A DNA stretch of 64,000 bases, taken from sequence record OR896830.1. One strand, 5' to 3'. This document shows, piece after piece, positions 1 to 64,000 of the stretch. The DNA is from Escherichia phage LinBro. How positions within the stretch are numbered: position 1 is the stretch's first letter; every line of letters begins with the position of its first letter. Made by a program: the position numbers and the translations under genes. The notes beneath the pieces are model-generated. The model was not told where the DNA came from. It ran no database searches and worked only from the letters and a program-made list of their open reading frames with translations.

Positions 1-2
1 CT

Positions 3-875
3 AAGACAGGGCTGTATAATGTCAAGACTGGAGCTACATCATCAAATCTTTTACTTCAGTTATATCAGGGGTCTGAGTCATCTACACCGTCTGCGCAGCT
101 AAGATTTAAATGGGCGAATGGTGGTATGTGGTATAGGACATCAAGAGATGGTAATGGCTTTGAGAAAAGTTGGGCTATGGTGTACACAACTGCACAGAAG
201 CCAACCCCTTCAGATATTGGTGCATACACTAAAGCAGAAACTGACCAGAAGATTGCACAGGCAGTAAGTGATTCAACAGACCTTAATAAAATCTACCCTG
301 TTGGTATTGTAACGTGGTTTAACAGTAACGTTAACCCTAATACAGCACTGCCTGGTCTAACTTGGACGTACCTTAACAATGGTGTAGGTAGAACAATCAG
401 GATTGCAGCAGCTAACGGTTCAGATGTTGCTACAACTGGTGGTTCAGATTCTGTAACGTTATCTGTTGGTAACTTACCTTCACACACACACAGTTTTTCT
501 GCTACTACTTCGTCTTTTGACTACGGAACAAAAAACACTAACACGACTGGTGCTCACACCCACTCTGTAAGTGGTTCTACTTCATCTGCTGGTAACCACA
601 GCCACTCTATTTCGTGGATTGGTCAGAACTCACAGCACTATTCCGGTGGTGGTGGTGGTTACATTGGTACAGGGCCGGGTTACACCGATGCTAACGGTGC
701 TCACACCCACTCTGTAAGTGGTACTGCCGCTTCTGCTGGTAACCATGCTCACAGTGTTGGTATTGGTGCTCACAGTCATACAGTTAGTGGTAACACTGGT
801 GGTACAGGTTCTGGTTCAGCATTTAGTGTTACTAACCAGTTCTATAAGTTAATGGCTTGGGTGAGGACTGCTTAA
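3..875 (+). CDS. tail fibre protein, C-terminal part (5' end outside window)
   Basis: Frame is open from window start with no stop before 126; Gly/His-rich repeats (GAHTHSVSG...SAGNHSHS, three copies) typical of fibre tips. Confidence 0.5.
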
Positions 876-954
876 TCCCTTATTGACTGATTGTTAAGAT
901 GGTGTTAATATTCTTTATAGGTATTCTCACCATCTTGGCTGATGAGGTGATTAA

Positions 955-1149
955 ATGCCTACAATCCTAGCAATTCTCCTAAAAAATCTAGGTAGTTTCT
1001 TCTGGAAACTCATTTTATCTCTTCTAAGTGAATACATGATTGAGAAAGTGTTCTTTAAGCTTGCAAGATACCTTGCGGGTAAGACAGACACCCCTATTGA
1101 TGATGAATTCGTAGATAACTTAGAAAAAGCTTTTAAGGGGGAGAAATAA
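955..1149 (+). CDS. hypothetical small protein
   Basis: 64-aa ORF immediately after fibre gene, same strand. Confidence 0.35.
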   Translation: MPTILAILLKNLGSFFWKLILSLLSEYMIEKVFFKLARYLAGKTDTPIDDEFVDNLEKAFKGEK

Positions 1150-1521
1150 ATGAAGTGGATAGAGGAAGCTTTTAAAAATAATATTGGTGCAATTGTTGTT
1201 GGTATTTTTAGTGTTATTGGGATGTATACCACGATGCAAGTTTCAAGTGGTAAGCAAGAGGTGTCTGTCACAACAAAATTACAGCAGCTAGATAATTATA
1301 GCAAATCTAATTACTCAGCTATTCGTGATTTACAGTCTGACATAAGACTTATTCAGTTAGGGATGGAGAACCAGAAAGTTCAGTTAGAGAATGTTAAGGG
1401 TGAGAATGCAAAACTTACCAAAACTCTTGATAAATTCTCTGACAGTGTGAATAATCTGGCTCAATCAGTATCAGCCCTCCAAGCTATTACTGAAAAGAAC
1501 ACAAAGAATACTGAAAAATAA
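1150..1521 (+). CDS. hypothetical membrane-anchored coiled-coil protein
   Basis: N-terminal hydrophobic segment (IGAIVVGIFSVIGMY) then coiled-coil-like region; followed by terminator. Confidence 0.4.
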   Translation: MKWIEEAFKNNIGAIVVGIFSVIGMYTTMQVSSGKQEVSVTTKLQQLDNYSKSNYSAIRDLQSDIRLIQLGMENQKVQLENVKGENAKLTKTLDKFSDSVNNLAQSVSALQAITEKNTKNTEK

Positions 1522-1527
1522 AATTTA

Positions 1528-1560
1528 AGGCTCCTTTTTACGGGAGCCTTTTTTTTTTTT
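1528..1560. terminator. rho-independent terminator between convergent genes
   Basis: GGCTCC...GGGAGCC hairpin followed by a T12 run; flanked by A-run so could act in both directions. Confidence 0.7.
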
Positions 1561-1563
1561 GTT

Positions 1564-2463
1564 TTACTTACCTACTGACAGAGGTGCTTCAATCTTTCCT
1601 GCATGTTGGTAGTTGCTAATACCACCAATAAAATCACTTGCGGTAAGGTGTTTTAGGTCACTTAGCGTGTTAAGCTGCACACCAATCTCAAAAGTAGGCG
1701 CATGGAACTCTTTATTGTTCATCAGTTCATAAACCTGCTTCATATGGTTCTGATAAATCTGAGTATCCCCAAAGACACCTATCAAGTACCGTGGAGTATA
1801 TCCAGTCATCTTGCAAAGTACTTCCAGAATAAAACCATAAGATGCAATGTTAAATGGAAGACCTAAAAAGGTGTCTACAGAACGTTGATACCATTGTAAG
1901 TCAACCTCACCTTCGTTAGTGATATAAATCTGAAACAGAACATGACAAGGTGCTAAAGCCATTGAGTTAGCTGCAATATCTGCTGCATTCCAAGCATTAA
2001 CAAGCATGTAACGGTCTGTGATATCACCTTTCATCTTCGTTACTAAGGTCTCTAACTGGTCTACAACACAACCGTTATGACCTTCAAAGTTTCTCCACTG
2101 AACCCCGTAGATTCTCCCACCTGCATCTTCTAACCAGTCTTGCTCAGAAGAATAGTTAGAGCTTAACCAGCGTTTAAAATCATCTGACCAGATAGTCCAA
2201 CGTTCCCCATCATTTTCACCCCAAGTACGGTAACGGAGTTCACCAAGTTTATTCTCACCATTCAGGAACCATAAAGCTTCCCCAATAACTTGCCGTGTAA
2301 ACACCTGTTTAGATGTTAAGAGTGGGAAACCAGTACGCATATCAAAACGAAATTTTGGTGGAGCAAATGCAGAGATAACATCTCCAGTTCGTGTAGTACG
2401 CAGTTCACCAACGGATAAAACATGGTTCAGGATATTTTTGTAACTCAAATCAGCTTGTGACAT
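1564..2463 (-). CDS. thyA: thymidylate synthase
   Basis: 299 aa; active-site region MALAPCHVLFQ and conserved GVQWRNF, DQL..L motifs. Confidence 0.9.
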   Translation of the reverse strand: MSQADLSYKNILNHVLSVGELRTTRTGDVISAFAPPKFRFDMRTGFPLLTSKQVFTRQVIGEALWFLNGENKLGELRYRTWGENDGERWTIWSDDFKRWLSSNYSSEQDWLEDAGGRIYGVQWRNFEGHNGCVVDQLETLVTKMKGDITDRYMLVNAWNAADIAANSMALAPCHVLFQIYITNEGEVDLQWYQRSVDTFLGLPFNIASYGFILEVLCKMTGYTPRYLIGVFGDTQIYQNHMKQVYELMNNKEFHAPTFEIGVQLNTLSDLKHLTASDFIGGISNYQHAGKIEAPLSVGK

Positions 2464-2464
2464 A

Positions 2465-3010
2465 TCAAAAGTGTCCTTTTACTTGTGGAACATAGATTTC
2501 AAAGGTTGCTTTACCATCATCTGAAGGTCTCGACTGCACCTTTGCAAATACACGGTTATCATACAGCTTATCAAAGAAGTTTTCAAAAGGTAAATACACA
2601 GTGGCCTCTTCAGTAACTTTATGGAAAACTGTATGGAAAACTACACCAGCATATGGTAAAGCATCGACAAGAACACCTGCACCACCAATTACAAAGACAT
2701 CTTCATCAATAGAGCTATCAAGATACTTCAAAAATGCTCCAAAGGACTCTTTGCTGGCCTTAGCATACATTACATCTTCTTTACCAAAGTCTATACCATA
2801 ATAAGGTACAGAGTTTGTTAAGATAAGGTTTTCACGTTCTGGTAAAGGCTTACTACCCAGAGTCTTGAAAGTCTCGTTACCCATAACTACTAAGTTATCT
2901 TTAGTAAGTCTCTTAAACTCTTGCATATCCTGTTTATGTCGAGGCCACGGCATACCAGTTGGAGTGCCAAATTCACCGTTTTCACCACTTGCAAATATTA
3001 GTTTAATCAT
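2465..3010 (-). CDS. frd: dihydrofolate reductase
   Basis: 181 aa; N-terminal MIKLIFA..GENG..PW and central VMG..TF motifs of DHFR; adjacent to thyA. Confidence 0.85.
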   Translation of the reverse strand: MIKLIFASGENGEFGTPTGMPWPRHKQDMQEFKRLTKDNLVVMGNETFKTLGSKPLPERENLILTNSVPYYGIDFGKEDVMYAKASKESFGAFLKYLDSSIDEDVFVIGGAGVLVDALPYAGVVFHTVFHKVTEEATVYLPFENFFDKLYDNRVFAKVQSRPSDDGKATFEIYVPQVKGHF

Positions 3011-3267
3011 TTTGTAAACCCTTTCTTAATGAACCAGTTGATGACACTCTTCACAACTTTACTACGATGGTAGATAAAATGTGGAGAGGGTTGGTATGAA
3101 CCATAAGCCCAGAAAGCGATAATTTCATTACACCCTGTACATCGGGTACTTTCTTCAGCAATATGACCGTTGACTATTTCACTTACCTCACCTTGTAAGT
3201 CTGTACACCCACAATGTGGACATCGGATAGGTGTTCCATCAGACTCATAGCAGTGTTCAATTTTCAT
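3007..3267 (-). CDS. zinc-ribbon protein, function unknown
   Basis: CPHCGC...CTGC cysteine pairs. Confidence 0.45.
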   Translation of the reverse strand: MKIEHCYESDGTPIRCPHCGCTDLQGEVSEIVNGHIAEESTRCTGCNEIIAFWAYGSYQPSPHFIYHRSKVVKSVINWFIKKGFTK

Positions 3268-3783
3268 TTACTTAACCTCAAAAACTGGCTCAAGAACCAA
3301 TATAAAGTCTACACAGTCATCTTCTTCATCCAGAATACCATCAAAGTTCTTAGGAACGAAGTCGAAGAGGCTCATAACAAAACAGTCAGAAGTGACCCTG
3401 ATAGTTCCTCCCATGTTCTCTACAGTTAACACTGTACGACTTTCTTTTACCTCCCTCAGAAGATTACTCACAAAGTCATCTAAGAAGTACTTCATCAGTG
3501 ACTTGAAACCTTTAGGATAATCTGTACCAGAGTATGTTTCAATCTGTGGTACAAGCTTAACATTTATACTAGTCTTTGTTAAGAACGTTTTAGAGAACAT
3601 ACTATCAGGTAACTTACAAACAGTCTTTCCAGTACCTTCATGCTCAATCTCAACAAAACCAGCTTCATCGCCACATGTAACTATTTTAAAAGATGCTTCA
3701 TTCTCATACTGTGAAGCCATAAACTTTTTAAGCATTTCTTTAAGGAAATCTGCATGAGCATCCTGTAAGAAGATATCAATCAT
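3268..3783 (-). CDS. hypothetical protein
   Basis: 171-aa ORF in co-directional gene block. Confidence 0.45.
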   Translation of the reverse strand: MIDIFLQDAHADFLKEMLKKFMASQYENEASFKIVTCGDEAGFVEIEHEGTGKTVCKLPDSMFSKTFLTKTSINVKLVPQIETYSGTDYPKGFKSLMKYFLDDFVSNLLREVKESRTVLTVENMGGTIRVTSDCFVMSLFDFVPKNFDGILDEEDDCVDFILVLEPVFEVK

Positions 3784-3796
3784 AGTTAATCACCTA

Positions 3797-4156
3797 TTAT
3801 GGGAACAGACACTTAATGTCATCGTTTTTGAAAACAAAACTTGTGTAGTTATGACCATCAACATCCAACCAAACAGCCTGAACATCTACACCATCAAGAT
3901 TCTGGTAAAGCTCTTTGATGAAGTGGTCTTTTACAATCTGACTGCTAGTTGTTTCCAGCTTAATGTTCGAGATTGCTGAACCTACAGCCATATAGCCCAT
4001 GACACGTTTCTTCTCAGTATGCTTAATCTTACCATCTTTGTAAGCCATAATGAGATTGGAAAGAATCTTTACACCATAATACTTTTCAAGGTGAGTAGGC
4101 ACACCATAAAAGCCTAATGCGAAGTTTTCAGAGTGGATAATGTTTTCACGTTTCAT
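3797..4156 (-). CDS. hypothetical protein
   Basis: 119-aa ORF in co-directional gene block. Confidence 0.45.
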   Translation of the reverse strand: MKRENIIHSENFALGFYGVPTHLEKYYGVKILSNLIMAYKDGKIKHTEKKRVMGYMAVGSAISNIKLETTSSQIVKDHFIKELYQNLDGVDVQAVWLDVDGHNYTSFVFKNDDIKCLFP

Positions 4157-4157
4157 A

Positions 4158-4457
4158 TTAATCTGCCAACCTTAAATTGAAATTAACACCAAATTTTTCG
4201 CATACTTCCAACATATACTCAAGGGAGACGTTACCAGTGAGGTGGATTATGTTGGATACACGAGCCTGAGAGATACCACAAATTTTAGCGACTTGCTCTT
4301 GAGAAAGACCTCTGGATTTAATCTCTCTCTTAAAACGATGTGCAACGAAGTCTCTCATTTCGTCTACATCCATTGGACAAATATAACTCTCCATTTCAGC
4401 CTCTCTATCAGCCTCCCAATCATCTTGTGGAGCATAAGGGTCAAAAACCTCATTCAT
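4158..4457 (-). CDS. helix-turn-helix DNA-binding protein (XRE-like)
   Basis: C-terminal LSQEQVAKICGISQARVSNI HTH-like segment; start placed at internal Met (MNEVF) to avoid overlap, uncertain. Confidence 0.5.
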   Translation of the reverse strand: MNEVFDPYAPQDDWEADREAEMESYICPMDVDEMRDFVAHRFKREIKSRGLSQEQVAKICGISQARVSNIIHLTGNVSLEYMLEVCEKFGVNFNLRLAD

Positions 4458-4662
4458 CTTTCTTCTTCCGTTTGCGTGAAGTGTCAATCAATGAATCTAT
4501 GTTTGTAGCCCTAACCTTTTCACGTTCATCGTTAAGATAATCATCAAGAGCCTTTTCAATCTGTGAATCATCTTGACAGATAACTGTAAAGACTGTAAAG
4601 CCGTCTGTATCGTCAATTATCTTACCATAACCGCTTCTGGGATGTAACTTTTTAAGAGCCAT
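4450..4662 (-). CDS. hypothetical protein
   Basis: 70-aa ORF, short overlap with downstream gene. Confidence 0.35.
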   Translation of the reverse strand: MALKKLHPRSGYGKIIDDTDGFTVFTVICQDDSQIEKALDDYLNDEREKVRATNIDSLIDTSRKRKKKDE

Positions 4663-4663
4663 A

Positions 4664-5047
4664 TCAAATACCTGTGCAGCTTCTGTTTTCTAAGAAATAC
4701 TCAACACCGTACATAGCTTTTTGCATCAAATCTTCTTTAAACTGGATACGGTGGTTGAGCATAGACTGTACATCAATATCATCACGGTGTTTCTCTTTAA
4801 TGTTTGCAGATTGCAGGAAATACTCTGCAAGAACACGATACTGGTAGTCAGTCACCTTATCAGTCATCTCTGTTAAAGACTCTTCAGAGATTGGTTTAAG
4901 TAGCTCACCATTCGCTAGAGCAACACCCTTTACAATCTGACAAGTATCCTCTTGGACGCCTGATAAGTTCACATTTGGTAGTTCTGTTGAATGAACTGGT
5001 AAACTCATTGTCATAACCATTGCAGCAGCTAATAAAATCTTTTTCAT
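4664..5047 (-). CDS. secreted or periplasmic protein
   Basis: Signal-peptide-like N-terminus MKKILLAAAMVMTMSLPVHS. Confidence 0.5.
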   Translation of the reverse strand: MKKILLAAAMVMTMSLPVHSTELPNVNLSGVQEDTCQIVKGVALANGELLKPISEESLTEMTDKVTDYQYRVLAEYFLQSANIKEKHRDDIDVQSMLNHRIQFKEDLMQKAMYGVEYFLENRSCTGI

Positions 5048-5319
5048 AATGACCTCAAAGTTATATTAAATTTTGTATTACGTTGAGTATAAAAATAAGC
5101 TATAACACCTGACTTGTCAACAGATTTTATAGCTTATTTGGCAGATTTTTTATAAGGCTACTGCCATCCTTCCATGCTAGACTACGCCATGCCAAACCAG
5201 ACTTCACATCACCTTACCGTGCAATACATCACTTAAAAACCCTCTTAGAAGACTCTTAAGTGATACTGGTGAGTACCCGTTGGTTTATGCTGCTCAGTAT
5301 ACTCACCAAATTTTCTATG

Positions 5320-5508
5320 TCAACAACTTTCTAATAAAGTTTTATGAAGATTTTGCTTAACGACCCGCCTCACATGCCTATGCTCTTTCTTGATAAAGAG
5401 TGACCTCTTCTTAACAGAGCGCCTATTCTTGTAAGTATTACTAGGATACTTATCATGAACCGGACAACAACTCCCCGGATTTGTAAACTTGATAATCTCT
5501 CTTTTCAC
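5320..5508 (-). CDS. small basic protein
   Basis: 62-aa Lys/Arg-rich ORF abutting ligase gene. Confidence 0.3.
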   Translation of the reverse strand: MKREIIKFTNPGSCCPVHDKYPSNTYKNRRSVKKRSLFIKKEHRHVRRVVKQNLHKTLLESC

Positions 5509-6647
5509 TATTCATAATCCCTAATAACTAACCCAACAGGGAACAGCAGAGACCCCTTACGAGTCATCTTCTGGAACTGAACCGTTAAAGGCTTTCCGAT
5601 AAACTCATCAGGGTGCTCAGCAAGATACTGTTTTTTCTCATGAGTAGTCTTCCATGAGACATCTACAAAGACGTTAGGAAGAGTCTCTACAACGAACTTA
5701 CCATGACCACGTTTATCGGTCTTGACACCAGTAACTTTAAACTCTTCAGTGTGCATCTTCTTGTGCTTAATCAAGAAGTATGAACGGTGACCACACTCAT
5801 AGAAGGAGTCTTCAGAGATTGAACGGTACATTGCACCTTCAAACTTAGCTTCAACCCACTTATCATGAGCTTCATCAAACTCTTCCCAAGAATTTACACG
5901 ACGAGATTTAACAGGAACAACTTTACAGCCGTCTCTAAAATCATTCAATGGTGAAGTCTCAATAATATCTCTACGCTCAGGCCACGTCTTAGTACTGTCA
6001 CAGATATCGTACCAGTAAAACTTGAGTAGATGTCGGTCAGGATTGTCTTCATTTTTAATCATAGAGACAATATCTTCTAAGTCCCACCCATGAGCATAAA
6101 TCTCACCATCAAATTCATCAACATCTTTATGAATCCTCAACATTGCCATAATGTCAGGTATTAGCTCAGTAGGAATTTTATAAACAGTATTCTCACGAGA
6201 GTATGCTGTAAATACACTACCAATACTCAAGCGTCTTGAAATTCTACAACGAACACCATCAAACTTCGGTTGAGCATCAGCAGGGAATTTCAAATACTTT
6301 GCATGACTAACCTTTGAAGCATCATGAGCAAGCTGTACACCTACCTTCTCAGTATTCTGTGCAGACTCTTTTGTGTAAGCATAACCTTTACGGTCAACTT
6401 GCTTTTTATACTTAGCAGCAACTTCAAAGAGAGCTTGCTGTTCAGCGTTACGCTCATTCTTTTTACCGATGTTTTTAGGTTCTGCTGTATACTCTTCAAA
6501 CATCATCTTGCCATTTTCTTTACCATAGGTTGTAATAACTTTGTCACCTACAGCAACGCATGACCAGACGTTGAAAGAGCCATCTTTATTTTGTTTGTAT
6601 AGGATTGTCATTTTATTCCTCTGAGTGATACCAAGTGTTGCAAGCAT
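5508..6647 (-). CDS. ATP-dependent DNA ligase
   Basis: Motif I KFDGVR, motif III EFDGEIY, motif IV EGAMYR, motif V LIKHKK in correct order; 379 aa. Confidence 0.8.
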   Translation of the reverse strand: MLATLGITQRNKMTILYKQNKDGSFNVWSCVAVGDKVITTYGKENGKMMFEEYTAEPKNIGKKNERNAEQQALFEVAAKYKKQVDRKGYAYTKESAQNTEKVGVQLAHDASKVSHAKYLKFPADAQPKFDGVRCRISRRLSIGSVFTAYSRENTVYKIPTELIPDIMAMLRIHKDVDEFDGEIYAHGWDLEDIVSMIKNEDNPDRHLLKFYWYDICDSTKTWPERRDIIETSPLNDFRDGCKVVPVKSRRVNSWEEFDEAHDKWVEAKFEGAMYRSISEDSFYECGHRSYFLIKHKKMHTEEFKVTGVKTDKRGHGKFVVETLPNVFVDVSWKTTHEKKQYLAEHPDEFIGKPLTVQFQKMTRKGSLLFPVGLVIRDYE

Positions 6648-6804
6648 TACATGCGTAAAGCTCTAAGTCATTTTTATCCGGTTTATGAAAACAGTTTGCT
6701 CCGCAGTGGCAACGAAATGGCTTTCCACCAACTGTCAGGACGAAGGACTGAATCTTTCCATCAGGAGTTCGTACAGCATTTTTATGCTTATCTTCTTTGT
6801 TCAT
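6613..6804 (-). CDS. small Cys-rich protein
   Basis: CHC...CNACN cysteine cluster; overlaps ligase start. Confidence 0.35.
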   Translation of the reverse strand: MNKEDKHKNAVRTPDGKIQSFVLTVGGKPFRCHCGANCFHKPDKNDLELYACNACNTWYHSEE

Positions 6805-7007
6805 TTCCTCTTGCCACCAATTTCTACGTCAATAACTTGAACATCACCAGCAACATCAAACTTATGAATGATGCTTTCCACAGTGTAAGTCCAACCATCA
6901 ATGCGAACCAACTCACCTTCTCGTGGGACGATTGGGTTACGTTGAGCTACCGTTGTAGTAGAGTGAACAACATCATAACAATAGATATAGTTTACTAGGA
7001 CTTCCAT
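6801..7007 (-). CDS. hypothetical protein
   Basis: ORF 6801..7106 trimmed to internal Met with GAGGG RBS so it does not overlap upstream lipoprotein gene. Confidence 0.35.
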   Translation of the reverse strand: MEVLVNYIYCYDVVHSTTTVAQRNPIVPREGELVRIDGWTYTVESIIHKFDVAGDVQVIDVEIGGKRK

Positions 7008-7017
7008 CGTGAAACCC

Positions 7018-7278
7018 TCACTCAATAACCGTAGTGTGTGATTGACCATTTTTGCCATAGCTATAAGATGTTGTTGTTTGGGAGTTTGGACATCTGACAA
7101 CAACAATATCTCTGCTTATAGCATCACCATGTAACTTGTATACTCTGCAATCTTGCATCTCTGGTGGGAGGCTGTAAGAAGCATTTTTATCTTCATAAGA
7201 AGGGTTGCAGCCAGATAGAAAAATAACACCAAGCGCAATTACTGATTTCCACATAATACACCCCTGTTTACTGTTCAC
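7018..7278 (-). CDS. putative lipoprotein
   Basis: Lipobox-like LSGC after hydrophobic N-terminus. Confidence 0.45.
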   Translation of the reverse strand: MNSKQGCIMWKSVIALGVIFLSGCNPSYEDKNASYSLPPEMQDCRVYKLHGDAISRDIVVVRCPNSQTTTSYSYGKNGQSHTTVIE

Positions 7279-7441
7279 GATGCTCTACTTCTCTGTATGT
7301 ACGTCGATAATGAATGATAAGTGGTGCTAATTCATTGCTTTTAACATTTGAGCGTAACAGTTGCCAGTCAAAACCTTTACCAACTCTTCCATATAAATTA
7401 AAAAACTTAACTTTGCGTTTCATTTTCGGTATCTCCAATAT

Positions 7442-7669
7442 TCAGAGGTTAATATTAATACGTTCGCCCTTAAGGACTCCAGTACGGTCCCTTGCAATCT
7501 TACCATCAACAATAAGGATATGCACAGACCTTAAAGAGTCATTATTAAAACCTTTTACGAACTTACTAGGCATCACTACAATAAGCATCTCCTGAATCAA
7601 CTCTGGAGTATAGCAGTTATCATGAAGTTGTTGGATAACGTCTGCAAGTGTCATTTTTGATGTCTCCAA
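7442..7669 (-). CDS. hypothetical protein
   Basis: 75-aa ORF. Confidence 0.3.
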   Translation of the reverse strand: METSKMTLADVIQQLHDNCYTPELIQEMLIVVMPSKFVKGFNNDSLRSVHILIVDGKIARDRTGVLKGERININL

Positions 7670-7860
7670 TACTCAATGTCAATAAGTTCTTGTGCAATGC
7701 TTTTCAGATTACCTTTCAAGAAAACCTTCTCAGAACCTGAAAGAGATGAATTGTCAATTAACCTGTTCATTCTCTCAAACAACTTCTGCTTACGGTTCTT
7801 GATAGTTTCCTTTGAAGCGCCTTTCATCATCGCTGCATGGGTTCTTCCACGATGGCTCAT
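7651..7860 (-). CDS. hypothetical protein
   Basis: 69-aa ORF. Confidence 0.3.
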   Translation of the reverse strand: MSHRGRTHAAMMKGASKETIKNRKQKLFERMNRLIDNSSLSGSEKVFLKGNLKSIAQELIDIEYWRHQK

Positions 7861-7921
7861 AAGTCCTCCTATACAAGATATTGTATAAGGTACTCTTCCC
7901 TGAGCACCTTGTCAATACTAA

Positions 7922-8485
7922 TTAGTGTACTTCAAGCCAATTCTTACCAACTTTACCAGTACCAGTTACAAGCGTTTCCTCCTTAAGTCCTAAGTTTCTT
8001 GATGCCTGACCATACATCCAGTCAATCACTGCTTTAACATCTTGTGTCATCTCTTCTGGGCACTCCCAACTGTTCTCATCGTGGTATGCTAGAAGCAATC
8101 TAGCACCAATAGCTGGTTTTCGACCATTCAGCTTTGTAAGACCCTCTTCACAAGTTCTTCTACAAGCGAGGTTGATGGCTTCATTCTGAACCTGACTTTC
8201 CGAACCCATGAGCAGATAATTCAATAGTTTGTGTGGAGATTTACACCACAACCATGCACCAGCAACCTTTACAAAACCACCTTTAGAGATTGCAGCAGTC
8301 TTACCAAATACCTCTTCAAGAGCCTTCTTAGTGGCTTTGAAGTCAGCTTCCAAATTATCTATCAACTTTTTAATCTTAGGGAGGCGTACAAAGTAAGTTT
8401 GCTTAGTTAAAGCACCTTCTTCGGTTGTTGATGCTTTAATCGTCTTGGCAAACTTCTCATCACCTGCCCCAAACAATACATCTGG
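7922..8485 (-). CDS. DNA polymerase (family A), C-terminal segment
   Basis: Begins FGAGDEKFAKT (second half of motif B, cf. T7 YGAGDEK) and contains motif C LLAYHDE; frame opens just after a stop at 8486-8488. Confidence 0.8.
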   Translation of the reverse strand, partial: PDVLFGAGDEKFAKTIKASTTEEGALTKQTYFVRLPKIKKLIDNLEADFKATKKALEEVFGKTAAISKGGFVKVAGAWLWCKSPHKLLNYLLMGSESQVQNEAINLACRRTCEEGLTKLNGRKPAIGARLLLAYHDENSWECPEEMTQDVKAVIDWMYGQASRNLGLKEETLVTGTGKVGKNWLEVH

Positions 8486-9270
8486 TCAATACACTCGCAA
8501 GGTGTACCAGTTCTCTTATGAACTTCTCCGCATTTCTACGGAGTGTCGGACTATATCACGTAGTAGTAATACTACCGTTGCACTTGGGAATGGTCATTAG
8601 CTTACCACCCTACTCTACTCAGTTCATACATTAAGTATGCTTTTCGATAGTCTCTGAACGTTTCTCTGTTAGGAACTCTAAAATACTATTGTTTACTAAG
8701 GTATGCAATTGCTCTCTGCATATTATCAACGCTATCTGCAAGCAACCCCAAAGCCCTATTGCAATTGTGGCACAACATACCTCTTACTTTTCCGGTTTTG
8801 TGGTCATGGTCAACGACAAGTTTAGCCTTATGCCGTGAACTATTCATGATAAAACCTTCACCGCCACAAATTTGACATTTGTAATCACAGTTACGAAGTA
8901 GGGTTTCAACCTCTTCTCTTTCTAAACCATATGTTCTCAGGTAGTAATTCTTAACTCTACCTTTCTCTCCGCAATGCGAAGAACAATAAACTTGCCTTGC
9001 TGTTCTAGGCATGAACACCTTCTCACAGCTAGGACATTTCTTAGTAAGAACCCTATGTTCTGCTCTTCTGTCAAATTTTAATACGCAACTTCTGCACCGT
9101 TTTTGATTGTATTGGTATGGTTTAAACTCTGCACCACACTCAGTACACAATCTCTCTTTGTAACCTGCCATTGTCTCTCTCCTTTGCTTTAGGAGTCCTA
9201 ACAGAGACTTCGCTGCTGATTACCATATCTTTACAGACTTAGGCTTCCAGCAATTCACAACGTTTTACAT
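8477..9270 (-). mobile_element. intervening sequence in DNA polymerase gene (group I intron-like) carrying HNH endonuclease
   Basis: Polymerase motif B is split: upstream ORF ends RKKAKNGIYA...stop, downstream ORF resumes FGAGDEK; HNH ORF lies between; boundaries approximate. Confidence 0.55.
8686..9171 (-). CDS. HNH homing endonuclease
   Basis: CxxC pairs plus VVDHDHKTGKVRGMLCHNCNRALG HNH motif. Confidence 0.8.
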   Translation of the reverse strand: MAGYKERLCTECGAEFKPYQYNQKRCRSCVLKFDRRAEHRVLTKKCPSCEKVFMPRTARQVYCSSHCGEKGRVKNYYLRTYGLEREEVETLLRNCDYKCQICGGEGFIMNSSRHKAKLVVDHDHKTGKVRGMLCHNCNRALGLLADSVDNMQRAIAYLSKQ

Positions 9271-11452
9271 GCGCCACTGACGCATAAATGCCATTCTTGG
9301 CTTTCTTACGACCCTTACTAATTTCTTGAAGAAGGTTTGTATCCTGAGTAGCTCGACAAGTCAAGATATCTTCCTCTTTATTAAGGCTGAAGTAGATGCT
9401 ATTTAAAGTATGCGCATCAGTTCCTGAGTACACCACGTACAAGTCATTTTCAGAATCATAATGCAAATACTTGTCAATCTCTGGGTTTAGATACTGGTCA
9501 AAATGTTTGCAATAGTATCTGCCATCCTCTTGTTTGACAAACTCAACTTCTTCTTTACCCTCTGTCACTGCTTTGGTGAACTCTTTATCACCCATAAAGT
9601 TACACAGCAGTACAAGTTGCGCGCTATTCATATCTGCTGAAACAATATTAGTTCCTTCTTCACAAGTCCACACCTCCCTCATAGGTGCTCCATAGACAGC
9701 AGCACCAGACGGTACGTTTACAATACCATATTGTGTCATACGTCCAGTTGAAGTACCAAACACCATTGCACCAGCACTAAGGCGACCATCAGGACGAATC
9801 TGGTTCAACCAACCTTTTTCATCATCTTTTGAGTTCTCAATAGTTCTGCGTCGGTGCATTAAAGTATAGTACTTAGCAATCTTCTGTCCAAGCTCACCTT
9901 CAATCGTATCATAAGATGATTCAGTAAGTTTTGGTGAAGTACGGATTAAGCAAGGCTCAAGCAAATCTGTGTACTTCTTCACAGACCAGTTATGCTCAAT
10001 GTACTGTACACCTTCATGTTCAACATAACTCAAACCACACCGCTCAACCATTTCCTGCCACTTAGGATGCTTTGTAATCATCTTTTTATTGTCTTTGAAA
10101 CGACAAACTTTAACAGGGCGACCATCTGAGTCTTTCTTGTAGTTCCAGTCATCTGGAATCCAACCAACTGATTTCAAGTAGTCTTTAACAACTGCTACCT
10201 GAGTCATACGAGAAACTTCGAACTCAATTGGTGTATATGGTGCATCAATCAAACCTGTGTAGCGACTTGACTCAAGTTCAAAGTGATTGACAACGTGACT
10301 GTTATAGTACTTCACAGTCTTGACTGTTTTTACTGGTTTCCAGTCTTTGCATTTTTTGCCAATCTTTGCATTCAACTCGTTGCAGATTGCACGAGCATCC
10401 TTCATCGCTACAAAACCCTCTTTGTACTCTTCACCAGTTACAGAGTTGGTTGGTGTATAGCAATTTCTCTTTTCAATGTTAAAAATCTTTGTAGTTGGCT
10501 TACCAAATGGTTTGATTTCATAAGTCTGCATCTCACCATTACGTACCTGCTGACGGTACTTTGTCTTAGGGTACTTGGTAATTCTCTTCAGTCCATCTGC
10601 ATGACCAAATGTTTCAACATACTCATTCCAAGCTTTTGCAAACTCTTCTCCAGTCACTTTACCTTTGGTCTTAATAGTTGGAGGTAGATGTGGTTCAACC
10701 TCTGAAGCAAGCTCATTAGTCAACTTGTCAAGTTCCTTTACATGGAACTCCATAAGCTCCTTATCAGCTTTCCAACCATTGATAGCTTGTTGACTCATCC
10801 AGAAAGATGTTTCTTTAGCTCGCATATAGGTTTCATAAGTATCTATGCCACACTTCTTAAGCTTGAGATACTCATTATCAAGTGCCCGTTTAGTTTTGGC
10901 GTTAATACGGATATCTTCTACAACACGAGTGAAGATTTCTGCATTCCACACACCCCAATGTTCAATCTCTGGTTTACGGACACCAACACGAGCACCCCAT
11001 GCAGCCAAACCATGAGCACCTTTATAACCCTTTGGGGTTGGCCTATCCATCCACTGAACACGAGACTGGATAAGAGAATCCTGAAAGAAATTACTCCACG
11101 GCTTACATTTTGGATTATCAAAGTTCCATAAATCAGGCGCAATGTGATTGAAAACCCACCAGTCATAGCCGAGACCATTATGGATGCAAAGACGTTTTGC
11201 CTTTAACGCAAATTCAACACCTTCACGTAAGCCGCCCTTGATGTACTTAGTGTACTTGTGACCGAGGATAGGTTCATCTGTAAAGACCCATACAGGTGGC
11301 TCTTCATCATCAGATTTATAGTCTGCGAAAGCCATTACGTGCACTTTAGTGAACTCAAGGAGTAAACCATCAGTTTCTGTATCACCAACCAAATGTAAGT
11401 TTTTAAAATCTACGTTTTCCATTTTTACTCCCTCTAAAATCATTAACCTCAT
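9239..11452 (-). CDS. DNA polymerase (family A), N-terminal segment with 3'-5' exonuclease domain
   Basis: Exo I motif DTETDG near N-terminus, motif A-like ADMNSAQL, motif B start RKKAKNGIYA; last ~10 codons probably intron-encoded. Confidence 0.9.
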   Translation of the reverse strand: MRLMILEGVKMENVDFKNLHLVGDTETDGLLLEFTKVHVMAFADYKSDDEEPPVWVFTDEPILGHKYTKYIKGGLREGVEFALKAKRLCIHNGLGYDWWVFNHIAPDLWNFDNPKCKPWSNFFQDSLIQSRVQWMDRPTPKGYKGAHGLAAWGARVGVRKPEIEHWGVWNAEIFTRVVEDIRINAKTKRALDNEYLKLKKCGIDTYETYMRAKETSFWMSQQAINGWKADKELMEFHVKELDKLTNELASEVEPHLPPTIKTKGKVTGEEFAKAWNEYVETFGHADGLKRITKYPKTKYRQQVRNGEMQTYEIKPFGKPTTKIFNIEKRNCYTPTNSVTGEEYKEGFVAMKDARAICNELNAKIGKKCKDWKPVKTVKTVKYYNSHVVNHFELESSRYTGLIDAPYTPIEFEVSRMTQVAVVKDYLKSVGWIPDDWNYKKDSDGRPVKVCRFKDNKKMITKHPKWQEMVERCGLSYVEHEGVQYIEHNWSVKKYTDLLEPCLIRTSPKLTESSYDTIEGELGQKIAKYYTLMHRRRTIENSKDDEKGWLNQIRPDGRLSAGAMVFGTSTGRMTQYGIVNVPSGAAVYGAPMREVWTCEEGTNIVSADMNSAQLVLLCNFMGDKEFTKAVTEGKEEVEFVKQEDGRYYCKHFDQYLNPEIDKYLHYDSENDLYVVYSGTDAHTLNSIYFSLNKEEDILTCRATQDTNLLQEISKGRKKAKNGIYASVAHVKRCELLEA

Positions 11453-11679
11453 ACATTACTGCAAAAAATTATAAAAAGCAAGTTGACAATGCACTTGACA
11501 AGGTGTTAATCTTTGCGAAGTGGGTTTTTACTTAAAAGGTTACTTAACAGTTTAACTATACAGATACTTTAAAACTCTTAAAAGATTATTTAATAGCTTT
11601 TAAAAAGCTTTAAAGTATAACGTATAGAATACGTTAAGATAAAAGATTAAAACTTAATAGCTACTTAAAAGAGGCTTAC

Positions 11680-12102
11680 ATGCAGAAAATGTTTGTTCAC
11701 CCAGACATAGCTGACTTTGTTAGAGCTTTGCAGAAGTTGGAAGAACTTGACATTGCTGCTCAACGGGAATATGCTCACCATCACAGGAGAATGGTTGATA
11801 TACAACATGAAATAGAGTTGTCTGAAGACTATGAAGATGACTTAAAATGCTCTGTATTTGAGCATATGAAAGATGTTGCTACAGCGAGACGTAAAGCTAA
11901 AGACACAGTTGCTTTACTAGATTCTCTTAAAAAGAGGTTGCAAAGTGGTACAGACCTGTGTAATCTAGCATCACTGATTAACGATGTTGAAACTTCTTGG
12001 GATAGGCACTATTATCCACGTTCTGAAAAGACACTTGACTTTTCTTCATCCGAAAACTTAAAATGTTCTAGAAAGAAACTTAACCAACTGAGAGAGAAAT
12101 AA
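11680..12102 (+). CDS. hypothetical protein
   Basis: 140-aa ORF, first gene of plus-strand block. Confidence 0.45.
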   Translation: MQKMFVHPDIADFVRALQKLEELDIAAQREYAHHHRRMVDIQHEIELSEDYEDDLKCSVFEHMKDVATARRKAKDTVALLDSLKKRLQSGTDLCNLASLINDVETSWDRHYYPRSEKTLDFSSSENLKCSRKKLNQLREK

Positions 12103-12103
12103 T

Positions 12104-12904
12104 ATGAATATCGATGTAGAAAAGATGCTTGAAGAGAAAGGTGTTGATGAAGCATTCTTAATCAATGCCGTAGAAAGCATGGCTATGATTCTTCGTGGCA
12201 ACAACTACACAGAACAGTTTATGCCTGCAAGCTATAACTTGCCTGAAGACAAGTCTGATAACGGTGCTTTTGCAGAACAGGTTAATATGATGTTGACAGA
12301 CACTACACTTGCTCTGGCATCTATTGCGGTTGGTGTTGATGCACTTGCTGAGTTCATTTTTTATGAAATGCAAAAGAATGACTATATCAGGATGTCAGAC
12401 GAAGATAAGGAACTGTTGCTGACTAAGGACACTGATTTCATTATTGATACGCTTATCTCATCAACGAGTGCTGTTATGGCTGTTCTTGAGAAGCGTATGG
12501 AAGAGAAACTTTCACGATATGAAAAACTTGATTGGGGCGTAGAAGAATTAAACCCACGAATCAAAGAGATTATCCAGCAAACTAAAGAGTCTTTGGAAGA
12601 AGCTGTTGAAAATGACTCTGTAGCTGACATTGAACCACTTCAGGTGAAAGTTGCACTGATGATTCCAGCTATATCTACGATGATGAATATCGTTGCACTA
12701 ATCCAACTGTCACAGATGATGGGTGTGAGTATTGAGTTCATTGAGGAAATGACTGGTGGCGTTAGTATGCAAGCAATCAATGATGTTTTGGTGAACATTG
12801 GTGCTTCAATCATTGAAGAGAAACTACGCATTAACTTCGGTGATGATTTTGTGAAGCAAATCTCAGCTATGGCTGAAAAAGAGGCTGCTGAGCAACTGCA
12901 CTAA
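12104..12904 (+). CDS. hypothetical protein
   Basis: 266-aa ORF. Confidence 0.45.
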   Translation: MNIDVEKMLEEKGVDEAFLINAVESMAMILRGNNYTEQFMPASYNLPEDKSDNGAFAEQVNMMLTDTTLALASIAVGVDALAEFIFYEMQKNDYIRMSDEDKELLLTKDTDFIIDTLISSTSAVMAVLEKRMEEKLSRYEKLDWGVEELNPRIKEIIQQTKESLEEAVENDSVADIEPLQVKVALMIPAISTMMNIVALIQLSQMMGVSIEFIEEMTGGVSMQAINDVLVNIGASIIEEKLRINFGDDFVKQISAMAEKEAAEQLH

Positions 12905-12921
12905 GTCTTTATAAATCTTAC

Positions 12922-12947
12922 AAGCCTCCTTAGTTGGGGGCTTTTTA
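12922..12947 (+). terminator. rho-independent terminator
   Basis: AGCCTCC...GGGGGCT hairpin then TTTTT. Confidence 0.55.
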
Positions 12948-12965
12948 GTAATTAAGGGAGATAAA

Positions 12966-13709
12966 ATGAGTAATATTATCGCATTTACTGGAAAGGCACG
13001 TTCTGGAAAAGACACCTCATGTTCTATTGTGAAGAACATCTTAGAGGATGAGTATGGCTACAATGTTGCTGTAATGGCCTTTGCAGACAACCTTAAACTA
13101 TCTGCATCAAAGATATTTGACTTGACTTGGAATGACCTGTACGGTGAAACTAAAGAGACTCCACAGGTTTTTGACTTATCATACTCTGAACTGATGTTTA
13201 AAGTTACGGAAGCTATGGAGTTCACCTTCAGAGATGAACGTTACCATATGGACTTCAAGCTTATGTCAGAGTTAACCGGACGATTAATCATGGAGCTTAA
13301 GAAGGTTGCTAAACCGACTCTATTGACACGTCTGGGGTTTAGTAAAAAGTATAAATTCTCATCAAGACAAATTCAACAGGTTTGGGGTACTGAAGTTGTC
13401 CGTAAAGTAATGGGCGACAAGTTCTGGTCTAAAGACCTTGAAAAAAGAATGGTTAGATTCCATGAAATGTGCTCACTTAGAAACCAATATGGTTTTGTCT
13501 TAATCAGTGATTTAAGATTTGACTCTGAAGCTGAATGGCTGAGTAGATTTGCACACCAAACTATTGAAGTAAAAAGAGACAATGTGGACAAAGTTTCATC
13601 ACATGTTTCAGAAAATGGGATTTCTACAAAATATGAGCGTGACATTATTCATAATAATGGTACTCTTGCAGACCTTGAGAACAAGCTAAGAGCCATCATT
13701 AAAGTTTAA
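12966..13709 (+). CDS. deoxynucleoside monophosphate kinase
   Basis: N-terminal P-loop IIAFTGKARSGKDT, resembling T4 gp1. Confidence 0.65.
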   Translation: MSNIIAFTGKARSGKDTSCSIVKNILEDEYGYNVAVMAFADNLKLSASKIFDLTWNDLYGETKETPQVFDLSYSELMFKVTEAMEFTFRDERYHMDFKLMSELTGRLIMELKKVAKPTLLTRLGFSKKYKFSSRQIQQVWGTEVVRKVMGDKFWSKDLEKRMVRFHEMCSLRNQYGFVLISDLRFDSEAEWLSRFAHQTIEVKRDNVDKVSSHVSENGISTKYERDIIHNNGTLADLENKLRAIIKV

Positions 13710-13717
13710 AAGAGAGA

Positions 13718-13918
13718 ATGAAGATGAGAGTAAAAGACAATTTTAAAGTTATTGACCACCGTTTAGTGGAACTCTCATCTCTTTCCAATGAGGTAATGAT
13801 TGAACGTCTTAAGAGGGTTGAATCACGAAGGAAAGAGATTGCAGATGAAATTCATGAACTGGACAAGATTGAAAATGGATTGAAGGAAGAACTACAACGA
13901 AGAGGTGCTAATGTCTAA
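13718..13918 (+). CDS. hypothetical protein
   Basis: 66-aa ORF. Confidence 0.35.
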   Translation: MKMRVKDNFKVIDHRLVELSSLSNEVMIERLKRVESRRKEIADEIHELDKIENGLKEELQRRGANV

Positions 13919-15896
13919 AGGTCGTAAATTGAAAGAGGCTGGTCAGTTTGTTGGTCATTGCGCATGTCCACGTTGTGGTTCATCAGATGCTGGTTCAATC
14001 TATCATCATGACGATGGTTCTTATTCAATGACTTGCTTTAGTTGTAACAAAGGTTTCCCAGAGTGGGATTTTGATAAAGGACAAATCGTGAGCACTTATT
14101 CTACTGGTTCAGACAATAAAAACCGTACTTTCCGTGGAATGGATTTAGACGATGTGAAAGAAAACCTTGAAGCAATGGACTTAAAGGATAGGAAGATTCC
14201 TGCAAAAGTCCTTGAACGCTTAGGTATCAAGGTTGACATTGACAGTGACGGTGAAATTGATGCGCACTTCTATCCAACTTACAAACGTAATGAAGATGGT
14301 AAGCTGGAACATGTTGGCTACCGTGTTCGTCACCGTTACCCAGAAGACCATCCAAAAGAGCACCTACGTGGTAAGCTAAAAGACTTTTCTGGTGGTGTTG
14401 GAGACATTAAAGGTGAACTAGCAATGTTCGGTTCATGGATTGCTCCAGAAGGTGGTAACCGTCTATTCATCTGGGAAGGTGAGATGGAATGTGCGACAGC
14501 AATCTATATGACTTCTCTTGCGATTAAGGACAAGTCTCGTCGTAAGAATTACTGTCACGTATCTGTTCCATCAGGTGCAAACATTAAGTCTATCAAAGAC
14601 AACTATCAGTACATCACATCATTTGATGAGATTTACTTGTGCTTTGATAACGATGAAGCAGGTGCTAAAGCCACTAAAGAGGCTGCTGGCATTCTCCCTA
14701 TCGAGAAGGTTCGTTTATTCCAGTATCCAGAAGGTGTAAAAGACCTTAACGAATGGTGGACAAAGTTCTATAAAGAGAAAGATACAGTTCTTGAAGGGTT
14801 TAAGCAGCGTATATACAATGCACCCCGTTACTGCCCTGCTGGTATCAAGAACTTCGCAGATGGTTTTGAGGCAATGAAGAATCGTGGTCAGATTCCATTG
14901 ATTCCTTTCCCAGAATCATTCGGAGATTTGAACAGACTGACTTATGGCGGTTATGGTTTAGGTGAGATTACAACTCTGGCAGCACCCTCTTCAGTGGGTA
15001 AATCTGCATACACTCGTGAAATGATTTACACAGCTTGGAAAGAAACCGATTACAATATTGGTGTAATTCCTGTAGAAGATACCTATGAAGAGTTGATGGA
15101 GATGCTTTGTGCAATCCACCTTAGCAAGCAGATTTCTGAGATTCCTTATGACGAACGCGATTGGGATGAATTGAAGGAAGCACACGCAGAACTGTCTAAA
15201 GGTCGTCGTATCCACATCGTAGACCATCAAGGGGCAATTGACCAAGATAACTTGCTGGAGTTTGTTGACTATCTTGTTAATAGCTTAGACTGTAAGATTA
15301 TTATTCTTGACCCTATTACGTTGGCTCTGTCACGTTCAGATACGGATGAAGAGGAAGTTTTGTCTGAGCTATTGCGTCGTTGCAAACGCTACCAGTATGC
15401 ACAAGTGAACGTCTGTCACGTTCGTAAGAGTGCAGGTGGTCAGAAGGCTAACTCTGAAGGTGGGGATATCTCTGAAGAGGATATTAAAGGCTCTGGTGCG
15501 TATTTCCAGATTTCTATGAACAACATTCTGTTAATGCGTAACAAGGTTGACCCAGACCCTGTTAAGAAAAACTTGACAAAAATCAAGCTAACTAAATGTC
15601 GTCGTCACGGTAAGTCAACGGGTATTGCTGGTCATACTTGGTACAATCCAGATACAGGACGCCTCATCAAAGCATCTGGTTGCGGAGTTGACATTGATGG
15701 TGCAGCAGAAAATATTCGCCAACAGTTTGGTATTGGTGAAGCTGAAGACCATTACGATGACTCTTTGCCACATTATGAGGATGAAGTGTTTGACCGTGAG
15801 ACTGGTGAAGTCTATGCTGAAGAGCAGCGCCAAAGCTCAACGATTCCACCTGTATTAAGTGAGGATGCAGATGACTGCCCATTCGAAACTGAGTGA
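13905..15896 (+). CDS. DNA primase/helicase (T7 gp4-like)
   Basis: N-terminal Zn ribbon CACPRCG...CFSCNKG, TOPRIM-like EGEMECATA / FDNDEAG, helicase Walker A APSSVGKSA and Walker B IIILD. Confidence 0.85.
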   Translation: MLMSKGRKLKEAGQFVGHCACPRCGSSDAGSIYHHDDGSYSMTCFSCNKGFPEWDFDKGQIVSTYSTGSDNKNRTFRGMDLDDVKENLEAMDLKDRKIPAKVLERLGIKVDIDSDGEIDAHFYPTYKRNEDGKLEHVGYRVRHRYPEDHPKEHLRGKLKDFSGGVGDIKGELAMFGSWIAPEGGNRLFIWEGEMECATAIYMTSLAIKDKSRRKNYCHVSVPSGANIKSIKDNYQYITSFDEIYLCFDNDEAGAKATKEAAGILPIEKVRLFQYPEGVKDLNEWWTKFYKEKDTVLEGFKQRIYNAPRYCPAGIKNFADGFEAMKNRGQIPLIPFPESFGDLNRLTYGGYGLGEITTLAAPSSVGKSAYTREMIYTAWKETDYNIGVIPVEDTYEELMEMLCAIHLSKQISEIPYDERDWDELKEAHAELSKGRRIHIVDHQGAIDQDNLLEFVDYLVNSLDCKIIILDPITLALSRSDTDEEEVLSELLRRCKRYQYAQVNVCHVRKSAGGQKANSEGGDISEEDIKGSGAYFQISMNNILLMRNKVDPDPVKKNLTKIKLTKCRRHGKSTGIAGHTWYNPDTGRLIKASGCGVDIDGAAENIRQQFGIGEAEDHYDDSLPHYEDEVFDRETGEVYAEEQRQSSTIPPVLSEDADDCPFETE

Positions 15897-16148
15897 TAGT
15901 TATAAAAGAGAGGGGTTCACACCCTTCTTTGAAGAAAAAAGTTTAAATAAATTTCAGGAAGAGTGTTTGACAAAGATTGATAGACTCTATAGAATGCTCC
16001 TCATGAAATGCGATGGAGAGGTTGAGATAAAAGAAGATTTTCACCAGAGCATGATTACAGTCATCATTGCGCTGCCTCAGCATAATATTAGTTGGCTGTT
16101 TATAATTAAAGAAAATGTGTTTGAATATCAAGTATATCGGAGAATATC

Positions 16149-16298
16149 ATGAAACACTCTAAAGCATTTGAAAAAGTTTTTGGGGATTCCTTAAAAGCCA
16201 CTGCTGGAAAACCAGCAAAATACTATGAAGAAAAACGTGTAAGAACTGGAAAAACTGCACGTAAAGCAGCTTCTAAAGATAAGCACAACTTCCAGTAA
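16149..16298 (+). CDS. small basic protein
   Basis: 49-aa ORF below the track cutoff, found by reading the intergenic gap. Confidence 0.25.
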   Translation: MKHSKAFEKVFGDSLKATAGKPAKYYEEKRVRTGKTARKAASKDKHNFQ

Positions 16299-16370
16299 TT
16301 AGTATTTGACAATAGAGTATCAACAAACTAGAATTGGTACTCTTCATAAATTGAGATAGAGGTTTAAATA

Positions 16371-17228
16371 ATGTCTAAAGTTGTTAAAATGAAAGCTCCG
16401 GTAGAGAAATACAATGGTACTGAACGCCAAACTCTGCGATACCTGCTGAAAGATGTCTGGTTTTATTACCTGAACACTTCACCACGTCCGGGAAAAGGTA
16501 AGTCTATTGATAAGAAATTCCCAGGCAAAGACTGTAACTACAGCGTATCAATTCTGGCAGAAGACGGTAACAAACTGTTTAAAGAGTTTACTAAGTCTAA
16601 GAAAAATCCAGAAGGCTGGGATAAAGTCACTACTGAAGCAGTTGATGCAGATGACTTCGAAGAGAAGTTTGGTTGTAAACCACCTTTTGAAGCAGACACT
16701 TACTACATCTTGAAAGTAAGTCGTGCAGCAGCTTATAAAGATGGTGCTGTGTGGACAGCTAAACAGTCATTCCCTGTAATGCTGATTGAAGAAGTAAATG
16801 GTAAGCGTGTAGCTGTTAAACAGCCGATGAAGAAAATCAAAGCTCAAGCATCTGACAAACATGAAGATGATAAGAACTATGATGTAATTCATCCAGATAT
16901 TGCAGTTGGTAACGGTTCTTTTGGTAGTGTGATTCTTTCTACTCACTTCTACACTTTTGAGAACAATGTCCTGACAAAACCTATTCAGGAACAGTTTATC
17001 ATTGACACTCTTGTACCTTACACTGGTGGTAACGGTACTAATGGTGAACCTGAACTGGATGAAGATGAACTGGCTATGCTTGGTCTTGATGGTGTCGAAG
17101 ATAACGGTGAAATCACTGAAGAAGACGCAACAGACCATAAATCTTCGAATGATTCTGATGATGGTGACGATGAAGACTTGCCAGACCCAGATGACGAAGA
17201 AGATGAAGACTTCGATACAGAAGACTAA
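16371..17228 (+). CDS. single-stranded DNA-binding protein
   Basis: Long acidic C-terminal tail (DDGDDEDLPDPDDEEDEDFDTED) as in phage SSBs; position in replication module. Confidence 0.5.
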   Translation: MSKVVKMKAPVEKYNGTERQTLRYLLKDVWFYYLNTSPRPGKGKSIDKKFPGKDCNYSVSILAEDGNKLFKEFTKSKKNPEGWDKVTTEAVDADDFEEKFGCKPPFEADTYYILKVSRAAAYKDGAVWTAKQSFPVMLIEEVNGKRVAVKQPMKKIKAQASDKHEDDKNYDVIHPDIAVGNGSFGSVILSTHFYTFENNVLTKPIQEQFIIDTLVPYTGGNGTNGEPELDEDELAMLGLDGVEDNGEITEEDATDHKSSNDSDDGDDEDLPDPDDEEDEDFDTED

Positions 17229-17247
17229 TCTCTAAAAGTTACTTTAA

Positions 17248-17276
17248 AGCCCTGTACTTAGTATGGGGCTTTTTCA
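17248..17276 (+). terminator. rho-independent terminator
   Basis: AGCCCTGTAC...GTATGGGGCT hairpin then TTTTT. Confidence 0.5.
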
Positions 17277-17290
17277 TATGGAGAGCCATA

Positions 17291-18331
17291 ATGGAGAAGT
17301 ACACATTAACAAAGCTTCCCGATTCAGTTACACATGTCTTTATTGACTCTGACAGCATTGCCTATAAAGGTGCTTGTGTAGTTGAGAAAGCAAAGTATAA
17401 ATACGTTAATAAACTCACCGCAGAAGAATCTGAGCCATTTGATAATGCAAAAGATGCTGCAAGATGGTTAGCAGACCAGAGAATCCTTGTAGAAGAGCTT
17501 GGCCTAGCATTTGATGAAGATGAATGGGAAAGACAGACTTGGAAAGAAGCTAAGAGTGAAAAAGAAGCTATCATGGCTACTCAGCAGGTTCTTCAGGAAT
17601 GGCTTAAGGTTGTTGGTAAAGAAAGAACTTGGGTAGGTTATTTAACAGAGAAGGGCGTGCATAAACATAAAGACATTAAAGGTCTTGAGCACCAATATCA
17701 AGGTAACCGTAAAGATGCTGTCACACCAACACACTTAGTTGCTTGTCGTGAATACCTTCTGTCAAGACCAGAGTTCAAACTGATTCTTGATGGATTTGAA
17801 GCCGACTCTATCGTTATTGCTAAAGCTGAAAAGATGGGTAAAAAGGCTGCCTTGATGAGTATTGATAAAGACCTTCGCCAAGCTGAAGGGACTTACTGCA
17901 TTGATATGACCTATGAGAAGTCACCTTTGATTTTCATTGCTGACAACAACGTAGGTGAAATTTGGGATTGCCCAATAAAATCAACACCAAAAGCTAAGAA
18001 GACAGTTGGTGTAGGTTTTAAATTCCTTTGTTATCAAGCTGTGGCTGGTGACAATGCTGATAATTATTTTGGTTTAAAGGGCGTTGGTAAGGCTACTGTA
18101 ATGAAAGCCCTTGAAGGTAAAACCACTTACAAAGAGTGTCTTGATGCAATTTATGAGCTTTATGCTAAGAAAGAGTCATACACTTATGTCTCGTGGGATG
18201 GTCAAACAATTACCAGAACACCTTTAGAGTTAATGCAGCAACACTTTTTCTTAGCTTATCAGGAAAGAAACAAGAAAGACGATTTCACTTTTAAGAAATA
18301 TAATTGGGAGCCGTGTATGAATGAAGATTAA
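17291..18331 (+). CDS. 5'-3' exonuclease / flap endonuclease
   Basis: H3TH-like GDNADNYFGLKGVGKAT and N-terminal acidic DSDSIAYK cluster. Confidence 0.65.
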   Translation: MEKYTLTKLPDSVTHVFIDSDSIAYKGACVVEKAKYKYVNKLTAEESEPFDNAKDAARWLADQRILVEELGLAFDEDEWERQTWKEAKSEKEAIMATQQVLQEWLKVVGKERTWVGYLTEKGVHKHKDIKGLEHQYQGNRKDAVTPTHLVACREYLLSRPEFKLILDGFEADSIVIAKAEKMGKKAALMSIDKDLRQAEGTYCIDMTYEKSPLIFIADNNVGEIWDCPIKSTPKAKKTVGVGFKFLCYQAVAGDNADNYFGLKGVGKATVMKALEGKTTYKECLDAIYELYAKKESYTYVSWDGQTITRTPLELMQQHFFLAYQERNKKDDFTFKKYNWEPCMNED

Positions 18332-18818
18332 AGGATTTGGCAATTGCCCCACCTACGGTCATTGGGTATCTTTATGTGGGGAAGTTGACCCCACTAAACA
18401 TTTTGGCTTTGTCTACCTAGTGTACTGCAAAAAGACTGGACAGTATTATTTGGGTAAAAAACAGCTTAACAGTGTGACCAAAAGAAAAGTTGCTGGGAAG
18501 ACTCGGAAGAAGGTAGTCACTAAGGAGAGTGATTGGATGACTTACGAGACTTCTTCTGAGTATATTAAAAAAGATATTGAGAGTTTTGGAAAAGAATTTT
18601 TTGACTTTTACATTATTCAGACCTACTACACAAAAGGTGGCCTAGTCTATGGTGAAGCAAACCTTCAACATAAATTCGATGTAATGACAAAAAGGATTGA
18701 CTCTAAGCTCAGACTCTTCTACAATGCCAATATTGCAGCAATTAAGTTTATCACTAAAGAAACTTATGAAGATGCTGAAAAAAGAATCCATAAGGTCATG
18801 AAAGCAAATTGTGCTTGA
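18321..18818 (+). CDS. GIY-YIG-like nuclease
   Basis: FVYLVYC...QYYLGKK resembles GIY-(10)-YIG spacing, with downstream Arg. Confidence 0.35.
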   Translation: MKIKGFGNCPTYGHWVSLCGEVDPTKHFGFVYLVYCKKTGQYYLGKKQLNSVTKRKVAGKTRKKVVTKESDWMTYETSSEYIKKDIESFGKEFFDFYIIQTYYTKGGLVYGEANLQHKFDVMTKRIDSKLRLFYNANIAAIKFITKETYEDAEKRIHKVMKANCA

Positions 18819-18824
18819 TAACTA

Positions 18825-19088
18825 TTGAGAGAGAATAAAATGTTTAACAAAAGTAAAGCTGTGAGTCATGTAGCAAAAGTTGACAGCAAGATTGAAGAAC
18901 TTGAGCGCATTCTTGCAAATGCTAGAGAATCAATAATTAAAGAAGTTGAAGCTGTTGAATCACAAATGCAGCACCTAATGCTTAAACGCCAAGAGCTACG
19001 TGAGCATCTAGAATATATTGAAACACGAGAGCTAAAGGTTAACAGATATTTTAAGGAGTCCAAATGTTTAACTCAAGAGAATCAGTAA
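18825..19088 (+). CDS. hypothetical coiled-coil protein
   Basis: 87-aa ORF. Confidence 0.4.
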   Translation: MRENKMFNKSKAVSHVAKVDSKIEELERILANARESIIKEVEAVESQMQHLMLKRQELREHLEYIETRELKVNRYFKESKCLTQENQ

Positions 19089-19819
19089 AAAACTGGAATC
19101 TTCGTTGTGGAAACACTCAAAAACAACCTTACAGTAATGAGTATTGGGAATCTTTGAAATCTCAATCTCTGTGTATGCTTGAAGAAGCAAAAGAGCTTGT
19201 AAAAGCAATTGAAGAGAAAGACCCCATTGAGACACTGGATGCTCAGGCAGATTTGCAATATGTTCTTGACGGTTTGATTTACCTGTCACAACATGACCAT
19301 AACGGTGCTATGAAAGCTGTTTGCCATAATAATGACCTGAAATACACAGATGACTATGAAGAGGCTTTAAAACGTCTTGCAGACATTGAAAAGCGTACTG
19401 GTCAAGAGTGTATTATCAGAATGTCAGTAGTTGATGGTAAAGAGTGGTATGTGATTGTTCGTGCAGCCGATGGGAAGATTATGAAGCAATCAAATCTCCC
19501 TAAAGTACAGCTTGGTGAATACATTGTAGAACTTGAAAGCCAAGAACTTTTTGTGGTAGTATCTGAGACATGCGTTATCTGCAAAGGTATTGTAGGTAGC
19601 TTAAAGGATTTGGGTGTAGATGGTTTTGTAGAAGTTAATCCAATTACCTCTAAAGCAGATAAAGACTTCTGTAAAGAGAATGGACTATGGATTGCAGATA
19701 TTGTCTATTATGATGGTGAGCAGTTCCATGTAACCTCATACCCGAAACTGAATTATGATGCTAATAACCTGAAGTGCTGGTTAAAAGGGGTTGGTTATAA
19801 TGGATTCACAGAACATTAA
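19064..19819 (+). CDS. hypothetical protein
   Basis: 251-aa ORF. Confidence 0.45.
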   Translation: MFNSRESVKNWNLRCGNTQKQPYSNEYWESLKSQSLCMLEEAKELVKAIEEKDPIETLDAQADLQYVLDGLIYLSQHDHNGAMKAVCHNNDLKYTDDYEEALKRLADIEKRTGQECIIRMSVVDGKEWYVIVRAADGKIMKQSNLPKVQLGEYIVELESQELFVVVSETCVICKGIVGSLKDLGVDGFVEVNPITSKADKDFCKENGLWIADIVYYDGEQFHVTSYPKLNYDANNLKCWLKGVGYNGFTEH

Positions 19820-20123
19820 TAAAGAGGGTGTGGCTCAGAAGAGCCACTTCTCAAACTACAATATTTCTATGACGGTGTTTATGAATGACCCGTTACTAGA
19901 AAAATATGGTGAGACTCCAGATACACTTCTGGACAATGAACAAGTTTTAAAAGCAGTCCTGTACAAATATGGGATTGATATTGAGAAAGAGTATTCCTTT
20001 GAAATCTGCCAACACAGAAATACTTTCGGTAAAGTTGTGATGGCTCCGCTCTTTATGGGTGTAGAAAGGACTGACTATGGTTGGTTGTATCTGAAAAGAA
20101 ACTTGGAGAAATACCGTGTCTAA
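19800..20123 (+). CDS. hypothetical protein
   Basis: ORF 19791..20123 with start moved to first ATG. Confidence 0.4.
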   Translation: MDSQNINKEGVAQKSHFSNYNISMTVFMNDPLLEKYGETPDTLLDNEQVLKAVLYKYGIDIEKEYSFEICQHRNTFGKVVMAPLFMGVERTDYGWLYLKRNLEKYRV

Positions 20124-20451
20124 AGCAAAAAAGCTATCTTATGATGACATTATCTCAGGTGCTAAGTTAGGTGTTGATAGTATCGGACAAGATGTTAAGC
20201 ACGGAGACACAGTCATGTACTGTGATGACCGAAGAGGTAGAAGTGCAATCTTGTTTGGAAGAATTGTTTGCAAGATGAGAGGTAATTACGTTGTTGCAGA
20301 CATGGATGTGAACGTTACACAAAAACTTGAAACAATTATGGATGCTATCGCACCATCATGGTTCCTAAATTGTATGCACACCTCGTCAGTCACAAAAGTA
20401 AGTGATAAGTTTTACGATATGTGGCAGAATGAGCAAATTTTCAAGATTTAA
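20116..20451 (+). CDS. hypothetical protein
   Basis: 111-aa ORF. Confidence 0.4.
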   Translation: MSKAKKLSYDDIISGAKLGVDSIGQDVKHGDTVMYCDDRRGRSAILFGRIVCKMRGNYVVADMDVNVTQKLETIMDAIAPSWFLNCMHTSSVTKVSDKFYDMWQNEQIFKI

Positions 20452-20455
20452 ACTA

Positions 20456-20480
20456 TGGAGCCTCTTCGGAGGCTCTTTTC
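20456..20480 (+). terminator. rho-independent terminator
   Basis: GAGCCTCTTCGGAGGCTC hairpin (TTCG loop) then TTTT. Confidence 0.7.
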
Positions 20481-20497
20481 ATCTGTAGGATTCAAAA

Positions 20498-22732
20498 ATG
20501 ATTAAGACAATTAAAAAATCAAACGGTACAGTAGTAAGCTTTGACCCAGAAAGACTGAATAAGTGGGCATCATGGGCAGATAAACGTGGGATTATCTGGT
20601 CAGAAGTCACTATGGAAGCCATGAAACGTGTTTATGAGGGTTGCACTACAAAAGAGATGCACCAAGCCATGATTGATGTTTGTGTTGATAAACAAACTCA
20701 AGAGTACTCAGATATGGCTGGACGACTGCTTTTGGGTATTATCTACAAAGAAGCCTTTGGAGGCTTTACTAAGGTTCCTACGCTGGTTACCTTCGTTAAA
20801 AATATGGAGAGAGCAGGACTTTGGGAGAAGATGGATTATTCACAGGAAGAGCTTGAATACCTGCAAGGTTACATCGTACACTCAAAAGATATCTCTTACG
20901 GTTATGCAGTCTTGAAACAGTTCAGAGACAAGTATGGTATCCGTGATATTAAAACGGGAAGACTTTTTGAGTCACCACAATTTATGTTTATGGGTATGGC
21001 TATGAAAGCTTTTGAGAAGCAACCAAAGCACCGTAGACTGCAAGATGTTATCAAGCTGTACACTTATCTATCTGACCTGAAGATTAATGCTCCCACACCT
21101 TATTTAAACGGTTTAAGAGCTACTAAATCAGGTTATGCGTCATGCTGTTTGATTAAGGCGAATGATACTGCTGAATCTCTAGGTATTGCTGCAAAGGTTG
21201 CCTATGACATGACCACAAAGCAAGCTGGTATTGGGATGCTGATGGAGACTCGCACTATTGGTGATGGCATCCGTCAAAATACTATTGAACACATGGGTAA
21301 GCTGCCTTATTATAAGCTTGTACGTTCATCTGTAGAGGCAAACAAACAGAAGAGTCGTGGTGGTTCAGCTAATAACTTCTACACTGCTCTAGACCCGCAG
21401 ATTGAAGATTTACTGCGTTTGAAGCACCCTACAACGGTTCCTTCTAAACGTATTAATGAGATGGACTACTCATTCGGCACAAACGATTATTTCTGGCAGT
21501 GTGTTCAGTATGATACAGATTGGTTGCTATTCTCTTACAAAGATGCACCAAAACTCTATGACATGTTCTACACAGCATCTGCTGATGAGTTTGCTATGGC
21601 AGTTGGTCACGCAGTACATACAGGAGTTAAGCACAGACGAGTAAAGGCTCGTGAAATTGCTAAGCTGTTTATTCAACAGCGTTATGCTACAGGTCGTGTG
21701 TATCCATTCTTCACTAACAATGCAAACACACATACACCATTTAAAGAACCATTGAAGATGTCAAATCTTTGTATGGAAATTGTATTGCCAGTGTATGGTT
21801 TTGAGAAAGAGACAGACCTTTACAGAGACGATGCTGTGAAAGAGGATGGTGAGGTGGCTCTTTGCTTCCTAGCTAGTTTGGTTGCAGGGAGAATTTCAGA
21901 AGATGAATACGCTGACGTTGCTTATTATGCTCTTGCAATGGTTGACTCCGTTATTGACCTTATGGATTATCCGTATCCGTCGATGCGTAACCATGTTCAG
22001 AAGCGTCGTTCTGTTGGGATTGGCCTTACAAATGTGGCTCATTACCTTGCGAAGAACTACGTGAACTACTCTTCACGAGCAGGTAAAACGAAACTTCATG
22101 AACTTGCAGAGATGCACTCTTACTATCTGCATGAAGCCTCTCTGAGACTTGCTAAAGAGCGTGGCGTTCCAGAGTACATGAAGTTCACTAAGTATCCTGA
22201 AGGCTGGGTTCCTCCAAAGACAGCTAACAAGAAGATTGATGAAAAGCATGATGCAAAACTACGATATGATTGGGATGACTTAGCACAACGTATCAAAGAA
22301 AATGGTGGAATCCGAAACTCTGTATTAGAAGCTTACATGCCTAATGAGAGTTCTTCACTAGCAACTAATACGACAAACGGCTTGTACCCAATTCGTGACT
22401 TTATTTTAACTAAAAAGTCTGCAACCGGTAACGTACTGTTTATTGTTCCAGATTATGAAGAACTGAAGTATGTCTATGAAATTGCTTGGGATATTGACAC
22501 CTTTGATATGATTGATTGTTATGCAATTGTTCAAAAGTTCACTGGTCAGGCTATCTCTTCAGACTTCTATGTTGACTATGCAAAGTCTAAGAAGGTATCA
22601 TTGGCTCAAGCTTTGAAGTACATGATTTATGCCAACTCGGTAGGTATGAAAACCATGTACTACCTTAACAGTCGCATTGGTGTAGGTAAATCTGCACTGC
22701 AAGATGCTTATTGCGAGGGTTGTGGTGTTTAG
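20498..22732 (+). CDS. nrdA: ribonucleotide reductase class I alpha subunit
   Basis: N-terminal ATP-cone, active-site NLCMEI, C-terminal YCEGCGV. Confidence 0.9.
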   Translation: MIKTIKKSNGTVVSFDPERLNKWASWADKRGIIWSEVTMEAMKRVYEGCTTKEMHQAMIDVCVDKQTQEYSDMAGRLLLGIIYKEAFGGFTKVPTLVTFVKNMERAGLWEKMDYSQEELEYLQGYIVHSKDISYGYAVLKQFRDKYGIRDIKTGRLFESPQFMFMGMAMKAFEKQPKHRRLQDVIKLYTYLSDLKINAPTPYLNGLRATKSGYASCCLIKANDTAESLGIAAKVAYDMTTKQAGIGMLMETRTIGDGIRQNTIEHMGKLPYYKLVRSSVEANKQKSRGGSANNFYTALDPQIEDLLRLKHPTTVPSKRINEMDYSFGTNDYFWQCVQYDTDWLLFSYKDAPKLYDMFYTASADEFAMAVGHAVHTGVKHRRVKAREIAKLFIQQRYATGRVYPFFTNNANTHTPFKEPLKMSNLCMEIVLPVYGFEKETDLYRDDAVKEDGEVALCFLASLVAGRISEDEYADVAYYALAMVDSVIDLMDYPYPSMRNHVQKRRSVGIGLTNVAHYLAKNYVNYSSRAGKTKLHELAEMHSYYLHEASLRLAKERGVPEYMKFTKYPEGWVPPKTANKKIDEKHDAKLRYDWDDLAQRIKENGGIRNSVLEAYMPNESSSLATNTTNGLYPIRDFILTKKSATGNVLFIVPDYEELKYVYEIAWDIDTFDMIDCYAIVQKFTGQAISSDFYVDYAKSKKVSLAQALKYMIYANSVGMKTMYYLNSRIGVGKSALQDAYCEGCGV

Positions 22733-22787
22733 TTTTAATAACTATGAGGGTCGTAAAAGACCCTCTAAAAATAACTTTGGAGAGACC

Positions 22788-23045
22788 ATGAAAGATTTAA
22801 TAGAAAAACATGAGCGGCCTATATACTTGCTCCACAAGCCTCGGAAAACGATGTACTATGTTAGTAGCACAGATATGATGATAAAACAAAATGATGACTC
22901 ATGGGTTGCTGGTATCTCTTACATCTCTACAGCAGATGGTAAAATATACGCAAGACCTTATGAGATGTTCAATGAAGAAAATTGGGAAGTTTTAGACAGA
23001 AAACAAGCCTTAGAAATGATAAAGAAAGGAGAAATCACACTATGA
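22788..23045 (+). CDS. hypothetical protein
   Basis: ORF 22704..23045 trimmed to ATG with GGAGAG RBS. Confidence 0.4.
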   Translation: MKDLIEKHERPIYLLHKPRKTMYYVSSTDMMIKQNDDSWVAGISYISTADGKIYARPYEMFNEENWEVLDRKQALEMIKKGEITL

Positions 23046-24115
23046 TTAACCAGCACCCAATCTTTTTAGGTGGTGAGAGAAAAACTTTTGACTCACTTAA
23101 TAAACACTACCCAAAAATCTTTGAGCTTTATAAGCAACAAAAAGCACAAGACTGGTCAGAAGATGAGTTCCCTTTTGAACAATCACGTCTTGATTTTGAG
23201 AGTGTCCCAGCATCAATGTCAGGTGTAATGCTTGAGATTCTTAAGTGGCAGTGGGAAGCAGATACCCAAGTTGCTAAGAGCTTGGCATTTGCCTTCGCAC
23301 CATTTATCTCTGATGACATCTATGCAACTGCAATTATGAAGCAGTCTGAGATTGAAAACCTACATGCTCTTACTTACTCAGAGATTGTAAGGCAATGTAT
23401 TAAAAACCCTGAAACAATCTTAGATGAGATTAACCAGAATGTTGCTGTGCAAGACCGATTAAAAACTGTGAATCGTGTTCTTGAAGAATTACTGGATGAA
23501 GGTATAAACTATCGTCTGAATTATGTTCGTGATTCACTTCTGGACAAAGACCCTTTACACTTCCATAAAGTGATTCTGAAAGGGCTGTTTGCAGTGACTG
23601 CACTTGAAGGTATATCTTTTATGGCATCATTTGCATGTACTTTTGCACTTGATGCTCAAGATAAATTTCAGGGTATTGCTCAAGCTGTCCAGAAAATTAT
23701 GCTTGATGAAATCCTTCACACTAAAATTGATATTGAAGTTTTAAAAGAAACTTTAAGAGATGATGAGTGGCAGAAAGCTTTTCAACAGATTCTTCCAGAG
23801 ATTAAAGTAATCTTAGATGAAGTAGTTGAAAGCGAAGAAAAATGGTCGTATTATATCTTCTCTGAAGGACGTGCTGTAGTTGGTTTAAATACAAAGCTTC
23901 TTCATGAGTGGGTTTACTATAATGCCGCCCCACTGTACGATATGTTTGGCATTCCCAGAGATTTTGTAGCTCCTAAAGAACCACCTTTGAAATATATGAT
24001 TAAAAAGATGGAAATTGATAAAGAGCAGAATGCTAATCAGGAGCAACAGAACGGTGCGTATTTATTGAATACTGTTGTAGATGACTTAAATAGTGGATTT
24101 TTAGAGGTTCCTTAA
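23042..24115 (+). CDS. nrdB: ribonucleotide reductase class I beta subunit
   Basis: Start taken at ATG with AAGGAG RBS (MINQHPIF); ferritin-like helices; directly downstream of nrdA. Confidence 0.85.
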   Translation: MINQHPIFLGGERKTFDSLNKHYPKIFELYKQQKAQDWSEDEFPFEQSRLDFESVPASMSGVMLEILKWQWEADTQVAKSLAFAFAPFISDDIYATAIMKQSEIENLHALTYSEIVRQCIKNPETILDEINQNVAVQDRLKTVNRVLEELLDEGINYRLNYVRDSLLDKDPLHFHKVILKGLFAVTALEGISFMASFACTFALDAQDKFQGIAQAVQKIMLDEILHTKIDIEVLKETLRDDEWQKAFQQILPEIKVILDEVVESEEKWSYYIFSEGRAVVGLNTKLLHEWVYYNAAPLYDMFGIPRDFVAPKEPPLKYMIKKMEIDKEQNANQEQQNGAYLLNTVVDDLNSGFLEVP

Positions 24116-24357
24116 TGACTTATGTAATTTACTCCAAAACTGGATGCCCTCAGTGTGAGACTGCAAAGAATTTTGCAAAAGCTCGTGGTATTGACCATGT
24201 TGTGAGAATGTTAGGGCAGGATTATGAACTATCAGACCTGATAGATATTGCACAGATGCCAGTTCGCCAGATGCCATTCATCATGAAAACGGATGGTCAA
24301 AATCTAAAACCTGTTGGAACGCTACAGAATTTTATGACAGAGGTGAATAATGCTTAA
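24115..24357 (+). CDS. nrdH: glutaredoxin-like protein
   Basis: 80 aa with CPQC redox motif near N-terminus. Confidence 0.7.
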   Translation: MTYVIYSKTGCPQCETAKNFAKARGIDHVVRMLGQDYELSDLIDIAQMPVRQMPFIMKTDGQNLKPVGTLQNFMTEVNNA

Positions 24358-24556
24358 ACGCATTTGGGAAGGTTTGGTTATTGATGCACCAGCCATTGTG
24401 ATTGGTATGCTTGTTGTTAACCTATTTACTGATTTTGAACAAGGTTCATTGTTTGGAGCCATGTTACTATGGGTTATCTTTGAAATATTAGAGATACAAC
24501 TAGGCATCACTGAAAAACTAAGAAAACTCGTTTCAAAGTTTTCTAAAAAGATTTAA
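24350..24556 (+). CDS. small membrane protein
   Basis: 68 aa, hydrophobic core. Confidence 0.35.
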   Translation: MLKRIWEGLVIDAPAIVIGMLVVNLFTDFEQGSLFGAMLLWVIFEILEIQLGITEKLRKLVSKFSKKI

Positions 24557-24562
24557 AATGAA

Positions 24563-24586
24563 AGGGTCTCTTCGGAGACCTTTTTA
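24563..24586 (+). terminator. rho-independent terminator
   Basis: GGTCTCTTCGGAGACC hairpin then TTTTT. Confidence 0.7.
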
Positions 24587-24604
24587 GCATGTAAAGGGGT
24601 AATA

Positions 24605-25804
24605 ATGAACAAAGTACAGATTATTAAAAAGAATGGCTCACTTGAAGAACCCGATATCAAAAAAGTTTTAGCAGCAGTAACTAAGTCAGCTAACAGGGTT
24701 GGATATAAAGAACTTCCACCAGATGTTACCCAAGCTCTTGAGTCAGCATTTATGAGGATTCTGGTAAAGTCCACTAAGCAGAATAATTTGCTCATCTCGG
24801 TAAATGATATTCACAGTATTGTTGAGGGTGCTTTGGCAGAAGTCAATCACGAGATTTATGAGTCTTACTCAACATATAGAAATTACCGTAAAGAGGTTGC
24901 TCAAAATTGGGACGAGCTTTACCAAAAGACTAGGGATACACTCTTCTTAGGTGACCGTGAAAATGCTAACTTTGACAGTAGTTTAATTTCTACAAAAGGC
25001 TCAATTATTCGTGGTTACTTGACTAAAGAAATCTTTAAACAGTACCATTTAACACCAGAGGAACTTGAAGCCATTGAAAAAGGGTTTATCTACATCCATG
25101 ACTTAAGAGACCTAATTTTTGGTGGTATCAACTGTTGCCTGTTTGACATCGGCAAAGTACTGAAAGGTGGCTTTGAAATGTCTGGTATCGAATACTGTGA
25201 ACCAAAGTCTGTGCTGTCAGCCTTACAGGTTATTGGTGATGTAGTTCTTTCAGCAACTGCACAGCAATTTGGTGGCTTTACTTTAGCAGAGATTGATAAG
25301 GTACTTGTGCCGTATGCTAAAAAATCTTTAGTGTACCACTCAGAGAAAGCTGAAGAGTACGGAATCCCTAAAGAGCAACACTATAATTACGTAATGGAGC
25401 AATTACAGAATGAGTTAACACAAGGTTTCCAATCTCTTGAAATGAAACTCAACACTGTTCCTTGCAGTCGCGGTGATTTTGCATTTACTACTCTGACATT
25501 TGGCCTGTTGGAACCAGATATGCACAATGAAGATAACCGTCTTCAGTTTATGATTGCTAATACAATCCTTAATGTAAGGATGAACGGGCAAGGGAAAAGC
25601 AAAAAACCTGTTGTTTTTCCTAAACTTGTGTATATCTATGAAGAGACAAGACATAAACTTGATGTATGCCAAGCAAGGTTGTTTGAAAAAGCTATTGAGT
25701 GTTGCTCTAAAGCGATGTATCCAGATTTCTTAAGTGTATCTGGTCATGGTGCTGTAGCAGATGCTTTTGAGCGTTCTGGTAAGGTGATTTCACCGATGGG
25801 TTAA
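24605..25804 (+). CDS. nrdD: anaerobic ribonucleotide reductase, N-terminal segment
   Basis: ATP-cone-like N-terminus; ORF terminates without the Zn ribbon and glycyl-radical region, which resume downstream. Confidence 0.8.
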   Translation: MNKVQIIKKNGSLEEPDIKKVLAAVTKSANRVGYKELPPDVTQALESAFMRILVKSTKQNNLLISVNDIHSIVEGALAEVNHEIYESYSTYRNYRKEVAQNWDELYQKTRDTLFLGDRENANFDSSLISTKGSIIRGYLTKEIFKQYHLTPEELEAIEKGFIYIHDLRDLIFGGINCCLFDIGKVLKGGFEMSGIEYCEPKSVLSALQVIGDVVLSATAQQFGGFTLAEIDKVLVPYAKKSLVYHSEKAEEYGIPKEQHYNYVMEQLQNELTQGFQSLEMKLNTVPCSRGDFAFTTLTFGLLEPDMHNEDNRLQFMIANTILNVRMNGQGKSKKPVVFPKLVYIYEETRHKLDVCQARLFEKAIECCSKAMYPDFLSVSGHGAVADAFERSGKVISPMG

Positions 25805-26522
25805 CAAGCTCTATAGCTCATCTAAAACGTGCCTAAACAGGGAAACTCTACAGATGTAGACAATCCTGTGCTAAATGATGTACGATGTAAGAAACTATAC
25901 AACATAGGAGTCTTACATGCCAAACTATCACGTCACTGAAGATGGAAAAGTCTTTAGGGAAAATGGTGTAGAGCTTACGCAGTGGAAATCCAACACTGGG
26001 TATATGAAAGTGAGGTTTTACGGTAAGAAGAATCGTGACATGTATGTCCACAGGTTAGTTGCTGAGAAATATGTACCTAACCCGAACAATCTTCCAATTG
26101 TAAAACATAAGGACGATAACAAACTAAATAACCACGTATCTAACTTAGAATGGGGTACTCATTCTGATAATGCTAAAGAAGGTTATGAGAATGGATGTTA
26201 CAAGTTCCACAAGCGTTCATATGCCGTGAAAGCCACACACAAAGTGACAAAGGAAGTTATTGTTACTAAGTCAATACGAGAGTTATCCAATATACTTGGA
26301 TACAATCGCAAGACCATCTCTTCAATATTGAAGGGTGTAAAAGAGCATAATAACTTCGAATATGAGTTTGAATACATCTAAATGCCGAACGACTAACCGT
26401 GATGAATGTAGCGGTGTAGGGTCAAGCGACTCGAAATGGTACGCTACTTAGAAATAAGTAGAAGATATAGTCTGGACTTACTGGCGACAGTAAGCAGCTT
26501 GAATAAAGCGGGGTAAGCTTAG
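25790..26522 (+). mobile_element. intervening sequence in nrdD (group I intron-like) carrying HNH endonuclease
   Basis: Splits nrdD between two ORFs; downstream frame open from 26523; HNH ORF inside; boundaries approximate. Confidence 0.55.
25917..26381 (+). CDS. HNH homing endonuclease
   Basis: VHRLVAE...VKHKDDNKLNNHVSNLEWGTHSDN HNH_3-type motif. Confidence 0.75.
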   Translation: MPNYHVTEDGKVFRENGVELTQWKSNTGYMKVRFYGKKNRDMYVHRLVAEKYVPNPNNLPIVKHKDDNKLNNHVSNLEWGTHSDNAKEGYENGCYKFHKRSYAVKATHKVTKEVIVTKSIRELSNILGYNRKTISSILKGVKEHNNFEYEFEYI

Positions 26523-27491
26523 CGAACTTACCTGAACAATAAGTGTAGAGCATTTTTATCACCATACCATAACGAATATGGTGAAGAGTTTTATGTAGGT
26601 CGTGCTAACATTGGTGCTGTATCTTTGAACTTACCAATGATTTACCAGTATTCTAAAGAGAATGGTTTAGATTTCTGGAAAGAGCTTGATAAGTACCTAG
26701 AGATGATTCGCAGCTTCCACAAGAAACGCTACGAAATGATTGCTAATATGCCAGCAAGCTCTAACCCTCTTGCATTCACACAAGGTGGCCTGTACAAAGG
26801 GACTAAGAAATCTACCGACAAGGTTGGCTGGGATATCGTGAAGTCCTTCACAGCTTCTTTTGGAGTTACTGCGCTTGATGAGCTATCTGTTCTTGCTGAA
26901 GGTAAACGACTTCATGAAGTTGGGAGCTATAGTTTTGCATACGATGTTCTGGCATACATCAACATGAAAACTGAAGAGTTTAAAAATGAAGATGGCTTCT
27001 TATATGCTGTCTATGGTACTCCAGCAGAATCACTTTGTGGAACTCAACTAAAACAGTTCAGAGAAATGTTTGGTGTTATCAAAGGTGTTTCTGACAAGGA
27101 ATACTTTACAAACAGTTTCCATATGAATGTTGCAGCAGACATCTCACCATTTGAGAAGCAGGACTTAGAAGAGCCATTCTTCCATATCTGTAGAGGTGGC
27201 AGAATCCAGTATGTCAGGGTAGCTAACCCAGAAAACTTAACAGCACTTAAGAGTTGTATTACAAGAGGGATGTTGAAAGGTTTTTATCAGGGACTTAACT
27301 TTGACCTAGCAATTTGTGAGCATTGTGGTAGCAGACCAAAGGCTGATGTTGAAGAATGTGAGGTTTGCCATTCACATGACATCTCTGTGATTAACAGGGT
27401 GTGCGGATATCTGGGATGGACTAAGATTAAAGGTGAATCCCGAATGAATGATGCAAAAATCGCTGAGATTCGTGACAGGATTTCTATGTAA
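26523..27491 (+). CDS. nrdD: anaerobic ribonucleotide reductase, C-terminal segment
   Basis: Zn ribbon CEHCGS...CEVCHS and glycyl-radical-like RVCGYLG near C-terminus; no canonical start, frame open from 26523. Confidence 0.8.
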   Translation, partial: RTYLNNKCRAFLSPYHNEYGEEFYVGRANIGAVSLNLPMIYQYSKENGLDFWKELDKYLEMIRSFHKKRYEMIANMPASSNPLAFTQGGLYKGTKKSTDKVGWDIVKSFTASFGVTALDELSVLAEGKRLHEVGSYSFAYDVLAYINMKTEEFKNEDGFLYAVYGTPAESLCGTQLKQFREMFGVIKGVSDKEYFTNSFHMNVAADISPFEKQDLEEPFFHICRGGRIQYVRVANPENLTALKSCITRGMLKGFYQGLNFDLAICEHCGSRPKADVEECEVCHSHDISVINRVCGYLGWTKIKGESRMNDAKIAEIRDRISM

Positions 27492-27499
27492 AACTTGAC

Positions 27500-27540
27500 A
27501 AGGTGATGTGGGTCTTGATAGGCTTACATCACCTTTTTTA
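27500..27540 (+). terminator. rho-independent terminator
   Basis: AGGTGATGT...ACATCACCT hairpin then TTTTTT. Confidence 0.6.
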
Positions 27541-27645
27541 TTGGATGTCAGACATGGCAGAGAGTATTATCGGTTTGTTCATAGGTTCTGTCTTACTAGG
27601 ATTCTTTTTAGGACTTTCTTATTGTGAATTGAGAGATAAGTTAAA

Positions 27646-27846
27646 ATGTTTAAAATATCAAAAACGTTGATATACATACTCCACATTCTAATCTTCTTCT
27701 TTGGGGTTAGTGTTATGGTATGGGGTTTTTCAGACCCACAATGGAGTTTATCATATCACGGACAAATGGATTTATGGTCATGCTTCAAACCATTTTTAGG
27801 GTTAGCTATAGCATTCAGTGCATTACCAACTAGGGTGAAATTATGA
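27646..27846 (+). CDS. small membrane protein
   Basis: 66 aa with two hydrophobic stretches. Confidence 0.35.
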   Translation: MFKISKTLIYILHILIFFFGVSVMVWGFSDPQWSLSYHGQMDLWSCFKPFLGLAIAFSALPTRVKL

Positions 27847-28238
27847 TTAAGTTGAACCAAAAACAGTTAGAGTGGGTTAAAGACTACACCTCAGAGTGTG
27901 GCTCTTGCGAAAAGAATCACGTAAAATACTCAACATTCCATACAGTCTTCACATTGTACATCAGCGACAATGTTCTAAGCGACTCCGTAGAAGACGGTGT
28001 AGCGTTGCCTAATGAGTTACTTGATAAATTAGCTGTAGTCACTGGAACTTGGTCTGAAGAAGATGGTCATGAATTATCTGATGATGTTGTCTTCTACACC
28101 CTTGAAAACATCATGAATCCAGAGTACATTATGCTAATGACTTGCGCGCAAGACTGTGTTCCATTACAAGACTTTATTAAAGAACACTGTGAAGAGTTTA
28201 TTACTAAACAGGTTCCTTGTGAGGTGGTGTTTGAATGA
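27843..28238 (+). CDS. hypothetical protein
   Basis: 131-aa ORF. Confidence 0.4.
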   Translation: MIKLNQKQLEWVKDYTSECGSCEKNHVKYSTFHTVFTLYISDNVLSDSVEDGVALPNELLDKLAVVTGTWSEEDGHELSDDVVFYTLENIMNPEYIMLMTCAQDCVPLQDFIKEHCEEFITKQVPCEVVFE

Positions 28239-28297
28239 GTAAAACAATTCGAAGAAAAGGTTTAAAGAACATTTATATTTATTGGTGAGGTAACTAG

Positions 28298-28783
28298 ATG
28301 AATTACATGGAGATTAGACCATTTGACACAGCTAATGGTGAAGGGGTTCGTGTAAGCCTCTTCGTAGCTGGCTGTAAACATCACTGTGAAGGCTGCTTTA
28401 ACAGGGAGTCTTGGAAGTTTAATGCTGGTAAAGTATTTACTTATGCAAACCTCTACGGCATCATTAAGTTAATGGATGATGAGGCCATCAGTGGGTTGTC
28501 AATACTTGGTGGGGAGCCTCTGGATGATAGAAACATTCAAGAGGTCACCAACATATGCAAACGTATTAAAACTGTTTATCCAGAAAAGTCTATATGGCTT
28601 TGGACAGGTTTTCAGTTACACGAAAAAATTCACTTAGATGTGATGAAATATGTTGACGTAGTGATTGATGGTAAGTATGATTCATCTAAACCAACAGTTA
28701 AACCTTATCGTGGTTCTGATAACCAAAACCTCTGGAGAAAAGAGTATGGGTGGCAAGGTGATTGTCAATGGCGAGCAGAATGA
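28298..28783 (+). CDS. nrdG: anaerobic ribonucleotide reductase activating protein
   Basis: Radical-SAM cluster CKHHCEGCFN near N-terminus; 161 aa. Confidence 0.8.
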   Translation: MNYMEIRPFDTANGEGVRVSLFVAGCKHHCEGCFNRESWKFNAGKVFTYANLYGIIKLMDDEAISGLSILGGEPLDDRNIQEVTNICKRIKTVYPEKSIWLWTGFQLHEKIHLDVMKYVDVVIDGKYDSSKPTVKPYRGSDNQNLWRKEYGWQGDCQWRAE

Positions 28784-29021
28784 TTATTCTGGCAAGTGGA
28801 CTTACGACATCAACAAGTTAGATGCTTGGATGATTTATACAAGAGAAAAATTTGGCGAACGTTCATTATGTGCTCTTGCAACAATGGTGAAGAACGTTGC
28901 CTTTGTCATTCATGAATCAGATAAGTTTGGAGACTTCTACAGGATTCAAAACATTAGAGAAGGTATAACTCCAATCGGTATCACTGAAGAAGAACTCCAT
29001 AAGTTCTGTATTAAACTTTAA
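28745..29021 (+). CDS. hypothetical protein
   Basis: ORF 28665..29021 trimmed to ATG with GGAG RBS; overlaps nrdG 3' end. Confidence 0.3.
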
Positions 29022-29036
29022 TGAGAGAGACTAAAA

Positions 29037-29303
29037 ATGGGAATTTTAGGTAATATGAAAGCTGGCTTCTTGAAGGCACTGGCAAAAGCAGCAGCAATCA
29101 TTTCTATGACTGGAAAGCAGGTTGGTGTAGATGCTTCAGCAATTGCACAGGTTCTTGCAAGCCAAATTGAACAGCAGCCTTACATCCACGTTGGACGTGG
29201 CAAAGGTGGTAAGAAACAAGCACATCGACCAACTGGTGCAGCAGCAATTAAACGTGCAGCTAAAAAAGCTCGTAACCGTAAACGTAATAAGAAGGCTAAA
29301 TAA
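29037..29303 (+). CDS. hypothetical protein with basic C-terminal tail
   Basis: 88 aa ending KKARNRKRNKKAK. Confidence 0.4.
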   Translation: MGILGNMKAGFLKALAKAAAIISMTGKQVGVDASAIAQVLASQIEQQPYIHVGRGKGGKKQAHRPTGAAAIKRAAKKARNRKRNKKAK

Positions 29304-29305
29304 TC

Positions 29306-29626
29306 ATGAGCAAAGTTTATAACACTCGTAAATTACAGATTTTCGTACTGTGCCAGTTTATGGCTAAAGAGTATAACTACTACTACTGTGGTACAGGGTT
29401 CATCAGCGATGATGACGGTTCATACCTACCATTTAAAGAAGCTGTGAAGCTCTTTAATGAAGAGAAAAACTCTAAGAAAGATATTGAAAAGGTTAAGCTA
29501 ACCTACAGCAAGAAAGATAAGAAGATTATCTGCCTAGATAACTTTGTAAAAGTTACTGGAGAAGCAAAAGAGTTTATGGATGAGAGTGAGATTTCATTCA
29601 CAAGCATCTTGAAAGTAGCTCAGTAA
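29306..29626 (+). CDS. hypothetical protein
   Basis: 106-aa ORF. Confidence 0.4.
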   Translation: MSKVYNTRKLQIFVLCQFMAKEYNYYYCGTGFISDDDGSYLPFKEAVKLFNEEKNSKKDIEKVKLTYSKKDKKIICLDNFVKVTGEAKEFMDESEISFTSILKVAQ

Positions 29627-29638
29627 ACAGATACTATA

Positions 29639-29668
29639 AGGGAACTGTAAAGGTTCCCTTTTTATTTT
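29639..29668 (+). terminator. rho-independent terminator
   Basis: GGGAAC...GGTTCCC hairpin then TTTTTATTTT. Confidence 0.65.
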
Positions 29669-29677
29669 GGAGATAAT

Positions 29678-30193
29678 ATGTACCTGTCAAATCTGAAACG
29701 TTCTGCTGCAATGTCAGTGTTAAGACTCAGTTTTGAGGAACGTCAAGAGTTCATTGACTCCCACCAATACGACCCTTCTAACTCCAATCACATGATTCTC
29801 TGGAATCGTGACAGTACTCGTGAAAGAGCACTATTCCGTTACTACCCACATTACACCATAGACAACTTGTATGAATGTTTTGTTGTGAAGAACACCATTA
29901 CAGTACTCAATAAACTTTGCAGATACACAGGTAGTCAATCCTTCACATTAGGCCACCACAAACCCGTTACAAAGGGTGGTGAGCATCACTGTGCAAACTG
30001 GTTTATCCAGACTAAACTTGATAACCAGAAGCAAGGGGATAACCTCCTAAGCACACCTAAGATGACCTATGAAGAGCAAGAGAAATATATCAAAAATAAT
30101 ATGCCAGATGTGCTTGACAACAACTATACAGATTTGGCAATATCTCTCCTGTTGAAGTTCGAGACAGTTTATAGGGCAACTTACAATGGCTAA
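29678..30193 (+). CDS. HNH-like nuclease
   Basis: GHHKPVTKGGEHHCANW...NQKQGDN resembles HNH core. Confidence 0.4.
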   Translation: MYLSNLKRSAAMSVLRLSFEERQEFIDSHQYDPSNSNHMILWNRDSTRERALFRYYPHYTIDNLYECFVVKNTITVLNKLCRYTGSQSFTLGHHKPVTKGGEHHCANWFIQTKLDNQKQGDNLLSTPKMTYEEQEKYIKNNMPDVLDNNYTDLAISLLLKFETVYRATYNG

Positions 30194-30464
30194 AGAGAAG
30201 TGGGAGATTTTACCATTAGTCAGTGAAGGCGGTAATGGTTGTGAAATGTACATGATACGTGGGCATGTTCCAGAACCAATTGCACTTGAGATGGTAAACA
30301 ACTTTACAGATGGCTCTTACAAAGACTTAGGGGAGCCAAATATAAAGCAGCAATGGGTAAAGCCTGTACCAGACAGCACAGGTAACTGTAGTGTACTTTA
30401 TCACGTTGTAGACCCTGCAAAATGCAAATCTGCAATGGCAGTAACAAACGTAACTTTTGATTGA
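30186..30464 (+). CDS. hypothetical protein
   Basis: 92-aa ORF. Confidence 0.4.
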   Translation: MAKEKWEILPLVSEGGNGCEMYMIRGHVPEPIALEMVNNFTDGSYKDLGEPNIKQQWVKPVPDSTGNCSVLYHVVDPAKCKSAMAVTNVTFD

Positions 30465-30475
30465 GAGAGAAAACT

Positions 30476-31357
30476 ATGAAAACTGTTATTGAAGCCGTCG
30501 TCACCGCTCAAGAGAAATTCTTCCACACAGAAAAATTTAATATCATTCAATTCCCATCTGGAGAAATTGGTGGAAACTTCTCTGAAGATTTTGTTAAGTT
30601 TACTGAGCGTAATGCTGGTAAGATTGATAATGTTATAATTACTGTACAGGGATATGACAAAGATACACTGTTTGCATTAGCTTTGGCTAAGGATGCCGTT
30701 GACAGTCTTGTTCCCCAGAAATCAGCGATGAAAACCGTTGTTTTCGGGTTCTTACCAAATGCTCGATATGACCGCCACATGTTCAAAGGTGATGCAGCAG
30801 CACTGAAAGCCTTTGCCAACCTAGTTAATGCAATGGGTTTTGATGCAGTATGTGCTCTTGACCCTCACAGTAATGTTGCAGAAAACTTATTTAAGTGCTT
30901 TCAAAGCATGAAGCAAAAAGATGTGGCAGTACACTTTGCAAGTGACCCACGCATTGATTTCTTGGTAGCCCCAGATGCAGGTGCAGCTAAGAAGACTGAA
31001 GATACCGCTAAAGAGGTGGATAAGCCGTATATCACAATGTCTAAGGTGCGCAATCTTAAGACTGGAGAAATCACTGGTATGCGAATCCTTGACGATGTTG
31101 ATTTGACCGATAAAACTGTCATGATTCTTGATGATATCTGTGATGGTGGTCGAACATTCGTAGAGGCAGCTAAACACCTACGTGAAGCAGGTGCAAAACG
31201 TGTGGAACTCTATGTAACTCATGGTATTTTCTCTAAAGGTGTTGAAAACTTACTTGACAACGGTATTGACCATATCTACACTACAAACACTTTAGGCGAA
31301 GCTAAAGACCGTGGCTTAACACATTATGGTCAAGTTACTGTAGCAAACATTGATTAG
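30476..31357 (+). CDS. ribose-phosphate pyrophosphokinase-like protein (Prs family)
   Basis: PRPP-binding type motif MILDDICDGGRTF; start moved from TTG to first ATG. Confidence 0.65.
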   Translation: MKTVIEAVVTAQEKFFHTEKFNIIQFPSGEIGGNFSEDFVKFTERNAGKIDNVIITVQGYDKDTLFALALAKDAVDSLVPQKSAMKTVVFGFLPNARYDRHMFKGDAAALKAFANLVNAMGFDAVCALDPHSNVAENLFKCFQSMKQKDVAVHFASDPRIDFLVAPDAGAAKKTEDTAKEVDKPYITMSKVRNLKTGEITGMRILDDVDLTDKTVMILDDICDGGRTFVEAAKHLREAGAKRVELYVTHGIFSKGVENLLDNGIDHIYTTNTLGEAKDRGLTHYGQVTVANID

Positions 31358-31365
31358 GTAACAGT

Positions 31366-31857
31366 ATGAATAAGGGTTATTTTGAAAGATACCTAATATA
31401 TGAACCAGATACAGGTTTATTAATTTGGAGAGTAACCCTTTGCAGTACCGCTATTGCTGGTAATGTGGCTGGCACAAGGTCTAAGAAGGGTTATATCCAA
31501 GTCCAGATAAATAAGAAGAGGTACTATGCACATAATATTGCATGGATTATGTCTGGAGGTGAGATACCAAGTGGATATGAGATAGACCACATAGACCTTG
31601 ATAAATCTAATAATAAGTTGGAGAATTTAAGACTTAGCACAAAGTCACAAAATCAGAGGAATAGGGGTATATACAAGAATAATAAAACTGGTGTGAAGGG
31701 TGTAAGTTTTTGTAAACAAACAGGTCTTTACAAAGCAAGAGTCATGCTTTACCATAAAGAATACTTTTGTGGAAGATTTAAAACGGTAGAAGAAGCAAAA
31801 GAAGCTGTAATTAAAAAGCGAATAGAACTTCATGGTGAGTTTGCAAGACATAACTAA
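31366..31857 (+). CDS. HNH homing endonuclease with AP2-like DNA-binding domain
   Basis: YAHNIAW...EIDHIDLDKSNNKLENLRL HNH core then GVKGVSF...GLYKARV AP2-like segment. Confidence 0.8.
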   Translation: MNKGYFERYLIYEPDTGLLIWRVTLCSTAIAGNVAGTRSKKGYIQVQINKKRYYAHNIAWIMSGGEIPSGYEIDHIDLDKSNNKLENLRLSTKSQNQRNRGIYKNNKTGVKGVSFCKQTGLYKARVMLYHKEYFCGRFKTVEEAKEAVIKKRIELHGEFARHN

Positions 31858-31871
31858 GAGAGAGGTAAAAT

Positions 31872-33653
31872 ATGAGTAAGTCACTTTACGCAGTACCAGC
31901 AGGTCTTAATGCAGATGCTTACAAGGCATCACATATATATCAGTATCCAGATGCTACGCAATATCTTATGTTGAACCTGACACCACGTAGTGATAAATGG
32001 TTTAACAGCCCCTTAGCAATTGACGGTGTAGTAGCTTTTGGTATTCAACGTTTCGTTAAAGATTACTTGATAGACCATTGGAATGCTACGTTCTTTGAAC
32101 GTGACAAAAAAGAAGCAATTGACGAAATCTTAGAAGTCATGAATGGTGTTCTGGGCAAAGATGCTATCGGTCGAGAGCATTGGGAGGCACTTCACGACTT
32201 AGGTTATCTACCAGTTGAAGTATACGCTGTAGAAGAAGGCACAGTTGTCCCTATGCGTGTTCCGATGATTGTTTTCCAGAACACTGTTTCAGGTTTCCAT
32301 TGGGTAGCAGGTTATCTGGAAGATGCTTTCTCTGCTGAGATTTGGAAGGCTTGTACCATTGCAACTATTGCATTGCACTACAAACGTATCTGTAAGAAGT
32401 GGGCTGACCTTACTTGTGACAACGACTTGCATTTGCCTTATCAGTGCCATGACTTTGCTATGCGTGGTATGTCCGGCTTTACTGATGACGCATTTAACGC
32501 TGTAGGCCACTTAACCAGCTTTAAAGGAACTGATAGCTTCCCTGCTGTGTATACGGCTAAACGAATCTATGGACAGTCCTACCCAATCTCTGATATTGGT
32601 AGCTCTGTACCAGCCACTGAGCACTCTGTAATGTGTGCAAACATTGCTTGGGAAGGTGGTAATGAGTTGATTGAAGAAGAAAGACGCTTTAAAGGTGAGT
32701 TACAGACCTTCCGTCGTTTCTTAACAGAAACTTACCCAACTGGTATTGCAAGTATTGTTTCAGACACTTATAACTTCTGGAGAACTGTGTCAGAAATCTT
32801 ACCAGCACTTCGTAAAGAAATTATGGAACGTGATGGTAAGCTGGTAATTCGCCCTGACTCTGGAGACCCTGTACATATTGTCACAGGCTATAAAGCAATC
32901 CACTTAGAGTGTGCTAAGAAGGCTTATTATGAGCACCTAAGCAAGCTGGAAGCTAGTGACACAATGTTGAATGCTGTTCTGAACATGAAGCTTGAAAACA
33001 TCAACTATGGTATTGCTGGATGGCTACTGTCAGAAGGCTACGAAATGGTTGTTGACAGAGAAGACTTTGAAGTTGCTGATACAGTGATGTTGAAAAATGC
33101 TTATATGGTTGGCTCTGCAAACGTTGTAACACGTCCTGTAGCAGAGATTGATGGAGCTATTAAGACCCTGTACAACATCTTCGGAGGGACTATTAACTCT
33201 AAAGGGTTTAAGGTACTGGATGAGCACATCGGCCTTATCTATGGTGACTCTATCACGCTGGAACGTGCAAACGAAATCCTGAAGCGTCTGTATGAAATGG
33301 GTTTTGCAAGCTCTAACGTAGTGTTTGGTGTAGGCTCTTACACTTACCAGTACATGACTCGCGACACCTTTGCATTTGCTGTCAAAGCAACTCTTGCAAG
33401 CATTGGTGGTAAAGAGATTATGCTTGCAAAAGACCCTAAAACAGATAGTGGTGTTAAGAAATCTGCCTTTGGTGGTGTAGCACCTATGTGGGATGGTGAT
33501 AAGCTGAAAGCTGTAGATGGCTATGGATTCCAGAGTTTTGCAGATGTACTTGACCACCAAGCTTGTGCTTTACGTTTAGTCTTTAGCGACTCTGAGCAGT
33601 TCGGTTATACAACTCTTGGAGATATTCGAAATAATATTGACAAGCAGCTTTAA
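31872..33653 (+). CDS. nicotinamide phosphoribosyltransferase family protein
   Basis: 593 aa; judged Nampt/NadV-like from overall resemblance, no single diagnostic motif verified. Confidence 0.6.
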   Translation: MSKSLYAVPAGLNADAYKASHIYQYPDATQYLMLNLTPRSDKWFNSPLAIDGVVAFGIQRFVKDYLIDHWNATFFERDKKEAIDEILEVMNGVLGKDAIGREHWEALHDLGYLPVEVYAVEEGTVVPMRVPMIVFQNTVSGFHWVAGYLEDAFSAEIWKACTIATIALHYKRICKKWADLTCDNDLHLPYQCHDFAMRGMSGFTDDAFNAVGHLTSFKGTDSFPAVYTAKRIYGQSYPISDIGSSVPATEHSVMCANIAWEGGNELIEEERRFKGELQTFRRFLTETYPTGIASIVSDTYNFWRTVSEILPALRKEIMERDGKLVIRPDSGDPVHIVTGYKAIHLECAKKAYYEHLSKLEASDTMLNAVLNMKLENINYGIAGWLLSEGYEMVVDREDFEVADTVMLKNAYMVGSANVVTRPVAEIDGAIKTLYNIFGGTINSKGFKVLDEHIGLIYGDSITLERANEILKRLYEMGFASSNVVFGVGSYTYQYMTRDTFAFAVKATLASIGGKEIMLAKDPKTDSGVKKSAFGGVAPMWDGDKLKAVDGYGFQSFADVLDHQACALRLVFSDSEQFGYTTLGDIRNNIDKQL

Positions 33654-33666
33654 AAGTATATGATAA

Positions 33667-33694
33667 GAGGCTCCTACGGGAGCCTTTTTAATTT
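33667..33694 (+). terminator. rho-independent terminator
   Basis: AGGCTCC..GGGAGCCT hairpin then TTTTTAATTT. Confidence 0.65.
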
Positions 33695-33706
33695 CTGGAG
33701 AAGATT

Positions 33707-34042
33707 ATGAAAATCAAAGAAATGAACATTAACGTTGTCCTAGAAGAACGTTGGGAGAACATTAAGAAACCTGAAGATGGTAAAAAGTTCCTTAACAAAA
33801 TTTTAGTAGCAGCTAAAGAAGAACTGACTGGCAAGATTGCAGCAGCAATCACAATAAAAATCTGTGTAAAAGGTCTTCCACAACATCACCAATTTGCACT
33901 TGACGAGTTTAAAGAAAGCTTCTACAATCCAAACAAACAGATGCTTGAAAGTAACTTTGCAGTGTCTACAAGTATCGTCCATGACAGAAGCTTTATCCTT
34001 TACAAGAATATGAGAGGTGAGTCATGCAAGCATATTGGATAG
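33707..34042 (+). CDS. hypothetical protein
   Basis: 111-aa ORF. Confidence 0.4.
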   Translation: MKIKEMNINVVLEERWENIKKPEDGKKFLNKILVAAKEELTGKIAAAITIKICVKGLPQHHQFALDEFKESFYNPNKQMLESNFAVSTSIVHDRSFILYKNMRGESCKHIG

Positions 34043-34200
34043 AAATTTTACTGTCACTTGGTAGTGTAGCAGTATTTGTTTACCTTCTTTGCAAGTACTA
34101 TGCAGAGCACAAGAAGTGTGATTACTGCAACGGGGAAGGGTACACAAGAGCAGGTTGTTGCCCTATTTGTGGTGGTTCTGGTAAAATGTTTAATAAGTAA
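34024..34200 (+). CDS. small membrane protein with Zn-ribbon
   Basis: 58-aa ORF below track cutoff; hydrophobic N-terminus and CDYC...CPICG. Confidence 0.3.
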   Translation: MQAYWIEILLSLGSVAVFVYLLCKYYAEHKKCDYCNGEGYTRAGCCPICGGSGKMFNK

Positions 34201-34228
34201 TTTAACAGTAAACTAAGAGGAAAGTATT

Positions 34229-36595
34229 ATGCGCATGGTAAATGACCACGCAGAAGTGATTAAGAGTTCAACTTCTTTGGAGACATCTCAAGCACAGATT
34301 ACAATGACACCTGAAATGTTCAGCCTTCTGAGTTCTGGTGTATACACATTCAAAGAAAGGGCAGTGATTCGTGAACTGTCATGTAATGCAGTAGATGCTC
34401 AGAAAGAAGCTGGAAAAGAGAACATCCCATTCCATGTGCATTTACCTACTCGATTTGAGCCTTACTTTGAAGTCCGTGACTTTGGAACTGGTTTAACCCA
34501 TGACAAAGTAATGAGTTTGTACCTGAACTATGGGGCTTCTACGAAGAATGACTCTAATGATTACATTGGTGCAATGGGTATCGGCTCAAAATCACCATTT
34601 GCAATTGCTCAGTCATTCACAGTGTCTAGCTATGTTGATGGTGTTGTTAATAAGTACTCTGTTTACCTTGAGAATGGTATACCTCAAGTAACTAAGCTTA
34701 CTACTAACCCAACAAATGAACCCAATGGTTTAGCTGTACGTGTGGCAGTTGCTGACCACCGTATTTCAAAGTTCTTTGAAGAGGCTGGTCATGTATACTC
34801 ATACTTTGCTGTAAAACCAGAAAGTAACATTGTATATGATGATGTGTTAGCAGATATGAACGTCATTGCTCGTGAAGAAGGTGTTTATGATGCCATGATT
34901 CATAAGCAAAGCTGGCGTTCTAGTGGTAACAGGACGGAGTTTAATGTGGTGATGGGTAATATTGCCTATCCAGTGAACATGGAAGCATTACTTGGTGATG
35001 ATTTCTTCAAAGTCTTGCCAGAGTTTTTCCGTAGGAGCGTAGACCTTGTAAACATTTACATGCCTATTGGTTCAGTCGCTATTGCAGCTTCTCGTGAAGC
35101 ATTGCAGATGAATGATACGACAAAAAATGTTATCATTGAGGCTACTAAAAAGATAACTGAAGCAATTACAAAGGATGTTATCAAGAAAGTTAATAGCCAA
35201 CCTACACTCATGGATGCTGCACAGGCTTATGCTGAGTTACGTTTGAACTCACGAGAGATGTTTAATGCTGTGTGTCCAAAGTTAGAGTGGGGAGGCGTTA
35301 AGCTTGATTCTTTGGAAGAAGAATTACTAAACATTCGTCGTGGGATTATCTACGCAGAAGACGGCTCAGTCATTTATGAACGTGACGGCAAAGGTAATAT
35401 TAAGGTTGACAGTAAAGGAAACAACATTCCTAAAGTGGACTACCTATACAATCCAGTTGCTTATGTTAAGTTCAACTCTTTAGAGAGTAAGATTCGTGCA
35501 ACAGCACTTTCCTACACTCAAGAGGCGAGCATGTTCAATATCTTTGGTGCAATGCGTAAAAGCCAAATTGAACAGTTTTTGTTCGTGATTAATGACCGTC
35601 GCAATAAAAACGGTACTGAAAAGACTGTAGGCCGCAATCAGATTCTGCGTGGTGCATGTCGAGACTACGCCAGTGAGTCAAGTCTGTTTCACAGATATAA
35701 TGGTATTGTGTTTGTATTCTCGACTGAAAAAGAGTTAGACGACCTAATCAATCTACACAAACTTGATAAAAGCTTGTTAAAGATTGTGAAAATGTCTGAT
35801 AAGGAGCACCATTACCAGCGCAAAGAAGCTGTAAGGGGTGTTGTAAAACTCTGGAAAGCTGTTCCAGCAGAAGGTGTAGCTTCCTATAAAGAGGTTTCAG
35901 AGGACTTTGATACAATTGAAGAACCTCAGCTTTACATTAAGGCAGTTGGTGACACAGTTGATGGCGAATGTTTTTGCTCATCTCCAGAAGATGTAGCTAA
36001 GTCAGTCGCTAATGTTCTAGGGAAGACAGTCTATGTTTTCCGAAAAGCAAATTGGAAAAAGATACCAGAAGACTGGATTGAAGTAGATGAGAAGCTCTTG
36101 AACGACAGCTTAACTGATGTTCACTGGATTAATCATAACAGGTATATGACACGTATCTATATGAATGGTGTTCTTGACCTTACAAGCAGTTGGATTATCA
36201 CCAGAAACTTTACATTCAATAACAGGAAGATTTCTCGTGGTTATTGCTATTCACGAGATACTAACAAAACTATCTTCCTAGAAGGCAATGAAGATGCTGT
36301 AGAGGCAATGTTCGGTAAAATCCAATACGTTGCTGCACCATTTGCATACACTTATACTGTTAGTGTATTGAAAACTTTGAAAGACTGTCTTGACAATGAT
36401 ACAAAGCTTTACAAGAAAATTAAGAAAGCTGGTGACCGCATGGTCATTAAGGTGACAAACTACCTTTCAAAAAGAAAACAAGAAAACTTCTTGCTTTCTC
36501 ATTTAGATTGGAATAAAGTGTCGCCTATCGAAGTGAGTAAGTTCTTAGGCTTTGATGTGAAGTGTGTTCCAGAAGGGACTACAATTTACGATTAA
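34229..36595 (+). CDS. rIIA: rIIA-like protein (GHKL ATPase fold)
   Basis: N-terminal GHKL N-box RELSCNAVDA and G-rich IGAMGIGSKSPF; 788 aa. Confidence 0.6.
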   Translation: MRMVNDHAEVIKSSTSLETSQAQITMTPEMFSLLSSGVYTFKERAVIRELSCNAVDAQKEAGKENIPFHVHLPTRFEPYFEVRDFGTGLTHDKVMSLYLNYGASTKNDSNDYIGAMGIGSKSPFAIAQSFTVSSYVDGVVNKYSVYLENGIPQVTKLTTNPTNEPNGLAVRVAVADHRISKFFEEAGHVYSYFAVKPESNIVYDDVLADMNVIAREEGVYDAMIHKQSWRSSGNRTEFNVVMGNIAYPVNMEALLGDDFFKVLPEFFRRSVDLVNIYMPIGSVAIAASREALQMNDTTKNVIIEATKKITEAITKDVIKKVNSQPTLMDAAQAYAELRLNSREMFNAVCPKLEWGGVKLDSLEEELLNIRRGIIYAEDGSVIYERDGKGNIKVDSKGNNIPKVDYLYNPVAYVKFNSLESKIRATALSYTQEASMFNIFGAMRKSQIEQFLFVINDRRNKNGTEKTVGRNQILRGACRDYASESSLFHRYNGIVFVFSTEKELDDLINLHKLDKSLLKIVKMSDKEHHYQRKEAVRGVVKLWKAVPAEGVASYKEVSEDFDTIEEPQLYIKAVGDTVDGECFCSSPEDVAKSVANVLGKTVYVFRKANWKKIPEDWIEVDEKLLNDSLTDVHWINHNRYMTRIYMNGVLDLTSSWIITRNFTFNNRKISRGYCYSRDTNKTIFLEGNEDAVEAMFGKIQYVAAPFAYTYTVSVLKTLKDCLDNDTKLYKKIKKAGDRMVIKVTNYLSKRKQENFLLSHLDWNKVSPIEVSKFLGFDVKCVPEGTTIYD

Positions 36596-36600
36596 AGTGT

Positions 36601-36630
36601 TTGACAAGGGGCTTTGAAGCCCCTTAGAAT
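36601..36630 (+). promoter_or_regulatory. sigma70-like promoter with hairpin in spacer
   Basis: TTGACA, 18-bp spacer containing GGGGCTTTGAAGCCCC palindrome, then TAGAAT. Confidence 0.4.
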
Positions 36631-36674
36631 AGCATCACAAAATGATTTATTAACTAACAAGAGAGAGTAATAAG

Positions 36675-37784
36675 ATGACTACTAAAACTAAAGCACAGAT
36701 TGACGCAGAAATTTACAAACTGGTTAAAGAAGGTAAGCTGACTAAAACAGCTATTGCACAGAAATTTAATACTTCAACCCGTTCAGTTGGTCGTGCTGTA
36801 GAGCGTCATGAAGCAACTTTAAAAGGGGATAAGAAGGCAACTTCTACACCAGCTACGAAGACTTTGAAGCAAGTTGCTAAGACATTTAAAAAGAAAGCTG
36901 ACAAACCAGTTGAAAAGGTCGTTAAAGATGCTGTACAGAAAGCTCCGGTAAATAAACTGCATGAAGCTATGCAGAAAGATGACAAGATTGAGTACATGAT
37001 TACTGGTGACTCTGTAATTATGACTTATGGTTCAGAATCTGAAATTGTTGAGTCTACTCATCCGAACTATCAAGAGATTGTAGTTCATGTTGTGAAAGGT
37101 GAGTTCAAAAAAGCCTTTGAATTGATGAACATTCGTAAGTCTATCGAAAACTTCACTCAGGGCGCTATCACAATCAAAGGTGACAAGTTATTCTACGGTG
37201 CTGTTGAGATGCGTTCTACTCTGGTTGACCGTATTCTTCACATGATGAAGACTGGAGATAAAGGTTTCGAACGCCTTGTGATGTTCTTCGAAAAACTGAT
37301 GGAAAACCCATCTAAAGACTCTGTAGAACAACTTTGGGGCTTCGTATCTCACCTTGATGTTGAAATTGATGAAGAAGGCTACATCATTGGTTGGAAGAAA
37401 GTATCTACTCGTGAAGGCAAGCTGGTTGACTCCCACACCTACAGAGTACCTAATGATTTGGGTAACATTGTAGAAATGCCACGTTGGATGGTTGATAATA
37501 ACCGTAACGTGACTTGCTCTCAAGGTCTTCATGTTGGTGCTTGGGATTATGTTCGTTGCTTCTCAGGTGATACAATTCTGAAGGTTCGTGTCCATCCACG
37601 AGACGTTGTATCCGTACCAACTGATTACAACGATATGAAGATGCGCTCGTCTCGTTATGAAGTTGCAGCAATCGTTGATAATCAACGTAAAGTACTGAAA
37701 GCATGGGATGGCAAGACTGAAGCTTTGCATGTCATCGTTGGCACTGCTGGGGAACTTATCTCTCAGCGTAAACGTGAAATCTAA
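36675..37784 (+). CDS. rIIB: rIIB-like protein
   Basis: Directly downstream of rIIA-like gene; LFYGAVEMRSTLVDRIL and VHPRDVVSVPTDYNDMKMR recalled as rIIB-conserved, from memory only. Confidence 0.55.
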   Translation: MTTKTKAQIDAEIYKLVKEGKLTKTAIAQKFNTSTRSVGRAVERHEATLKGDKKATSTPATKTLKQVAKTFKKKADKPVEKVVKDAVQKAPVNKLHEAMQKDDKIEYMITGDSVIMTYGSESEIVESTHPNYQEIVVHVVKGEFKKAFELMNIRKSIENFTQGAITIKGDKLFYGAVEMRSTLVDRILHMMKTGDKGFERLVMFFEKLMENPSKDSVEQLWGFVSHLDVEIDEEGYIIGWKKVSTREGKLVDSHTYRVPNDLGNIVEMPRWMVDNNRNVTCSQGLHVGAWDYVRCFSGDTILKVRVHPRDVVSVPTDYNDMKMRSSRYEVAAIVDNQRKVLKAWDGKTEALHVIVGTAGELISQRKREI

Positions 37785-37797
37785 TAAGTAATTTCTT

Positions 37798-37826
37798 AAA
37801 AGGCTGCTTCGGCGGCCTTTTTTATT
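37798..37826 (+). terminator. rho-independent terminator
   Basis: GGCTGCTTCGGCGGCC hairpin then TTTTTT. Confidence 0.7.
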
Positions 37827-37884
37827 TGTATTTTGTGCAGAGTGCTGTATAATTGTTTTCACGATAAACTAAACAGGAGAACCA

Positions 37885-38433
37885 ATGAAGAAATTGATTC
37901 TAGGTTTGTGCTTAATGTTTACAGCACACTTATCTTATGCAGTTGACTGCCCAGAGCTATCAATTAGCCAAAAAGTAAACATGTTAAAAGCTTACCAGTA
38001 TGGTGAGAATAACATGGGTAAAGGTTGGGGTATCACTCTAGCTGCTATAGCCTTACAAGAGTCAGAGTTAGGTCTGAAGGTAGAGAATAAAAAGACCCAT
38101 GACTATGGTATCTTCCAGAATCACTTGAAGACTGTTGTAAAGCGTAACAAAATTAGTCCTAATGTGGCTAAAAAGAAACTCTTAAAAGACTTTGACTATG
38201 CTGCGAAGGAAACTCACAAAGAGCTTGAGTTTTGGACAAAGGTGCATGGTCAGCCAAAGTCAAAGAAGACTTTACAAAAAGTTTTAGCATCATATAATGC
38301 TGGGTATTCGTACAGAATCCCTAAAGCTAAGAAATATTCTCAAGATGTCTATAACAACATGAAAGTTATTGCTCAATGTGAATTTGCAACAAACATTTCT
38401 AAGGTAAACCATGAAAAAATTAAAAAAGTCTGA
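37885..38433 (+). CDS. secreted protein, possible lytic transglycosylase
   Basis: Signal peptide MKKLILGLCLMFTAHLSYA; ALQESELG...GIFQ resembles SLT-domain ES..G.MQ motif. Confidence 0.4.
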   Translation: MKKLILGLCLMFTAHLSYAVDCPELSISQKVNMLKAYQYGENNMGKGWGITLAAIALQESELGLKVENKKTHDYGIFQNHLKTVVKRNKISPNVAKKKLLKDFDYAAKETHKELEFWTKVHGQPKSKKTLQKVLASYNAGYSYRIPKAKKYSQDVYNNMKVIAQCEFATNISKVNHEKIKKV

Positions 38434-39106
38434 TGAAGTACTGTGTCATGCTTACGACTTACATCCTCATGAGTTAGGTCTTGATTCCTGTGTATGGACT
38501 CCAGAACAGTGTAGGGATTTTGAAGACACTGCAAGAGAAGTTGTATGTTCACTCGAAGAGTTCCACACATCAGAACCAATTGTGAATGTTGTAGATAAAG
38601 AGACTGGACAAACTATAGGTGTAAGTCGTGATAGCTTAGTCATAGTCAATAAAGACCTTGTAGAAAAAGGGAATCTCATCTTAGCAGATATTGATGGTGT
38701 TCTTACAAATTTTAATCACGAAGATTGTTCAACGGAATTGACTGACGGTTCATTCTCGCAGTACACTAATCTTCTTGACTCTGTAAGAGCAAAACCAACG
38801 TATGTTTTCAATATCATTGATGCAATTGCTAATCATGCTGCTGTTGGACTCTTGACAGCGAGAGGTGAATCTCAGAGAATACCTACTGAGATGTTTTTAA
38901 GGCATAACACAGAGCATGACTACATGCTTTTTATGCGTGGTTTTGGGACTAACTCTATAAGCGCAGAAAGTTTGAAAGTGAGGATGATTCAGTCTTGCAT
39001 TCTGCCTTACTTTAATATAGTATGTTTTATAGAAGACACAGAGAAGAATGTGCAGAAGGTGAACAGAATCCTTCCACACATTAAAACCATGTTAGTTAAA
39101 CATTGA
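38411..39106 (+). CDS. hypothetical protein
   Basis: 231-aa ORF. Confidence 0.4.
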   Translation: MKKLKKSDEVLCHAYDLHPHELGLDSCVWTPEQCRDFEDTAREVVCSLEEFHTSEPIVNVVDKETGQTIGVSRDSLVIVNKDLVEKGNLILADIDGVLTNFNHEDCSTELTDGSFSQYTNLLDSVRAKPTYVFNIIDAIANHAAVGLLTARGESQRIPTEMFLRHNTEHDYMLFMRGFGTNSISAESLKVRMIQSCILPYFNIVCFIEDTEKNVQKVNRILPHIKTMLVKH

Positions 39107-39116
39107 GAGAAAACTT

Positions 39117-39581
39117 ATGAACAATATCATTACGGTAGCACTGGACGATACGGTAAACAAATCTGCAATAGTTCGTAAAATGATTCAAGGTAACTTTGAA
39201 GGTAAAATTTTTCGTGCTGTTAATGTAAAAGCTGATGGCAGCATTCGTGAATATCGTGCATTATTGAATGTTAAAAAACACGTAAAAGGTGCTGGTTCAA
39301 CGACTGCACACAAAGAAAACCTGATGACTATCTATGATATGGGTAAGGCTTCAGAGTTAGGTGCTGAAGGTATCGTTAAAGAAGGTGCTCCGTATCGCTC
39401 TTTCAATCTGGAAACTACTCTTATGCTTTCCTTTACAAGTGGTTCTAAAACAATCACTTACCTCTTTACTGATGCTGCAACGGTATCTGCTATTAAGGAT
39501 AGCACTGTCAAAGCTGGCGTAGTTGCTGCTGCAAAAGCTTCTTCGATGGCTGCGAATATCCTTGCTAAAGTCCTCGGTTAA
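39117..39581 (+). CDS. hypothetical protein
   Basis: 154-aa ORF. Confidence 0.4.
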   Translation: MNNIITVALDDTVNKSAIVRKMIQGNFEGKIFRAVNVKADGSIREYRALLNVKKHVKGAGSTTAHKENLMTIYDMGKASELGAEGIVKEGAPYRSFNLETTLMLSFTSGSKTITYLFTDAATVSAIKDSTVKAGVVAAAKASSMAANILAKVLG

Positions 39582-39591
39582 GGTTAAGATA

Positions 39592-39620
39592 CAGGCTCCT
39601 TCGGGAGCCTTTTTCATTTT
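39592..39620 (+). terminator. rho-independent terminator
   Basis: GGCTCCTTCGGGAGCC hairpin then TTTTT. Confidence 0.7.
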
Positions 39621-39633
39621 AGGAGATTGTTAA

Positions 39634-39981
39634 ATGACATTTAAAGAGTTCTGTCAAGCTACTTTCATAATTGTTTTCTTAGTTGGGGCAGGTGTCTGGG
39701 GAGGATACTCTTACAGAGACTACCAAGTTGCTGAAACTGAGCTAAACAATCAAAAGCTCATAAGTGTTGCTAAAGATGCTTATCAGGAAGGATTAGTCAC
39801 ACTGAGCACCAATTACAAAAATGATTTGAAAGACGTGCTTGCTAAGAATAAGCACACAAAAGAGGTACTAACATATGAAAAGACTAAGCCAGAGTTTTAT
39901 AATGTTTGTGTTACTGATAATTATGTCAGGGTGTTCAACGAACAAAGTGAGCAGTACATTCAAAAACTCCCAAGTAAGTGA
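39634..39981 (+). CDS. putative inner-membrane spanin (Rz-like)
   Basis: Single N-terminal TM helix then periplasmic region; second ORF embedded in +1 frame. Confidence 0.45.
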   Translation: MTFKEFCQATFIIVFLVGAGVWGGYSYRDYQVAETELNNQKLISVAKDAYQEGLVTLSTNYKNDLKDVLAKNKHTKEVLTYEKTKPEFYNVCVTDNYVRVFNEQSEQYIQKLPSK

Positions 39982-40144
39982 GAGTGATAAGTACACCCAA
40001 GAAGAATCACGGTATATCATCAAAGGCAACACAGGCAGCGATGTAGCAGCAGCCCTTGAGTTCTATCGTGACGGCTTTTACCAGTGCACAATCAAAGCTA
40101 ACAACCTTATTGACATGATTTTATTAGGGAATAAGCAGCAATGA
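39875..40144 (+). CDS. putative outer-membrane lipoprotein spanin (Rz1-like)
   Basis: Lipobox LIIMSGC; overlaps 3' end of preceding ORF in another frame. Confidence 0.45.
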   Translation: MKRLSQSFIMFVLLIIMSGCSTNKVSSTFKNSQVSESDKYTQEESRYIIKGNTGSDVAAALEFYRDGFYQCTIKANNLIDMILLGNKQQ

Positions 40145-40410
40145 CAGAGAATCAAGATACTTTTTACGTAGAAGGGTACTTACTGTTACCACGACCAAAA
40201 GAGACTTATATGCGAATTGATTTCTCACCAACCATTATGGATAATGTGATGTGCCATATCTTTATGCAAGGTGTCACAGCACAGCTTAAACATGTTGGTA
40301 AAGAGTGCAAAATAAAGGTTGACACTCATCCAGAAATCAAAGAGAATCACTACACATGGTTCTTACCAGATTCTAAAGAAATCTTAGCAGTTCTTAAAAC
40401 GAGGAAGTAA
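40141..40410 (+). CDS. hypothetical protein
   Basis: 89-aa ORF. Confidence 0.4.
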   Translation: MTENQDTFYVEGYLLLPRPKETYMRIDFSPTIMDNVMCHIFMQGVTAQLKHVGKECKIKVDTHPEIKENHYTWFLPDSKEILAVLKTRK

Positions 40411-40412
40411 CT

Positions 40413-40739
40413 ATGCAGATTAATGGAAGAGACTTTGTAGCCGTTTACTATGAGAAAGGTAAAGAAGTTGGCGTAGCACAAGTATCTTATGGCAATGGTA
40501 AGTGGCTATATGGAACAATCGCAGTAGTTGGAACAAGAAGTGATACAAAAACTTTTAAAGACTGTGTTGACCTTCTTGAAGAATCCATCCATAATCATTG
40601 GTGTCTGATATGGATGACTGACAACGAAGTGATAGAACGCTTCAAAAAGATTGGTATCAACATTGATAGTATTGAGCATGTTGATTTATATGAACTAACT
40701 GAGAAGGTAAACTATGAAAGTAATACTAGCCAGAGATAA
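40413..40739 (+). CDS. hypothetical protein
   Basis: 108-aa ORF. Confidence 0.4.
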   Translation: MQINGRDFVAVYYEKGKEVGVAQVSYGNGKWLYGTIAVVGTRSDTKTFKDCVDLLEESIHNHWCLIWMTDNEVIERFKKIGINIDSIEHVDLYELTEKVNYESNTSQR

Positions 40740-40941
40740 AAAGACACGGAAAATTATCCGGTCAGCAGTATTTATTGGAAGAAATGAAGTGATTCCTTTT
40801 ACAGCAAATGATGTGATAGTCTACAGGAAAAAATTAGCATTCAGTTATTGCTTACGTGGCTTTATCTCCCAGCCATTAGAAGATTTTAAAAATCGTTGTG
40901 GTAAAGGCATCATCATTCAAGAGGCAATTATTCATGGCTGA
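40714..40941 (+). CDS. hypothetical protein
   Basis: 75-aa ORF. Confidence 0.35.
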   Translation: MKVILARDKKTRKIIRSAVFIGRNEVIPFTANDVIVYRKKLAFSYCLRGFISQPLEDFKNRCGKGIIIQEAIIHG

Positions 40942-41134
40942 CTTCTGCAAAGACTGTGCTATCGAGATGTTTGGGCGTGATACAGGTGATTTAAAAGGTC
41001 TTATCACTGAAGATGACTTTAAAGCTGGCTACGCAATGCCAGTAATCTGTGAAGGTTGTGGGTGCATCTGGGTAGACCACGAAGGACAGCGTGTAAAACC
41101 TTCAGAAGATAAAGAGTCTTGGGAGAGATGTTAA
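40934..41134 (+). CDS. hypothetical Cys-rich protein
   Basis: ORF 40898..41134 trimmed to ATG (MADFCKDC); CxxC...CEGCGC. Confidence 0.35.
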   Translation: MADFCKDCAIEMFGRDTGDLKGLITEDDFKAGYAMPVICEGCGCIWVDHEGQRVKPSEDKESWERC

Positions 41135-41920
41135 ATGGGTATTGTAAAAATAATCAATGGTGATATCTTTGCCGCATTTGATAAAGGTAAGTTTGACATC
41201 ATCGGTCACGGTTGCAACTGTATGAATTTAATGGGTGCAGGTATCGCTGACAAGATTTCTAAACTTTACCCAAAAGCATATGAGACCGATACAGAAGTTT
41301 ATCTATATGCAGGTGGTATAGGACACAAGCCCTGTGAAAATTTACTAGGCAATTTCTCTGTAGCACGTTTAGAACAAGGCCGTATAGCTAACCTTTACAC
41401 TCAGCTTAAGACTGGTAAAGATGCCCGATACAGTGCTTTAGAATCATCTTTGAAACAGCTTAACAGATACTGTGAAGTTAACCAGTTGAAGAAAGTTGGT
41501 CTACCTATGATTGGTGCAGGTATCGGTGGGCTAGACCCTCAAGCCGTCACAGTTATCATTAATCAGGTGATGAAGAGTGTAGATGTGTATCTGTATGTCT
41601 ATGAAGGAGAGATGTACCACAAGTTACGCTCAGGTTGGAAGAACTACTGTGAACCAGAATACTTTGCAGGTGTAGTAACGTTCACAGACAATACAGTTAC
41701 CCTCTTCAGACGAAGAAAAGGTAAGATACATCAAAGTAACCCTCCGGTTGAAAAGATGTCTCTGAGTAACGCTCTAGTTACCCACCTGTCGAAGAGCAAT
41801 CACAGAATTGCAGTAACATTTGGCAGTGATGCAGATACTTATATCTATGCAAGGACTGATGAGGGTATTGAGTTAATCTTCTCTTCACCAGAGCTTACCT
41901 TCTTAGACGCAAAGAACTAA
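41135..41920 (+). CDS. Macro-domain protein (ADP-ribose binding or hydrolysing)
   Basis: N-terminal IINGDIF...DIIGHGCNC...MGAGIA matches macro-domain GDIT..D.IVNAAN..GGG pattern. Confidence 0.55.
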   Translation: MGIVKIINGDIFAAFDKGKFDIIGHGCNCMNLMGAGIADKISKLYPKAYETDTEVYLYAGGIGHKPCENLLGNFSVARLEQGRIANLYTQLKTGKDARYSALESSLKQLNRYCEVNQLKKVGLPMIGAGIGGLDPQAVTVIINQVMKSVDVYLYVYEGEMYHKLRSGWKNYCEPEYFAGVVTFTDNTVTLFRRRKGKIHQSNPPVEKMSLSNALVTHLSKSNHRIAVTFGSDADTYIYARTDEGIELIFSSPELTFLDAKN

Positions 41921-41990
41921 GAAATTTCGTAGTATATTCACAATAGACTAAGCCTTTCTTATCTGGTAAATTTTTCAGGTAAGGAGGGCT

Positions 41991-42172
41991 TTTTCATTTC
42001 AGATTTGTGCAGGTAGAGTTCTGTAGAGAAATCTGTAGAGAGAATTTTAAACTCCAAAGAGAAAATTCATTTTCAAACTGTGCAGGTAATCTCCAAAGAG
42101 CTTTTTCATTTTCAAAACGTGCAGACCCCGCTCAGGTCGGGCAAGAAAAATCATTTTAGAATTGTGCAGGTA
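41991..42172 (+). repeat. four direct repeats TCATTTT(N3-6)GTGCAGGTA
   Basis: Copies near 41991, 42066, 42104 and 42149; a related TTTTGTGCAGAG follows the rIIB terminator at about 37830. Confidence 0.5.
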
Positions 42173-42348
42173 GGTGGGTGTAGGTGGGGCTGTCGCCATT
42201 TCTCACAAGGCTACCACATCTGAAAATAAAAGTCAACAGAAAAATTTGTAGCGGATTGAAAAATAATTCTTGATTGTAGTTCTGTTTTGTGGTAGTCGCG
42301 CGCACCCGTTTCATTACAATTTTTGCAAAAATATTTTTAAAATTCCTA

Positions 42349-42377
42349 TTGACTCTTTGAGTATGGTTATCTAATAT
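42349..42377 (+). promoter_or_regulatory. sigma70-like promoter for the small-gene array
   Basis: TTGACT, 17-bp spacer, TAATAT; about 50 bp upstream of first array gene. Confidence 0.6.
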
Positions 42378-42427
42378 TTGCATCAGACGGGCAATCAAGC
42401 CCACTTCCTAAACTGGAGAATCTAAAA

Positions 42428-42634
42428 ATGCTTTACAGTCGCGAATTGATGGTTACAACTAACATTAACACAAAGGCAAAACGTTTTTACATGCAAATCT
42501 GTGGCGTATGGTCCAGAATATCAGAAGCTGACTATTGCAACTATGTAGAAACGGCTATTAATTCGAATTGCTACCTTACAAGAAACACTAAGAAGTTTAC
42601 AAGACAGACAGCAATTTACTACTACGATAAATAA
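42428..42634 (+). CDS. array gene 1, hypothetical
   Basis: 68 aa, GGAG RBS, first ORF after promoter. Confidence 0.4.
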   Translation: MLYSRELMVTTNINTKAKRFYMQICGVWSRISEADYCNYVETAINSNCYLTRNTKKFTRQTAIYYYDK

Positions 42635-42720
42635 AGTACTTTACAAGGGGCTTATAGTTCGATAAAGTAAGCCCCAGATAAAGAGCTTTACTAACTAACC
42701 TTAAACTAGGAGATTCAAAA
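42631..42720 (+). repeat. type-A leader element, copy 1
   Basis: ATAAAGTACTTTACAAGGGGCTTA..TAAGCCCCAGATAAAGAGCTTTAC with 8-bp stem, then AGGAG-type RBS and ATG. Confidence 0.6.
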
Positions 42721-43104
42721 ATGGCTTATCGTGCACCGAAATTCATCAACAAAGACAACTTTCGCAAAGTACTGGAGAAGTCACTTGATGAGAATTTTAA
42801 AGGCAATATTATTGTTGTTCACGCATTCAATTTTAAGTATGATGTAAACGGGAATAGAATCAACCATTACACGGCAACCATGTTAGATGGTACACTATCA
42901 AGTGAAAAAGCCGTACTGAATGCACTAGCAGGACGCGGAAAAGTATTAGTAAGATGCGATAAGCGACGTTATCAGGGTGGCGCATATGGTCATGATGATG
43001 CTGTTTATCATCTTGAAAATATGGGCTATAAAGTAGAAAAAGCTGGGGTATCGCAAATCATCGGGAGCGATGGTTATGTAACAATCTTCAAAATTAACGA
43101 ATAA
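42721..43104 (+). CDS. array gene 2, hypothetical
   Basis: 127 aa behind type-A leader. Confidence 0.45.
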   Translation: MAYRAPKFINKDNFRKVLEKSLDENFKGNIIVVHAFNFKYDVNGNRINHYTATMLDGTLSSEKAVLNALAGRGKVLVRCDKRRYQGGAYGHDDAVYHLENMGYKVEKAGVSQIIGSDGYVTIFKINE

Positions 43105-43190
43105 AGTACTTTACAAGGGGCTTATAGTTCGATAAAGTAAGCCCCAGATAAAGAGCTTTACCACTAAATCCTAAATTGGAGAACTTAAAA
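43101..43190 (+). repeat. type-A leader element, copy 2
   Basis: Near-identical to copy 1. Confidence 0.6.
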
Positions 43191-43484
43191 ATGGCTATTA
43201 TCAAAAACGTTGTAATTCCTGCAAAAACTCGTGATGACGCTCGTATTATGGCTAAAAAGTTATGCGGGAAAGTGGTTGACAACGGAAAACAAGCTGCTGT
43301 AAGGTGGGGCGTGAAGGCTGATAAACAGTTGAAGTTAAAAAATTCACCGATAAACCTTTTTACATGTGTAAACACTATCGGGAAGACAAATGTATACACG
43401 AAAAAGGCATACATTAGACGCGTAGCATTAACATCCCCCATTCGTACAATGAGAAGTTATGCAAAGCTGAAAAATAACCGATAA
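43191..43484 (+). CDS. array gene 3, hypothetical
   Basis: Start moved to ATG after leader (MAIIKNVV); track start 43176 is a TTG inside the repeat. Confidence 0.45.
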   Translation: MAIIKNVVIPAKTRDDARIMAKKLCGKVVDNGKQAAVRWGVKADKQLKLKNSPINLFTCVNTIGKTNVYTKKAYIRRVALTSPIRTMRSYAKLKNNR

Positions 43485-43571
43485 AGTACTTTACAAGGGG
43501 CTTAAAAGTTGATATCTTAAGCCCCAGATAAAGAGCTTTACCACTCAATCCTTAAACTAGGAGACTCAAAA
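43481..43571 (+). repeat. type-A leader element, copy 3 (variant loop)
   Basis: Same flanks; stem loop changed to GGGGCTTAAAAGTTGATATCTTAAGCCCC. Confidence 0.55.
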
Positions 43572-43868
43572 ATGAAATTATCGAATAAAGTTCGTGAAAA
43601 TCTAAGCAAGTTACTCAACAAAATTGATTTTATCGAGACATCAAGAAATAATCATGATGTTATGGAATGGTTGCACGGCAAAATAAAAGGCCGTCGCGTA
43701 GTGATTTGCTTATGGAATAGTTGCAGGGAGTATAAAAAACCTGTATTGCAAGTAAATATTTATGATGATACTTTTAAAAGTCCAGTAAAGTCTAAAAGTG
43801 ACTTATTAGAATCCTATGAGATAACTGTAAATGGCAAAGTATCACGTAAAGAGGAAACACCATGTTAA
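43572..43868 (+). CDS. array gene 4, hypothetical
   Basis: 98 aa behind type-A leader. Confidence 0.45.
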   Translation: MKLSNKVRENLSKLLNKIDFIETSRNNHDVMEWLHGKIKGRRVVICLWNSCREYKKPVLQVNIYDDTFKSPVKSKSDLLESYEITVNGKVSRKEETPC

Positions 43869-44194
43869 TGACTGGCATCACCGCAATCCTTGCCATTTTC
43901 GCGCTATATAAGGCATATAAAGCCTATAATCTAGCAAATAAGGCAATCACGCAACAGGTCAATAATAGCCTTGTAATGAGCTTTCTGGAGCGTTTAAGTG
44001 ATGAACAAATAAAACGGTTAGAAATGAGCTTCAGATTTCAATCAAAAACTTATCAAATCAGCGACATTTTCAAAGATGATTTTCAGTTAGTCGATGATTA
44101 TAATTCTCTGATAAATGCTTTAAATGTCAGTGACTTAAAAGACTACTACGCTGTAATTGTTCAAGAATTGAGCAAACGAAAAAATTTCTCTTGA
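43862..44194 (+). CDS. array gene 5, hypothetical
   Basis: 110 aa; overlaps gene 4 stop, GAGGAA RBS, no leader of its own. Confidence 0.4.
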   Translation: MLMTGITAILAIFALYKAYKAYNLANKAITQQVNNSLVMSFLERLSDEQIKRLEMSFRFQSKTYQISDIFKDDFQLVDDYNSLINALNVSDLKDYYAVIVQELSKRKNFS

Positions 44195-44281
44195 TTTTGG
44201 TTTTTAAAACAAGTAAATTACTAATCAACGGGAGGTAATAACCTCCCCACTAAGTAAAGTCCTTAAACTAGGAGATTCAAA
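44189..44281 (+). repeat. type-B leader element, copy 1
   Basis: TTGATTTTGGTTTTTAAAACAAGTAAATTACTAATCAACGGGAGGTAATAACCTCCCC...AGGAG; stem GGGAGG/CCTCCC. Confidence 0.6.
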
Positions 44282-44554
44282 ATGTACACTACTAACAACG
44301 GTCGCACCTTAAACGTAACCATTCGTCACTATGTGAACGGTGTAATGCACTTCGAAGATTTACAAGCCGAACAACATATCTTAGATTGGCAACTTGCAGG
44401 ACTACAAAAAACTGCTACAGGATACGGGAAAAAGATTCCAACCAGTTGGAAAGTATACTACGAAGGCCGTTTGCGCAGAATTTATCAAGATGTATACAGC
44501 AATAGCGCAACAAGTTACATCATAGTAAAAGGTAAAAAGCTGCATTTAGTATAA
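44282..44554 (+). CDS. array gene 6, hypothetical
   Basis: 90 aa behind type-B leader. Confidence 0.45.
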   Translation: MYTTNNGRTLNVTIRHYVNGVMHFEDLQAEQHILDWQLAGLQKTATGYGKKIPTSWKVYYEGRLRRIYQDVYSNSATSYIIVKGKKLHLV

Positions 44555-44640
44555 AGTACTTTACAAGGGGCTTATAGTTCGATAAAGTAAGCCCCAGATA
44601 AAGAGCTTTACCACTAAATCCTAAATTGGAGAACTTAAAA
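44551..44640 (+). repeat. type-A leader element, copy 4
   Basis: Near-identical to copy 2. Confidence 0.6.
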
Positions 44641-45045
44641 ATGGCTATTAATAATCGCGAGTTATCAATCTTAAAAGCACGTTTGACCGTTAACCGGATT
44701 AATGTTATTACGTCATCAGCACCGGACGAAACATTGCACAACATTATTGGGAAGATTCAAAGCGTTATCTTAGACGTTGAAAACGTAAAAAACTCATTGG
44801 CTGACGTTGCAGCAGGTATCACGCTAGACGGTGCACAATATGAAATGACCGACATGTTAGGCAAATCTAAGGTAATGAATAAAGAGCTTGATTTGAAAAT
44901 GTTTCGGTTTGCTGTTAAAGTGTGGCTATCTGTCGAGTATGACGCTAACTTTGCAATCGCTGACTTTTTCGCCACTTGGTTACAACGTAATTTGACAAAT
45001 CATGATTTTCGTGGTATCTGTGATGCAATTTACACAGAACTCTAA
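44641..45045 (+). CDS. array gene 7, hypothetical
   Basis: Start moved to ATG after leader (MAINNREL). Confidence 0.45.
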   Translation: MAINNRELSILKARLTVNRINVITSSAPDETLHNIIGKIQSVILDVENVKNSLADVAAGITLDGAQYEMTDMLGKSKVMNKELDLKMFRFAVKVWLSVEYDANFAIADFFATWLQRNLTNHDFRGICDAIYTEL

Positions 45046-45053
45046 AAATTTAT

Positions 45054-45146
45054 CTTGATTTTGGTTTTTAAAACAAGTAAATTACTAATCAACGGGAGGT
45101 AATAGCCTCCCCACTAAACAAAGTCCTTAAACTAGGAGATTCAAAA
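45054..45146 (+). repeat. type-B leader element, copy 2
   Basis: Near-identical to type-B copy 1. Confidence 0.6.
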
Positions 45147-45350
45147 ATGGCTATTATTAACGGTTTAACCATTGAAACTACACACATCAAAGATATTAAA
45201 GTCGGTGATGTAGTTCTCTTTCACGGTGTAGAAAAAACCGTCACGGCGAAAGATATTACAGAGGACTCCTTCATGGGTAGGTCACTCTTCGGTGATTCTT
45301 ATTGCTTAGGTTACCGTGCAGTTTTAAAAGTTGTAAAAAATAACCGATAA
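45147..45350 (+). CDS. array gene 8, hypothetical
   Basis: 67 aa behind type-B leader. Confidence 0.4.
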   Translation: MAIINGLTIETTHIKDIKVGDVVLFHGVEKTVTAKDITEDSFMGRSLFGDSYCLGYRAVLKVVKNNR

Positions 45351-45435
45351 AGTACTTTACAAGGGGCTTATAGTTCGATAAAGTAAGCCCCAGATAAAGA
45401 GCTTTACCACTAAATCCTAAACTGGAGATTCTAAA
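45347..45435 (+). repeat. type-A leader element, copy 5
   Basis: Near-identical to copy 1. Confidence 0.6.
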
Positions 45436-45978
45436 ATGAAATGCTTTCACGGTACTACCCAAGAAAATTTCCTCAACCTGATTAATAACGGTGACAAGCC
45501 ATCAGGTGCATGGAATTGTTCGGATATGGACGGCAATTTTTACGTGTACCCAGAAAATAAAATCTATGGCGACGATGAGGAAGAGATAATCTCTGAAGGT
45601 ATCCAGCAAGCGTTAGGTAATGCCACTATTACGGCCGCTTTCCAGATGAAAACCCAAAATATTGTTATCTTAGAACTTGATATCCCAGAGGATGACCTAA
45701 ATGACGATTATTCTTGTGATAATATGTCTGGCGTAGCAAGTTTTACAGAATACTTCGATTTAAATTGGATTAAAAAGGTTTACGTAACCGAGTTTAATGC
45801 GATGTTTTCGCCTTTTTGTCTTCCTTCATTGGATAACCCAAATTTAAAGTATCTTGATGAGTCTCTGGAGCTTCTTGCTAAAAGTATTCAACAGTCGGAT
45901 AGTATTCAGGTTTTTTGTGACATCATGGATACACTAGCGGGAAACATCACAGAGAGAGATTTAAAGAGCTTTTTCTAA
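45436..45978 (+). CDS. array gene 9, hypothetical
   Basis: 180 aa behind type-A leader. Confidence 0.45.
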   Translation: MKCFHGTTQENFLNLINNGDKPSGAWNCSDMDGNFYVYPENKIYGDDEEEIISEGIQQALGNATITAAFQMKTQNIVILELDIPEDDLNDDYSCDNMSGVASFTEYFDLNWIKKVYVTEFNAMFSPFCLPSLDNPNLKYLDESLELLAKSIQQSDSIQVFCDIMDTLAGNITERDLKSFF

Positions 45979-46009
45979 AAACCTATGCAATCACCTTATA
46001 AACACTGAT

Positions 46010-46030
46010 TAGCCCCTCACAGGGGCTTTT
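46010..46030 (+). terminator. rho-independent terminator
   Basis: AGCCCCTCACAGGGGCT hairpin then TTTT. Confidence 0.55.
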
Positions 46031-46044
46031 AAGAGGCTTAAATC

Positions 46045-46278
46045 ATGCTTACAACCGTTTATCTTATCCTTTCTATTTGTAATGGTCATTCATGTGATTT
46101 TAAAGGGCTTGAGGAGTTTACAGGAAGTAAAGAAAATGCTGTTCAGGTCTGTCAGATAGCAAGACAAGACTATCCCGCTAGTGATGATATACAATGTTAC
46201 TTTAAGACAGAAGATGAAGACGGTATCTATTTTGACAGCGTAGATGGTCAGTATGAAATTATCATTGAAAAAGACTAG
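46045..46278 (+). CDS. array gene 10, hypothetical
   Basis: 77 aa; no conserved leader. Confidence 0.4.
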   Translation: MLTTVYLILSICNGHSCDFKGLEEFTGSKENAVQVCQIARQDYPASDDIQCYFKTEDEDGIYFDSVDGQYEIIIEKD

Positions 46279-46296
46279 ACAAGCCTGATAAAAGTA

Positions 46297-46366
46297 TGTA
46301 AATTGTCAATCAACGGGAGGGATAACCTCCCTACTAAGTAAAGTCCTTAAACTAGGAGATTCAAAA
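46297..46366 (+). repeat. type-B leader element, copy 3 (5'-shortened)
   Basis: GTAAATTGTCAATCAACGGGAGGGATAACCTCCC...AGGAG. Confidence 0.55.
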
Positions 46367-46708
46367 ATGGCTTATGTAACCGTAATTACCGATAAAGATG
46401 GCTCATCTTGGTCAACTCAAGTAAGCGATAAGATGTCACCTATGCAGTGCCTAAAATACTTTGAGCAATGGAACAAAGGCGAGGACACAAGCCCCTTTCA
46501 AGTGATGCAGATTATCCATGTAGATAACGAAGGGAATAAAACGGTTTTAAATAGTGAGTACTACGCAAGCCGTTTTGAAACGAGAAGTAAAACAATGAAG
46601 CTTTTACGTGAATCCGGTTATGCCCATATCGCCGCGTTAATCTGGGATGACCTGCTAAAAAGTCAGCGTATCAGCTATGTAAAACCTGAAAAAATATTCA
46701 TCAGTTAA
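46367..46708 (+). CDS. array gene 11, hypothetical
   Basis: 113 aa behind type-B leader. Confidence 0.45.
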   Translation: MAYVTVITDKDGSSWSTQVSDKMSPMQCLKYFEQWNKGEDTSPFQVMQIIHVDNEGNKTVLNSEYYASRFETRSKTMKLLRESGYAHIAALIWDDLLKSQRISYVKPEKIFIS

Positions 46709-46740
46709 TCAATAACTTACAAAAAACTTTCAAAAAAGTA

Positions 46741-46769
46741 TTGACAACGCCCCTTGACATTGGTAGATT
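46741..46769 (+). promoter_or_regulatory. sigma70-like promoter inside the array
   Basis: TTGACA, 17-bp spacer, TAGATT. Confidence 0.4.
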
Positions 46770-46852
46770 TGTTCGAGGGGGTTTATCTAAAAGGGATTAA
46801 CTTAAAAGATTCTTTATAGATAAACTTAAAAAATTGCTTGCAATCAGATATC

Positions 46853-46929
46853 AAAACAAGTAAATTACTAATCAACGGGAGGTAATGACCTCCCCACTAA
46901 ATAAAGTCCTTAAACTAGGAGATTCAAAA
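46853..46929 (+). repeat. type-B leader element, copy 4
   Basis: Near-identical to type-B copy 1. Confidence 0.6.
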
Positions 46930-47460
46930 ATGAACAAATTTCAAGCTATCAACTACATTCGTTCAAATGCTGTAATGGCTAAGCCTGTTAAAGATACCTA
47001 CGAATTTCGCTGCAATGGGGTACACTTTGCAACCATCACTAAATCAGAAAATGGGGCTTATTATGTACATCGTCGTAATGTTGCAACCGTTGTAGTCTCT
47101 CACTTTATGCAAGCTGTAGCAGAGTTATTACCGCTATTCTTAGGGATTTACTTAGATGAGTGTAAAAACGTTCGCAACCACGTTAAAGACCTTTTAAACG
47201 GTTATAAAATGGCTTATGAGCGTTCTATCAAGTCCTTAAACAAGTTCTATAAAGCCCCTGTAAATACTGTTTCAATGGCTTACAGTGTAAGCGGTGAGTT
47301 GGTTAGTCTCTTCGAAGTGGAAGAAATCGAACTGCATGACTTGCGCCCTAGTGGTTACAGCAAAACATTGGGAGAGGGTTTATCTTTCAATATCAAGAAC
47401 TTAGAAAAAACTTTAAAAGATATTGAAAAAGACATTGACGAGACAATCAAAAATCTGTAA
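46930..47460 (+). CDS. array gene 12, hypothetical
   Basis: Start moved to ATG after leader (MNKFQAINY); track start 46885 lies inside the repeat. Confidence 0.45.
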   Translation: MNKFQAINYIRSNAVMAKPVKDTYEFRCNGVHFATITKSENGAYYVHRRNVATVVVSHFMQAVAELLPLFLGIYLDECKNVRNHVKDLLNGYKMAYERSIKSLNKFYKAPVNTVSMAYSVSGELVSLFEVEEIELHDLRPSGYSKTLGEGLSFNIKNLEKTLKDIEKDIDETIKNL

Positions 47461-47528
47461 ATTGTCAATCAACGGGGAGGGAATGACCTTCCCCACTAAA
47501 TAAAGTCCTTAAACTAGGAGACTCTAAA
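47456..47528 (+). repeat. type-B leader element, copy 5
   Basis: Near-identical to type-B copy 3. Confidence 0.55.
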
Positions 47529-47777
47529 ATGGCAACTATCCGCGCAACTGTTAACGAATTTGGCTTCTACTCTCTGGATGTTAAATTCGACCTTGTGGGT
47601 ACTGATAACGCCTTTGAAATGGTGAAAGTTCTTATCAGTCAGACCATCAAAGACTATAATCCTTCAGATGAGTTCTGGAAAGAAACAAAACAGGAAGTTC
47701 TCAAAGAGGGCTATTCATATCACTATTGGGGTGAAAAAATCGTCTCCCTGTACTACGACAAAGAAGGCACTAACTAA
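47529..47777 (+). CDS. array gene 13, hypothetical
   Basis: 82 aa behind type-B leader. Confidence 0.45.
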   Translation: MATIRATVNEFGFYSLDVKFDLVGTDNAFEMVKVLISQTIKDYNPSDEFWKETKQEVLKEGYSYHYWGEKIVSLYYDKEGTN

Positions 47778-47815
47778 TCGACGCAACGGGGCTAAATAGC
47801 CCCAGATACCTTTAC

Positions 47816-47842
47816 AGCCCCTCTGAATAGGGGCTTTTTTAC
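47816..47842 (+). terminator. rho-independent terminator closing the array
   Basis: AGCCCCTCTGAATAGGGGCT hairpin then TTTTTT. Confidence 0.65.
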
Positions 47843-47843
47843 G

Positions 47844-49424
47844 TCTTATGAAATGCCTATACAATCCTTTCCCTTTCCTTTCCAGAATCTTATCAGACCT
47901 TAAAAAGCAATAACTTTACAGCCTTTTACTAAGTCAATTAATTGGCCTTATTAATAAGCCCTTAAACATAAGCCAATAACCCCAGAAAGGGGGCAACCCA
48001 TTTAAACGCCATATAAAGCCCTATAACGGCCTTTTTAACCTAACTTAAGGGATTGCATTACCTCACCCTTAAAAGCCCTTTATAAAGCTTCACAGAGCCT
48101 TAAAAGAATCTTATAAGGGTGTAAGCTTTATTATCTCGTTAGCTATCTTGTGAACTACTAAACAACCCCCTTGATAGTAACTGAAAAGTATGTTATAGGG
48201 GCTTTAAAGTTACTTTGAAGTAGCTTAAAAGTTACGTAAATGCTAGCCCCCTTAACATTTTCTTAACATTTTCTTAACAATCCCTACATAGTTATGCTTG
48301 TTAGAGACTTGTTAGCCCCTTGTTAAATCTCTGTTAAGACCACGTAAAAGCCTTGTAAGAGTCTTTGACATAGCCTTAAAAGCTCCTGTAAAGCCCTATA
48401 AAGAGGTGTCTGTATAGTTGGGGGATAGATACTAGGAAGAGACTTAAAAGGGCTTATAAAGAGCTATAGAGAGCTTCTAAGAGGTATGTTTAAGGAATCA
48501 CTAAGAAAGAGAGGGAACGATAAGAAAGAAGTAGTGACCATGTTAATAGCTTGTTAAAAAGATTAAACACTTGTTAGAGACTTGTTAATTATCTTAATAA
48601 AATAACTCTTTAAAATTAACTTGTTAGCTCTTGTTAGTCATCTGTTAAGATTCTGTAAAGCCTATTCAGCACTTGTTAGAAAACTGTTAAGCCCTTGTTA
48701 GTTCTGTTAAGAATCTGTTAAGACCTTTGAAGAGTTGTTAAGAAGATGTGAGAACTGTTAAGAGATTGTTAAGGATATTTTAAAATTTTGCAAAGTACTT
48801 GTAAGGGAGCTGTTAAGGGCTACCAAGCAGATATACATCTTCTACAGATATTTTTCAGTTCCTTCAAAGACCCTAAAAAATGACTTGATAGTCCTATTTT
48901 ATAAAAATTTTAAGATTCTGAATAATTACCTAGACAGTCTTTTAAAAATACAGGTAATAACAGGCTTATAAGATACCTTGTTAGTACCGTGTTAGACCTT
49001 GTGAGATAAGGTCTGTAAAGATATTCCTGTTAAGTTTGTTAAAACAGTCTATATAGAGGCTTAGTAGTACCTAGTGAACACCTATAGAGAGTGTCATAGC
49101 TGACATAGAGATTAAGAGGTGTATAGGAGCTTCTAAGAGGGTATAGAGAGATGGTTAAGGTGATTGTATAGGTTGTTAAGAAGGATTGTTAGAAGAGTGT
49201 TTAGAAGGGCTATTTAGAAGGGCTATACAGAGAGCTATTAAGACCACTAGATAGTTACTAAGACACTATATAGTACTATATAACTATATAGAGAGTAAGA
49301 TTAAGAAGGTTGTTAAGAAGGGTAGATATTTTGTTCACATATGATGGTGACCCAGAGGTTGGGACAACCGATAAAATTTTATAAAAATTAAAAAGCCCCC
49401 AATTAAGGAGGCTCTTAAGATATT
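47844..49424. repeat. ORF-free region dense in short direct repeats
   Basis: No ORF of 60 aa or more on either strand; more than 20 copies of (C/T)TGTTA(A/G) at helical-turn spacing, CCTTAAAAG repeats, tandem TTAGAAGGGCTAT. Confidence 0.5.
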
Positions 49425-50030
49425 TTAAATGAGTGTTTCCAGAACTGTCTTCAGTGATGACTTGGTTGTCTGATAAAAATGAGTGAAGCCGTTGTTGTTA
49501 TCAAACACCTGCATCATGATATCATCTCCCTTGATTGGGTACACTCGGATATCATAGTGAAGCCCATTAAAGACAGCAGAACCACTACAGAATGAACTAA
49601 AATCATCTACTGAGATGTACTCTTCATGACCTGTGATTTTTATACAAACACCTTTACTCGGTCTCTTAGGGTTGATATCTTCCATCACAGACATATTCTG
49701 TCCACCAAGAGATATCATAGTGACCACTTTACGGTTCTTCTGTCTGAAGTACATTTTAACCTTCTGCAAGGTATCTTCATAGAACGGATAAGACTTCTCT
49801 ACAAAGATTCCTTCAAGTGGCTCTTTACCGTTTACAATACCTCTGGTATGGCGTACTGAGAAGATAAGTTGCTCTAGCAGGTCAAGGCTTTCTTCGGATA
49901 GTGCTTCCCGAATATCATTCCAATCAAGTACTAGGTAGTTACCTTCAACATCTTTTAAGTTATCTTTTTCCATATCTATCACACCATTATCGTAAAACTT
50001 GGTAAGCTGGGACTGCAAACTTGTTGCCAT
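49425..50030 (-). CDS. hypothetical protein
   Basis: 201-aa ORF. Confidence 0.45.
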   Translation of the reverse strand: MATSLQSQLTKFYDNGVIDMEKDNLKDVEGNYLVLDWNDIREALSEESLDLLEQLIFSVRHTRGIVNGKEPLEGIFVEKSYPFYEDTLQKVKMYFRQKNRKVVTMISLGGQNMSVMEDINPKRPSKGVCIKITGHEEYISVDDFSSFCSGSAVFNGLHYDIRVYPIKGDDIMMQVFDNNNGFTHFYQTTKSSLKTVLETLI

Positions 50031-50451
50031 TGTTCTTAATGAGGTCTTCTTCTGTTACTAAGAATGTAATCCCACATAAGTGTGTGTAGTGGCTATCATA
50101 CTCAAATATTTTAAGTAAGTATTTACCATCGTGATAAACAGATTCTACTACACCTTTTGCAACAATCTTTCCAGTCTTGAAATCTTTAAGAGGGTATACA
50201 TTACCAACTTTAGGAACTGTTTTCATCTCAGGTTCTTTTAGCTTCTCACCAGCTTCTACATCACCTAGTAAGTGAGAACTTTCAAACGCTACATATTGCA
50301 TATAAGCCTCTGAGCATTCCCAGATAAAACAATGTACAAGAACCTTAGCAGCATGTCTTGAACAATTCAACTTATCACAAATCTCTTTGTACATTTCGTC
50401 TTTAGTTGAGTTATCAAGCATTGCTTTTTGAACGACTTCTTTAATTTTCAT
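49987..50451 (-). CDS. hypothetical protein
   Basis: 154-aa ORF. Confidence 0.4.
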   Translation of the reverse strand: MKIKEVVQKAMLDNSTKDEMYKEICDKLNCSRHAAKVLVHCFIWECSEAYMQYVAFESSHLLGDVEAGEKLKEPEMKTVPKVGNVYPLKDFKTGKIVAKGVVESVYHDGKYLLKIFEYDSHYTHLCGITFLVTEEDLIKNNGNKFAVPAYQVLR

Positions 50452-50504
50452 TTCGCTACCTTCTAAGTTTCTACAAAGGGGCTATCAAGTAACCCCTCAA
50501 GTTA

Positions 50505-50729
50505 TTACTCAGACTTCTCAGTCTTCTTATCAGATTTCTTACTAGTCTTCTTCTCAGCTTTCTGTTCAGGTTCCTTCTCAGAAGTTGCCTTGATAACCAT
50601 ATCAAGAAGCTCTGATAGGTCACTCTTCAGCAAAGTAACAGGCTGCTCATTGTAGAAGTTTTTGTCAAGATAAACTTTGAACTCTTCTATAGAAGGAAAT
50701 CCAAAAATTGGTACAGGTGTCTTAATCAT
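50505..50729 (-). CDS. hypothetical protein
   Basis: 74 aa with Lys/Glu-rich tail. Confidence 0.35.
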   Translation of the reverse strand: MIKTPVPIFGFPSIEEFKVYLDKNFYNEQPVTLLKSDLSELLDMVIKATSEKEPEQKAEKKTSKKSDKKTEKSE

Positions 50730-50805
50730 TACTTAGTCTCTCCATAGGCATCTTTTAAGATTGCCTTGTTAATCATTTCAGCGATTGCAAAACGAACACA
50801 TACAG

Positions 50806-51339
50806 CTATAATTGTAGGTTGCATTCTTTACTTACCTCTTCAAGTTTAACCTCAGAATCCTTAAGTCGTTTCTTATGAACTCTGAACCTCATTAGTGAGA
50901 TGATGATACCAGCTAAAGGAACAACATACAAGTACCAGACATCATGCAACTTTGCAGTAATCTGTGTAATGGTCAAGTCTTGAGCTATGTAGCTGATTGC
51001 TGATACAGCTAGTAATGTTGCTAAGAAGAAAACCAGTATCATAACAATATTCAGACAACCTCTGGCATGGTATTCATGCTTAATGCACTTATTCTTCTCT
51101 TCAACAACCCTGTTGTAGTCATTTGTAAAGTCTCTGTAGAAAGCTTTTAAGTATTCTTGAGTGTAGCCTTCAAAGCAACCTGTACCATACCAATAATCAC
51201 CACCAAAATGTGCTATGATACCAACCTCTCCATTTGGTTTCGTCACTCTTAAAGAAGTATGATGGCAAGTATCCTGAAAATCTATCTTGTATCTTTCTTC
51301 GTAAATCATTTTCCAACCCCTCTCAATCGTTTGTTCCAC
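50806..51339 (-). CDS. membrane protein
   Basis: Two hydrophobic helices in C-terminal half. Confidence 0.45.
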   Translation of the reverse strand: MEQTIERGWKMIYEERYKIDFQDTCHHTSLRVTKPNGEVGIIAHFGGDYWYGTGCFEGYTQEYLKAFYRDFTNDYNRVVEEKNKCIKHEYHARGCLNIVMILVFFLATLLAVSAISYIAQDLTITQITAKLHDVWYLYVVPLAGIIISLMRFRVHKKRLKDSEVKLEEVSKECNLQL

Positions 51340-51524
51340 TCAAGGTCAACAAGTCTTTGCAGGACTTTCCCTCTAGGTGTTACGCCTTTTAAATCTGCAT
51401 CATAGCAACGGTAAAAGTCACCTTCAGCGTGCTTACCATAGCATTTTCTGATATTCTGGCTTCTACGATACTGTTCTAACAGGGAAAGTTTGTAGTAATC
51501 TTCAACTGTAGTTAACTTTTTCAT
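51306..51524 (-). CDS. hypothetical protein
   Basis: 72-aa ORF. Confidence 0.35.
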   Translation of the reverse strand: MKKLTTVEDYYKLSLLEQYRRSQNIRKCYGKHAEGDFYRCYDADLKGVTPRGKVLQRLVDLEWNKRLRGVGK

Positions 51525-51607
51525 TCTTTTACCATGTCTCTTATCTAGAAACTAAAAAGGGAACTACCTCTCGATAGCTCCCATCATAATCAGTTTTGTA
51601 TACTCGG

Positions 51608-52189
51608 TCAAGAGTATTTTTTAGGCAGTAATGCACTGCGCTTGTTACTCTCTTCACTCAATAGTGCGATAAAATCATCACTTTTACCTTTCCACGGGCT
51701 GAATGAAGGGATATGTTCACGGATAGCCTCGATAACCGTCTTAAGTGCTGTGTTCTTCATCCACCAATCAGGGTCTGCTGATGCTACCACGTAGTACCCA
51801 CCGTCATCAGTTAAAATCGGCTCTGAAATACATGGTGAAATCAAAGTGGTGATGATTGAGCCATTGTTCATGTAATATGTACGCTTAATAACCTTTTCAA
51901 GAAGCTTGTGAAGGTCACCAAACAGTGTTACAAGTTCTTTGTGGTCAATGTCTTTTTCGAGGCTTGCTCGATACTTCAATAGTGCAGCATCAACCTCTCT
52001 GTCATTAAACTTGAAATATTGAACTTCATCAACAAGGCAAACACTGATGTTGTTAACATTCATAGTCAGCTTGCAAACTTTTGCAGGAGAGTTGATGCTT
52101 GGTTGAAAAAGTGCAACACACCCTTCAATATTCCCAAAGTGTTGTACAAGTGTTACTTGTGGAATGATATCCTGTTGCTCTTCGGACAT
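51608..52189 (-). CDS. hypothetical protein
   Basis: 193-aa ORF. Confidence 0.45.
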   Translation of the reverse strand: MSEEQQDIIPQVTLVQHFGNIEGCVALFQPSINSPAKVCKLTMNVNNISVCLVDEVQYFKFNDREVDAALLKYRASLEKDIDHKELVTLFGDLHKLLEKVIKRTYYMNNGSIITTLISPCISEPILTDDGGYYVVASADPDWWMKNTALKTVIEAIREHIPSFSPWKGKSDDFIALLSEESNKRSALLPKKYS

Positions 52190-52533
52190 TACAGTTTCCT
52201 CATTAAATACTTTTTAAGTTGTGTGTTAGGTTTCTCAAAAACTTCTATAGAAGATATCTTAACAGATTCACCACGCATACCAGTATGTTTGAATATGTAA
52301 TACTCTAACATCCCTATGTACTTTGCTGGTAAGTCATGCTTGACATACACCGTCACAGAATCTTCAAATTCGACAACCTTTGTACCATCTTTGTAGTTAA
52401 ACTCTTTAGGATGGTTGTAGTTGTCTATGTCGTACATTAAAAAGAGTCTTTTACGTTGTAAGTCAAGCTTATTTGTTAAAGACTCTTTGATATCTGAGAA
52501 GTTTTTGTACACTGTGACATGGAGCTTACTCAT
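52189..52533 (-). CDS. hypothetical protein
   Basis: 114-aa ORF. Confidence 0.45.
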   Translation of the reverse strand: MSKLHVTVYKNFSDIKESLTNKLDLQRKRLFLMYDIDNYNHPKEFNYKDGTKVVEFEDSVTVYVKHDLPAKYIGMLEYYIFKHTGMRGESVKISSIEVFEKPNTQLKKYLMRKL

Positions 52534-52819
52534 CGTTAAACTCTCTGACGAAGAAATAGTTGACTTTGTTATTACCTACCATAAGGTCAAAGCAGGTATT
52601 CTCAAAAGGTTTGTTGTAGGCATCATATGAAACATATGGGTCAGCTACTTGCTTAGTGCTTAACTTCTTACTTGATGGGTTTAAGAGGCCACCATACAGC
52701 TTCTTGATAGACTCTTCTACAACAGACCAGATGATTTCGTCAGTAATTTCTTCGTACAGGTCAAGTTCACGCTCTAGTGAGAAGTCACAAATAGGGAAAA
52801 TAACCTGTACTTTACTCAT
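52526..52819 (-). CDS. hypothetical protein
   Basis: 97-aa ORF. Confidence 0.4.
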   Translation of the reverse strand: MSKVQVIFPICDFSLERELDLYEEITDEIIWSVVEESIKKLYGGLLNPSSKKLSTKQVADPYVSYDAYNKPFENTCFDLMVGNNKVNYFFVREFNDE

Positions 52820-53214
52820 TAGCGAATGACCTGTGTTACCTGAATAGCTTCAGTTACTGACAAATCACCAACCGTTTCTTCTTTGACGAAGGTGAAGGTA
52901 AGTTCAACAGGCTCTTGTTCTTCCTGCTCAACCGGAATACCGTTAAGCTCATCAAAGATTGATTGAGTTGTCCAGTCTTCTCCACCATCTGGGTAGTGGA
53001 TTGCGTAAAGTGGAAACTCTAAATTATACCAAGCAAAAACAGGGCAACCATCTGCATCATCTCGACATCTGTGGAGATATGTGTTTGTACCTTCAAAATG
53101 CAAATGGAGATTACCATTCTTCTCAAATAGAAGAGCATCTTGCAGGTCTAGTTCCTCATTTTCGCTGTAACGGCTGACATCAACCTTAACATGGATATGA
53201 CTGTTATTATTCAT
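52819..53214 (-). CDS. hypothetical protein
   Basis: 131-aa ORF. Confidence 0.45.
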   Translation of the reverse strand: MNNNSHIHVKVDVSRYSENEELDLQDALLFEKNGNLHLHFEGTNTYLHRCRDDADGCPVFAWYNLEFPLYAIHYPDGGEDWTTQSIFDELNGIPVEQEEQEPVELTFTFVKEETVGDLSVTEAIQVTQVIR

Positions 53215-53605
53215 AAAAACCTCTCTCTGCTTGTTCGATTTTTGCTCTTAAAATTTCGCAATGTTGTAAATGGTAGTTAGCTTCTTGTTCATGTGTTGCT
53301 AACTGCCTTTCAAGAACAGTTTTATAATAACCTGCAAGTTGCTCTTTTGTCAACGGGTGTTCTGAAATAATATCGAGTCCACTTTCGCCAAGAGGGTTGA
53401 ATTGTCCATGCTCATTGACATTGTAAGTCTCAAACTTGAACAGGCCATTGTTCACAGACTCAATAGGTGACAGTTCAACAAGCTCTACAGTAAACCGTGT
53501 ATACACCTTGTCGCCTCTTGAAACCACATTGTTTCCGACAATGCGTACAAGCGAGCCATTGCGAGTGTACTTAAAAGTCCCAAAGTCACTAGCCCAAAGC
53601 TTCAT
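53207..53605 (-). CDS. hypothetical protein
   Basis: 132-aa ORF. Confidence 0.45.
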   Translation of the reverse strand: MKLWASDFGTFKYTRNGSLVRIVGNNVVSRGDKVYTRFTVELVELSPIESVNNGLFKFETYNVNEHGQFNPLGESGLDIISEHPLTKEQLAGYYKTVLERQLATHEQEANYHLQHCEILRAKIEQAERGFYE

Positions 53606-53611
53606 AGTTTT

Positions 53612-53650
53612 CTCCTTAGAAAATAAAAAAGGCTCCCGAAGGAGCCTATG
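53612..53650 (-). terminator. rho-independent terminator
   Basis: Minus strand reads GGCTCCTTCGGGAGCC hairpin then TTTTTTATTTT. Confidence 0.65.
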
Positions 53651-53656
53651 AAGATA

Positions 53657-54121
53657 TTACTTTGGATATACACTGTCAAGATAAATGTCAGCTTCCATTC
53701 TACGTCTGTTTTTCAGACCGTTTGAGGTGACCTTCTTACCTTTGACTGTAACCTTGTTCCACCACTGCATAGCTTCTGCGCAACCTACCTTATTACCAGC
53801 ATTGTGGCGCTTGATAAATGTAGAATCCTGCATAGCTGTGATGCCGATGTTGTATGTTTCACTTACAAGTGCATCAAACTCGTTCTGAGAAGTTGGAACC
53901 TTGATAGCTTTGTTCACTGCTGCAACGAACTTTTCAACATCTGCGAGAAGATACTGTTCAGCTTGTTCAGCGGTAATCTTCATACCCATCTTAACAGGCT
54001 TCCCACCAATACGAATTGTCCCATACCCAATTGTTGGGATTCCGGCAGAGTCTTCGTAAGCCTCTAACTTCAGACCTTCGAAGAACTTAATAGCATCTAA
54101 ACCTTTTCTTGAGAGTTGCAT
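53657..54121 (-). CDS. endolysin, T4-type lysozyme
   Basis: EGLKLEAYEDSAGIPTIGYGT with catalytic Glu/Asp/Thr spacing; 154 aa. Confidence 0.85.
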   Translation of the reverse strand: MQLSRKGLDAIKFFEGLKLEAYEDSAGIPTIGYGTIRIGGKPVKMGMKITAEQAEQYLLADVEKFVAAVNKAIKVPTSQNEFDALVSETYNIGITAMQDSTFIKRHNAGNKVGCAEAMQWWNKVTVKGKKVTSNGLKNRRRMEADIYLDSVYPK

Positions 54122-55005
54122 TATGCCTCCCCTGCTGGATTAACTGTAACTGTTGCTGCATTAGATGTTACAGAGCCACCTGCGCCAGTAACTACACAGG
54201 TGTAGCTTCCTGAATCAGCAGCGGTTGCACCTTCTTTGGTGTAAGTTGCAGTAGTTGCATCGAGGATGTCTTCCTCACCTTTCTTCCACTGGTAACTTGT
54301 TGCACCTGTTGCCACAACATTCAGCGTTAAGGTATCACCTTCAGTGATTTCTTGATTGGTTGGCTGTTGAGTGATTACCGGAAGTGCATTCACAGTCACT
54401 GTTGCTGCATCTGAGGTAACACTTGTTCCACCCTCTCCAGATACAACACAAGTGTATGAACCAGCGTCAGAAGGTGCTACTGACTGTTTTGTGTAAGTTG
54501 CAGAATTGGCACTAGGGATGTCCTCACCATCCTTCTTCCACTGATATCCAGTGGCGTTAGTTGCTAGAATGCTTAGAGTAAGTGTGCCACCCTCATTGAC
54601 TGTTTGACCTGTCGGTTGCTGAGTAATTGCTGGTGGCTTAATAGCATCCTTCAACTTAGCATTCAACATTGAGAACGGCTTAACTCTTGCCAACCATTCA
54701 CAGTAAATTGTGTCAACATCTTTACCATTGATGATTGCATACTGCAAATCCATGAAGAAATCAGCAGTTCTCATCTGTGCACCAACACTGTAAAGCAATT
54801 CGTCACTAAATGGAACTTTGTAGTCTGGTTTGTAGTCAAACTTCTCAACTTCTGCAATATCAGCTTCAGGCCAATATGAACTATAGGTAAGTGGTAAAAT
54901 AGCCTCTTGATATGTTCTAAAATCATATCTCTTACCAGCCTTTACATTTGCAATGAAACCCTTCACAAACTCTTTGAAGTCTGGGTAAGTCTTTGCTTTA
55001 ATCAT
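54121..55005 (-). CDS. protein with two tandem Ig-like domains
   Basis: Two ~80-aa repeats (ITQQPT.Q...G.TLTL...ATGYQWKK...YT...GSYTCVV.G.GG.VTS.AATVTV); N-terminal domain paralogous to next gene. Confidence 0.5.
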   Translation of the reverse strand: MIKAKTYPDFKEFVKGFIANVKAGKRYDFRTYQEAILPLTYSSYWPEADIAEVEKFDYKPDYKVPFSDELLYSVGAQMRTADFFMDLQYAIINGKDVDTIYCEWLARVKPFSMLNAKLKDAIKPPAITQQPTGQTVNEGGTLTLSILATNATGYQWKKDGEDIPSANSATYTKQSVAPSDAGSYTCVVSGEGGTSVTSDAATVTVNALPVITQQPTNQEITEGDTLTLNVVATGATSYQWKKGEEDILDATTATYTKEGATAADSGSYTCVVTGAGGSVTSNAATVTVNPAGEA

Positions 55006-55373
55006 TTCTTTTTAGCCTCTAAATGTGCGTTTAGTCTAAAATAACCTTTGTGATGCGGAGATACATCACCAACAACAATACCTTTAACCTTATAACCTTT
55101 ACCAATTACATACTGGATATCCATAAGGAATCTTCCAAGACCAACAATATGGAACATTGGATATAATAGATTCTCAGAATCTGGAATATTGATTTCAGGT
55201 TTGTAGGTACGCTGTTCGCTTGTTGGTGTAATATCTTCTTCAGGCCACTTACTGAGTCTCCATGTCAAAGGTGTTGGGATAACATCATTAAGGTTGTACC
55301 TTTCACCATTTTGCACGGAATTGATATAGGATTGTAGGAAGCAATAAAAGTCTTTTGCACTCTTAGCTTTCAT
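55002..55373 (-). CDS. paralog of N-terminal domain of Ig-like protein
   Basis: Shares MDLQY.I..GK, YKP and LLY motifs with 54121..55005 product. Confidence 0.45.
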   Translation of the reverse strand: MKAKSAKDFYCFLQSYINSVQNGERYNLNDVIPTPLTWRLSKWPEEDITPTSEQRTYKPEINIPDSENLLYPMFHIVGLGRFLMDIQYVIGKGYKVKGIVVGDVSPHHKGYFRLNAHLEAKKK

Positions 55374-55420
55374 TAAATATCCTTATAAATAGTTAAAGGG
55401 GCATCAGCCCCTATTCACAC

Positions 55421-56011
55421 TTAAGCTTTGGTCTTAAGTAGGTTCTTAAGTTTTTTAAGATTCATACTCTCATCAAACTTAAAACCAAATCCATTGACAT
55501 AATCAATGAACTCGGATTTCTTACTAAGTGACAATGCGTAACTCATATCAAAGTTCTTACTTGTTTCTGCGTCTGGACTAGAGTTCACATCAAATGAAAT
55601 TTCTGTAGGCTCTTGCTTACTTTTTCTCATATTATCAACCAACAAACATGTATAGTTTGCTGGATAGAAGTTTACACTACCATCAACGTAGCTGTACTTA
55701 TTATTATGGATAAGGTTGGAAAATACCTTAAGAAATGTTTCTGAGTCGTGGCAAACAAGTTTGAATTGGCTGCTCTCTCCAAGCGCAACTAATGAGTACG
55801 GACTTTCACTATCAAAGTCATAATTTGGATTCGATGCCGTCACTGTTACACGCATCAAGTTATTAGCAATAGTCTTCTGTTTAAAAGAATTTTGAACATA
55901 GTGAAGACCTCTATCACACTGATTGACTAGCTCTTTAAGTAGGTCATTTGCATATGGTGAATTAATTGATACAGAGCCATCACTATTGTAATTAAAACTT
56001 ACTGTTAACAT
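55421..56011 (-). CDS. hypothetical protein
   Basis: 196-aa ORF. Confidence 0.45.
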   Translation of the reverse strand: MLTVSFNYNSDGSVSINSPYANDLLKELVNQCDRGLHYVQNSFKQKTIANNLMRVTVTASNPNYDFDSESPYSLVALGESSQFKLVCHDSETFLKVFSNLIHNNKYSYVDGSVNFYPANYTCLLVDNMRKSKQEPTEISFDVNSSPDAETSKNFDMSYALSLSKKSEFIDYVNGFGFKFDESMNLKKLKNLLKTKA

Positions 56012-56238
56012 TTTTCAGTTCTCCTGCGATTTATAATTTTGCTGCAATAGAGAAACGAAGTAAACTCACTGGAAGAAACCATTAAGTGTTGTTCACTAGA
56101 TTGAGCCATTGCCCTGAAATACATTCCAGTCAAAGCATCATAGTGACTATTCTTTCCAATTGAGGTTATATAGCCATGACTCTTTGCAGTTTGATATAAA
56201 TCTATAATATCTGCGATTTCTAATTGGGAACTACACAT
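56005..56238 (-). CDS. hypothetical protein
   Basis: 77-aa ORF. Confidence 0.35.
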   Translation of the reverse strand: MCSSQLEIADIIDLYQTAKSHGYITSIGKNSHYDALTGMYFRAMAQSSEQHLMVSSSEFTSFLYCSKIINRRRTEKC

Positions 56239-56402
56239 AGATAATCCTCTTGTCTTCTGTAATTTTGAAAGAACAGGTACAGACCAATTTCAGAGGATGA
56301 ATAGTAGATTAACTCTACCCTTTTTGATTCCTTACAGTGATTGGTATTCTTACCTTTCTTCGGTTTATTTGATTTTCTCATTAAGTCTCCTTTGTAGAAC
56401 AA
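56220..56402 (-). CDS. hypothetical protein
   Basis: 60-aa ORF. Confidence 0.3.
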   Translation of the reverse strand: MFYKGDLMRKSNKPKKGKNTNHCKESKRVELIYYSSSEIGLYLFFQNYRRQEDYLCVVPN

Positions 56403-56630
56403 GGCAGACCTACAGCTTTAAGTAAGATGGTACAGTAATCCATACAACAAGTCAAGAACTATTGCAAGTTAAAAAAGTTGTTGACAAAGTACTTGACAAG
56501 GTGTAGGCTTATAAATACTTAGAAGATAACTTAAAAGGTTCCTCTAAAAAGGCTATTTAAACAGATATCTTTCTGGATATCTATCTTTTATCTTAAAAGC
56601 CTTTTAAGAGGTCTTATAAGAGGCATACCA

Positions 56631-57002
56631 ATGAAAAACAGAACAAACAAAGGCCAGTTTAAAAAAGGCCAATCTGGAAACCCATCTGGAAGACCAAAAG
56701 GCTCTCGCAACAAAAGCTCACTTGTAAAAGCTCAACTGACCATTGACAATTCTGCTGAGTTTGCTGCAAAGTTATTTGAAGCGATTGTTACAAGGGATGC
56801 TGCTAAGCTTGCAGAGTTCGGGTTAAACACAGATGACGTAACCATCAAGAGTATGATTGAGGTCGGTAAAACTATCTTTACTCACTCAGCAGGCGAGATG
56901 AAAGCACTTGCAGCAGACACTAAGAAGACTCCTGATAGTGGTGGTCAACAACAGACAGATAACAAACCAACGTTCTCTGCTGTAGCGACTCTCAAAAAAT
57001 AA
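56631..57002 (+). CDS. hypothetical protein
   Basis: N-terminal basic KGQSGNPSGRPKGSRNK motif. Confidence 0.4.
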   Translation: MKNRTNKGQFKKGQSGNPSGRPKGSRNKSSLVKAQLTIDNSAEFAAKLFEAIVTRDAAKLAEFGLNTDDVTIKSMIEVGKTIFTHSAGEMKALAADTKKTPDSGGQQQTDNKPTFSAVATLKK

Positions 57003-57014
57003 TTTTAAAAGGTG

Positions 57015-57044
57015 TTGACAGACTCTACAAAGTTGCTCTAAAGT
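57015..57044 (+). promoter_or_regulatory. sigma70-like promoter upstream of Ro60-like gene
   Basis: TTGACA, 18-bp spacer, TAAAGT; GACAGACT / AGTCTGTC inverted repeat overlaps it. Confidence 0.35.
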
Positions 57045-57083
57045 CTGTCACATCAAACAACAAATGAGAGAAGAGAGTAAAAT

Positions 57084-63398: not shown

Positions 63399-63491
63399 GG
63401 AAGATTAACCCTAAAAGGTAAGGGAGCAGTTTGCTAAACTGCCAGTAGCTGAGAAATCGGTGTACCAGTTCAAGTCTGGTATCTTCCTCCA
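63399..63491 (+). tRNA. tRNA-Ser (anticodon GCT), long variable arm
   Basis: Acceptor GGAAGAT/ATCTTCC perfect, anticodon stem GCAGT/ACTGC, loop TTGCTAA, long arm, T-arm ACCAG-TTCAAGT-CTGGT. Confidence 0.75.
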
Positions 63492-63495
63492 ATTT

Positions 63496-63571
63496 GAATC
63501 CGTGACAGAAATGGATATGTGCCTGTCTGCAAAACAGGTTTATAAGGGTTCGAGTCCCTTCGGATTCTCCA
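63496..63571 (+). tRNA. tRNA-Cys (anticodon GCA)
   Basis: Acceptor GAATCCG/CGGATTC perfect, anticodon stem CCTGT/ACAGG, loop CTGCAAA, T-arm AAGGG-TTCGAGT-CCCTT. Confidence 0.75.
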
Positions 63572-63608
63572 AGTTATTTTACTCTCTCTCAATTAAAATA
63601 ATAATAAT

Positions 63609-63668
63609 GCCCTGCTATAGGTATTCTTCCTTTCGCTACCGAAGAGTATTTTTAGACAGGGCTTTTTT
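63609..63668 (+). terminator. terminator-like long hairpin after tRNA cluster
   Basis: GCCCTG ... CAGGGC outer stem then TTTTTT. Confidence 0.45.
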
Positions 63669-63793
63669 ACAGAGTTATACTTTATAAGAAGGCTTATACA
63701 GTATGTCTCTGACGTACATTGTGGTTTCTCCTTGACGGTCTCTGTGCCGTCTTTTTTAAGGAGAAACATGGTTAATTATTTGGAGAAAACATA

Positions 63794-63994
63794 ATGAGTG
63801 AGACCGTTTATAAAGAACTTTATGAAGCTAACAAAAAGCTAGAATTTATGCAGAACACTATCATGGCAATTGCAGATAGATTATCTGTAGCAACAGGTAT
63901 TGATATCAAAGAAGCCTCTATGGATGCACTTCTTGATGCTGTTGATGCAAAGTTCGAAGTTAAGAAAGAAGAGACTGCTACAGACTCTGAATAA
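63794..63994 (+). CDS. hypothetical protein
   Basis: 66-aa ORF with stop just before window end. Confidence 0.35.
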   Translation: MSETVYKELYEANKKLEFMQNTIMAIADRLSVATGIDIKEASMDALLDAVDAKFEVKKEETATDSE

Positions 63995-64000
63995 TTCTAT

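Follow-up and report, generated by a model that had tools for sequence, protein, structure and literature searches.

Escherichia phage LinBro carries a gene of the PRPP-synthetase (Prs) family and a gene of the nicotinamide phosphoribosyltransferase (Nampt) family on either side of a gene for an HNH endonuclease. This arrangement raises the question of whether the pair serves ordinary PRPP/NMN salvage or rebuilds NAD+ in response to host defence, and what the gene lying between the two enzymes represents. We analysed a 64,000-nt stretch of the sequence record OR896830.1 (the window), and all coordinates given here are positions in this stretch. The Prs-like and Nampt-like genes, referred to as Adps and Namat, belong to the already described NAD+ reconstitution pathway 1 (NARP1). 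We consider it highly probable that the region as a whole is a NARP1 counter-defence module and that the HNH gene in it is a selfish insertion.

The Adps–Namat pair and its gene neighbourhood

LinBro is a Felixounavirus showing 93–97% nucleotide identity to ekra, FelixO1, VpaE1 and others; its nearest relative at the nucleotide level is ekra, which also carries the HNH gene. The three open reading frames (ORFs) that a preliminary description of this DNA had placed here were all recovered on the + strand and their families were confirmed: Adps, encoding a putative ADP-ribose diphosphokinase of 293 aa (30,476–31,357); the HNH gene, encoding 163 aa (31,366–31,857); and Namat, encoding a putative nicotinamide ADP-ribose transferase of 593 aa (31,872–33,653). 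Adps and Namat are separated by 514 nt, and the HNH gene is the only gene in this gap. The ORF of Adps opens at a TTG codon at 30,461; however, the previously proposed start at 30,476 is right, as this ATG is preceded by GAGAGAG and yields the 293-aa product annotated in all the relatives. A GAGAGAG ribosome-binding site is also kept upstream of Namat. The families of the module are conserved in 257 phage records, and given this conservation, the length of the ORFs and their very strong family matches, neither these three ORFs nor that of the Macro-domain protein discussed below can be attributed to chance.

Upstream of the pair, a consensus scan detected a terminator-like hairpin on the + strand at 29,638–29,660 (a 9-bp stem followed by a T-run; a pattern match only), which probably bounds the transcription unit of the module on its upstream side. 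The putative first gene of this unit is orf171 (29,678–30,193, + strand; PHROG 3500, 5e-92), the orthologue of bas63_0077, whose product includes the HNH-like motif HHKPVTKGGEHHCANW and shows a weak PHROG HNH match (2e-4); homologues are also present in some phi92-like phages of ~148 kb. It is followed by orf92 (30,186–30,464, + strand; PHROG 4726, 2e-60), the orthologue of bas63_0078, which lies directly upstream of Adps. A second terminator-like hairpin, with a 10-bp stem and a T-run, was found on the + strand directly after Namat (33,665–33,688), again as a pattern match only.

Assignment of the pair to NARP1

NARP1 was described in Escherichia phage JohannRWettstein (Bas63), which belongs to the same genus as LinBro and in which Adps and Namat are bas63_0079 and bas63_0080 (Osterman et al., 'Phages reconstitute NAD+ to counter bacterial immunity'). 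Both phages share the gene order, the lengths of the two products (293 and 593 aa) and the flanking genes, with orf171 and orf92 upstream and rIIA/rIIB downstream. LinBro Adps is identical to Bas63 gp79 at 290 of 293 residues (99%), and LinBro Namat to gp80 at 581 of 593 (98%); the differences amount to 3 substitutions in Adps and 12 in Namat, seven of the latter being located in the first 34 residues, adjoining the insertion site of the HNH gene. In contrast, the spacer between the two genes is a 45-nt hairpin without an HNH gene in Bas63 and 514 nt with the HNH gene in LinBro.

The founding experiment for NARP1 was the deletion of Bas63 gp79/gp80, which lowered plaque formation on SIR2-HerA hosts approximately 20-fold; in this study NAD+ fell, ADPR-PP was seen only when the wild-type phage met the defence, and the rescue was independent of the host genes pncC and nadR (bioRxiv 10.1101/2024.02.11.579819). 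The enzymology in vitro was carried out with homologues from SPbetaL1, ICP1, DyoEdafos and Paenibacillus, which are 32–47% identical. The chemistry and the anti-defence phenotype of the LinBro module are inferred from this literature on orthologues. By analogy with them, a host NADase defence (SIR2-HerA/Nezha, DSR, type I Thoeris, Kongming, SPARSA or similar) would cleave NAD+ to ADP-ribose and nicotinamide; Adps would then produce ADPR-PP by moving the β,γ-pyrophosphate of ATP to C1'' of the distal ribose in ADP-ribose, and Namat would join ADPR-PP and nicotinamide with the release of pyrophosphate, so that NAD+ forms directly and NMN is bypassed.

The residues on which this chemistry would depend are largely kept. 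LinBro Namat matches the Pfam families NAPRTase (5.8e-35) and NAMPT_N (9e-6) and PHROG 448 (4e-202), and its top matches in the PDB, both by sequence and by fold, are the structures of SPbetaL1 Namat (9w5w/9w5x), to which it is approximately 47% identical. An AF2 model of the LinBro protein (pLDDT 93) superimposes on 9w5x with a TM score of 0.95. The catalytic residues D15, Y17, F195, R198, D221, H251, R327 and D329 correspond to D13, Y15, F189, R192, D215, the catalytic His, R306 and D308 of SPbetaL1. The selectivity-clamp helix, G488-S-Y-T-Y-Q-Y-M-T-R-D498 (33,333–33,365, + strand), fits the signature published for Namat, GSxΦxΦxΦTRD, in which the x at positions 3 and 7 is aromatic; the third Φ is Met in LinBro, while Asn or Val is usual, and the SPbetaL1 helix reads GSFTYQYNTRD. 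The clamp loop of LinBro Namat, K42-W43 (31,995–32,000, + strand), aligns with R40-V41 of SPbetaL1, thus presenting Lys-Trp in place of Arg. According to the published rule, the third position of this loop is Arg, Lys or Tyr and, if it is Lys, the next residue stacks on the adenine, as in Bas63. LinBro Namat further differs from the SPbetaL1 enzyme by a 15-residue insertion and by an alpha/beta subdomain of ~88 residues (aa ~340–427; 32,889–33,152, + strand) inserted in a surface loop, which is specific to Ounavirinae.

For Adps, the family matches are Pribosyltran (7.6e-12), Pribosyl_synth (2.4e-10) and PHROG 619 'ribose-phosphate pyrophosphokinase' (6e-99). Adps enzymes of NARP1 do not have the α11–α12 filament/regulatory module found at the C terminus of canonical PRPS; in length alone, the LinBro product (293 aa) is shorter than the PRPS chains with which it was compared (315–326 aa). 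The structurally characterised ICP1 Adps, in which K185 is the catalytic β-hairpin Lys and R87, H121, D161, D212 and D213 are acceptor residues (PMC13586617), is 32% identical to the LinBro protein. In the alignment, ICP1 F18, R87, H121, D161, K185 and F221 correspond to F26, R97, H131, D167, K190 and F228 of LinBro, and the PP loop D212-D213-I214-C215-D216 corresponds to D219-D220-I221-C222-D223, so that the DDICD sequence is kept. Two aromatic residues of ICP1 are not, F92 being replaced by M102 and F223 by E230.

The alternative to NARP1 is that a phage PRPP synthetase and a NadV produce NMN through PRPP, which the host NadR/PncC would convert to NAD+, the pair being an ordinary pyridine salvage route that boosts nucleotide metabolism. 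The names in the Pfam, PHROG and GenBank annotations all agree with this route, and LinBro Namat is also highly similar to the true NadV of Haemophilus ducreyi (1.4e-105). Nevertheless, the NARP1 study, in which SPbetaL1 Adps was given ATP together with either ribose-5-phosphate or ADPR, reported that the reactions predicted from Pfam differ from those that the enzymes actually perform (bioRxiv 10.1101/2024.02.11.579819). Moreover, the rescue without pncC and nadR and the ADPR-PP detected in infected cells concern proteins 98–99% identical to those of LinBro. The aromatic clamp residues that select ADPR-PP are absent from the canonical enzymes at the same helix (GAQTYQRNTRD in HdNadV, 9ke8; GGALLQKVDRD in Xcc Nampt, 7yqo). 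These enzymes, together with human NAMPT and the NadV of NARP2 (NadV plus Nmnat, Vibrio phage KVP40), share with LinBro Namat the Nampt fold and the nicotinamide/ribose-phosphate core; however, the partner of NadV in NARP2 is an NMN adenylyltransferase, whereas that of LinBro Namat is a Prs-like kinase, and among the genes annotated over the syntenic 50 kb in Bas63 there is no NMN adenylyltransferase. We therefore regard salvage as the main role of the pair as very unlikely. In vitro, Namat can likewise use PRPP to form NMN, reaching roughly half the rate of human Nampt, so the LinBro enzyme may still have some classical salvage activity. The near-identity to the Bas63 pair, the Namat signature and the catalytic and acceptor residues of Adps support the assignment to NARP1, in line with the NAD+ reconstitution module tentatively proposed in the preliminary description; clustering with canonical Prs and NadV, the outcome that would have spoken for salvage, was not seen.

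The HNH gene in the Adps–Namat spacer

The product of the gene at 31,366–31,857 (+ strand) shows a full-length profile match to Pfam HNH_3 (1.7e-19) and matches PHROG 99 'HNH endonuclease' (3e-68); a sequence search of solved structures gave no relative of this protein. It had been described as a free-standing HNH-AP2 homing endonuclease. The HNH domain and the free-standing nature of the gene are upheld, the latter by its presence/absence polymorphism and by the recombination tract around it, but the AP2 domain is weakly supported, with 20.9 bits (E 4.5e-4) against a Pfam cut-off of 33.3 bits.

The gene is present in about a quarter of the related phage records (~61 of 257). In a sample of 12 genomes, the six that carry it have the same insertion site, and the six that lack it have a hairpin spacer of 45–46 nt at this position. 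The hairpin, GGGGCTT(G/A)AAAGCCCC, is conserved in the genomes without the HNH gene and deleted in all the sampled genomes with it; the insertion takes the place of the 45-nt spacer and leaves both enzyme ORFs intact. Across phages with flanks that are ~93% identical, the sequence of the HNH gene itself does not vary (100% identity). An analysis of informative sites indicated that it lies in a segment of a different origin from the surrounding DNA: from 30,055 to 31,289, 199 of 201 sites are of the tootiki type (one is VpaE1-type and one is neither), from 31,297 to 31,880 all sites are VpaE1-type except 31,865, which matches neither, and tootiki-type sequence resumes by 31,973. The background of LinBro is thus tootiki/Bas63-type, and the segment 31,297–31,880 (+ strand) would comprise the HNH cassette and short co-converted flanks from a VpaE1-like donor type. 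With the free-standing HNH endonucleases (HNH_3 with or without AP2) of large lytic phages, the LinBro gene shares an HNH_3 domain, a small ORF located between genes and provided with a start of its own, the polymorphism at a single site and the co-conversion tract. Its higher conservation relative to the flanks, together with its position in a recombination tract, marks the gene as a mobile insertion, probably a selfish homing endonuclease. We propose that it entered the spacer, displacing the small hairpin but sparing the ORFs of both enzymes and the ribosome-binding site of Namat.

Two other consequences of this gene can be envisaged. The module may have been uncoupled or silenced by the insertion, owing to a polar effect on Namat or to the loss of the spacer hairpin, so that the pair is present but is not an effective counter-defence. 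The phage in which the phenotype was determined, Bas63, has the short spacer without the HNH gene, the conserved hairpin is gone from every HNH-carrying genome sampled, and one of these, ekra, has a 1-nt frameshift early in Namat. Against this, LinBro retains both ORFs and the ribosome-binding site, the genes are co-directional, and between Adps and Namat there is no strong terminator-like site, only a weak match inside the HNH gene (31,524–31,545). In addition, the arrangement persists in the ~61 records mentioned above, including FelixO1, and of the five other HNH-carrying genomes sampled, four (all except ekra) have an annotated full-length Namat of 593 aa; for these reasons we give silencing little credence. 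It is also conceivable that the HNH protein was recruited to work with NARP1, perhaps as a nuclease or a DNA-binding regulator, as occurred elsewhere with genes encoding Macro or RyR domains. Other lineages do hold true accessory enzymes there: in Vibrio phages Gary and Skimmer this is Adpp, and DyoEdafos has RyDEP in its NARP1 locus. However, the HNH gene is missing from approximately three quarters of the close relatives, including Bas63 with its functional module, and a sequence far more conserved than its flanks within a recombination tract is a homing signature. Selfish genes for HNH_3 endonucleases are common in these phages, and another of them interrupts nrdD within the 64-kb window. 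Recruitment is consequently extremely unlikely, and a selfish insertion beside an intact NARP1 module is the explanation we favour.

A distant Macro-domain gene and the significance of the locus

The preliminary description had also suggested that a Macro-domain protein encoded further downstream could act on related ADP-ribose products. This candidate accessory enzyme of 261 aa (41,135–41,920, + strand; Pfam Macro 1.2e-7, above the cut-off) contains, at aa 1–~157, a Macro domain resembling Adpp, followed by a C-terminal extension of ~100 residues, and is 97% identical to bas63_0095, 'putative phosphatase'. Adpp is the ADPR-1''-phosphate phosphatase of NARP1-AP, an extended form of the pathway. 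The LinBro protein is 27–28% identical to the Adpp of Vibrio phages Gary (gp137; 27% over ~155 aa, E 2e-13) and Skimmer (E 4e-15), its profile of PDB matches is the same as that of Gary Adpp (OARD1/TARG1 best, Poa1p weak), and the ligand-loop motifs HxCNC, MGxGIA and GLPxIGxG are kept. It is nearer, however, to the Tk.4 Macro proteins of T4-type phages (33–36% identity), which are not known to carry NARP1.

Macro domains of this family are found in the NARP1-AP loci of Gary (Adps-Adpp-Namat) and of Pakpunavirus PA10 (Adps-orf-Namat-orf-Macro), but in LinBro the gene begins 7,482 nt past the stop codon of Namat, in another terminator-bounded unit, with 13 genes and three terminator-like sites in between, and its product has the additional C-terminal region. 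It is therefore outside the NARP1 operon as delimited in the published work, in which accessory genes are at most two genes away. The Macro protein may act with LinBro NARP1, by analogy with these loci; given the distance of 7.5 kb and the spread of the family, which spans more than 2,200 phage records, we make this connection with reserve. A tentative proposal, less likely than not, is that Felixounaviruses possess a split NARP1-AP, in which the Macro protein would be an Adpp-type phosphatase turning the ADPR-1''-P made by NAD+ phosphorylases of the aRES type into ADPR, from which NARP1 would rebuild NAD+. If this were true, the published census, limited to two genes from NARP1, would have missed whole lineages, including that of Bas63. 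The C-terminal region of the Macro protein and the ~88-residue subdomain of Namat could be lineage-specific adaptations of the pathway.

NARP1 was discovered in a phage of the same genus, with genes 98–99% identical to those of LinBro, and in this sense the system is already known and the LinBro locus adds little biologically. It does illustrate that a recently described counter-defence pathway can be recognised from raw sequence despite misleading database names such as 'ribose-phosphate pyrophosphokinase' and 'nicotinamide phosphoribosyltransferase'. The comparison also portrays the Adps–Namat spacer as a recurrent insertion slot, occupied by the HNH gene in LinBro and by a Macro phosphatase in Gary and Skimmer, with RyDEP lying within the NARP1 locus of DyoEdafos. 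Rules based on operon proximity may overlook distal Macro phosphatases as accessory genes of NARP1. With about a quarter of the Felix O1-like records carrying the HNH gene at this site and the recombination tract mapped, these phages offer a natural system for the study of homing beside an anti-defence operon.

The Adps and Namat genes and their counterparts in Bas63

All three open reading frames (ORFs) of the preliminary description, a Prs-like gene, an HNH gene and a Nampt-like gene, were found on the + strand of the window. For the Prs-like ORF, the listed start is a TTG at 30461. Translation from the ATG at 30476, which follows GAGAGAG, gives a product of 293 aa, as annotated in every relative, and the boundaries first proposed were therefore accurate. 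The Prs-like ORF (30476-31357) matched Pfam Pribosyltran and Pribosyl_synth, and the Nampt-like ORF (31872-33653) matched NAPRTase and NAMPT_N; PHROG matches were very strong for both (6e-99 and 4e-202, respectively) as well as for the HNH ORF between them (3e-68). The nucleotide identity of the region to Felix O1-like phages (ekra, FelixO1, VpaE1, BPS15Q2 and others) is 93-97%, and 257 phage records matched it. The module has nrdD/nrdG upstream and rIIA/rIIB directly downstream, and a tRNA array of 26 genes, typical of Felix O1-like phages, is present at 58665-63571 (+).

NAD+ reconstitution pathway 1 (NARP1), by which phages rebuild NAD+ from ADP-ribose plus nicotinamide, came to light when genes 79-80 of the BASEL phage Bas63 (JohannRWettstein) were deleted; the deletion reduced plaques on SIR2-HerA cells about 20-fold and deepened NAD+ depletion, rescue was independent of the host pncC and nadR, and ADPR-PP (m/z 720.010) was detected only with wild-type Bas63 plus the defence (bioRxiv 10.1101/2024.02.11.579819). 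Bas63 is the only Felixounavirus in the BASEL collection. Comparison with its genome (MZ501086) revealed that the Prs-like protein is identical to gp79 (Adps) at 290 of 293 positions and the Nampt-like protein to gp80 (Namat) at 581 of 593, and that the gene order flanking the module is the same on both sides. The Bas63 data are direct experimental evidence for proteins that lie 3 (Adps) and 12 (Namat) residues away from those of the window.

In the structural study of SPbetaL1 Namat, a "selectivity clamp" was described that has two parts, the helix motif GSxΦxΦxΦTRD (x aromatic) and a variable loop with Arg, Lys or Tyr as its third residue. The residues of the window Namat were mapped through a HMMER alignment to PDB 9w5w, and the numbering register was confirmed, since all the residue identities quoted in that paper were reproduced. 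According to this alignment, the window Namat has D15, Y17, F195, R198, D221, H251, R327, D329 and G458-D459. Its clamp helix reads G488-S-Y-T-Y-Q-Y-M-T-R-D498 and its clamp loop is K42-W43, the Lys-then-stacker arrangement given for Bas63 in the SPbetaL1 study. In contrast, the same search showed GAQTYQRNTRD at the clamp motif of the canonical NadV of Haemophilus ducreyi and GGALLQKVDRD in the canonical Nampt of Xanthomonas. The best structural match of the AlphaFold2 model (pLDDT 93.1) was to the Namat crystal structures (TM 0.95), followed by NadV and human NAMPT.

A PDB sequence search with Adps returned canonical PRPS chains only, and the Adps structures of PMC13586617 were not among the matches. 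Its residues were compared instead against the ICP1 gene from GenBank, which encodes the enzyme used for those structures; the fetched sequence agrees with every position cited in PMC13586617. The window Adps keeps the catalytic hairpin Lys (K190), the acceptor residues F26, R97, H131 and D167, and the D219-D220-I221-C222-D223 loop, whereas two aromatic positions of ICP1 Adps are changed (F92 to M102 and F223 to E230).

Because the Namat clamp and the Adps residue signature are both present, this comparison does not cluster the pair with canonical Prs and NadV. On every feature that can be assessed in silico, the module is assigned to NARP1; the phenotype is known for an orthologue that is 98-99% identical, and the in vitro enzymology for homologues (SPbetaL1, ICP1, DyoEdafos and Paenibacillus) that are 32-47% identical. 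The near-identity to gp79/gp80 and the conserved signature residues of both proteins bear out the initial proposal of an NAD+ reconstitution module.

Chromosomes of Klebsiella, Cronobacter, Kosakonia and Phytobacter encode many proteins of ~496 aa with 46-48% identity to the window Namat. Most of the clamp motif recurs in the few members aligned, with G488, S489, Y492 and T496-R497-D498 invariant; like the enzymes reported from Paenibacillus, these bacterial proteins may be of the NARP1 type. In ekra, the closest nucleotide relative, a 1-nt indel occurs near Namat codon 23 (~1497-1600 of its locus record L012, corresponding to window 31872-31975), and the protein is annotated as shorter (561 aa), without the N-terminal D15/Y17/K42-W43. 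This indel could come from faulty sequencing or reflect a natural loss of function.

Insertions and mosaicism in the locus

The Namat of Felixounavirus is ~100 residues longer than that of SPbetaL1. An insertion of ~88 residues (aa ~340-427) that follows the RPDSGDP strand accounts for the bulk of this excess; it is limited to Ounavirinae-type phages (253 records) and confidently predicted in the structure model as a small alpha/beta subdomain. A structural neighbour search with this segment gave no significant match, and no discussion of it was found in the literature searched for it. Other family members have unrelated insertions of 22-105 residues in the same loop.

The middle ORF (31366-31857) had been labelled HNH-AP2; the HNH part stands (Pfam HNH_3, 1.7e-19, full length), while the AP2 match is weak, at 20.9 bits under a cut-off of 33.3. 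The gene occurs in 61 phage records, as compared with 257 that hold the module; phages that match the window at ~93% identity in the flanks have the gene at 100%. We aligned the window with tootiki and Bas63, which lack the HNH gene, and with VpaE1, which has it, and compared the informative sites. At 30055-31289, 199 of 201 informative sites of the window are of the tootiki type; from 31297 to 31880 the window is of the VpaE1 type, with one site (31865) fitting neither, and by 31973 the tootiki type is regained. Such a short donor-type tract around the cassette is the pattern expected of homing with limited co-conversion.

In a comparison of 12 genomes, the six with the HNH gene all agree in the insertion point, end Adps with TAG and have a spacer of 514-517 nt. 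The six without it all have a spacer of 45-46 nt (45 nt in Bas63) carrying the hairpin GGGGCTT(G/A)AAAGCCCC followed by (A/C)TTT. The first ~110 nt of Namat form a single haplotype in all six genomes with the gene and another in four of the six without it. The insertion leaves the GAGAGAG ribosome-binding site of Namat in place. From these sequence patterns we conclude that the gene is a putative selfish, free-standing homing endonuclease. No match at E<=1 was obtained in a PDB sequence search with its product, and no second copy of it was found in the window. GenBank records, that of FelixO1 among them, already annotate the insertion; a term search of the NARP1 preprint found no mention of it.

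Wherever the HNH gene is present, the conserved GC hairpin of the native spacer, exemplified by 16528-16572 of the Bas63 locus record (L005), is deleted; this hairpin could act in attenuation or in stabilising the RNA. A second, unrelated HNH_3 endonuclease ORF (25917-26381) lies in the ~820 nt that part nrdD into two ORFs (24605-25804 and 26625-27491), a gene annotated in Bas63 as a two-piece join. An Rfam scan of 20000-45000 at gathering score gave no match for an intron or RNA element around either HNH gene.

Two Adps allele classes were observed in Felixounavirus, one of 51 records with 95-99% protein identity to the window and another of about 200 at 78-82%. The nucleotide identity of the 5' half of Adps falls to 63-79% (window 30476-31000 against 1511-2035 of the VpaE1 locus record, L007), whereas that of the neighbour genes exceeds 90%, which indicates that the Adps locus is mosaic.

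Neighbouring genes and the Macro-domain protein

Terminator-like hairpins, which are pattern matches only, at 29638-29660 and 33665-33688 suggest that orf171, orf92, Adps, HNH and Namat may form a five-gene unit. Promoter-like matches in 28000-42500 (48, against 37 +/- 6 in shuffled sequence) were barely above expectation and were not used. We considered orf171 and orf92 as NARP1 parts; since neither could be given a function, both were kept as putatively co-transcribed neighbours only. From an HNH-like motif (HHKPVTKGGEHHCANW...N) and a weak PHROG HNH match, the product of orf171 (29678-30193), directly upstream in the putative unit, may be a nuclease that has degenerated or diverged; Erwinia phages and phi92-like phages of about 148 kb also have homologues of it.

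According to a 2026 preprint on aRES, the product of NAD+ cleavage by RES-domain defences is ADPR-1''-phosphate, and NARP1 is unable to use it. In the variant NARP1-AP, which some phages have and which was shown experimentally with Vibrio phage Gary, the operon also encodes a Macro-domain phosphatase, Adpp; the preprint's census was limited to genes within two positions of NARP1. The Macro protein of the window (41135-41920; Pfam Macro 1.2e-7), which the preliminary description had suggested could act on related ADP-ribose products, is real. Its Macro domain (aa 1-~157) is 27-28% identical to the Adpp of Gary and Skimmer (pairwise E 2e-13 and 4e-15), its PDB profile is that of Gary Adpp (OARD1/TARG1 best, Poa1p weak), its ligand-loop motifs are conserved, and in Pakpunavirus PA10 a member of the same family is two genes from Namat. 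However, the gene lies 7.5 kb and 13 genes from the NARP1 pair, beyond three terminator-like sites and outside the operon proximity of NARP1-AP; the family occurs in >2,200 phage records, T4-type phages included, and the window protein is closer to those of T4-type phages (33-36% identity); the C-terminal extension described below likewise counts against a specific link. A participation of this protein in NARP1 would be reasonable and has a published precedent, but we consider it less likely than not.

A role as a de-ADP-ribosylase of the TARG1/DarG type was also considered. The catalytic residues of TARG1, K84 and D125, align with positions that are not Lys/Asp in the window protein, and the D125-aligned position is Ala in Gary Adpp. 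On this weak evidence, the role was rejected. The window protein also has a C-terminal extension of ~100 residues (aa ~158-261, window 41606-41920) without a Pfam match; the Adpp of the Vibrio phages Gary and Skimmer, at 158 aa, lacks it.

The NARP1-type system carried by LinBro is already known. The value of the result is that its reading as an NAD+ reconstitution module was right, and that the database names of the Adps and Namat genes are misleading.

Follow-up and report, generated by a model that had tools for sequence, protein, structure and literature searches.

The window analysed here, a 64,000-nucleotide stretch of DNA from Escherichia phage LinBro (OR896830.1), is 98.7% identical in nucleotide sequence to Felixounavirus LF82P5, and 257 of the 259 matching records span at least 80% of it as a query. 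Judging from this similarity, the phage is a Felix O1-like myophage of the genus Felixounavirus. On the plus strand, the region considered contains a gene for a secreted, SLT-like GH23 protein of the Vs.1 family (37885–38433, 182 aa), a predicted HAD-type phosphatase gene (38411–39106), a conserved gene to which phrog_2267 assigns no function (39117–39581, 154 aa) and an overlapping pair of genes, predicted to encode an i-spanin (39634–39981, 115 aa) and an o-spanin (39875–40144, a precursor of 89 aa). Three hairpin terminators on the same strand, at 37798–37821, 39593–39610 and 41950–41991, are identical to Felix O1 t2 (Table 2 of PMC3185647), t5 and t13 (PMC3185647), respectively. The t2 hairpin, a 10-bp GC-rich stem followed by a T-run, lies after rIIB and forms the 5' edge of a three-gene unit opening with the SLT-like gene. 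The t5 hairpin, AGGCTCCTTCGGGAGCCT followed by TTTTC, parts this unit from the spanins and lies so close to the i-spanin ribosome-binding site that no promoter would fit in between; t13 closes the unit running from the spanins to a macro-domain gene. The T4-type late promoter TATAAATA occurs at three sites in the window, below chance expectation, and none of them is near the region. Since a scan for sigma-70-like promoters barely exceeded its shuffled controls (20 against 15.5), no conclusion about promoters is drawn beyond the conserved terminators.

Neither of the two genes lying between the SLT-like gene and the spanin pair is a lysis gene. The product of 38411–39106 matches phrog_3970, "polynucleotide kinase", at 1e-134, and shows a weak BLASTP match to the phosphatase domain of T4 PseT, around the DxDG motif; the Walker A motif is absent from its sequence, and no P-loop kinase domain is present. 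It is best described as a HAD phosphatase related to the 3'-phosphatase half of PseT. The product of 39117–39581 matches phrog_2267 (6e-49), with WYL_2/SH3 similarity at sub-threshold level only, and is a conserved non-lysis protein. The sequence-only reading of this DNA had correctly placed a spanin-like pair two genes downstream of the SLT-like gene; its description of the whole as a second lysis cluster does not hold, as the phosphatase gene, the phrog_2267 gene and the strong t5 hairpin intervene.

The i-spanin was assigned by a PHROG search, where it matches phrog_1152, "Rz-like spanin" (E 1e-41). It contains a single N-terminal hydrophobic span, FCQATFIIVFLVGAGVWGG, at residues ~6–24, with a mean Kyte-Doolittle hydropathy of 1.75 over 19 residues and of 2.91 over 11; the remainder is hydrophilic. 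The protein is 97–100% identical to that of many Felixounavirus isolates, and is annotated as i-spanin in the GenBank records of ekra, Mordin, Sf16 and others. Its C-terminal motif, EKTKP.FYNVC.(S/T)D.YV..FNE, is shared by four of the five lineages under comparison and, in a looser form, by Erwinia phage Coenus; C92 (NVCVTD), predicted to be periplasmic, is kept in all five. An AF2 model obtained from the single sequence, without alignment, is helical and otherwise uninformative, also as to a coiled coil (pLDDT 46.9). For both spanins, Pfam and NCBIfam gave sub-threshold noise only, with no Pfam spanin family among the matches.

The o-spanin precursor begins with MKRLSQSFIMFVLLIIMSGC followed by S, and features the lipobox IMSGC, with Cys at position 20 and Ser at +2; a GAGGT Shine-Dalgarno sequence is located 7 nt 5' of its start. 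The lipobox was scored by an author-written rule in the style of PROSITE PS51257, as the export signals of the SLT-like protein and of both spanins were evaluated by author-written, rule-based checks. Because only 3 distinct ORFs out of the 1,266 start-anchored ones, in the six frames of the whole window (~0.2%), satisfy the lipobox rule, the match is not ascribed to chance. The transmembrane helix and the lipoprotein signal anticipated for the pair were thus both found, by hydropathy and by the lipobox rule. The mature protein would be 70 aa long, without any proline and with one further Cys, C71 (FYQC), conserved in all five lineages. PHROG matches are phrog_4180 (1e-50) and, weakly, phrog_456, "Rz-like spanin" (2e-4). 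The GenBank records of ekra and Mordin also carry an o-spanin annotation. The reading frame is +1 relative to that of the i-spanin: 107 nt are shared. The pair belongs to the "overlapped" class, and not, as had been proposed, to the "embedded" one, because the o-spanin ORF runs 163 nt past the i-spanin stop.

Could the lipobox ORF be a chance, out-of-frame ORF, the i-spanin-like gene alone being real? Many GenBank records omit the o-spanin or start it after the signal peptide, and one isolate is given an i-spanin only (PMC8300805). The arrangement is nevertheless maintained over a considerable evolutionary distance: Mooglevirus (Mordin), Hafnia phage Zyzzx, Kuravirus ShigP1 and Erwinia phage Coenus, whose i-spanins are 27–77% identical to the one described here, all retain a +1-frame lipobox ORF within the 3' part of the i-spanin gene, and the basic N-terminus, hydrophobic core, lipobox Cys and C-terminal motif of the o-spanin persist in the five lineages. 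When the window is compared with Mordin, the overlap is 87% identical and its substitutions are evenly spread over the codon positions (4/5/5), while the single-coding parts of the spanin genes are 74–78% identical and biased toward third positions (30 of 54 and 28 of 42): this pattern reveals a constraint from dual coding in the overlap. Together with the rightly placed Shine-Dalgarno sequence, the low background of such lipobox signals and the presence of the o-spanin in a curated spanin survey (PMC6139136), the comparative data effectively refute a chance ORF, which is left with hardly any probability. By all these sequence criteria the Rz/Rz1-like pair, proposed from the letters of this DNA, is a real two-component spanin.

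From these features a mode of action may be outlined. The N-terminal helix would anchor the i-spanin in the inner membrane; the o-spanin would be exported, lipidated at Cys20 and directed to the outer membrane, since residue +2 is Ser and not Asp. The periplasmic domains of the two proteins may then bind through their conserved C-terminal segments, bridging the envelope. A periplasmic Cys is available for intermolecular disulfides in 507 of 528 spanin systems (PMC6139136), and the single conserved Cys in the periplasmic domain of each protein is in line with disulfide-linked spanins of this kind. A holin encoded elsewhere, probably at 1150–1521, would release the soluble GH24 endolysin; once the murein is gone, the spanin complex would fuse the inner and outer membranes, completing lysis.

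The gene for the soluble GH24 endolysin, of the T4/lambda type, occupies 53657–54121 of the minus strand. The spanin pair ends 13.5 kb away, in agreement with the T4-type lysozyme previously noticed about 14 kb away on the other strand. The 154 aa endolysin matches phrog_7, "endolysin" (2e-57), shows the spacing E15-8aa-D24-5aa-T30 and has neither a signal peptide nor a transmembrane segment (maximum 19-residue hydropathy 0.81). It corresponds to Felix O1 gp35, "the lysin" (PMC3185647). The putative holin (1150–1521, plus strand, 123 aa) is encoded by the last gene after the tail-fibre gene and features one N-terminal hydrophobic segment; the assignment follows annotation in relatives, its homologue being labelled "holin" or "putative holin" in Mordin, Moogle, SUSP1 and others. 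Seven small hydrophobic ORFs of the window were compared with PHROGs, and none matched a holin family: the putative holin itself matches phrog_4038, of unknown function, and Pfam and NCBIfam produced sub-threshold noise. Lysis genes therefore occupy three loci, with the putative holin at 1150–1521 (+), the spanins at 39634–40144 (+) and the endolysin at 53657–54121 (-), and no contiguous holin-endolysin-spanin cassette is present in the window. The impression of split lysis functions gained from the sequence is borne out, and is not new: the papers on the Moogle and Meda genomes (PMC4319497, PMC6486253) describe the lysis genes of Felix O1-like phages as scattered, and the split arrangement is also found in PMC3185647.

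The SLT-like protein (37885–38433) had been recognized as a signal-peptide protein with an ES...GIFQ motif, and a Sec-type signal and all the SLT/GH23 motifs are indeed found in it. It begins with MKKLILGLCLMFTAHLSYA followed by VD. Residues 1–19 are the predicted signal peptide, featuring two lysines near the N-terminus, a Leu-rich hydrophobic core of only 13 residues (LILGLCLMFTAHL) and a cleavage-type site, S-Y-A, at -3 to -1. The motifs are QESELG...DYGIFQ...SYNAGY: in alignments of 15 and then of 13 diverged homologues, E59, G63, Q78, Y137, N138, G140 and Y151 never vary. S60 is conserved to at least 90%, with Thr in its place in two members, G75 hardly varies, and S136 does not vary in the second alignment. 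Glu59 is the predicted catalytic residue. Cys22 and Cys165 are either both present or both absent in 15 of 15 members of the first alignment and, with a single exception, in the second, which is how a pair forming a periplasmic disulfide would be expected to behave.

Family and fold assignments agree with the motifs. The Pfam SLT model (PF01464) scores 19.2 bits (E 9e-4), the gathering cutoff being 21.3 bits; T4 Vs.1 passes the cutoff with 25.1 bits, and, of the six most distant homologues, five have precomputed PF01464 matches (P0015, P0016, P0018–P0020). The match to phrog_600 is at 1e-57. A single-sequence search of the PDB gave no match at E up to 10; a profile search retrieved EtgA (7e-4) and goose lysozyme (7e-3). 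The AF2 model has a pLDDT of 84.8, above 90 for residues 30–160. Its top Foldseek matches all belong to the GH23 superfamily (cod and ostrich g-lysozyme, Ralstonia GH23 chitinase, EtgA, Cj0843 SLT, MltF and phiKZ gp144), with probability up to 1.0, but with E 4e-3 and TM ~0.5. As modelled, the protein has the goose-lysozyme-like alpha-helical fold. A transglycosylase and a g-type muramidase are not separable here by sequence alone; the most likely reading is a lytic transglycosylase that is active in the periplasm and belongs, like EtgA, to the small "specialised" enzymes.

In a BLASTP comparison, residues 1–155 align with residues 1–163 of T4 Vs.1 with 32% identity (E 2e-16), which identifies the SLT-like protein as a member of the Vs.1 family. 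By tblastn, homologues were found in 2,142 phage records, among them those of JS10 and Acj9 (vs.1); the family is hosted by T4-like, ViI-like, Felix O1-like and KVP40-like phages and by a chimallin-encoding jumbo phage. The last was recorded as a "Campylobacter coli" homologue, and its cellular origin was rejected on finding that the contig encodes chimallin. The SLT similarity of Vs.1 was already noted twenty years ago; on its function, the searchable literature contains nothing past the 2006 comparative paper, and no phenotype of T4 vs.1; nor did it yield any experiment with the spanins or the Vs.1-like protein of this phage. The label "similar to T4 endoribonuclease RegB", carried by the Mordin record, was considered and discarded: with E up to 0.1, Pfam gave only SLT and a sub-threshold DUF1151. 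The resemblance is to vs.1, the neighbour of regB, and mis-annotation has spread the label.

What this protein does in the infected cell may be seen in more than one way. It might be a second endolysin, Sec-exported and independent of the holin, attacking the wall from the periplasmic side and forming with the nearby spanins a second lysis module. The signal peptide and the intact set of catalytic motifs would suit such a role, several GenBank records name the protein "putative lysin", and in the Ounavirinae examined the gene stays near the spanins: the distance is ~1.2–1.8 kb in Felixounavirus, Mooglevirus and Zyzzx, and in Kolesnikvirus the gene is ~2.7 kb upstream of an ORF assigned as i-spanin by position. 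In Felix O1, moreover, its transcript is maximal at 25 min, along with those of i-spanin and lysin (PMC3185647). Against this stand the terminator and the two unrelated genes preceding the spanins, and the behavior of both partners elsewhere. Kuravirus has spanins of the same family, and neither a lysin nor an SLT-like gene is annotated in the 2.4 kb upstream of them. Outside the Ounavirinae, the homologues of T4, Kuttervirus, a Vibrio phage and metagenomic phage contigs are found among early and nucleotide-metabolism genes, the neighbours, where examined, being nrd, topoisomerase and recombination genes; T4 has a separate lysozyme, and so does L018, the only metagenomic contig with flanks read far enough. 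T4 mutants lacking lysozyme e fail to lyse although vs.1 is intact, and a freely active muramidase, if made and exported by mid-infection, would kill the host before assembly ends. Nor were the features of a SAR or signal-peptide endolysin found in the protein: a SAR domain is a weakly hydrophobic, Gly/Ala/Ser-rich stretch of at least ~18 residues, and the protein bearing it is the main muralytic enzyme of its phage, usually encoded beside a (pin)holin. Here the hydrophobic core is short, Leu-rich and followed by the cleavage-type site, no gene for a small membrane protein adjoins the SLT-like gene, and the soluble GH24 endolysin is a separate protein. A second endolysin is accordingly held to be improbable. 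As a canonical endolysin coexists with it, and as T4 e mutants are defective in lysis, the SLT-like protein is taken as an accessory enzyme, which would cut murein to a limited extent during infection. It is missing from the Felix O1 virion proteome (PMC3185647).

A periplasmic role outside lysis is better placed than a second endolysin, though still on the unlikely side: by remodelling or nicking murein, the protein might block superinfection or confer resistance to lysis from without, allow the cell to enlarge when infection is prolonged, or release muropeptides. The gene directly follows rIIA/rIIB in an early/middle transcription block; over 2,000 large virulent phages have the family in their genomes, among early genes where examined; and EtgA, its closest solved relative, is a "specialised" transglycosylase making local gaps. 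On the other side, the sequence does not tell such roles from that of a lysis accessory, and the literature on vs.1 holds no phenotype in their favour. Since T4, Felix O1-like phages and L018 also encode a separate endolysin, the suggestion may tentatively be made, with distinctly less than even confidence, that the Vs.1 family has a dedicated periplasmic job, and is more than a redundant lysin; this might be a pre-cutting of murein for quick lysis, or a change of the wall excluding superinfecting phages. Taken as a whole, the explanation preferred here, in which the accessory SLT-like enzyme and the spanin pair are two unrelated things, neighbours by happenstance, is considered very probable.

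The spanin pair had already been catalogued and the scattered layout already published. The practical value of the present analysis lies in annotation, as many GenBank records miss the o-spanin or start it past its signal peptide, and the labels "RegB endoribonuclease" and "lysin" are widely, but wrongly, given to homologues of Vs.1. It also raises the question of the task performed before lysis by an exported GH23 enzyme conserved among large virulent phages of several families.

Among cellular enzymes, those of the EtgA/IpgF/IagB/VirB1 type are likewise small (~150–190 aa), Sec-exported and composed of a single GH23 domain. EtgA is the best profile match of solved structure (7e-4), yet a remote one, with 17% identity in structural alignment; enzymes of this type belong to a secretion apparatus, one component of which activates them; no such partner is known for the SLT-like protein. 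T4 Vs.1 is closer, with 181 aa against 182, 32% identity along the whole length, and a signal peptide and the ES, G.FQ and SYN.G motifs in both; it lacks the Cys22/Cys165 pair and features an insertion after the first helix. Its gene lies between regB and vs, with neighbours differing from those in the window.

For the spanins, no substantive difference was found from those of Felix O1, UAB_Phi87 and FSL SP-010 in SpaninDB: the genes, their position after t5 and the overlapped layout are the same, and Felix O1 is listed under "Overlapped" two-component spanins by Kongari et al. 2018 (PMC6139136). Lambda Rz/Rz1 and P2 LysB/LysC, likened here by layout, likewise consist of an N-anchored inner-membrane protein and of a +1-frame outer-membrane lipoprotein, with periplasmic Cys and the same presumed role in outer-membrane disruption. 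The lambda pair is embedded, while the P2 pair and the present one are overlapped; the mature o-spanin is proline-free and 70 aa long here, whereas lambda Rz1 is proline-rich and 40 aa long. Unlike those of lambda and P2, the spanins of the window are outside a lysis cassette. In this respect they recall T4 PseT.3/PseT.2, also encoded away from holin and endolysin, in an early/middle block and near a gene of the PseT polynucleotide kinase/phosphatase type. Homology between the two pairs was considered and rejected, as BLAST gave no alignment and the PseT-like neighbourhood alone is in common. The T4 genes, catalogued as "separated" (PMC6139136), lie upstream of pseT, while those of the window overlap and lie downstream of a phosphatase-only homologue; in both phages, lysis genes are distributed over three separate loci.

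The 3-kb stretch around the genes discussed here shares 98.7% identity with Felixounavirus LF82P5 and 98.3% with Escherichia phage ekra, and at least 80% of it is covered by 257 of the 259 matching phage records: on this sequence evidence, the window (G+C about 39%) is assigned to the genome of a Felix O1-like myophage. It carries 26 tRNA genes, clustered at 58665-63571 (+) with small ORFs in between; 22 are reported for Felix O1. Felixounavirus DNA, at 93–98% identity, is also found inside GU169904.1 (Staphylococcus phage SA1, 147 kb; hits H32 and H75) and two Campylobacter-named records, which look like chimeric or contaminated assemblies. The gene order, all on the plus strand, is rIIA (34229-36595), rIIB (36675-37784), the SLT-like gene (37885-38433), a PseT-like phosphatase gene (38411-39106), a gene without known function (39117-39581), the i-spanin (39634-39981) and o-spanin (39875-40144) genes and, downstream, small unknown genes followed by a macro-domain gene (41135-41920).

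The spanin pair is genuine. The i-spanin gene has a strong Shine-Dalgarno sequence (AGGAG), and its product a single hydrophobic span, at the N-terminus; the o-spanin starts with MKRLSQSFIMFVLLIIMSGC, followed by S, and GAGGT is located 7 nt 5' of its ATG, no Shine-Dalgarno site being present at either of the two later in-frame ATGs of the ORF. A lipoprotein-signal rule was applied, as a chance control, to all 1,266 start-anchored ORFs of at least 40 aa from the six frames of the window: only three distinct ORFs pass, the o-spanin, 7018-7278 (-) and one probable artefact. Both the lipoprotein signal and the membrane span anticipated by the sequence-only reading are found, the first by this rule and the second by hydropathy. 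Its description of an Rz/Rz1-type overlapping pair stands, supported by hydrophobic span, lipobox, PHROG matches and conserved layout, but the lipobox ORF is not "embedded": 107 of its nucleotides lie within the i-spanin gene and the next 163 run beyond it, making the pair an overlapped one.

The 7018-7278 (-) ORF looks like a second real lipoprotein gene (signal MNSKQGCIMWKSVIALGVIFLSGC, followed by N). It sits among DNA-metabolism genes, matches phrog_902, of unknown function, and its product could be a candidate Cor/Llp-type exclusion lipoprotein. A Sec-type signal peptide (MKKILLAAAMVMTMSLPVHS...) predicts export for a further phage protein, the 127-aa product of 4664-5047 (-), whose PHROG match, phrog_4332, has no assigned function.

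Homology searches match the i-spanin to phrog_1152, "Rz-like spanin" (1e-41), and the o-spanin to the unnamed phrog_4180 (1e-50) and, weakly, to a spanin PHROG (2e-4). By tblastn, the i-spanin matches 401 phage records, from Felixounavirus, Mooglevirus (77% identity), Hafnia phage Zyzzx (37%), Kuravirus podophages (about 33%) and Erwinia Kolesnikvirus-like phages (27%). For one record per lineage, the +1 frame was translated across the 3' end of the i-spanin gene: every lineage has there an ORF whose basic N-terminus is followed by a hydrophobic core and a lipobox Cys, then Ser-Thr, as in ...AMITSGC (Zyzzx), ...SMSAC (ShigP1) and ...MTTASC (Coenus), each followed by ST. The C-terminal motif (L/A)E(F/W/Y)(Y/W)(R/Q)...(Y/F).(C)....NGL(I/L)D is common to these ORFs, and EKTKP.FYNVC.(S/T)D.YV..FNE, looser in Coenus, to the i-spanins, each with one conserved Cys. 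Between the window and Mordin, the single-coding parts are 74–78% identical, with a third-position bias (30 of 54 and 28 of 42 substitutions); the 107-nt overlap is 87% identical and its substitutions are even over codon positions (4, 5 and 5), the signature expected of dual coding. The sequence signals of the pair, and their conservation, are observed. An AF2 model of the i-spanin from the single sequence is too poor to be informative, and no BLAST similarity of the pair to T4 PseT.3/PseT.2 was found.

In GenBank, o-spanin starts are misplaced 3' of signal peptide and lipobox in ekra (L001, 5424-5645), Zyzzx (L006, 2805-2984), ShigP1 (L007, 2766-2939) and Coenus (L008, 2859-2987), where the full ORFs begin further upstream, within the i-spanin gene; in several other records the o-spanin is missing from the annotation.

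The same reading had seen in this region a second lysis-like cluster, which is not borne out. Three hairpin terminators, identical in sequence to Felix O1 t2 (37798-37821), t5 (39593-39610) and t13 (41950-41991), split the block in two: after rIIB, one unit contains the SLT-like, phosphatase and unknown genes, the other extends from the spanins to the macro-domain gene. Only 2–3 nt separate the end of t5 from the ribosome-binding site of the i-spanin; transcription of the spanins therefore has to come from read-through or start at a promoter within the upstream gene. In the Felix O1 RT-PCR table, ORFs 3, 4 and 6 (SLT-like, phosphatase, i-spanin; numbers matched via terminator names and the wV8 annotation) fall, with ORF 35 (lysin), in the class peaking at 25 min. 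The two genes correctly noted between the SLT-like gene and the pair are unrelated to lysis. 38411-39106 encodes a HAD phosphatase with a DIDGVL motif, related to the 3'-phosphatase half of T4 PseT; because only this part is present, and the kinase P-loop (Walker A motif) is missing, its annotated name, "polynucleotide kinase", is probably wrong. 39117-39581 encodes a protein without assigned function. The macro-domain ("A1pp phosphatase") gene travels with the block: here it is the last gene of the spanin unit, in Kuravirus ShigP1 (L007, 2939-3379) it comes immediately after the spanins, and in T4 (L010, 4923-5390), as tk.4, it lies two genes from vs.1.

The SLT-like protein, read from the start as a signal-peptide protein with an SLT-like motif, is confirmed as such: its N-terminus, MKKLILGLCLMFTAHLSYA followed by VD, has two basic residues ahead of a hydrophobic core of 13 residues, then an S-Y-A site fitting the -3/-1 rule, and the motifs QESELG, DYGIFQ and SYNAGY are present. 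Its Pfam SLT score, 19.2 bits, is just below the 21.3-bit cutoff. Searching a protein database gave 21 relatives, the most distant at 31% identity; E59, G63, Q78, Y137, N138, G140 and Y151 are invariant in the alignment, and remain so after adding T4, Kuttervirus, Aeromonas and Vibrio members. In the PDB, the alignment profile finds EtgA (7e-4), a transglycosylase of type III secretion, and goose-type lysozymes. AF2 gives a confident model (pLDDT 84.8), whose Foldseek neighbours, with modest scores, all belong to the GH23 superfamily (g-type lysozymes, GH23 chitinase, EtgA, Cj0843 SLT, MltF, phiKZ gp144). Cys22 and Cys165, jointly present or absent in all sequences but one, fit a periplasmic disulfide.

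tblastn matches the protein to 2,142 phage records. Among these are "vs.1" of T4-like phages as well as homologues from Kuttervirus (ViI-like) and from Aeromonas and Vibrio phages. T4 Vs.1, 32% identical over its full length (E 2e-16), also carries a signal peptide and scores above the Pfam SLT cutoff; its SLT similarity was pointed out as long as twenty years ago. Its homologues, widely labelled "RegB endoribonuclease" or "endoribonuclease" (L012, 2402-3019; L005, 751-1299; many tblastn matches), are GH23/SLT-like; the label appears to derive from regB, the gene next to vs.1 in T4. A homologue filed under Campylobacter coli (GCA_053226485.1, contig ACBEZJ010000004.1, 214 kb) is probably not bacterial: the adjoining gene encodes chimallin, the PhiKZ-type nucleus shell protein, and the contig is therefore probably a jumbo phage genome within a bacterial assembly. 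Another distant member lies on a phage contig also carrying a Phage_lysozyme gene.

Where examined outside Ounavirinae, the Vs.1-like gene is flanked by nrd genes, topoisomerase, a recombination endonuclease, regB and vs rather than by lysis genes. The Felix O1 virion proteome does not contain the protein, which makes a role in entry unlikely. A canonical endolysin accompanies the Vs.1-like protein in T4 and in those Felix O1-like phages that have it, and T4 lacking lysozyme e fails to lyse; for these reasons the protein is regarded, with moderate confidence, as accessory and not as the endolysin. With the same confidence, it would be a small GH23 enzyme, exported by Sec, probably active and making limited wall cuts during infection. 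It may assist lysis, exclude other phages or serve another purpose. No literature on the function of the widespread Vs.1 family later than a 2006 comparative paper was found.

For the spanins, a mechanism may be proposed, as a whole, with high confidence. The i-spanin would be anchored in the inner membrane. By analogy with the lambda and T4 systems, Ser at +2 would direct the o-spanin, lipidated at Cys20, to the outer membrane, the C-terminal segments of both proteins would join across the periplasm and, after the murein meshwork has been cleared by the endolysin, their complex would fuse both membranes.

Lysis functions are indeed split, as first suggested: the T4-type lysozyme, a GH24 endolysin without export signal, is encoded at 53657-54121 (-), 13.5 kb from the spanins on the other strand. 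What relatives annotate as holin corresponds to 1150-1521, which follows the tail fibre as the last gene; no holin family match was found for its product. The initial interpretation is thus half right: spanins real, lysis genes split, no second cluster. The content is already known: i- and o-spanins are annotated at these positions in GenBank (ekra, Mordin, Sf16, JN01 and others), "overlapped" two-component spanins include those of Felix01, FO1a, UAB_Phi87, FSL SP-010/012 and phiEa21-4 (Kongari et al. 2018, PMC6139136), and scattered lysis genes are described for Felix O1-like phages in the Moogle genome paper (PMC4319497) and the Meda announcement (PMC6486253). The Felix O1 genome paper reports a lysin without adjacent holin gene, "as with coliphage T4" (PMC3185647). 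The layout of T4 is parallel: its spanins adjoin pseT, far from t and e.

What the first reader, a model, noticed from the sequence alone, without database searches (positions are those of the whole stretch)
41135..41920. Macro-domain protein at the end of the replication block
N-terminal INGDIF...DIIGHGCNC...MGAGIA fits the macro-domain fold. The ~100-aa C-terminal extension has no recognisable motif. Could reverse ADP-ribosylation or process NAD+-derived signals.
Basis: partly seen in the sequence, partly recalled or inferred. Interest (0 to 1): 0.5.

Follow-up and report, generated by a model that had tools for sequence, protein, structure and literature searches.

The report
Phage macrodomain enzyme with orphan C-domain
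This Felix O1-like phage gene encodes an ADP-ribose-removing (macrodomain) enzyme related to a phage T4 protein that defeats a bacterial DNA-ADP-ribosylating defence, fused to a fast-evolving extra domain with no known relatives; the enzyme part is ordinary and already annotated, while the extra domain and a recurring link to NAD-rebuilding genes are open leads.

Summary
ORF 41135-41920 (+, 261 aa) is a real gene found in essentially all Felix O1-like phages (Ounavirinae). Residues 1-157 are a macrodomain: Pfam Macro is above its cutoff, the AlphaFold model is confident, and the nearest solved folds are TARG1, DarG and Poa1p. It belongs to the Tk.4 / Poa1p-like subfamily (PHROG 335, usually labelled "phosphatase"). 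A 2025 preprint named the T4 member (tk.4) AdfM because deleting it makes T4 sensitive to the DarTG2 defence. The subfamily keeps DarG's active-site Asn (N28) and Poa1p's His (H25), but an invariant Gln (Q90) replaces the catalytic Lys of DarG and TARG1. Residues ~168-261 form a folded, mostly β domain. It occurs only fused to this macrodomain, matches no solved or viral predicted fold, and diverges about twice as fast as the enzyme part. Best explanation: an early counter-defence ADP-ribosyl hydrolase that reverses DarT2-type DNA ADP-ribosylation (confidence 0.42). Main rival: it serves the phage NAD+-rebuilding pathway NARP1. Adps-Namat-macro gene triplets occur in two other phage genera and in one bacterial NrtR operon, and NARP1 lies 7.5 kb upstream here. 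Verdict: a new variant of a known kind, of moderate interest.

The parts
41135..41920 (+). Complete CDS, 261 aa: macrodomain plus C-terminal domain (stop codon included)
   Evidence: ORF list; PHROG 335 E 1.9e-111 over aa 1-260; 99.2% identical to phage Barry BARRY_0010
41121..41127 (+). Shine-Dalgarno-like GGGAGAG, 7 nt before the ATG. The upstream ORF's TAA (41132-41134) abuts the ATG (41135-41137).
   Evidence: Read directly from the sequence; inference
41135..41605 (+). Macrodomain, aa 1-157, Tk.4 / Poa1p-like subfamily
   Evidence: Pfam Macro above cutoff; 35% identity, E 8e-25, to RB32 Tk.4 over its whole length; profile hits to TARG1 1e-16, Mtb DarG 5e-16, Poa1p 2e-14; Foldseek
41207..41242 (+). 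H25-G-C-N28-C ... M33-G34-A35-G36: ligand-binding and catalytic loop 1. N28 aligns with DarG N22 and PhiKZ AdfM N23; H25 aligns with Poa1p H23.
   Evidence: Invariant columns; alignments; residue roles from PMC13309987
41390..41404 (+). N86-L-Y-T-Q90. Invariant Gln90 occupies the position of the catalytic Lys of DarG (K80), TARG1 (K84) and PhiKZ AdfM (K78).
   Evidence: Alignments; invariant in 31/31 and 9/9 family members; K80 role from PMC11543638
41504..41521 (+). P124-M-I-G127-A-G129: glycine-rich diphosphate-binding loop 2
   Evidence: Invariant columns
41606..41635 (+). Connecting helix, aa 158-167
   Evidence: DSSP on the AF2 model
41636..41917 (+). C-terminal beta-rich domain, aa ~168-261 (six strands plus one helix), an orphan fold specific to this lineage
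   Evidence: AF2; the two C-domain clades are homologous (hhalign 96.5%, E 7.7e-10); no PDB fold match; BFVD finds only the SUSP2 ortholog; the profile search of 1.84e9 proteins finds only the same fusion
41950..42000 (+). Terminator-like hairpin (17-bp stem, 8-nt loop) followed by a T-run; ends the rightward gene cluster
   Evidence: Consensus scan; the annotators of phage Barry marked the same element as a terminator
30461..31357 (+). Context: Adps (Prs-like), first enzyme of the NARP1 NAD+-reconstitution pathway
   Evidence: PHROG 619; Bas63 genes 79-80 in preprint 10.1101/2024.02.11.579819
31872..33653 (+). Context: Namat (Nampt-like), second NARP1 enzyme
   Evidence: PHROG 448, E 4e-202; >=95% identical in about 210 Felixounavirus records

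Best explanation
The gene encodes a counter-defence ADP-ribosyl hydrolase of the Tk.4/AdfM (Poa1p-like) macrodomain subfamily. It is the last gene of the long rightward replication, nucleotide-metabolism and anti-defence cluster. The macrodomain holds the ADP-ribose moiety in the cleft formed by the two glycine-rich loops (M33-G-A-G36 and P124-x-I-G-A-G129). Using N28 and H25, it cleaves the bond at the ribose C1'' that links ADP-ribose to its carrier, releasing free ADP-ribose. The most likely carrier is thymidine in single-stranded phage DNA modified by DarT2-type toxins, so the enzyme would restore replication of ADP-ribosylated phage DNA, as proposed for T4 Tk.4. The fast-evolving C-terminal domain is an accessory module. 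It may target the enzyme to its substrate or to a host protein, by analogy with the DarT2-binding C-terminal domain of DarG. Shown here: domain identity, fold, conserved residues, subfamily membership and genomic position. Inferred: catalytic activity, the substrate, and any role for the C-domain.
For: Macrodomain identity. Homology with Tk.4 over its whole length with all signature motifs shared. A clean tk.4 knockout sensitises T4 to DarTG2, and tk.4 was the only significant hit in the transposon screen (bioRxiv 10.1101/2025.11.20.689424). DarG is the only model hit in both PADLOC and NCBIfam, and the window protein scores higher (47.5 bits) than Tk.4 itself (33.4 bits). DarG's active-site Asn is conserved as N28, and the equivalent N23A mutation reduces activity in PhiKZ AdfM. 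Human TARG1, the closest solved fold, is reported to protect against DarT2 activity (PMC11543638). The gene lies in a cluster containing proven or proposed anti-defence genes: NARP1, and rIIA/B as proposed by PhageMaP. The two-part design (macrodomain plus a second domain) parallels DarG. The C-domain diverges about twice as fast as the macrodomain, as might be expected of a surface involved in an arms race.
Against: The catalytic Lys that is critical in DarG (K80), and is also present in TARG1 and PhiKZ AdfM, is an invariant Gln here. No enzyme of this subfamily has been assayed on ADP-ribosylated DNA; the T4 evidence is genetic only and comes from a preprint. The window protein is only 35% identical to Tk.4 and is equally distant from the NARP1-linked macro proteins, so orthology is not established. 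Cellular members of the subfamily are stand-alone genes with no DarT partner. The H-x-C-N-C motif is shared with Poa1p, which acts on a small molecule. The C-domain shows no similarity to DarG's C-terminal half and has no conserved charge. No Felixounavirus has been tested against DarTG2 in the papers I could search.
Confidence: 0.42

Rival explanations
1. The macrodomain is an accessory enzyme of the phage NAD+-reconstitution pathway NARP1 (Adps + Namat). It would hydrolyse soluble ADP-ribose derivatives back to free ADP-ribose, the substrate of Adps. Candidates are ADPR-1''-phosphate, derived from the ADPR-cyclic-phosphate that forms spontaneously from the NARP1 intermediate ADPR-PP, and O-acetyl-ADPR. 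This would prevent loss of the ADPR pool when NAD+-depleting defences fire.
For: Adps-x-Namat-Macro are directly adjacent and co-oriented in Pakpunavirus phage EM and in Saclayvirus B09_Aci01-1, where the macro start overlaps the Namat stop. A bacterial operon prs-nadV-macro-x-nrtR exists in a Cocleimonas MAG, and macro-prs adjacency in a second MAG. In the window and in Kolesnikvirus, NARP1 lies 7.5-10 kb upstream on the same strand in the same cluster. The subfamily shares H-x-C-N-C, including the His the depositors mutated (H23A), with Poa1p, an ADPR-1''-phosphate phosphatase, and lacks the Lys used by the DNA and protein de-ADP-ribosylases. ADPR-cyclic-phosphate was observed as a NARP1 by-product in Bas63 infection. 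Cellular homologs are stand-alone genes in conserved chromosomal positions with no toxin partner.
Against: Many carriers of Tk.4-type macro genes have no NARP1 gene within 5-8 kb: RB32 (T4-type), Lazarusvirus, Phapecoctavirus, Kuttervirus and Seunavirus. Only 2 of 80 bacterial loci encode an Adps- or Namat-like gene; neighbours were clustered for 61 of them. In the window the genes are not adjacent. The NARP1-linked macro proteins are closer to each other (36-47%) than to the window protein (30-36%). The NARP1 paper reconstitutes the pathway with two genes and never mentions a macrodomain. The idea does not explain the T4 tk.4 phenotype on DarTG2. Pakpunavirus and Saclayvirus may share the module by descent, which lowers the number of independent observations.
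Confidence: 0.25
2. It is the classical 'phosphatase' of its database label: an ADP-ribose-1''-phosphate phosphatase that clears by-products of RNA repair. It would work alongside the phage's PNK-like phosphatase and RNA ligases against host anticodon nucleases.
For: The Poa1p-like motif. A PNK-like gene lies 2 kb upstream in the window and in all Ounavirinae relatives examined. Tk.4 sits next to PseT and RnlA in Vibrio phage nt-1. RNA ligase genes lie within 1-3 kb of the macro gene in Seunavirus, Pakpunavirus and Saclayvirus. Iyer et al. 2022 list ADPr-1''P from KptA-2H RNA repair as a macrodomain substrate.
Against: PNK/ligase repair of the T4 type does not generate ADPR-1''-phosphate; that requires a KptA/Tpt1 2'-phosphotransferase (my own knowledge of the pathway). 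None was seen next to any homolog or among the window ORFs I scanned. Poa1p S30 is not conserved (L32). The co-location may only reflect the usual clustering of early genes.
Confidence: 0.1
3. It degrades or sequesters ADP-ribose-derived immune signals (Thoeris gcADPR or His-ADPR), or it removes ADP-ribose from RNA or protein targets of other ART-based defences such as CmdTAC.
For: Macrodomains bind such molecules; for example the Thoeris II effector ThsA binds His-ADPR through a macrodomain. Iyer et al. argue that phage macrodomains mainly target soluble ADPr derivatives. The gene lies in an anti-defence neighbourhood.
Against: There is no direct evidence for this subfamily. The known anti-Thoeris and anti-CBASS proteins belong to other folds (my own knowledge). 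The CmdTAC paper reports no macrodomain counter-defence. In T4, tk.4 was picked up specifically with DarTG2.
Confidence: 0.1
4. It is a catalytically dead ADP-ribose binder, with the Lys-to-Gln change inactivating it, and acts as a sponge or sensor. The C-domain would be the real effector.
For: The catalytic Lys of the nearest characterised hydrolases is absent, and non-catalytic macrodomains exist.
Against: Gln90, N28 and both Gly loops are invariant across phage, bacterial and archaeal members at 30-40% identity. Poa1p, which is catalytically active, also lacks the Lys and shares the H-x-C-N-C motif. Most family members have no C-domain at all.
Confidence: 0.08

Closest known systems
Phage T4 Tk.4 = AdfM (anti-DarT factor Macrodomain; bioRxiv 10.1101/2025.11.20.689424)
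   Same: Same macrodomain subfamily (PHROG 335). 35% identity, E 8e-25, over all of Tk.4. Shares HGCNC, MG(A/S)G, NLYTQ and P-x-IGAGIG, including Gln in place of the catalytic Lys. Both are early-region genes of large lytic myoviruses of enterobacteria.
   Different: Tk.4 is a single 155-aa domain, whereas the window protein carries an extra ~95-aa C-terminal domain. Identity is too low to establish orthology. The anti-DarTG2 phenotype is shown for T4 only.
DarG antitoxin of DarTG2 (T. aquaticus / M. tuberculosis; PDB 5M3E, 5M3I)
   Same: Macrodomain fold (TM 0.74-0.78). Profile E 5e-16. The only PADLOC and NCBIfam hit. Active-site Asn conserved. Two-domain design with an enzyme followed by an accessory C-terminal domain.
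   Different: Catalytic K80 is replaced by Gln90. The score of 47.7 bits is far below the 250-bit equivalog cutoff. The C-terminal domains are unrelated (DarG model positions ~147-338 are unmatched). There is no adjacent DarT.
PhiKZ gp104 AdfM (chimallivirus DarG2-like macrodomain; PMC13309987)
   Same: A phage-encoded orphan macrodomain. It is proven biochemically to remove DarT2 ADP-ribose from DNA, and it shares the Asn.
   Different: A different lineage: truly DarG-like (132.9 bits to the DarG model against 47.5 bits), retains the Lys (K78), is a single domain, and is imported into the phage nucleus.
Human TARG1/OARD1 (PDB 4J5S)
   Same: Closest solved fold and sequence (TM 0.85; profile E 1e-16). 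It is reported to protect against DarT2 activity.
   Different: TARG1's K84 and D125 positions are Gln90 and Gly here. TARG1 lacks the Asn (Ser at that position) and has no C-domain.
Yeast Poa1p, ADP-ribose-1''-phosphate phosphatase (PDB 6LFQ)
   Same: Shares the H-x-C-N-C...G-x-G-I-A segment, including the His that was mutated in 6LFS (H23 = H25). TM 0.75. Also lacks the Lys. It is the source of the 'phosphatase' and 'Macro_Poa1p_like' labels.
   Different: Poa1p S30 corresponds to L32 here. Poa1p is a eukaryotic tRNA-splicing housekeeping enzyme and has no C-domain.

Membership tests
Macro domain superfamily (Pfam PF01661) | HMM score above the curated gathering threshold | tested here: met
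   32.1 bits against a cutoff of 22, E 1.2e-7, aa 25-141
Macro domain superfamily (Pfam PF01661) | Three-layer alpha/beta/alpha macro fold | tested here: met
   AF2 pLDDT 89.4, pTM 0.88; Foldseek probability 1.00 with TM 0.74-0.85 to TARG1, DarG and Poa1p
Macro domain superfamily (Pfam PF01661) | Glycine-rich loops that bind the ADP-ribose diphosphate | tested here: met
   M33-G-A-G36 and P124-x-I-G127-A-G129 are invariant across the family
Tk.4 / T4-AdfM subfamily (PHROG 335, Macro_Poa1p_like) | End-to-end homology with Tk.4 and the shared signature HGCNC / NLYTQ / P-x-IGAGIG | tested here: met
   E 8e-25 over Tk.4 residues 2-152; PHROG 335 E 1.9e-111; signature columns
Tk.4 / T4-AdfM subfamily (PHROG 335, Macro_Poa1p_like) | Single-domain architecture of about 150-160 aa | tested here: not met
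   261 aa with an added folded C-domain. The PHROG 335 profile does cover it, so the variant is already inside that family.
Tk.4 / T4-AdfM subfamily (PHROG 335, Macro_Poa1p_like) | Protects the phage from DarTG2 | not testable with these tools
   Requires knockout and plaque assays. Shown only for T4.
DarG antitoxin (NCBIfam NF048014; PADLOC PDLC02990) | Equivalog-level score against the curated model | tested here: not met
   47.7 bits against a cutoff of 250; only the macro half of the model is matched
DarG antitoxin (NCBIfam NF048014; PADLOC PDLC02990) | Catalytic lysine (T. aquaticus K80) | tested here: not met
   Aligns with invariant Gln90
DarG antitoxin (NCBIfam NF048014; PADLOC PDLC02990) | Active-site asparagine (T. 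aquaticus N22) | tested here: met
   Aligns with invariant N28
DarG antitoxin (NCBIfam NF048014; PADLOC PDLC02990) | C-terminal DarT-binding domain and an adjacent darT gene | tested here: not met
   The C-domain does not match the C-terminal half of the DarG models. Flanking ORFs are small unknown proteins followed by a 500-bp gap.
TARG1/OARD1-type hydrolases | Catalytic K84 and D125 | tested here: not met
   K84 aligns with Gln90; D125 of G-C-G-L-D aligns with Gly in G-A-G-I-G
Poa1p-type ADPR-1''-phosphate phosphatases | H-x-C-N-C motif with the His mutated by the depositors (H23) | tested here: met
   IHSCNC aligns with GHGCNC; H23 = H25. H25 is not universal in the subfamily: it is Gln in Kolesnikvirus.
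Poa1p-type ADPR-1''-phosphate phosphatases | Ser30 | tested here: not met
   Aligns with L32, a variable column
Poa1p-type ADPR-1''-phosphate phosphatases | Phosphatase activity on ADPR-1''-phosphate | not testable with these tools
   Needs an enzyme assay
NARP1-linked macro module (Adps-Namat-Macro), proposed here | Macro gene directly adjacent to and co-oriented with Adps and Namat | tested here: inconclusive
   Adjacent in Pakpunavirus, Saclayvirus and one bacterial operon. In the window it is on the same strand and in the same cluster, but 7.5 kb and about 12 genes away.

The most novel reading that the evidence does not exclude
Tk.4-type macrodomains, including this one, could be an unrecognised third component of phage (and some bacterial) NAD+ reconstitution from ADP-ribose. 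They would return dead-end ADPR derivatives to free ADPR for Adps/Namat; candidates are ADPR-1''-phosphate or ADPR-cyclic-phosphate leaking from the ADPR-PP intermediate, O-acetyl-ADPR, and ADPR cleaved from modified DNA. One generalist enzyme would then both erase DarT2 damage and feed NARP1. The Ounavirinae-specific orphan C-domain could be a new toxin- or substrate-recognition module.
Probability: 0.2. Interest if true: 0.7.

Novelty: new variant of a known kind. Interest (0 to 1): 0.4.

Why it matters
Felix O1-like phages are widely used for Salmonella and E. coli biocontrol and therapy, and Bas63 is already the model for the NARP1 counter-defence. If this gene protects against DarTG2-type DNA ADP-ribosylation, it helps explain and predict host range. 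Two more general points follow. First, the whole Tk.4 subfamily, present in about 2,800 phage records and hundreds of bacterial genomes, lacks the catalytic lysine thought to be essential in DarG and TARG1. If these enzymes really hydrolyse thymidine-ADPr, they must use a different mechanism. Second, the recurring Adps-Namat-Macro gene module suggests that NAD+ reconstitution has an extra, untested enzymatic step. The C-terminal domain has no detectable relatives and is a clean target for structure and function work.

Tried and rejected

(2) Nucleic-acid binding by the C-domain. Its net charge ranges from -6 to +4 across homologs, so there is no support.

(3) The Cys-rich 66-aa ORF directly upstream as a conserved partner. 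It is not conserved next to the gene in the P0019 contig or in Kolesnikvirus, so I rejected it.

(4) A bacterial toxin partner. Neighbours of 61 bacterial homologs show only lineage-specific synteny (IleS/LspA, RpoC and others), with no DarT, KptA or sirtuin.

(5) A second macro gene in the window. None was found.

(6) Interface between the C-domain and the active site.

(7) Essentiality data for the Bas63 ortholog in PhageMaP. The gene is not mentioned in the text and no supplements are held.

(8) Using Ounavirinae relatives to separate macro from NARP1. Kolesnikvirus carries both in the same synteny, so the comparison is uninformative.

(9) Rfam on the downstream repeat region. Nothing significant.

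Full report
**What is there.** The motifs INGDIF, DIIGHGCNC and MGAGIA sit at aa 7-12, 21-29 and 33-38. A GGGAGAG Shine-Dalgarno-like element lies 7 nt upstream, and the previous ORF's TAA abuts the ATG. A strong terminator-like hairpin (17-bp stem plus a T-run) follows at 41950-41991. The annotators of the 99.2%-identical phage Barry marked the same element as a terminator.

The window is a Felixounavirus, a Felix O1-like myovirus of E. coli and Salmonella. tblastn finds the protein at >=80% coverage in 257 phage records. Those records label it variously as 'phosphatase', 'macro domain protein', 'O-acetyl-ADP-ribose deacetylase' or 'hypothetical protein'.

**The N-terminal domain.** Pfam Macro scores 32.1 bits against a cutoff of 22, and PHROG 335 ('phosphatase') matches the full length at E 1.9e-111. 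An AlphaFold2 model built on 31 homologs is confident (pLDDT 89.4, pTM 0.88). Foldseek places aa ~1-157 closest to human TARG1 (TM 0.85), the DarG macrodomains (0.74-0.78) and yeast Poa1p (0.75). A family profile gives the same three at E 1e-16, 5e-16 and 2e-14. In the defence-oriented libraries the only hit is DarG, restricted to its macro half, at 47.5-47.7 bits. That is far below NCBIfam's 250-bit equivalog cutoff.

**Subfamily and active site.** The domain aligns end to end with Tk.4 of the T4-type phage RB32 (35% identity, E 8e-25). Invariant positions across 31 homologs are H25, G26, N28, C29, G36, A38, P46, G72, N86, T89, Q90, P124, G127 and G129. I took the DarG, PhiKZ gp104 and TARG1 sequences from tool output and aligned them.

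- N28 corresponds to T. aquaticus DarG N22 and PhiKZ AdfM N23, named as active-site residues in PMC13309987.
- The lysine reported as critical for DarG catalysis (K80; PMC11543638), which aligns with K84 of TARG1 and K78 of PhiKZ AdfM, is replaced by the invariant Gln90.
- The same Gln is present in Tk.4 and in every bacterial and phage member I aligned.
- The H-x-C-N-C segment is shared with Poa1p, and H25 aligns with the H23 that the Poa1p depositors mutated. Poa1p S30 is not conserved.

The protein is therefore a macrodomain and a member of the Tk.4 / Poa1p-like subfamily. It fails the membership tests for DarG and for TARG1.

**What is known about the subfamily.** A 2025 preprint (10.1101/2025.11.20.689424) found tk.4 as the single T4 gene depleted in a transposon library on DarTG2-expressing cells. 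A clean knockout became DarTG2-sensitive, and the gene was named adfM. No biochemistry was reported. Independently, the name AdfM was given to PhiKZ gp104, which removes DarT2-installed ADP-ribose from DNA in vitro (PMC13309987). That protein is a genuine DarG-like lineage: it keeps the lysine and scores 132.9 bits on the DarG model. I found nothing in the searchable literature about the Felixounavirus protein.

**The C-terminal domain.** Residues ~168-261, after a connecting helix at 158-167, fold as six β-strands plus one helix. The domain is conserved in two deeply diverged clades that are demonstrably homologous (hhalign probability 96.5%, E 7.7e-10). These span Felixounavirus, the Michonne and SUSP2 types, Pectobacterium phages Wc4 and Arno18, and uncultured relatives. 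Kolesnikvirus also has a 260-aa version.

**Genomic context.** The gene closes a ~30-kb co-directional cluster. In order, the cluster contains:

- dNMP kinase, primase/helicase, exonuclease, a 'NAD synthetase'-family ORF and MazG
- NrdA/B and NrdD/G
- Adps (30461-31357), an HNH endonuclease and Namat (31872-33653)
- rIIA, rIIB, a PNK-like phosphatase, spanins and small ORFs
- the macro gene

Adps and Namat are the NARP1 pathway, shown in the Felixounavirus Bas63 (genes 79-80) to rebuild NAD+ from ADP-ribose and nicotinamide and to overcome SIR2-HerA. ADPR-cyclic-phosphate was seen as a by-product of the ADPR-PP intermediate. The order rIIA-rIIB-...-PNK-...-macro is kept even in the most divergent relatives, and Kolesnikvirus keeps NARP1 upstream as well.

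**A recurring link with NARP1.** The genome scan kept 80 bacterial and archaeal loci encoding HGCNC-type macrodomains. I clustered the neighbours for the 61 in which the macro ORF could be called, and they show only lineage-specific synteny, with no DarT, KptA or sirtuin partner. Two of the 80 loci are exceptions. A Cocleimonas MAG carries prs-like, nadV-like, macro, an unknown gene and NrtR in a row. A second MAG has macro followed by a prs-like gene.

Among phages, Adps-x-Namat-Macro are directly adjacent in Pakpunavirus EM, where Adps is mis-annotated as 'baseplate protein', and in Saclayvirus B09_Aci01-1. No NARP1 gene lies within 5-8 kb of the macro gene in RB32, Lazarusvirus, Phapecoctavirus, Kuttervirus or Seunavirus. 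In Vibrio phage nt-1, Tk.4 is next to PseT and RnlA.

The NARP1-adjacent macro proteins are 36-47% identical to each other. The window protein is 30-36% identical to them and 35% identical to Tk.4, so it cannot be assigned to either group by sequence.

**Interpretation.** I commit to a counter-defence ADP-ribosyl hydrolase acting like T4 Tk.4/AdfM on DarT2-modified DNA (confidence 0.42), because that is the only direct functional evidence for the subfamily. The main rival (0.25) is a role in ADPR and NAD+ recycling with NARP1. It is supported by gene adjacency in independent contexts and by the Poa1p-like, lysine-less active site. The two are not exclusive: a generalist enzyme of the TARG1 kind would release free ADP-ribose, which is exactly the substrate of Adps. 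Lesser rivals are an RNA-repair by-product phosphatase, degradation of immune signals or de-ADP-ribosylation of RNA or protein, and a non-catalytic binder.

**Verdict.** The enzyme domain is ordinary and already annotated. The lineage-specific orphan C-domain, the lysine-less active site and the NARP1 association make it a new variant of a known kind with moderate interest (0.4).

Noticed in passing
window 41985-42169: Four direct repeats of ~28-38 nt (core TTCATTTYMRANNTGTGCAG) lie in the 500-bp non-coding gap right after the macro gene's terminator. There are 7 matches at <=3 mismatches against 0.72 expected, and the four good ones are all here. No Rfam match. They could be regulator-binding sites or a promoter array at the start of the small-gene early region.
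   Followed up: partly
window 30461-31357, 31366-31857, 31872-33653: The NARP1 pair (Adps, Prs-like; Namat, Nampt-like), known from Bas63 genes 79-80, is interrupted here by an HNH homing-endonuclease ORF sitting between the two genes.
   Followed up: partly
window 24605-25804, 25917-26381, 26625-27491: The anaerobic ribonucleotide reductase NrdD is split into two ORFs by an HNH endonuclease gene, as expected for a homing-endonuclease, intron-type insertion.
   Followed up: no
L086 2150-5480 (Pseudomonas phage EM) and L094 4901-8471 (Acinetobacter phage B09_Aci01-1): A conserved four-gene module, Adps-like, small ORF, Namat, Tk.4-type macro, preceded by RNA ligase genes. In phage EM the Adps-like gene is annotated as 'baseplate protein', which looks like a mis-annotation (38.6% identity to the window Adps, E 2e-45).
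   Followed up: partly
L071 1589-6195 (Cocleimonas sp. MAG contig JAKIUW010000029.1): A bacterial operon prs-like, nadV-like, Tk.4-type macro, unknown 337-aa protein, NrtR (NUDIX plus NrtR winged helix). It places this macrodomain subfamily inside an NAD-salvage gene cluster that includes an NrtR-family regulator.
   Followed up: partly
window 18321-18818: A 165-aa ORF matches PHROG 447, 'NAD synthetase' (E 2e-47), inside the replication and nucleotide-metabolism block. It is also present in Kolesnikvirus (gp068). This is another possible NAD-related gene, and it is far too short for a canonical NAD synthetase.
   Followed up: no
window 40937-41134: A 66-aa Cys-rich protein (CxxC ... CxxCxC, PHROG 2210) whose stop codon abuts the macro start codon. 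It is conserved in Felixounavirus but is not next to the macro gene in divergent relatives.
   Followed up: yes
literature: The name AdfM has been given independently to two different macrodomain lineages. T4 Tk.4 is Poa1p-like with Gln at the catalytic Lys position. PhiKZ gp104 is DarG-like and keeps the Lys. Annotation transfer between them could mislead.
   Followed up: yes

Follow-up and report, generated by a model that had tools for sequence, protein, structure and literature searches.

Why would a phage keep four copies of one short, asymmetric sequence in the gap between two groups of genes? The question is raised by a locus of Escherichia phage LinBro, of which a stretch of 64,000 nucleotides (record OR896830.1), referred to here as the window, was analysed. 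Felix O1 and its relatives are classics among the phages used for typing and biocontrol. A sequence-only reading of the window had noticed direct repeats upstream of a series of small genes and had offered two explanations for them, a binding-site array or a phage-specific class of promoters. The genome paper on Felix O1 from 2010 lists direct repeats of at least 24 bp and proposes a few promoters, but does not mention the array (PMC3185647). The further literature that we searched contained no earlier description of it, nor transcript maps, ChIP data or usable intergenic essentiality data for phage Bas63.

Layout of the locus

The region from 41000 to 43500 is 98.8% identical to Escherichia phage Barry, where window position 41000 corresponds to position 6792, and it matches 253 records, nearly all of them from Felixounavirus. 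On the 5' side of the array rIIA, rIIB, polynucleotide kinase, the spanins and a Macro-domain gene (41135–41920, plus strand, Pfam Macro) all lie on the plus strand; Macro is the only Pfam domain found among the neighbouring genes. The Macro-domain gene is followed by a rho-independent terminator at 41950–41999 on the plus strand, identified by a terminator scan, whose RNA has a 17-pair stem including G-U pairs. The records of Barry, ASO1B and KhF1 carry a terminator annotation for the same element. Its T-tract doubles as the T-rich 5' part of the first repeat.

On the other side of the array, alignment and allele comparison delimit a variable G+C-rich tract behind repeat 4 (42173–42225), which is G-rich on the plus strand in the window and in Barry, whereas Felix O1, KhF1, Mooglevirus and Suspvirus have a C-rich version of it (CCAGCCCAGCCCCTCTCCCCC...). 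This tract also holds a weak inverted match to the region of repeat 1. An A/T-rich non-coding block (42226–42325, plus strand), conserved in the alignment of Felixounavirus, Suspvirus and Mooglevirus, then leads from the array to the promoter of the small-gene cluster at 42326–42377 on the plus strand. The promoter scan places its −35 element TTGACT at 42349–42354 and its −10 element TAATAT at 42372–42377, separated by a 17-nt spacer. Across genera TTGAC and TA-TAT are invariant in the alignment, and ASO1B has a promoter annotated at the corresponding place. The −35 element is preceded by the A/T tract AAAAATATTTTTAAAATT, which we take to be UP-element-like by its consensus, and stands 177–365 bp from the array. 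The first gene of the cluster (42428–42634, plus strand) encodes 68 amino acids and belongs to phrog_5293, of unknown function; it opens a series of about 17 small plus-strand genes of unknown function (a cluster of about 5.5 kb) that are transcribed toward the right genome end. Pfam and the promoter scan thus bear out the position assigned to the repeats at the outset, between the Macro-domain gene and the sigma70-like promoter at 42349–42377.

The repeated unit

The core TCATTT-N7-GTGCAG occurs in four exact copies in the 64-kb window, all on the plus strand and all at this one locus (41994–42012, 42067–42085, 42106–42124 and 42151–42169), with start-to-start spacings of 73, 39 and 45 bp. 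By chance a mean of 0.02 matches would be expected, and none of 100 dinucleotide-preserving shuffles of the window reached four. The sequence-only reading had described four direct repeats of TCATTTT with a variable gap of three to six nucleotides behind it. Its four copies are indeed where it put them; the gap, however, is fixed at 7 nt after TCATTT (6 after TCATTTT). The repeated unit is also longer than had been noticed, about 28–31 nt, and can be written as RAGRG-(CTTTTT or AAAAWT)-TCATTTTCAAWWT-GTGCAGGT. Its GGTA extension is missing from copy 3, which reads GTGCAGACC, and present in the other three.

For scoring, a weight matrix was built from 32 sites of eight genomes. Repeat 1 (41985–42015, AGGGCTTTTTCATTTCAGATTTGTGCAGGTA) reaches 37.0 bits, repeat 2 (42058–42088, AGAGAAAATTCATTTTCAAACTGTGCAGGTA) 35.5 bits, repeat 3 (42097–42127, AGAGCTTTTTCATTTTCAAAACGTGCAGACC, without GGTA) 32.0 bits and repeat 4 (42142–42172, CAAGAAAAATCATTTTAGAATTGTGCAGGTA) 33.9 bits, each on the plus strand. 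Repeats 2 and 3 together form a tandem unit of 39 bp that is 81% identical. Every site consists of two blocks, TCATTTT and GTGCA, whose centres lie about 12 bp, or roughly one helical turn, apart, and has no dyad symmetry.

Conservation across phages

How widely is this arrangement kept? A sensitive DNA search with the 541-bp gap as query returned 288 phage records, in which Mooglevirus is about 71% identical to the query and the Kolesnikviruses of Erwinia match only across the repeats. The loci of Felix O1, ASO1B, KhF1 and Suspvirus EP1, when read individually, have four copies each. So do Mooglevirus SFPB, Maleficent and 3HA14, with a spacing of 75/41/45, and the Kolesnikviruses phiEa21-4 and Coenus, with a spacing of 37/37/39 and a core that ends in GTGCATAG. 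The KhF1 record breaks inside the array region and its two ends overlap by about 380 bp, so that the break looks like an overlap left by assembly. IMG/VR, scanned for the exact pattern in two copies, gave 31 loci, 30 of which lie on contigs of Ounavirinae size or on fragments of such genomes and contain three to five copies. On L030, a divergent IMG/VR contig of 88 kb, the Macro gene is followed by five copies of AAAWTCATTTTAAAAACGTGCATAGG.

The array also keeps its place. In Felixounavirus, Suspvirus EP1, Mooglevirus, Kolesnikvirus and L030 it occupies the same syntenic slot, just behind the terminator of Macro/Tk.4 and about 180–200 bp ahead of a promoter of the form TTGAC-17-TAnnAT. In Si3-type phages the upstream gene differs, yet the first repeat is again fused to the terminator T-tract of that gene; this fusion to a swapped terminator fits a boundary element. 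The hosts of the phages that carry the array belong to Escherichia, Salmonella, Shigella, Citrobacter and Erwinia.

Within the array, conservation is concentrated in the two blocks. Over the 32 sites the positions of TCATTT and GTGCA carry 1.4–2.0 bits each and the spacers about 0.2–0.5 bits, and column conservation maps agree with this. The Macro protein is 62% identical in Mooglevirus and 43.5% identical in Kolesnikvirus, and the spacers between the repeats are unalignable between genera, so near-invariant cores in this setting point to strong purifying selection. A second feature is the 3' flank, which is specific to the lineage and common to all copies within a genome: GTGCAGGT (GGT) in the coliphage genera and GTGCATAG (TAG) in Kolesnikvirus and L030. 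Such sharing is concerted evolution, as would be expected if one factor reads all the copies. The spacing, by comparison, differs by 2 bp from one genus to another, and a fixed helical phasing is therefore not maintained. The array is conserved among relatives; a lack of such conservation had been named, when the repeats were first noticed, as an outcome that would speak against them.

Outside these phages the element has not been found. In a scan of representative bacterial genomes and metagenome contigs, genuine arrays appeared on Ounavirinae contigs only, and E. coli genomes searched with a 38-nt unit contained no homologous site. Satellites, plasmids and other phage groups were considered as carriers and rejected, the remaining matches being unrelated tandem repeats in which the 12 specified bases occur by coincidence. 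One of them, L022/L087, lies upstream of terminase-sized ORFs.

Uniqueness of the motif and the promoter question

The weight matrix was used to scan the window together with Barry 29000–54500, the portion of that genome missing from the window, about 88 kb in all. The copies in the array score 32–37 bits, and the next best sites only 13.5, 13.4 and 11.6 bits. With a best outside site of 13.5 bits the element is an array confined to a single locus, and the motif is not spread at random through the genome, which had been named as the outcome that would speak against it. The site at 13.5 bits is the related sequence that had been pointed out behind the rIIB terminator. It does exist (37822–37840, plus strand, TTATTTGTATTTTGTGCAG; matrix position 37812), but it is weak and overlaps an ordinary promoter, TTGTAT-N16-TATAAT, with its −10 element at 37848–37853. 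What it shares with the array motif is mainly a terminator-type T-tract and GTGCAG, and it probably does not belong to the functional array. The terminator at 39593 is likewise followed by TTTTCATTTT. From these two cases it can be seen that the 5' half of the motif resembles the terminator tails of this phage.

Are the repeats promoters? That they do not follow the sigma70 consensus had been stated from the start, and rightly so: a sigma70 scan of 37000–50000 reports no promoter-like site within 41985–42172 and no copy with a usable −10 element. The bases behind GTGCA vary by copy and by genus (GGTAGAGT, GGTAATCT, GACCCCGC, TAGGAA, TAAGGT), which means that no −10-like element is kept. Readings as sigma70, sigma54, sigma32, sigmaE or extended −10 promoters on either strand, by eye and by scan, gave no consistent −10 and were rejected. 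A dispersed phage-specific promoter class, the second of the two explanations offered initially, is ruled out by the genome-wide scan, in which the motif occupies one locus only, and finds no conserved −10-like element to rest on.

Coding sequence, host-factor sites and other identities

Several further identities were tried. In the window copies 2–4 are in frame on the minus strand, which could suggest a protein-coding repeat, but the frame is broken in other genera. The array is not coding, since spacings of 41 and 37 bp cannot be divided by three and the ORFs that overlap it lack conservation; the minus-strand ORF at 42156–42404, which had been suspected of being spurious, is among those not kept as an open frame in relatives. 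A CRISPR mini-array or solitary CRISPR repeat units were rejected, since the gaps between the 31-nt units measure 9–42 bp where repeats of 28–37 bp with spacers of at least 26 bp would be expected, and the flanks are semi-conserved. To our knowledge, the repeats do not resemble host CRISPR repeats. A terminase site (pac or cosB) or a genome-end signal was discarded as well, the terminus being more than 6.6 kb away.

Known host factors were searched by their consensus. DnaA, IHF, CRP, marbox, Fis, sigma54, RfaH ops, boxA and Chi have no match in the array of the window. With up to one mismatch to the DnaA box TTWTNCACA, the array region of the window contains one match, outside the repeats, against 0.77 expected. 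The window repeats themselves read ACCTGCACA at the corresponding place, with three mismatches to the box, and each of the four repeats of phiEa21-4 contains a one-mismatch DnaA box. In view of the three mismatches in the coliphage copies we treat the resemblance to DnaA boxes as lineage-specific. Each of two such resemblances, that of GGTAG to ops and that of TGTGCATAG to the DnaA box, is limited to one lineage. The marbox AYNGCACNNWNNRYYAAAY has no match at up to three mismatches in either the window or phiEa21-4.

Taken together, these results establish the repeats as genuine, non-coding and confined to one locus; they are under strong purifying selection throughout the subfamily and are not promoters.

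A candidate protein-binding array

Which function would such an element have? We infer that the repeats act as DNA rather than as RNA, that a protein binds them and that this binding has an effect. The reading that we tentatively prefer is that the array is a set of candidate double-stranded DNA binding sites in the same orientation for one sequence-specific protein, with a boundary or regulatory role. Independent binding of one protein best fits the combination of asymmetric two-block sites, a single direction, flexible spacing and a flank variant shared by all copies, and the location, right after a terminator and before the main promoter of the cluster, makes a role at a boundary or in regulation most likely. 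The binding-site array that had been suggested at first agrees well with this: it stands at a single locus, in one orientation, and its cores are conserved in at least four genera while the spacers drift.

One protein would then occupy the four sites, either as a monomer with two DNA-reading heads, in the style of plasmid iterons or marboxes, or as subunits arranged head to tail. It would sit behind the terminator that presumably closes an rIIA-rIIB-spanin-Macro operon and ahead of the promoter that would open the terminal cluster. There, the bound protein may set the timing or the strength of transcription into the cluster, the array being an upstream operator or activator array. Alternatively, it might be a polar roadblock in support of the Macro terminator. 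The distances weigh against the regulatory version, as 177–365 bp from the −35 element is far for a classical sigma70 operator or activator site, and no conserved copy overlaps the promoter itself. That no consensus among the host factors tested matches the window array counts against the reading as a whole. As to the binder, the sole annotated regulator is an Xre-type HTH protein (4161–4457, minus strand) that Felixounavirus, Suspvirus and Mooglevirus all have. The search did not detect it in the array-bearing Erwinia phages, and because the two do not co-occur there it was dropped as a candidate.

Known systems offer partial parallels. Marboxes, the sites of MarA, SoxS and Rob, are likewise asymmetric sites of about 20 bp in which a GCAC-type block and an A/T block lie about one helical turn apart, and sites bound independently in this way would tolerate variable spacing. 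Against this likeness, the array has at least four mismatches among the 14 specified positions, its A/T block is 1–2 bp out of register, its sites are 180–365 bp from the promoter and the phage encodes no AraC-family protein. For the roadblock version, the Sal-box/TTF-I terminators of rDNA and Tus-Ter also place protein sites in the same orientation directly behind the end of a transcription unit; this is a likeness of layout only, and an analogy at most. We know of no such polar-barrier system in phages of this type.

Other readings of the array

How do other explanations compare with a protein-binding array? Four tandem phage-specific promoters, used by host RNA polymerase with the help of a phage factor to transcribe the small-gene cluster, would explain why the repeats are oriented toward that cluster, and tandem early promoters are known in T7. 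The Felix O1 paper leaves room for such a scheme in that it describes the temporal regulation of transcription as not understood (PMC3185647). However, the motif stands at no other gene in about 88 kb, nothing behind GTGCA is kept where the sigma70 scan came back empty, and no sigma-like or polymerase-modifying protein is annotated. In addition, copies 37–45 bp apart are closer than one polymerase footprint, and we consider tandem promoters very unlikely. An RNA-level motif is improbable too. Here, a transcript that reads through the terminator or starts nearby would carry four copies of UCAUUUU-N6-GUGCA and either bind and titrate an RNA-binding protein or direct processing. In its favour, the copies are all on the strand transcribed to either side of the array, the flexible spacing is what independent linear RNA motifs would show, and the plus-strand fold is somewhat more stable than that of shuffled sequences (z = −2.33, against −1.6 on the minus strand). 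Yet a strong terminator ends directly at repeat 1, and the stretch from there to the array is free of promoter-like sites; the best Rfam match reaches 27.4 bits against a gathering score of 60 (all E-values at least 0.11), and the repeats fall into non-equivalent positions of the fold. A structured RNA was rejected on these grounds: no Rfam match, a modest z-score and repeats that fold unalike. A CsrA site requires GGA, which the motif lacks. Hardly credible, finally, is a neutral origin, in which the repeats would be functionless leftovers of a tandem duplication of a terminator tail. It could draw on the resemblance of the 5' half CTTTTTCATTTT to the T5-N-T4 tails of other terminators in these phages (including those in Table 2 of PMC3185647) and on the tandem unit formed by repeats 2 and 3. 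It would have to explain, though, why the cores are near-invariant where the flanking protein is 43–62% identical and the spacers are unalignable, and why the copy number is held at three to five in all genera examined. The conservation data already contradict it.

Two readings that take the repeats as protein sites of another kind deserve a closer look. The repeats may be iterons of a phage origin, whose initiator would bind them and open the adjacent A/T-rich DNA, helped by transcription from the neighbouring promoter. This is the alternative that we take most seriously, while still thinking it unlikely. Iterons as in lambda ori, in F, R6K and P1 or in T4 oriE are direct repeats in one orientation (at least three, of about 17–25 bp) that are unique in the replicon, and the array, with three to five asymmetric two-block repeats of about 19–28 bp, is built alike. 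A conserved A/T-rich block and a strong promoter lie within 200 bp, the two-block geometry resembles sites bound by monomeric Rep proteins, and the Kolesnikvirus copies each have their one-mismatch DnaA box. Regular helical phasing, however, is absent: typical iterons follow each other about 22 bp apart and in phase, whereas the spacing here is irregular (37–75 bp) and not kept between genera, with 73/39/45 in the window, 75/41/45 in Mooglevirus and 37/37/39 in Kolesnikvirus. The A/T-rich DNA (42226–42346) is separated from the array by a G+C-rich tract of 50 bp and is largely explained as the UP element of the promoter, and the coliphage copies are not DnaA boxes. No recognised initiator gene is annotated in four relatives, where most genes are of unknown function, and the replication genes are more than 25 kb away. 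Also, the cumulative GC skew passes 42 kb without an inflection and has its minimum at about 11 kb; the skew is positive from there to about 49 kb, but in phages it also follows the direction of transcription and is weak evidence. At the skew minimum (about 11–11.5 kb) a divergent A/T-rich region of 230 bp adjoins the DNA polymerase gene and is a better candidate for the origin than the array.

The second of these readings starts from the position of the array in the genome. The terminal repeat is 581 bp long in Pr103Blw (PMC8303462) and 608 bp in UAB_Phi87 (PMC4837284). The annotated repeat of Pr103Blw maps by homology to window 48246–48824, and the record of pEP20 starts exactly at window 48824. 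If this position is the right physical end, as the homology indicates, the array lies 6.65–6.84 kb from it, or 7.5–7.8% of about 88 kb, and delimits, on the inner side, a terminal block of about 17 small genes. In Coenus the array is found at about 4.55–4.70 kb, followed by small plus-strand genes up to 11.4 kb and a non-coding terminal zone at 11.4–12.85 kb; the distance from array to end in this Kolesnikvirus is about 6.7–7.4 kb, with a different gene content. Phage T5 transfers the first 7.9% of its DNA and then stops at a conserved, repeat-rich untranslated region, a signal that lies inside a 10-kb terminal repeat and contains inverted repeats, palindromes and DnaA boxes (10.1101/866236). 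Could the array be a signal of this kind for DNA entry or another DNA transaction, at which a host or virion protein pauses transfer at the edge of the terminal early block? In both phages an untranslated region that is conserved and carries repeats adjoins the inner side of a terminal block of small early genes, about 7.5–8% of the genome in size and transcribed toward the end, here from promoters just inside the array, and the repeats are more conserved than the adjacent genes; the similar distance in Kolesnikvirus adds to the likeness. The remaining features of the T5 signal are missing, as the terminal repeat here is about 0.58 kb long and 6 kb away, the repeats are direct instead of inverted or palindromic and the window copies are not DnaA boxes, which are paired in T5. 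The resemblance is one of position only; the literature that we searched contains no report of two-step transfer in Felix-O1-like phages or other Ounavirinae. We thus regard a pause signal as quite improbable. Little credence can be given to its fuller form, drawn by analogy, in which the DNA of a contractile-tailed phage would enter in stages as that of T5 does, with the array as the cis signal: the terminal 6.7 kb or so would enter or act first, and the protein-bound repeats would keep back the rest until early proteins are made. Were it true, two-step transfer would no longer be confined to the Tequintaviruses, and a defined 28-bp element would be at hand for testing it.

Significance for the subfamily

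On present evidence the array is an ordinary kind of element, a putative binding-site array, and no other non-coding element at the edge of the terminal early-gene block is conserved to the same degree. If it is read, as we prefer, as a set of sites for one protein, its 28-bp site in four copies could serve as bait for the binder, and the array offers a target for deletion in engineerable members such as Bas63. The identity of the binder could in turn reveal an early/late switch, a replication origin or a DNA-entry checkpoint of the subfamily.

Repeated elements downstream of the array

Small genes on the plus strand begin at 42428, downstream of the array, and each gene of this terminal cluster is preceded by a promoter-like site of the form TTTACA-17-TAAAGT. 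Such sites lie at 42640-42668, 43110-43138, 44560-44588 and 45356-45384, with similar ones elsewhere in the cluster, and a G+C hairpin (GGGGCTTA...TAAGCCCC) occupies the space between the two hexamers. In this they resemble the cassettes of promoter plus stem-loop in T4-type hyperplastic regions. Among the repeats that the 2010 Felix O1 genome paper lists (PMC3185647), the direct repeats of 57 bp correspond to these promoter-like hairpin sites.

The tract immediately 3' of repeat 4 (42170-42231) exists as two alleles among close relatives: a G-rich one, with GGTAGGTGGGTGTAGGTGGGG on the plus strand, in the window and in phage Barry, versus a C-rich one in Felix O1, KhF1 and most other close relatives. 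GGTAGGTGGGTGTAGGTGGGG is a possible G-quadruplex former, and the G-rich allele is also weakly similar, in inverted orientation, to the region of repeat 1, with arms at 41991-42007 and 42215-42231 that are 82% complementary.

The array in database records

In the GenBank record of KhF1 (KT184313.1) the two ends share about 380 bp, and this overlap exactly spans the repeat array, corresponding to 41978-42355 of the window. It is probably an untrimmed assembly overlap and not the true terminal repeat.

Outside the group, the motif was matched in an unrelated 10-kb viral contig, Ga0180433_10011929, which carries two 50-bp tandem repeats with AATCATTTTAACATAGTGCAG (reverse complement, 3899-3990). 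About 60-110 bp downstream of these repeats come a sigma70-like promoter and a series of ORFs (151, 543, 127 and 535 aa), which, to judge by their sizes, may include a small terminase, a large terminase and a portal protein. The motif match is probably due to chance. Felix-O1-type sequence of about 91% identity was also seen in records named Staphylococcus phage SA1 (GU169904.1) and Campylobacter phage; these entries appear to carry a wrong label or to be contaminated.

Candidate regulator, origin and terminus

The sole annotated regulator in these phage genomes is a 99-aa Xre/Cro-type helix-turn-helix protein encoded on the minus strand at 4161-4457 (Pfam HTH_3, E = 5e-10). Felixounavirus, Suspvirus and Mooglevirus have it; in the Kolesnikviruses of Erwinia no such protein was detected.

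Between the minus-strand DNA polymerase gene and plus-strand genes lies an A/T-rich divergent region of 230 bp (11453-11679), which coincides with the cumulative GC skew minimum and contains several CTTAAAAG repeats and one 27-nt near-palindrome. We regard it as a candidate for an origin or for a region of divergent early promoters. The same octamer, CTTAAAAG, recurs in a non-coding zone of about 1.5 kb (47840-49400) between the plus-strand small-gene cluster and minus-strand genes, where short repeats are crowded together (CTTGTTAG, CTGTTAAG, TTAACA, CCTTAAAAG and CTATAGAGAG). The direct terminal repeat of 581 bp that is annotated in Pr103Blw has its homologue within this zone, at 48246-48824, and position 48824 is the start point of the pEP20 record; the zone probably contains the terminus and serves in packaging.
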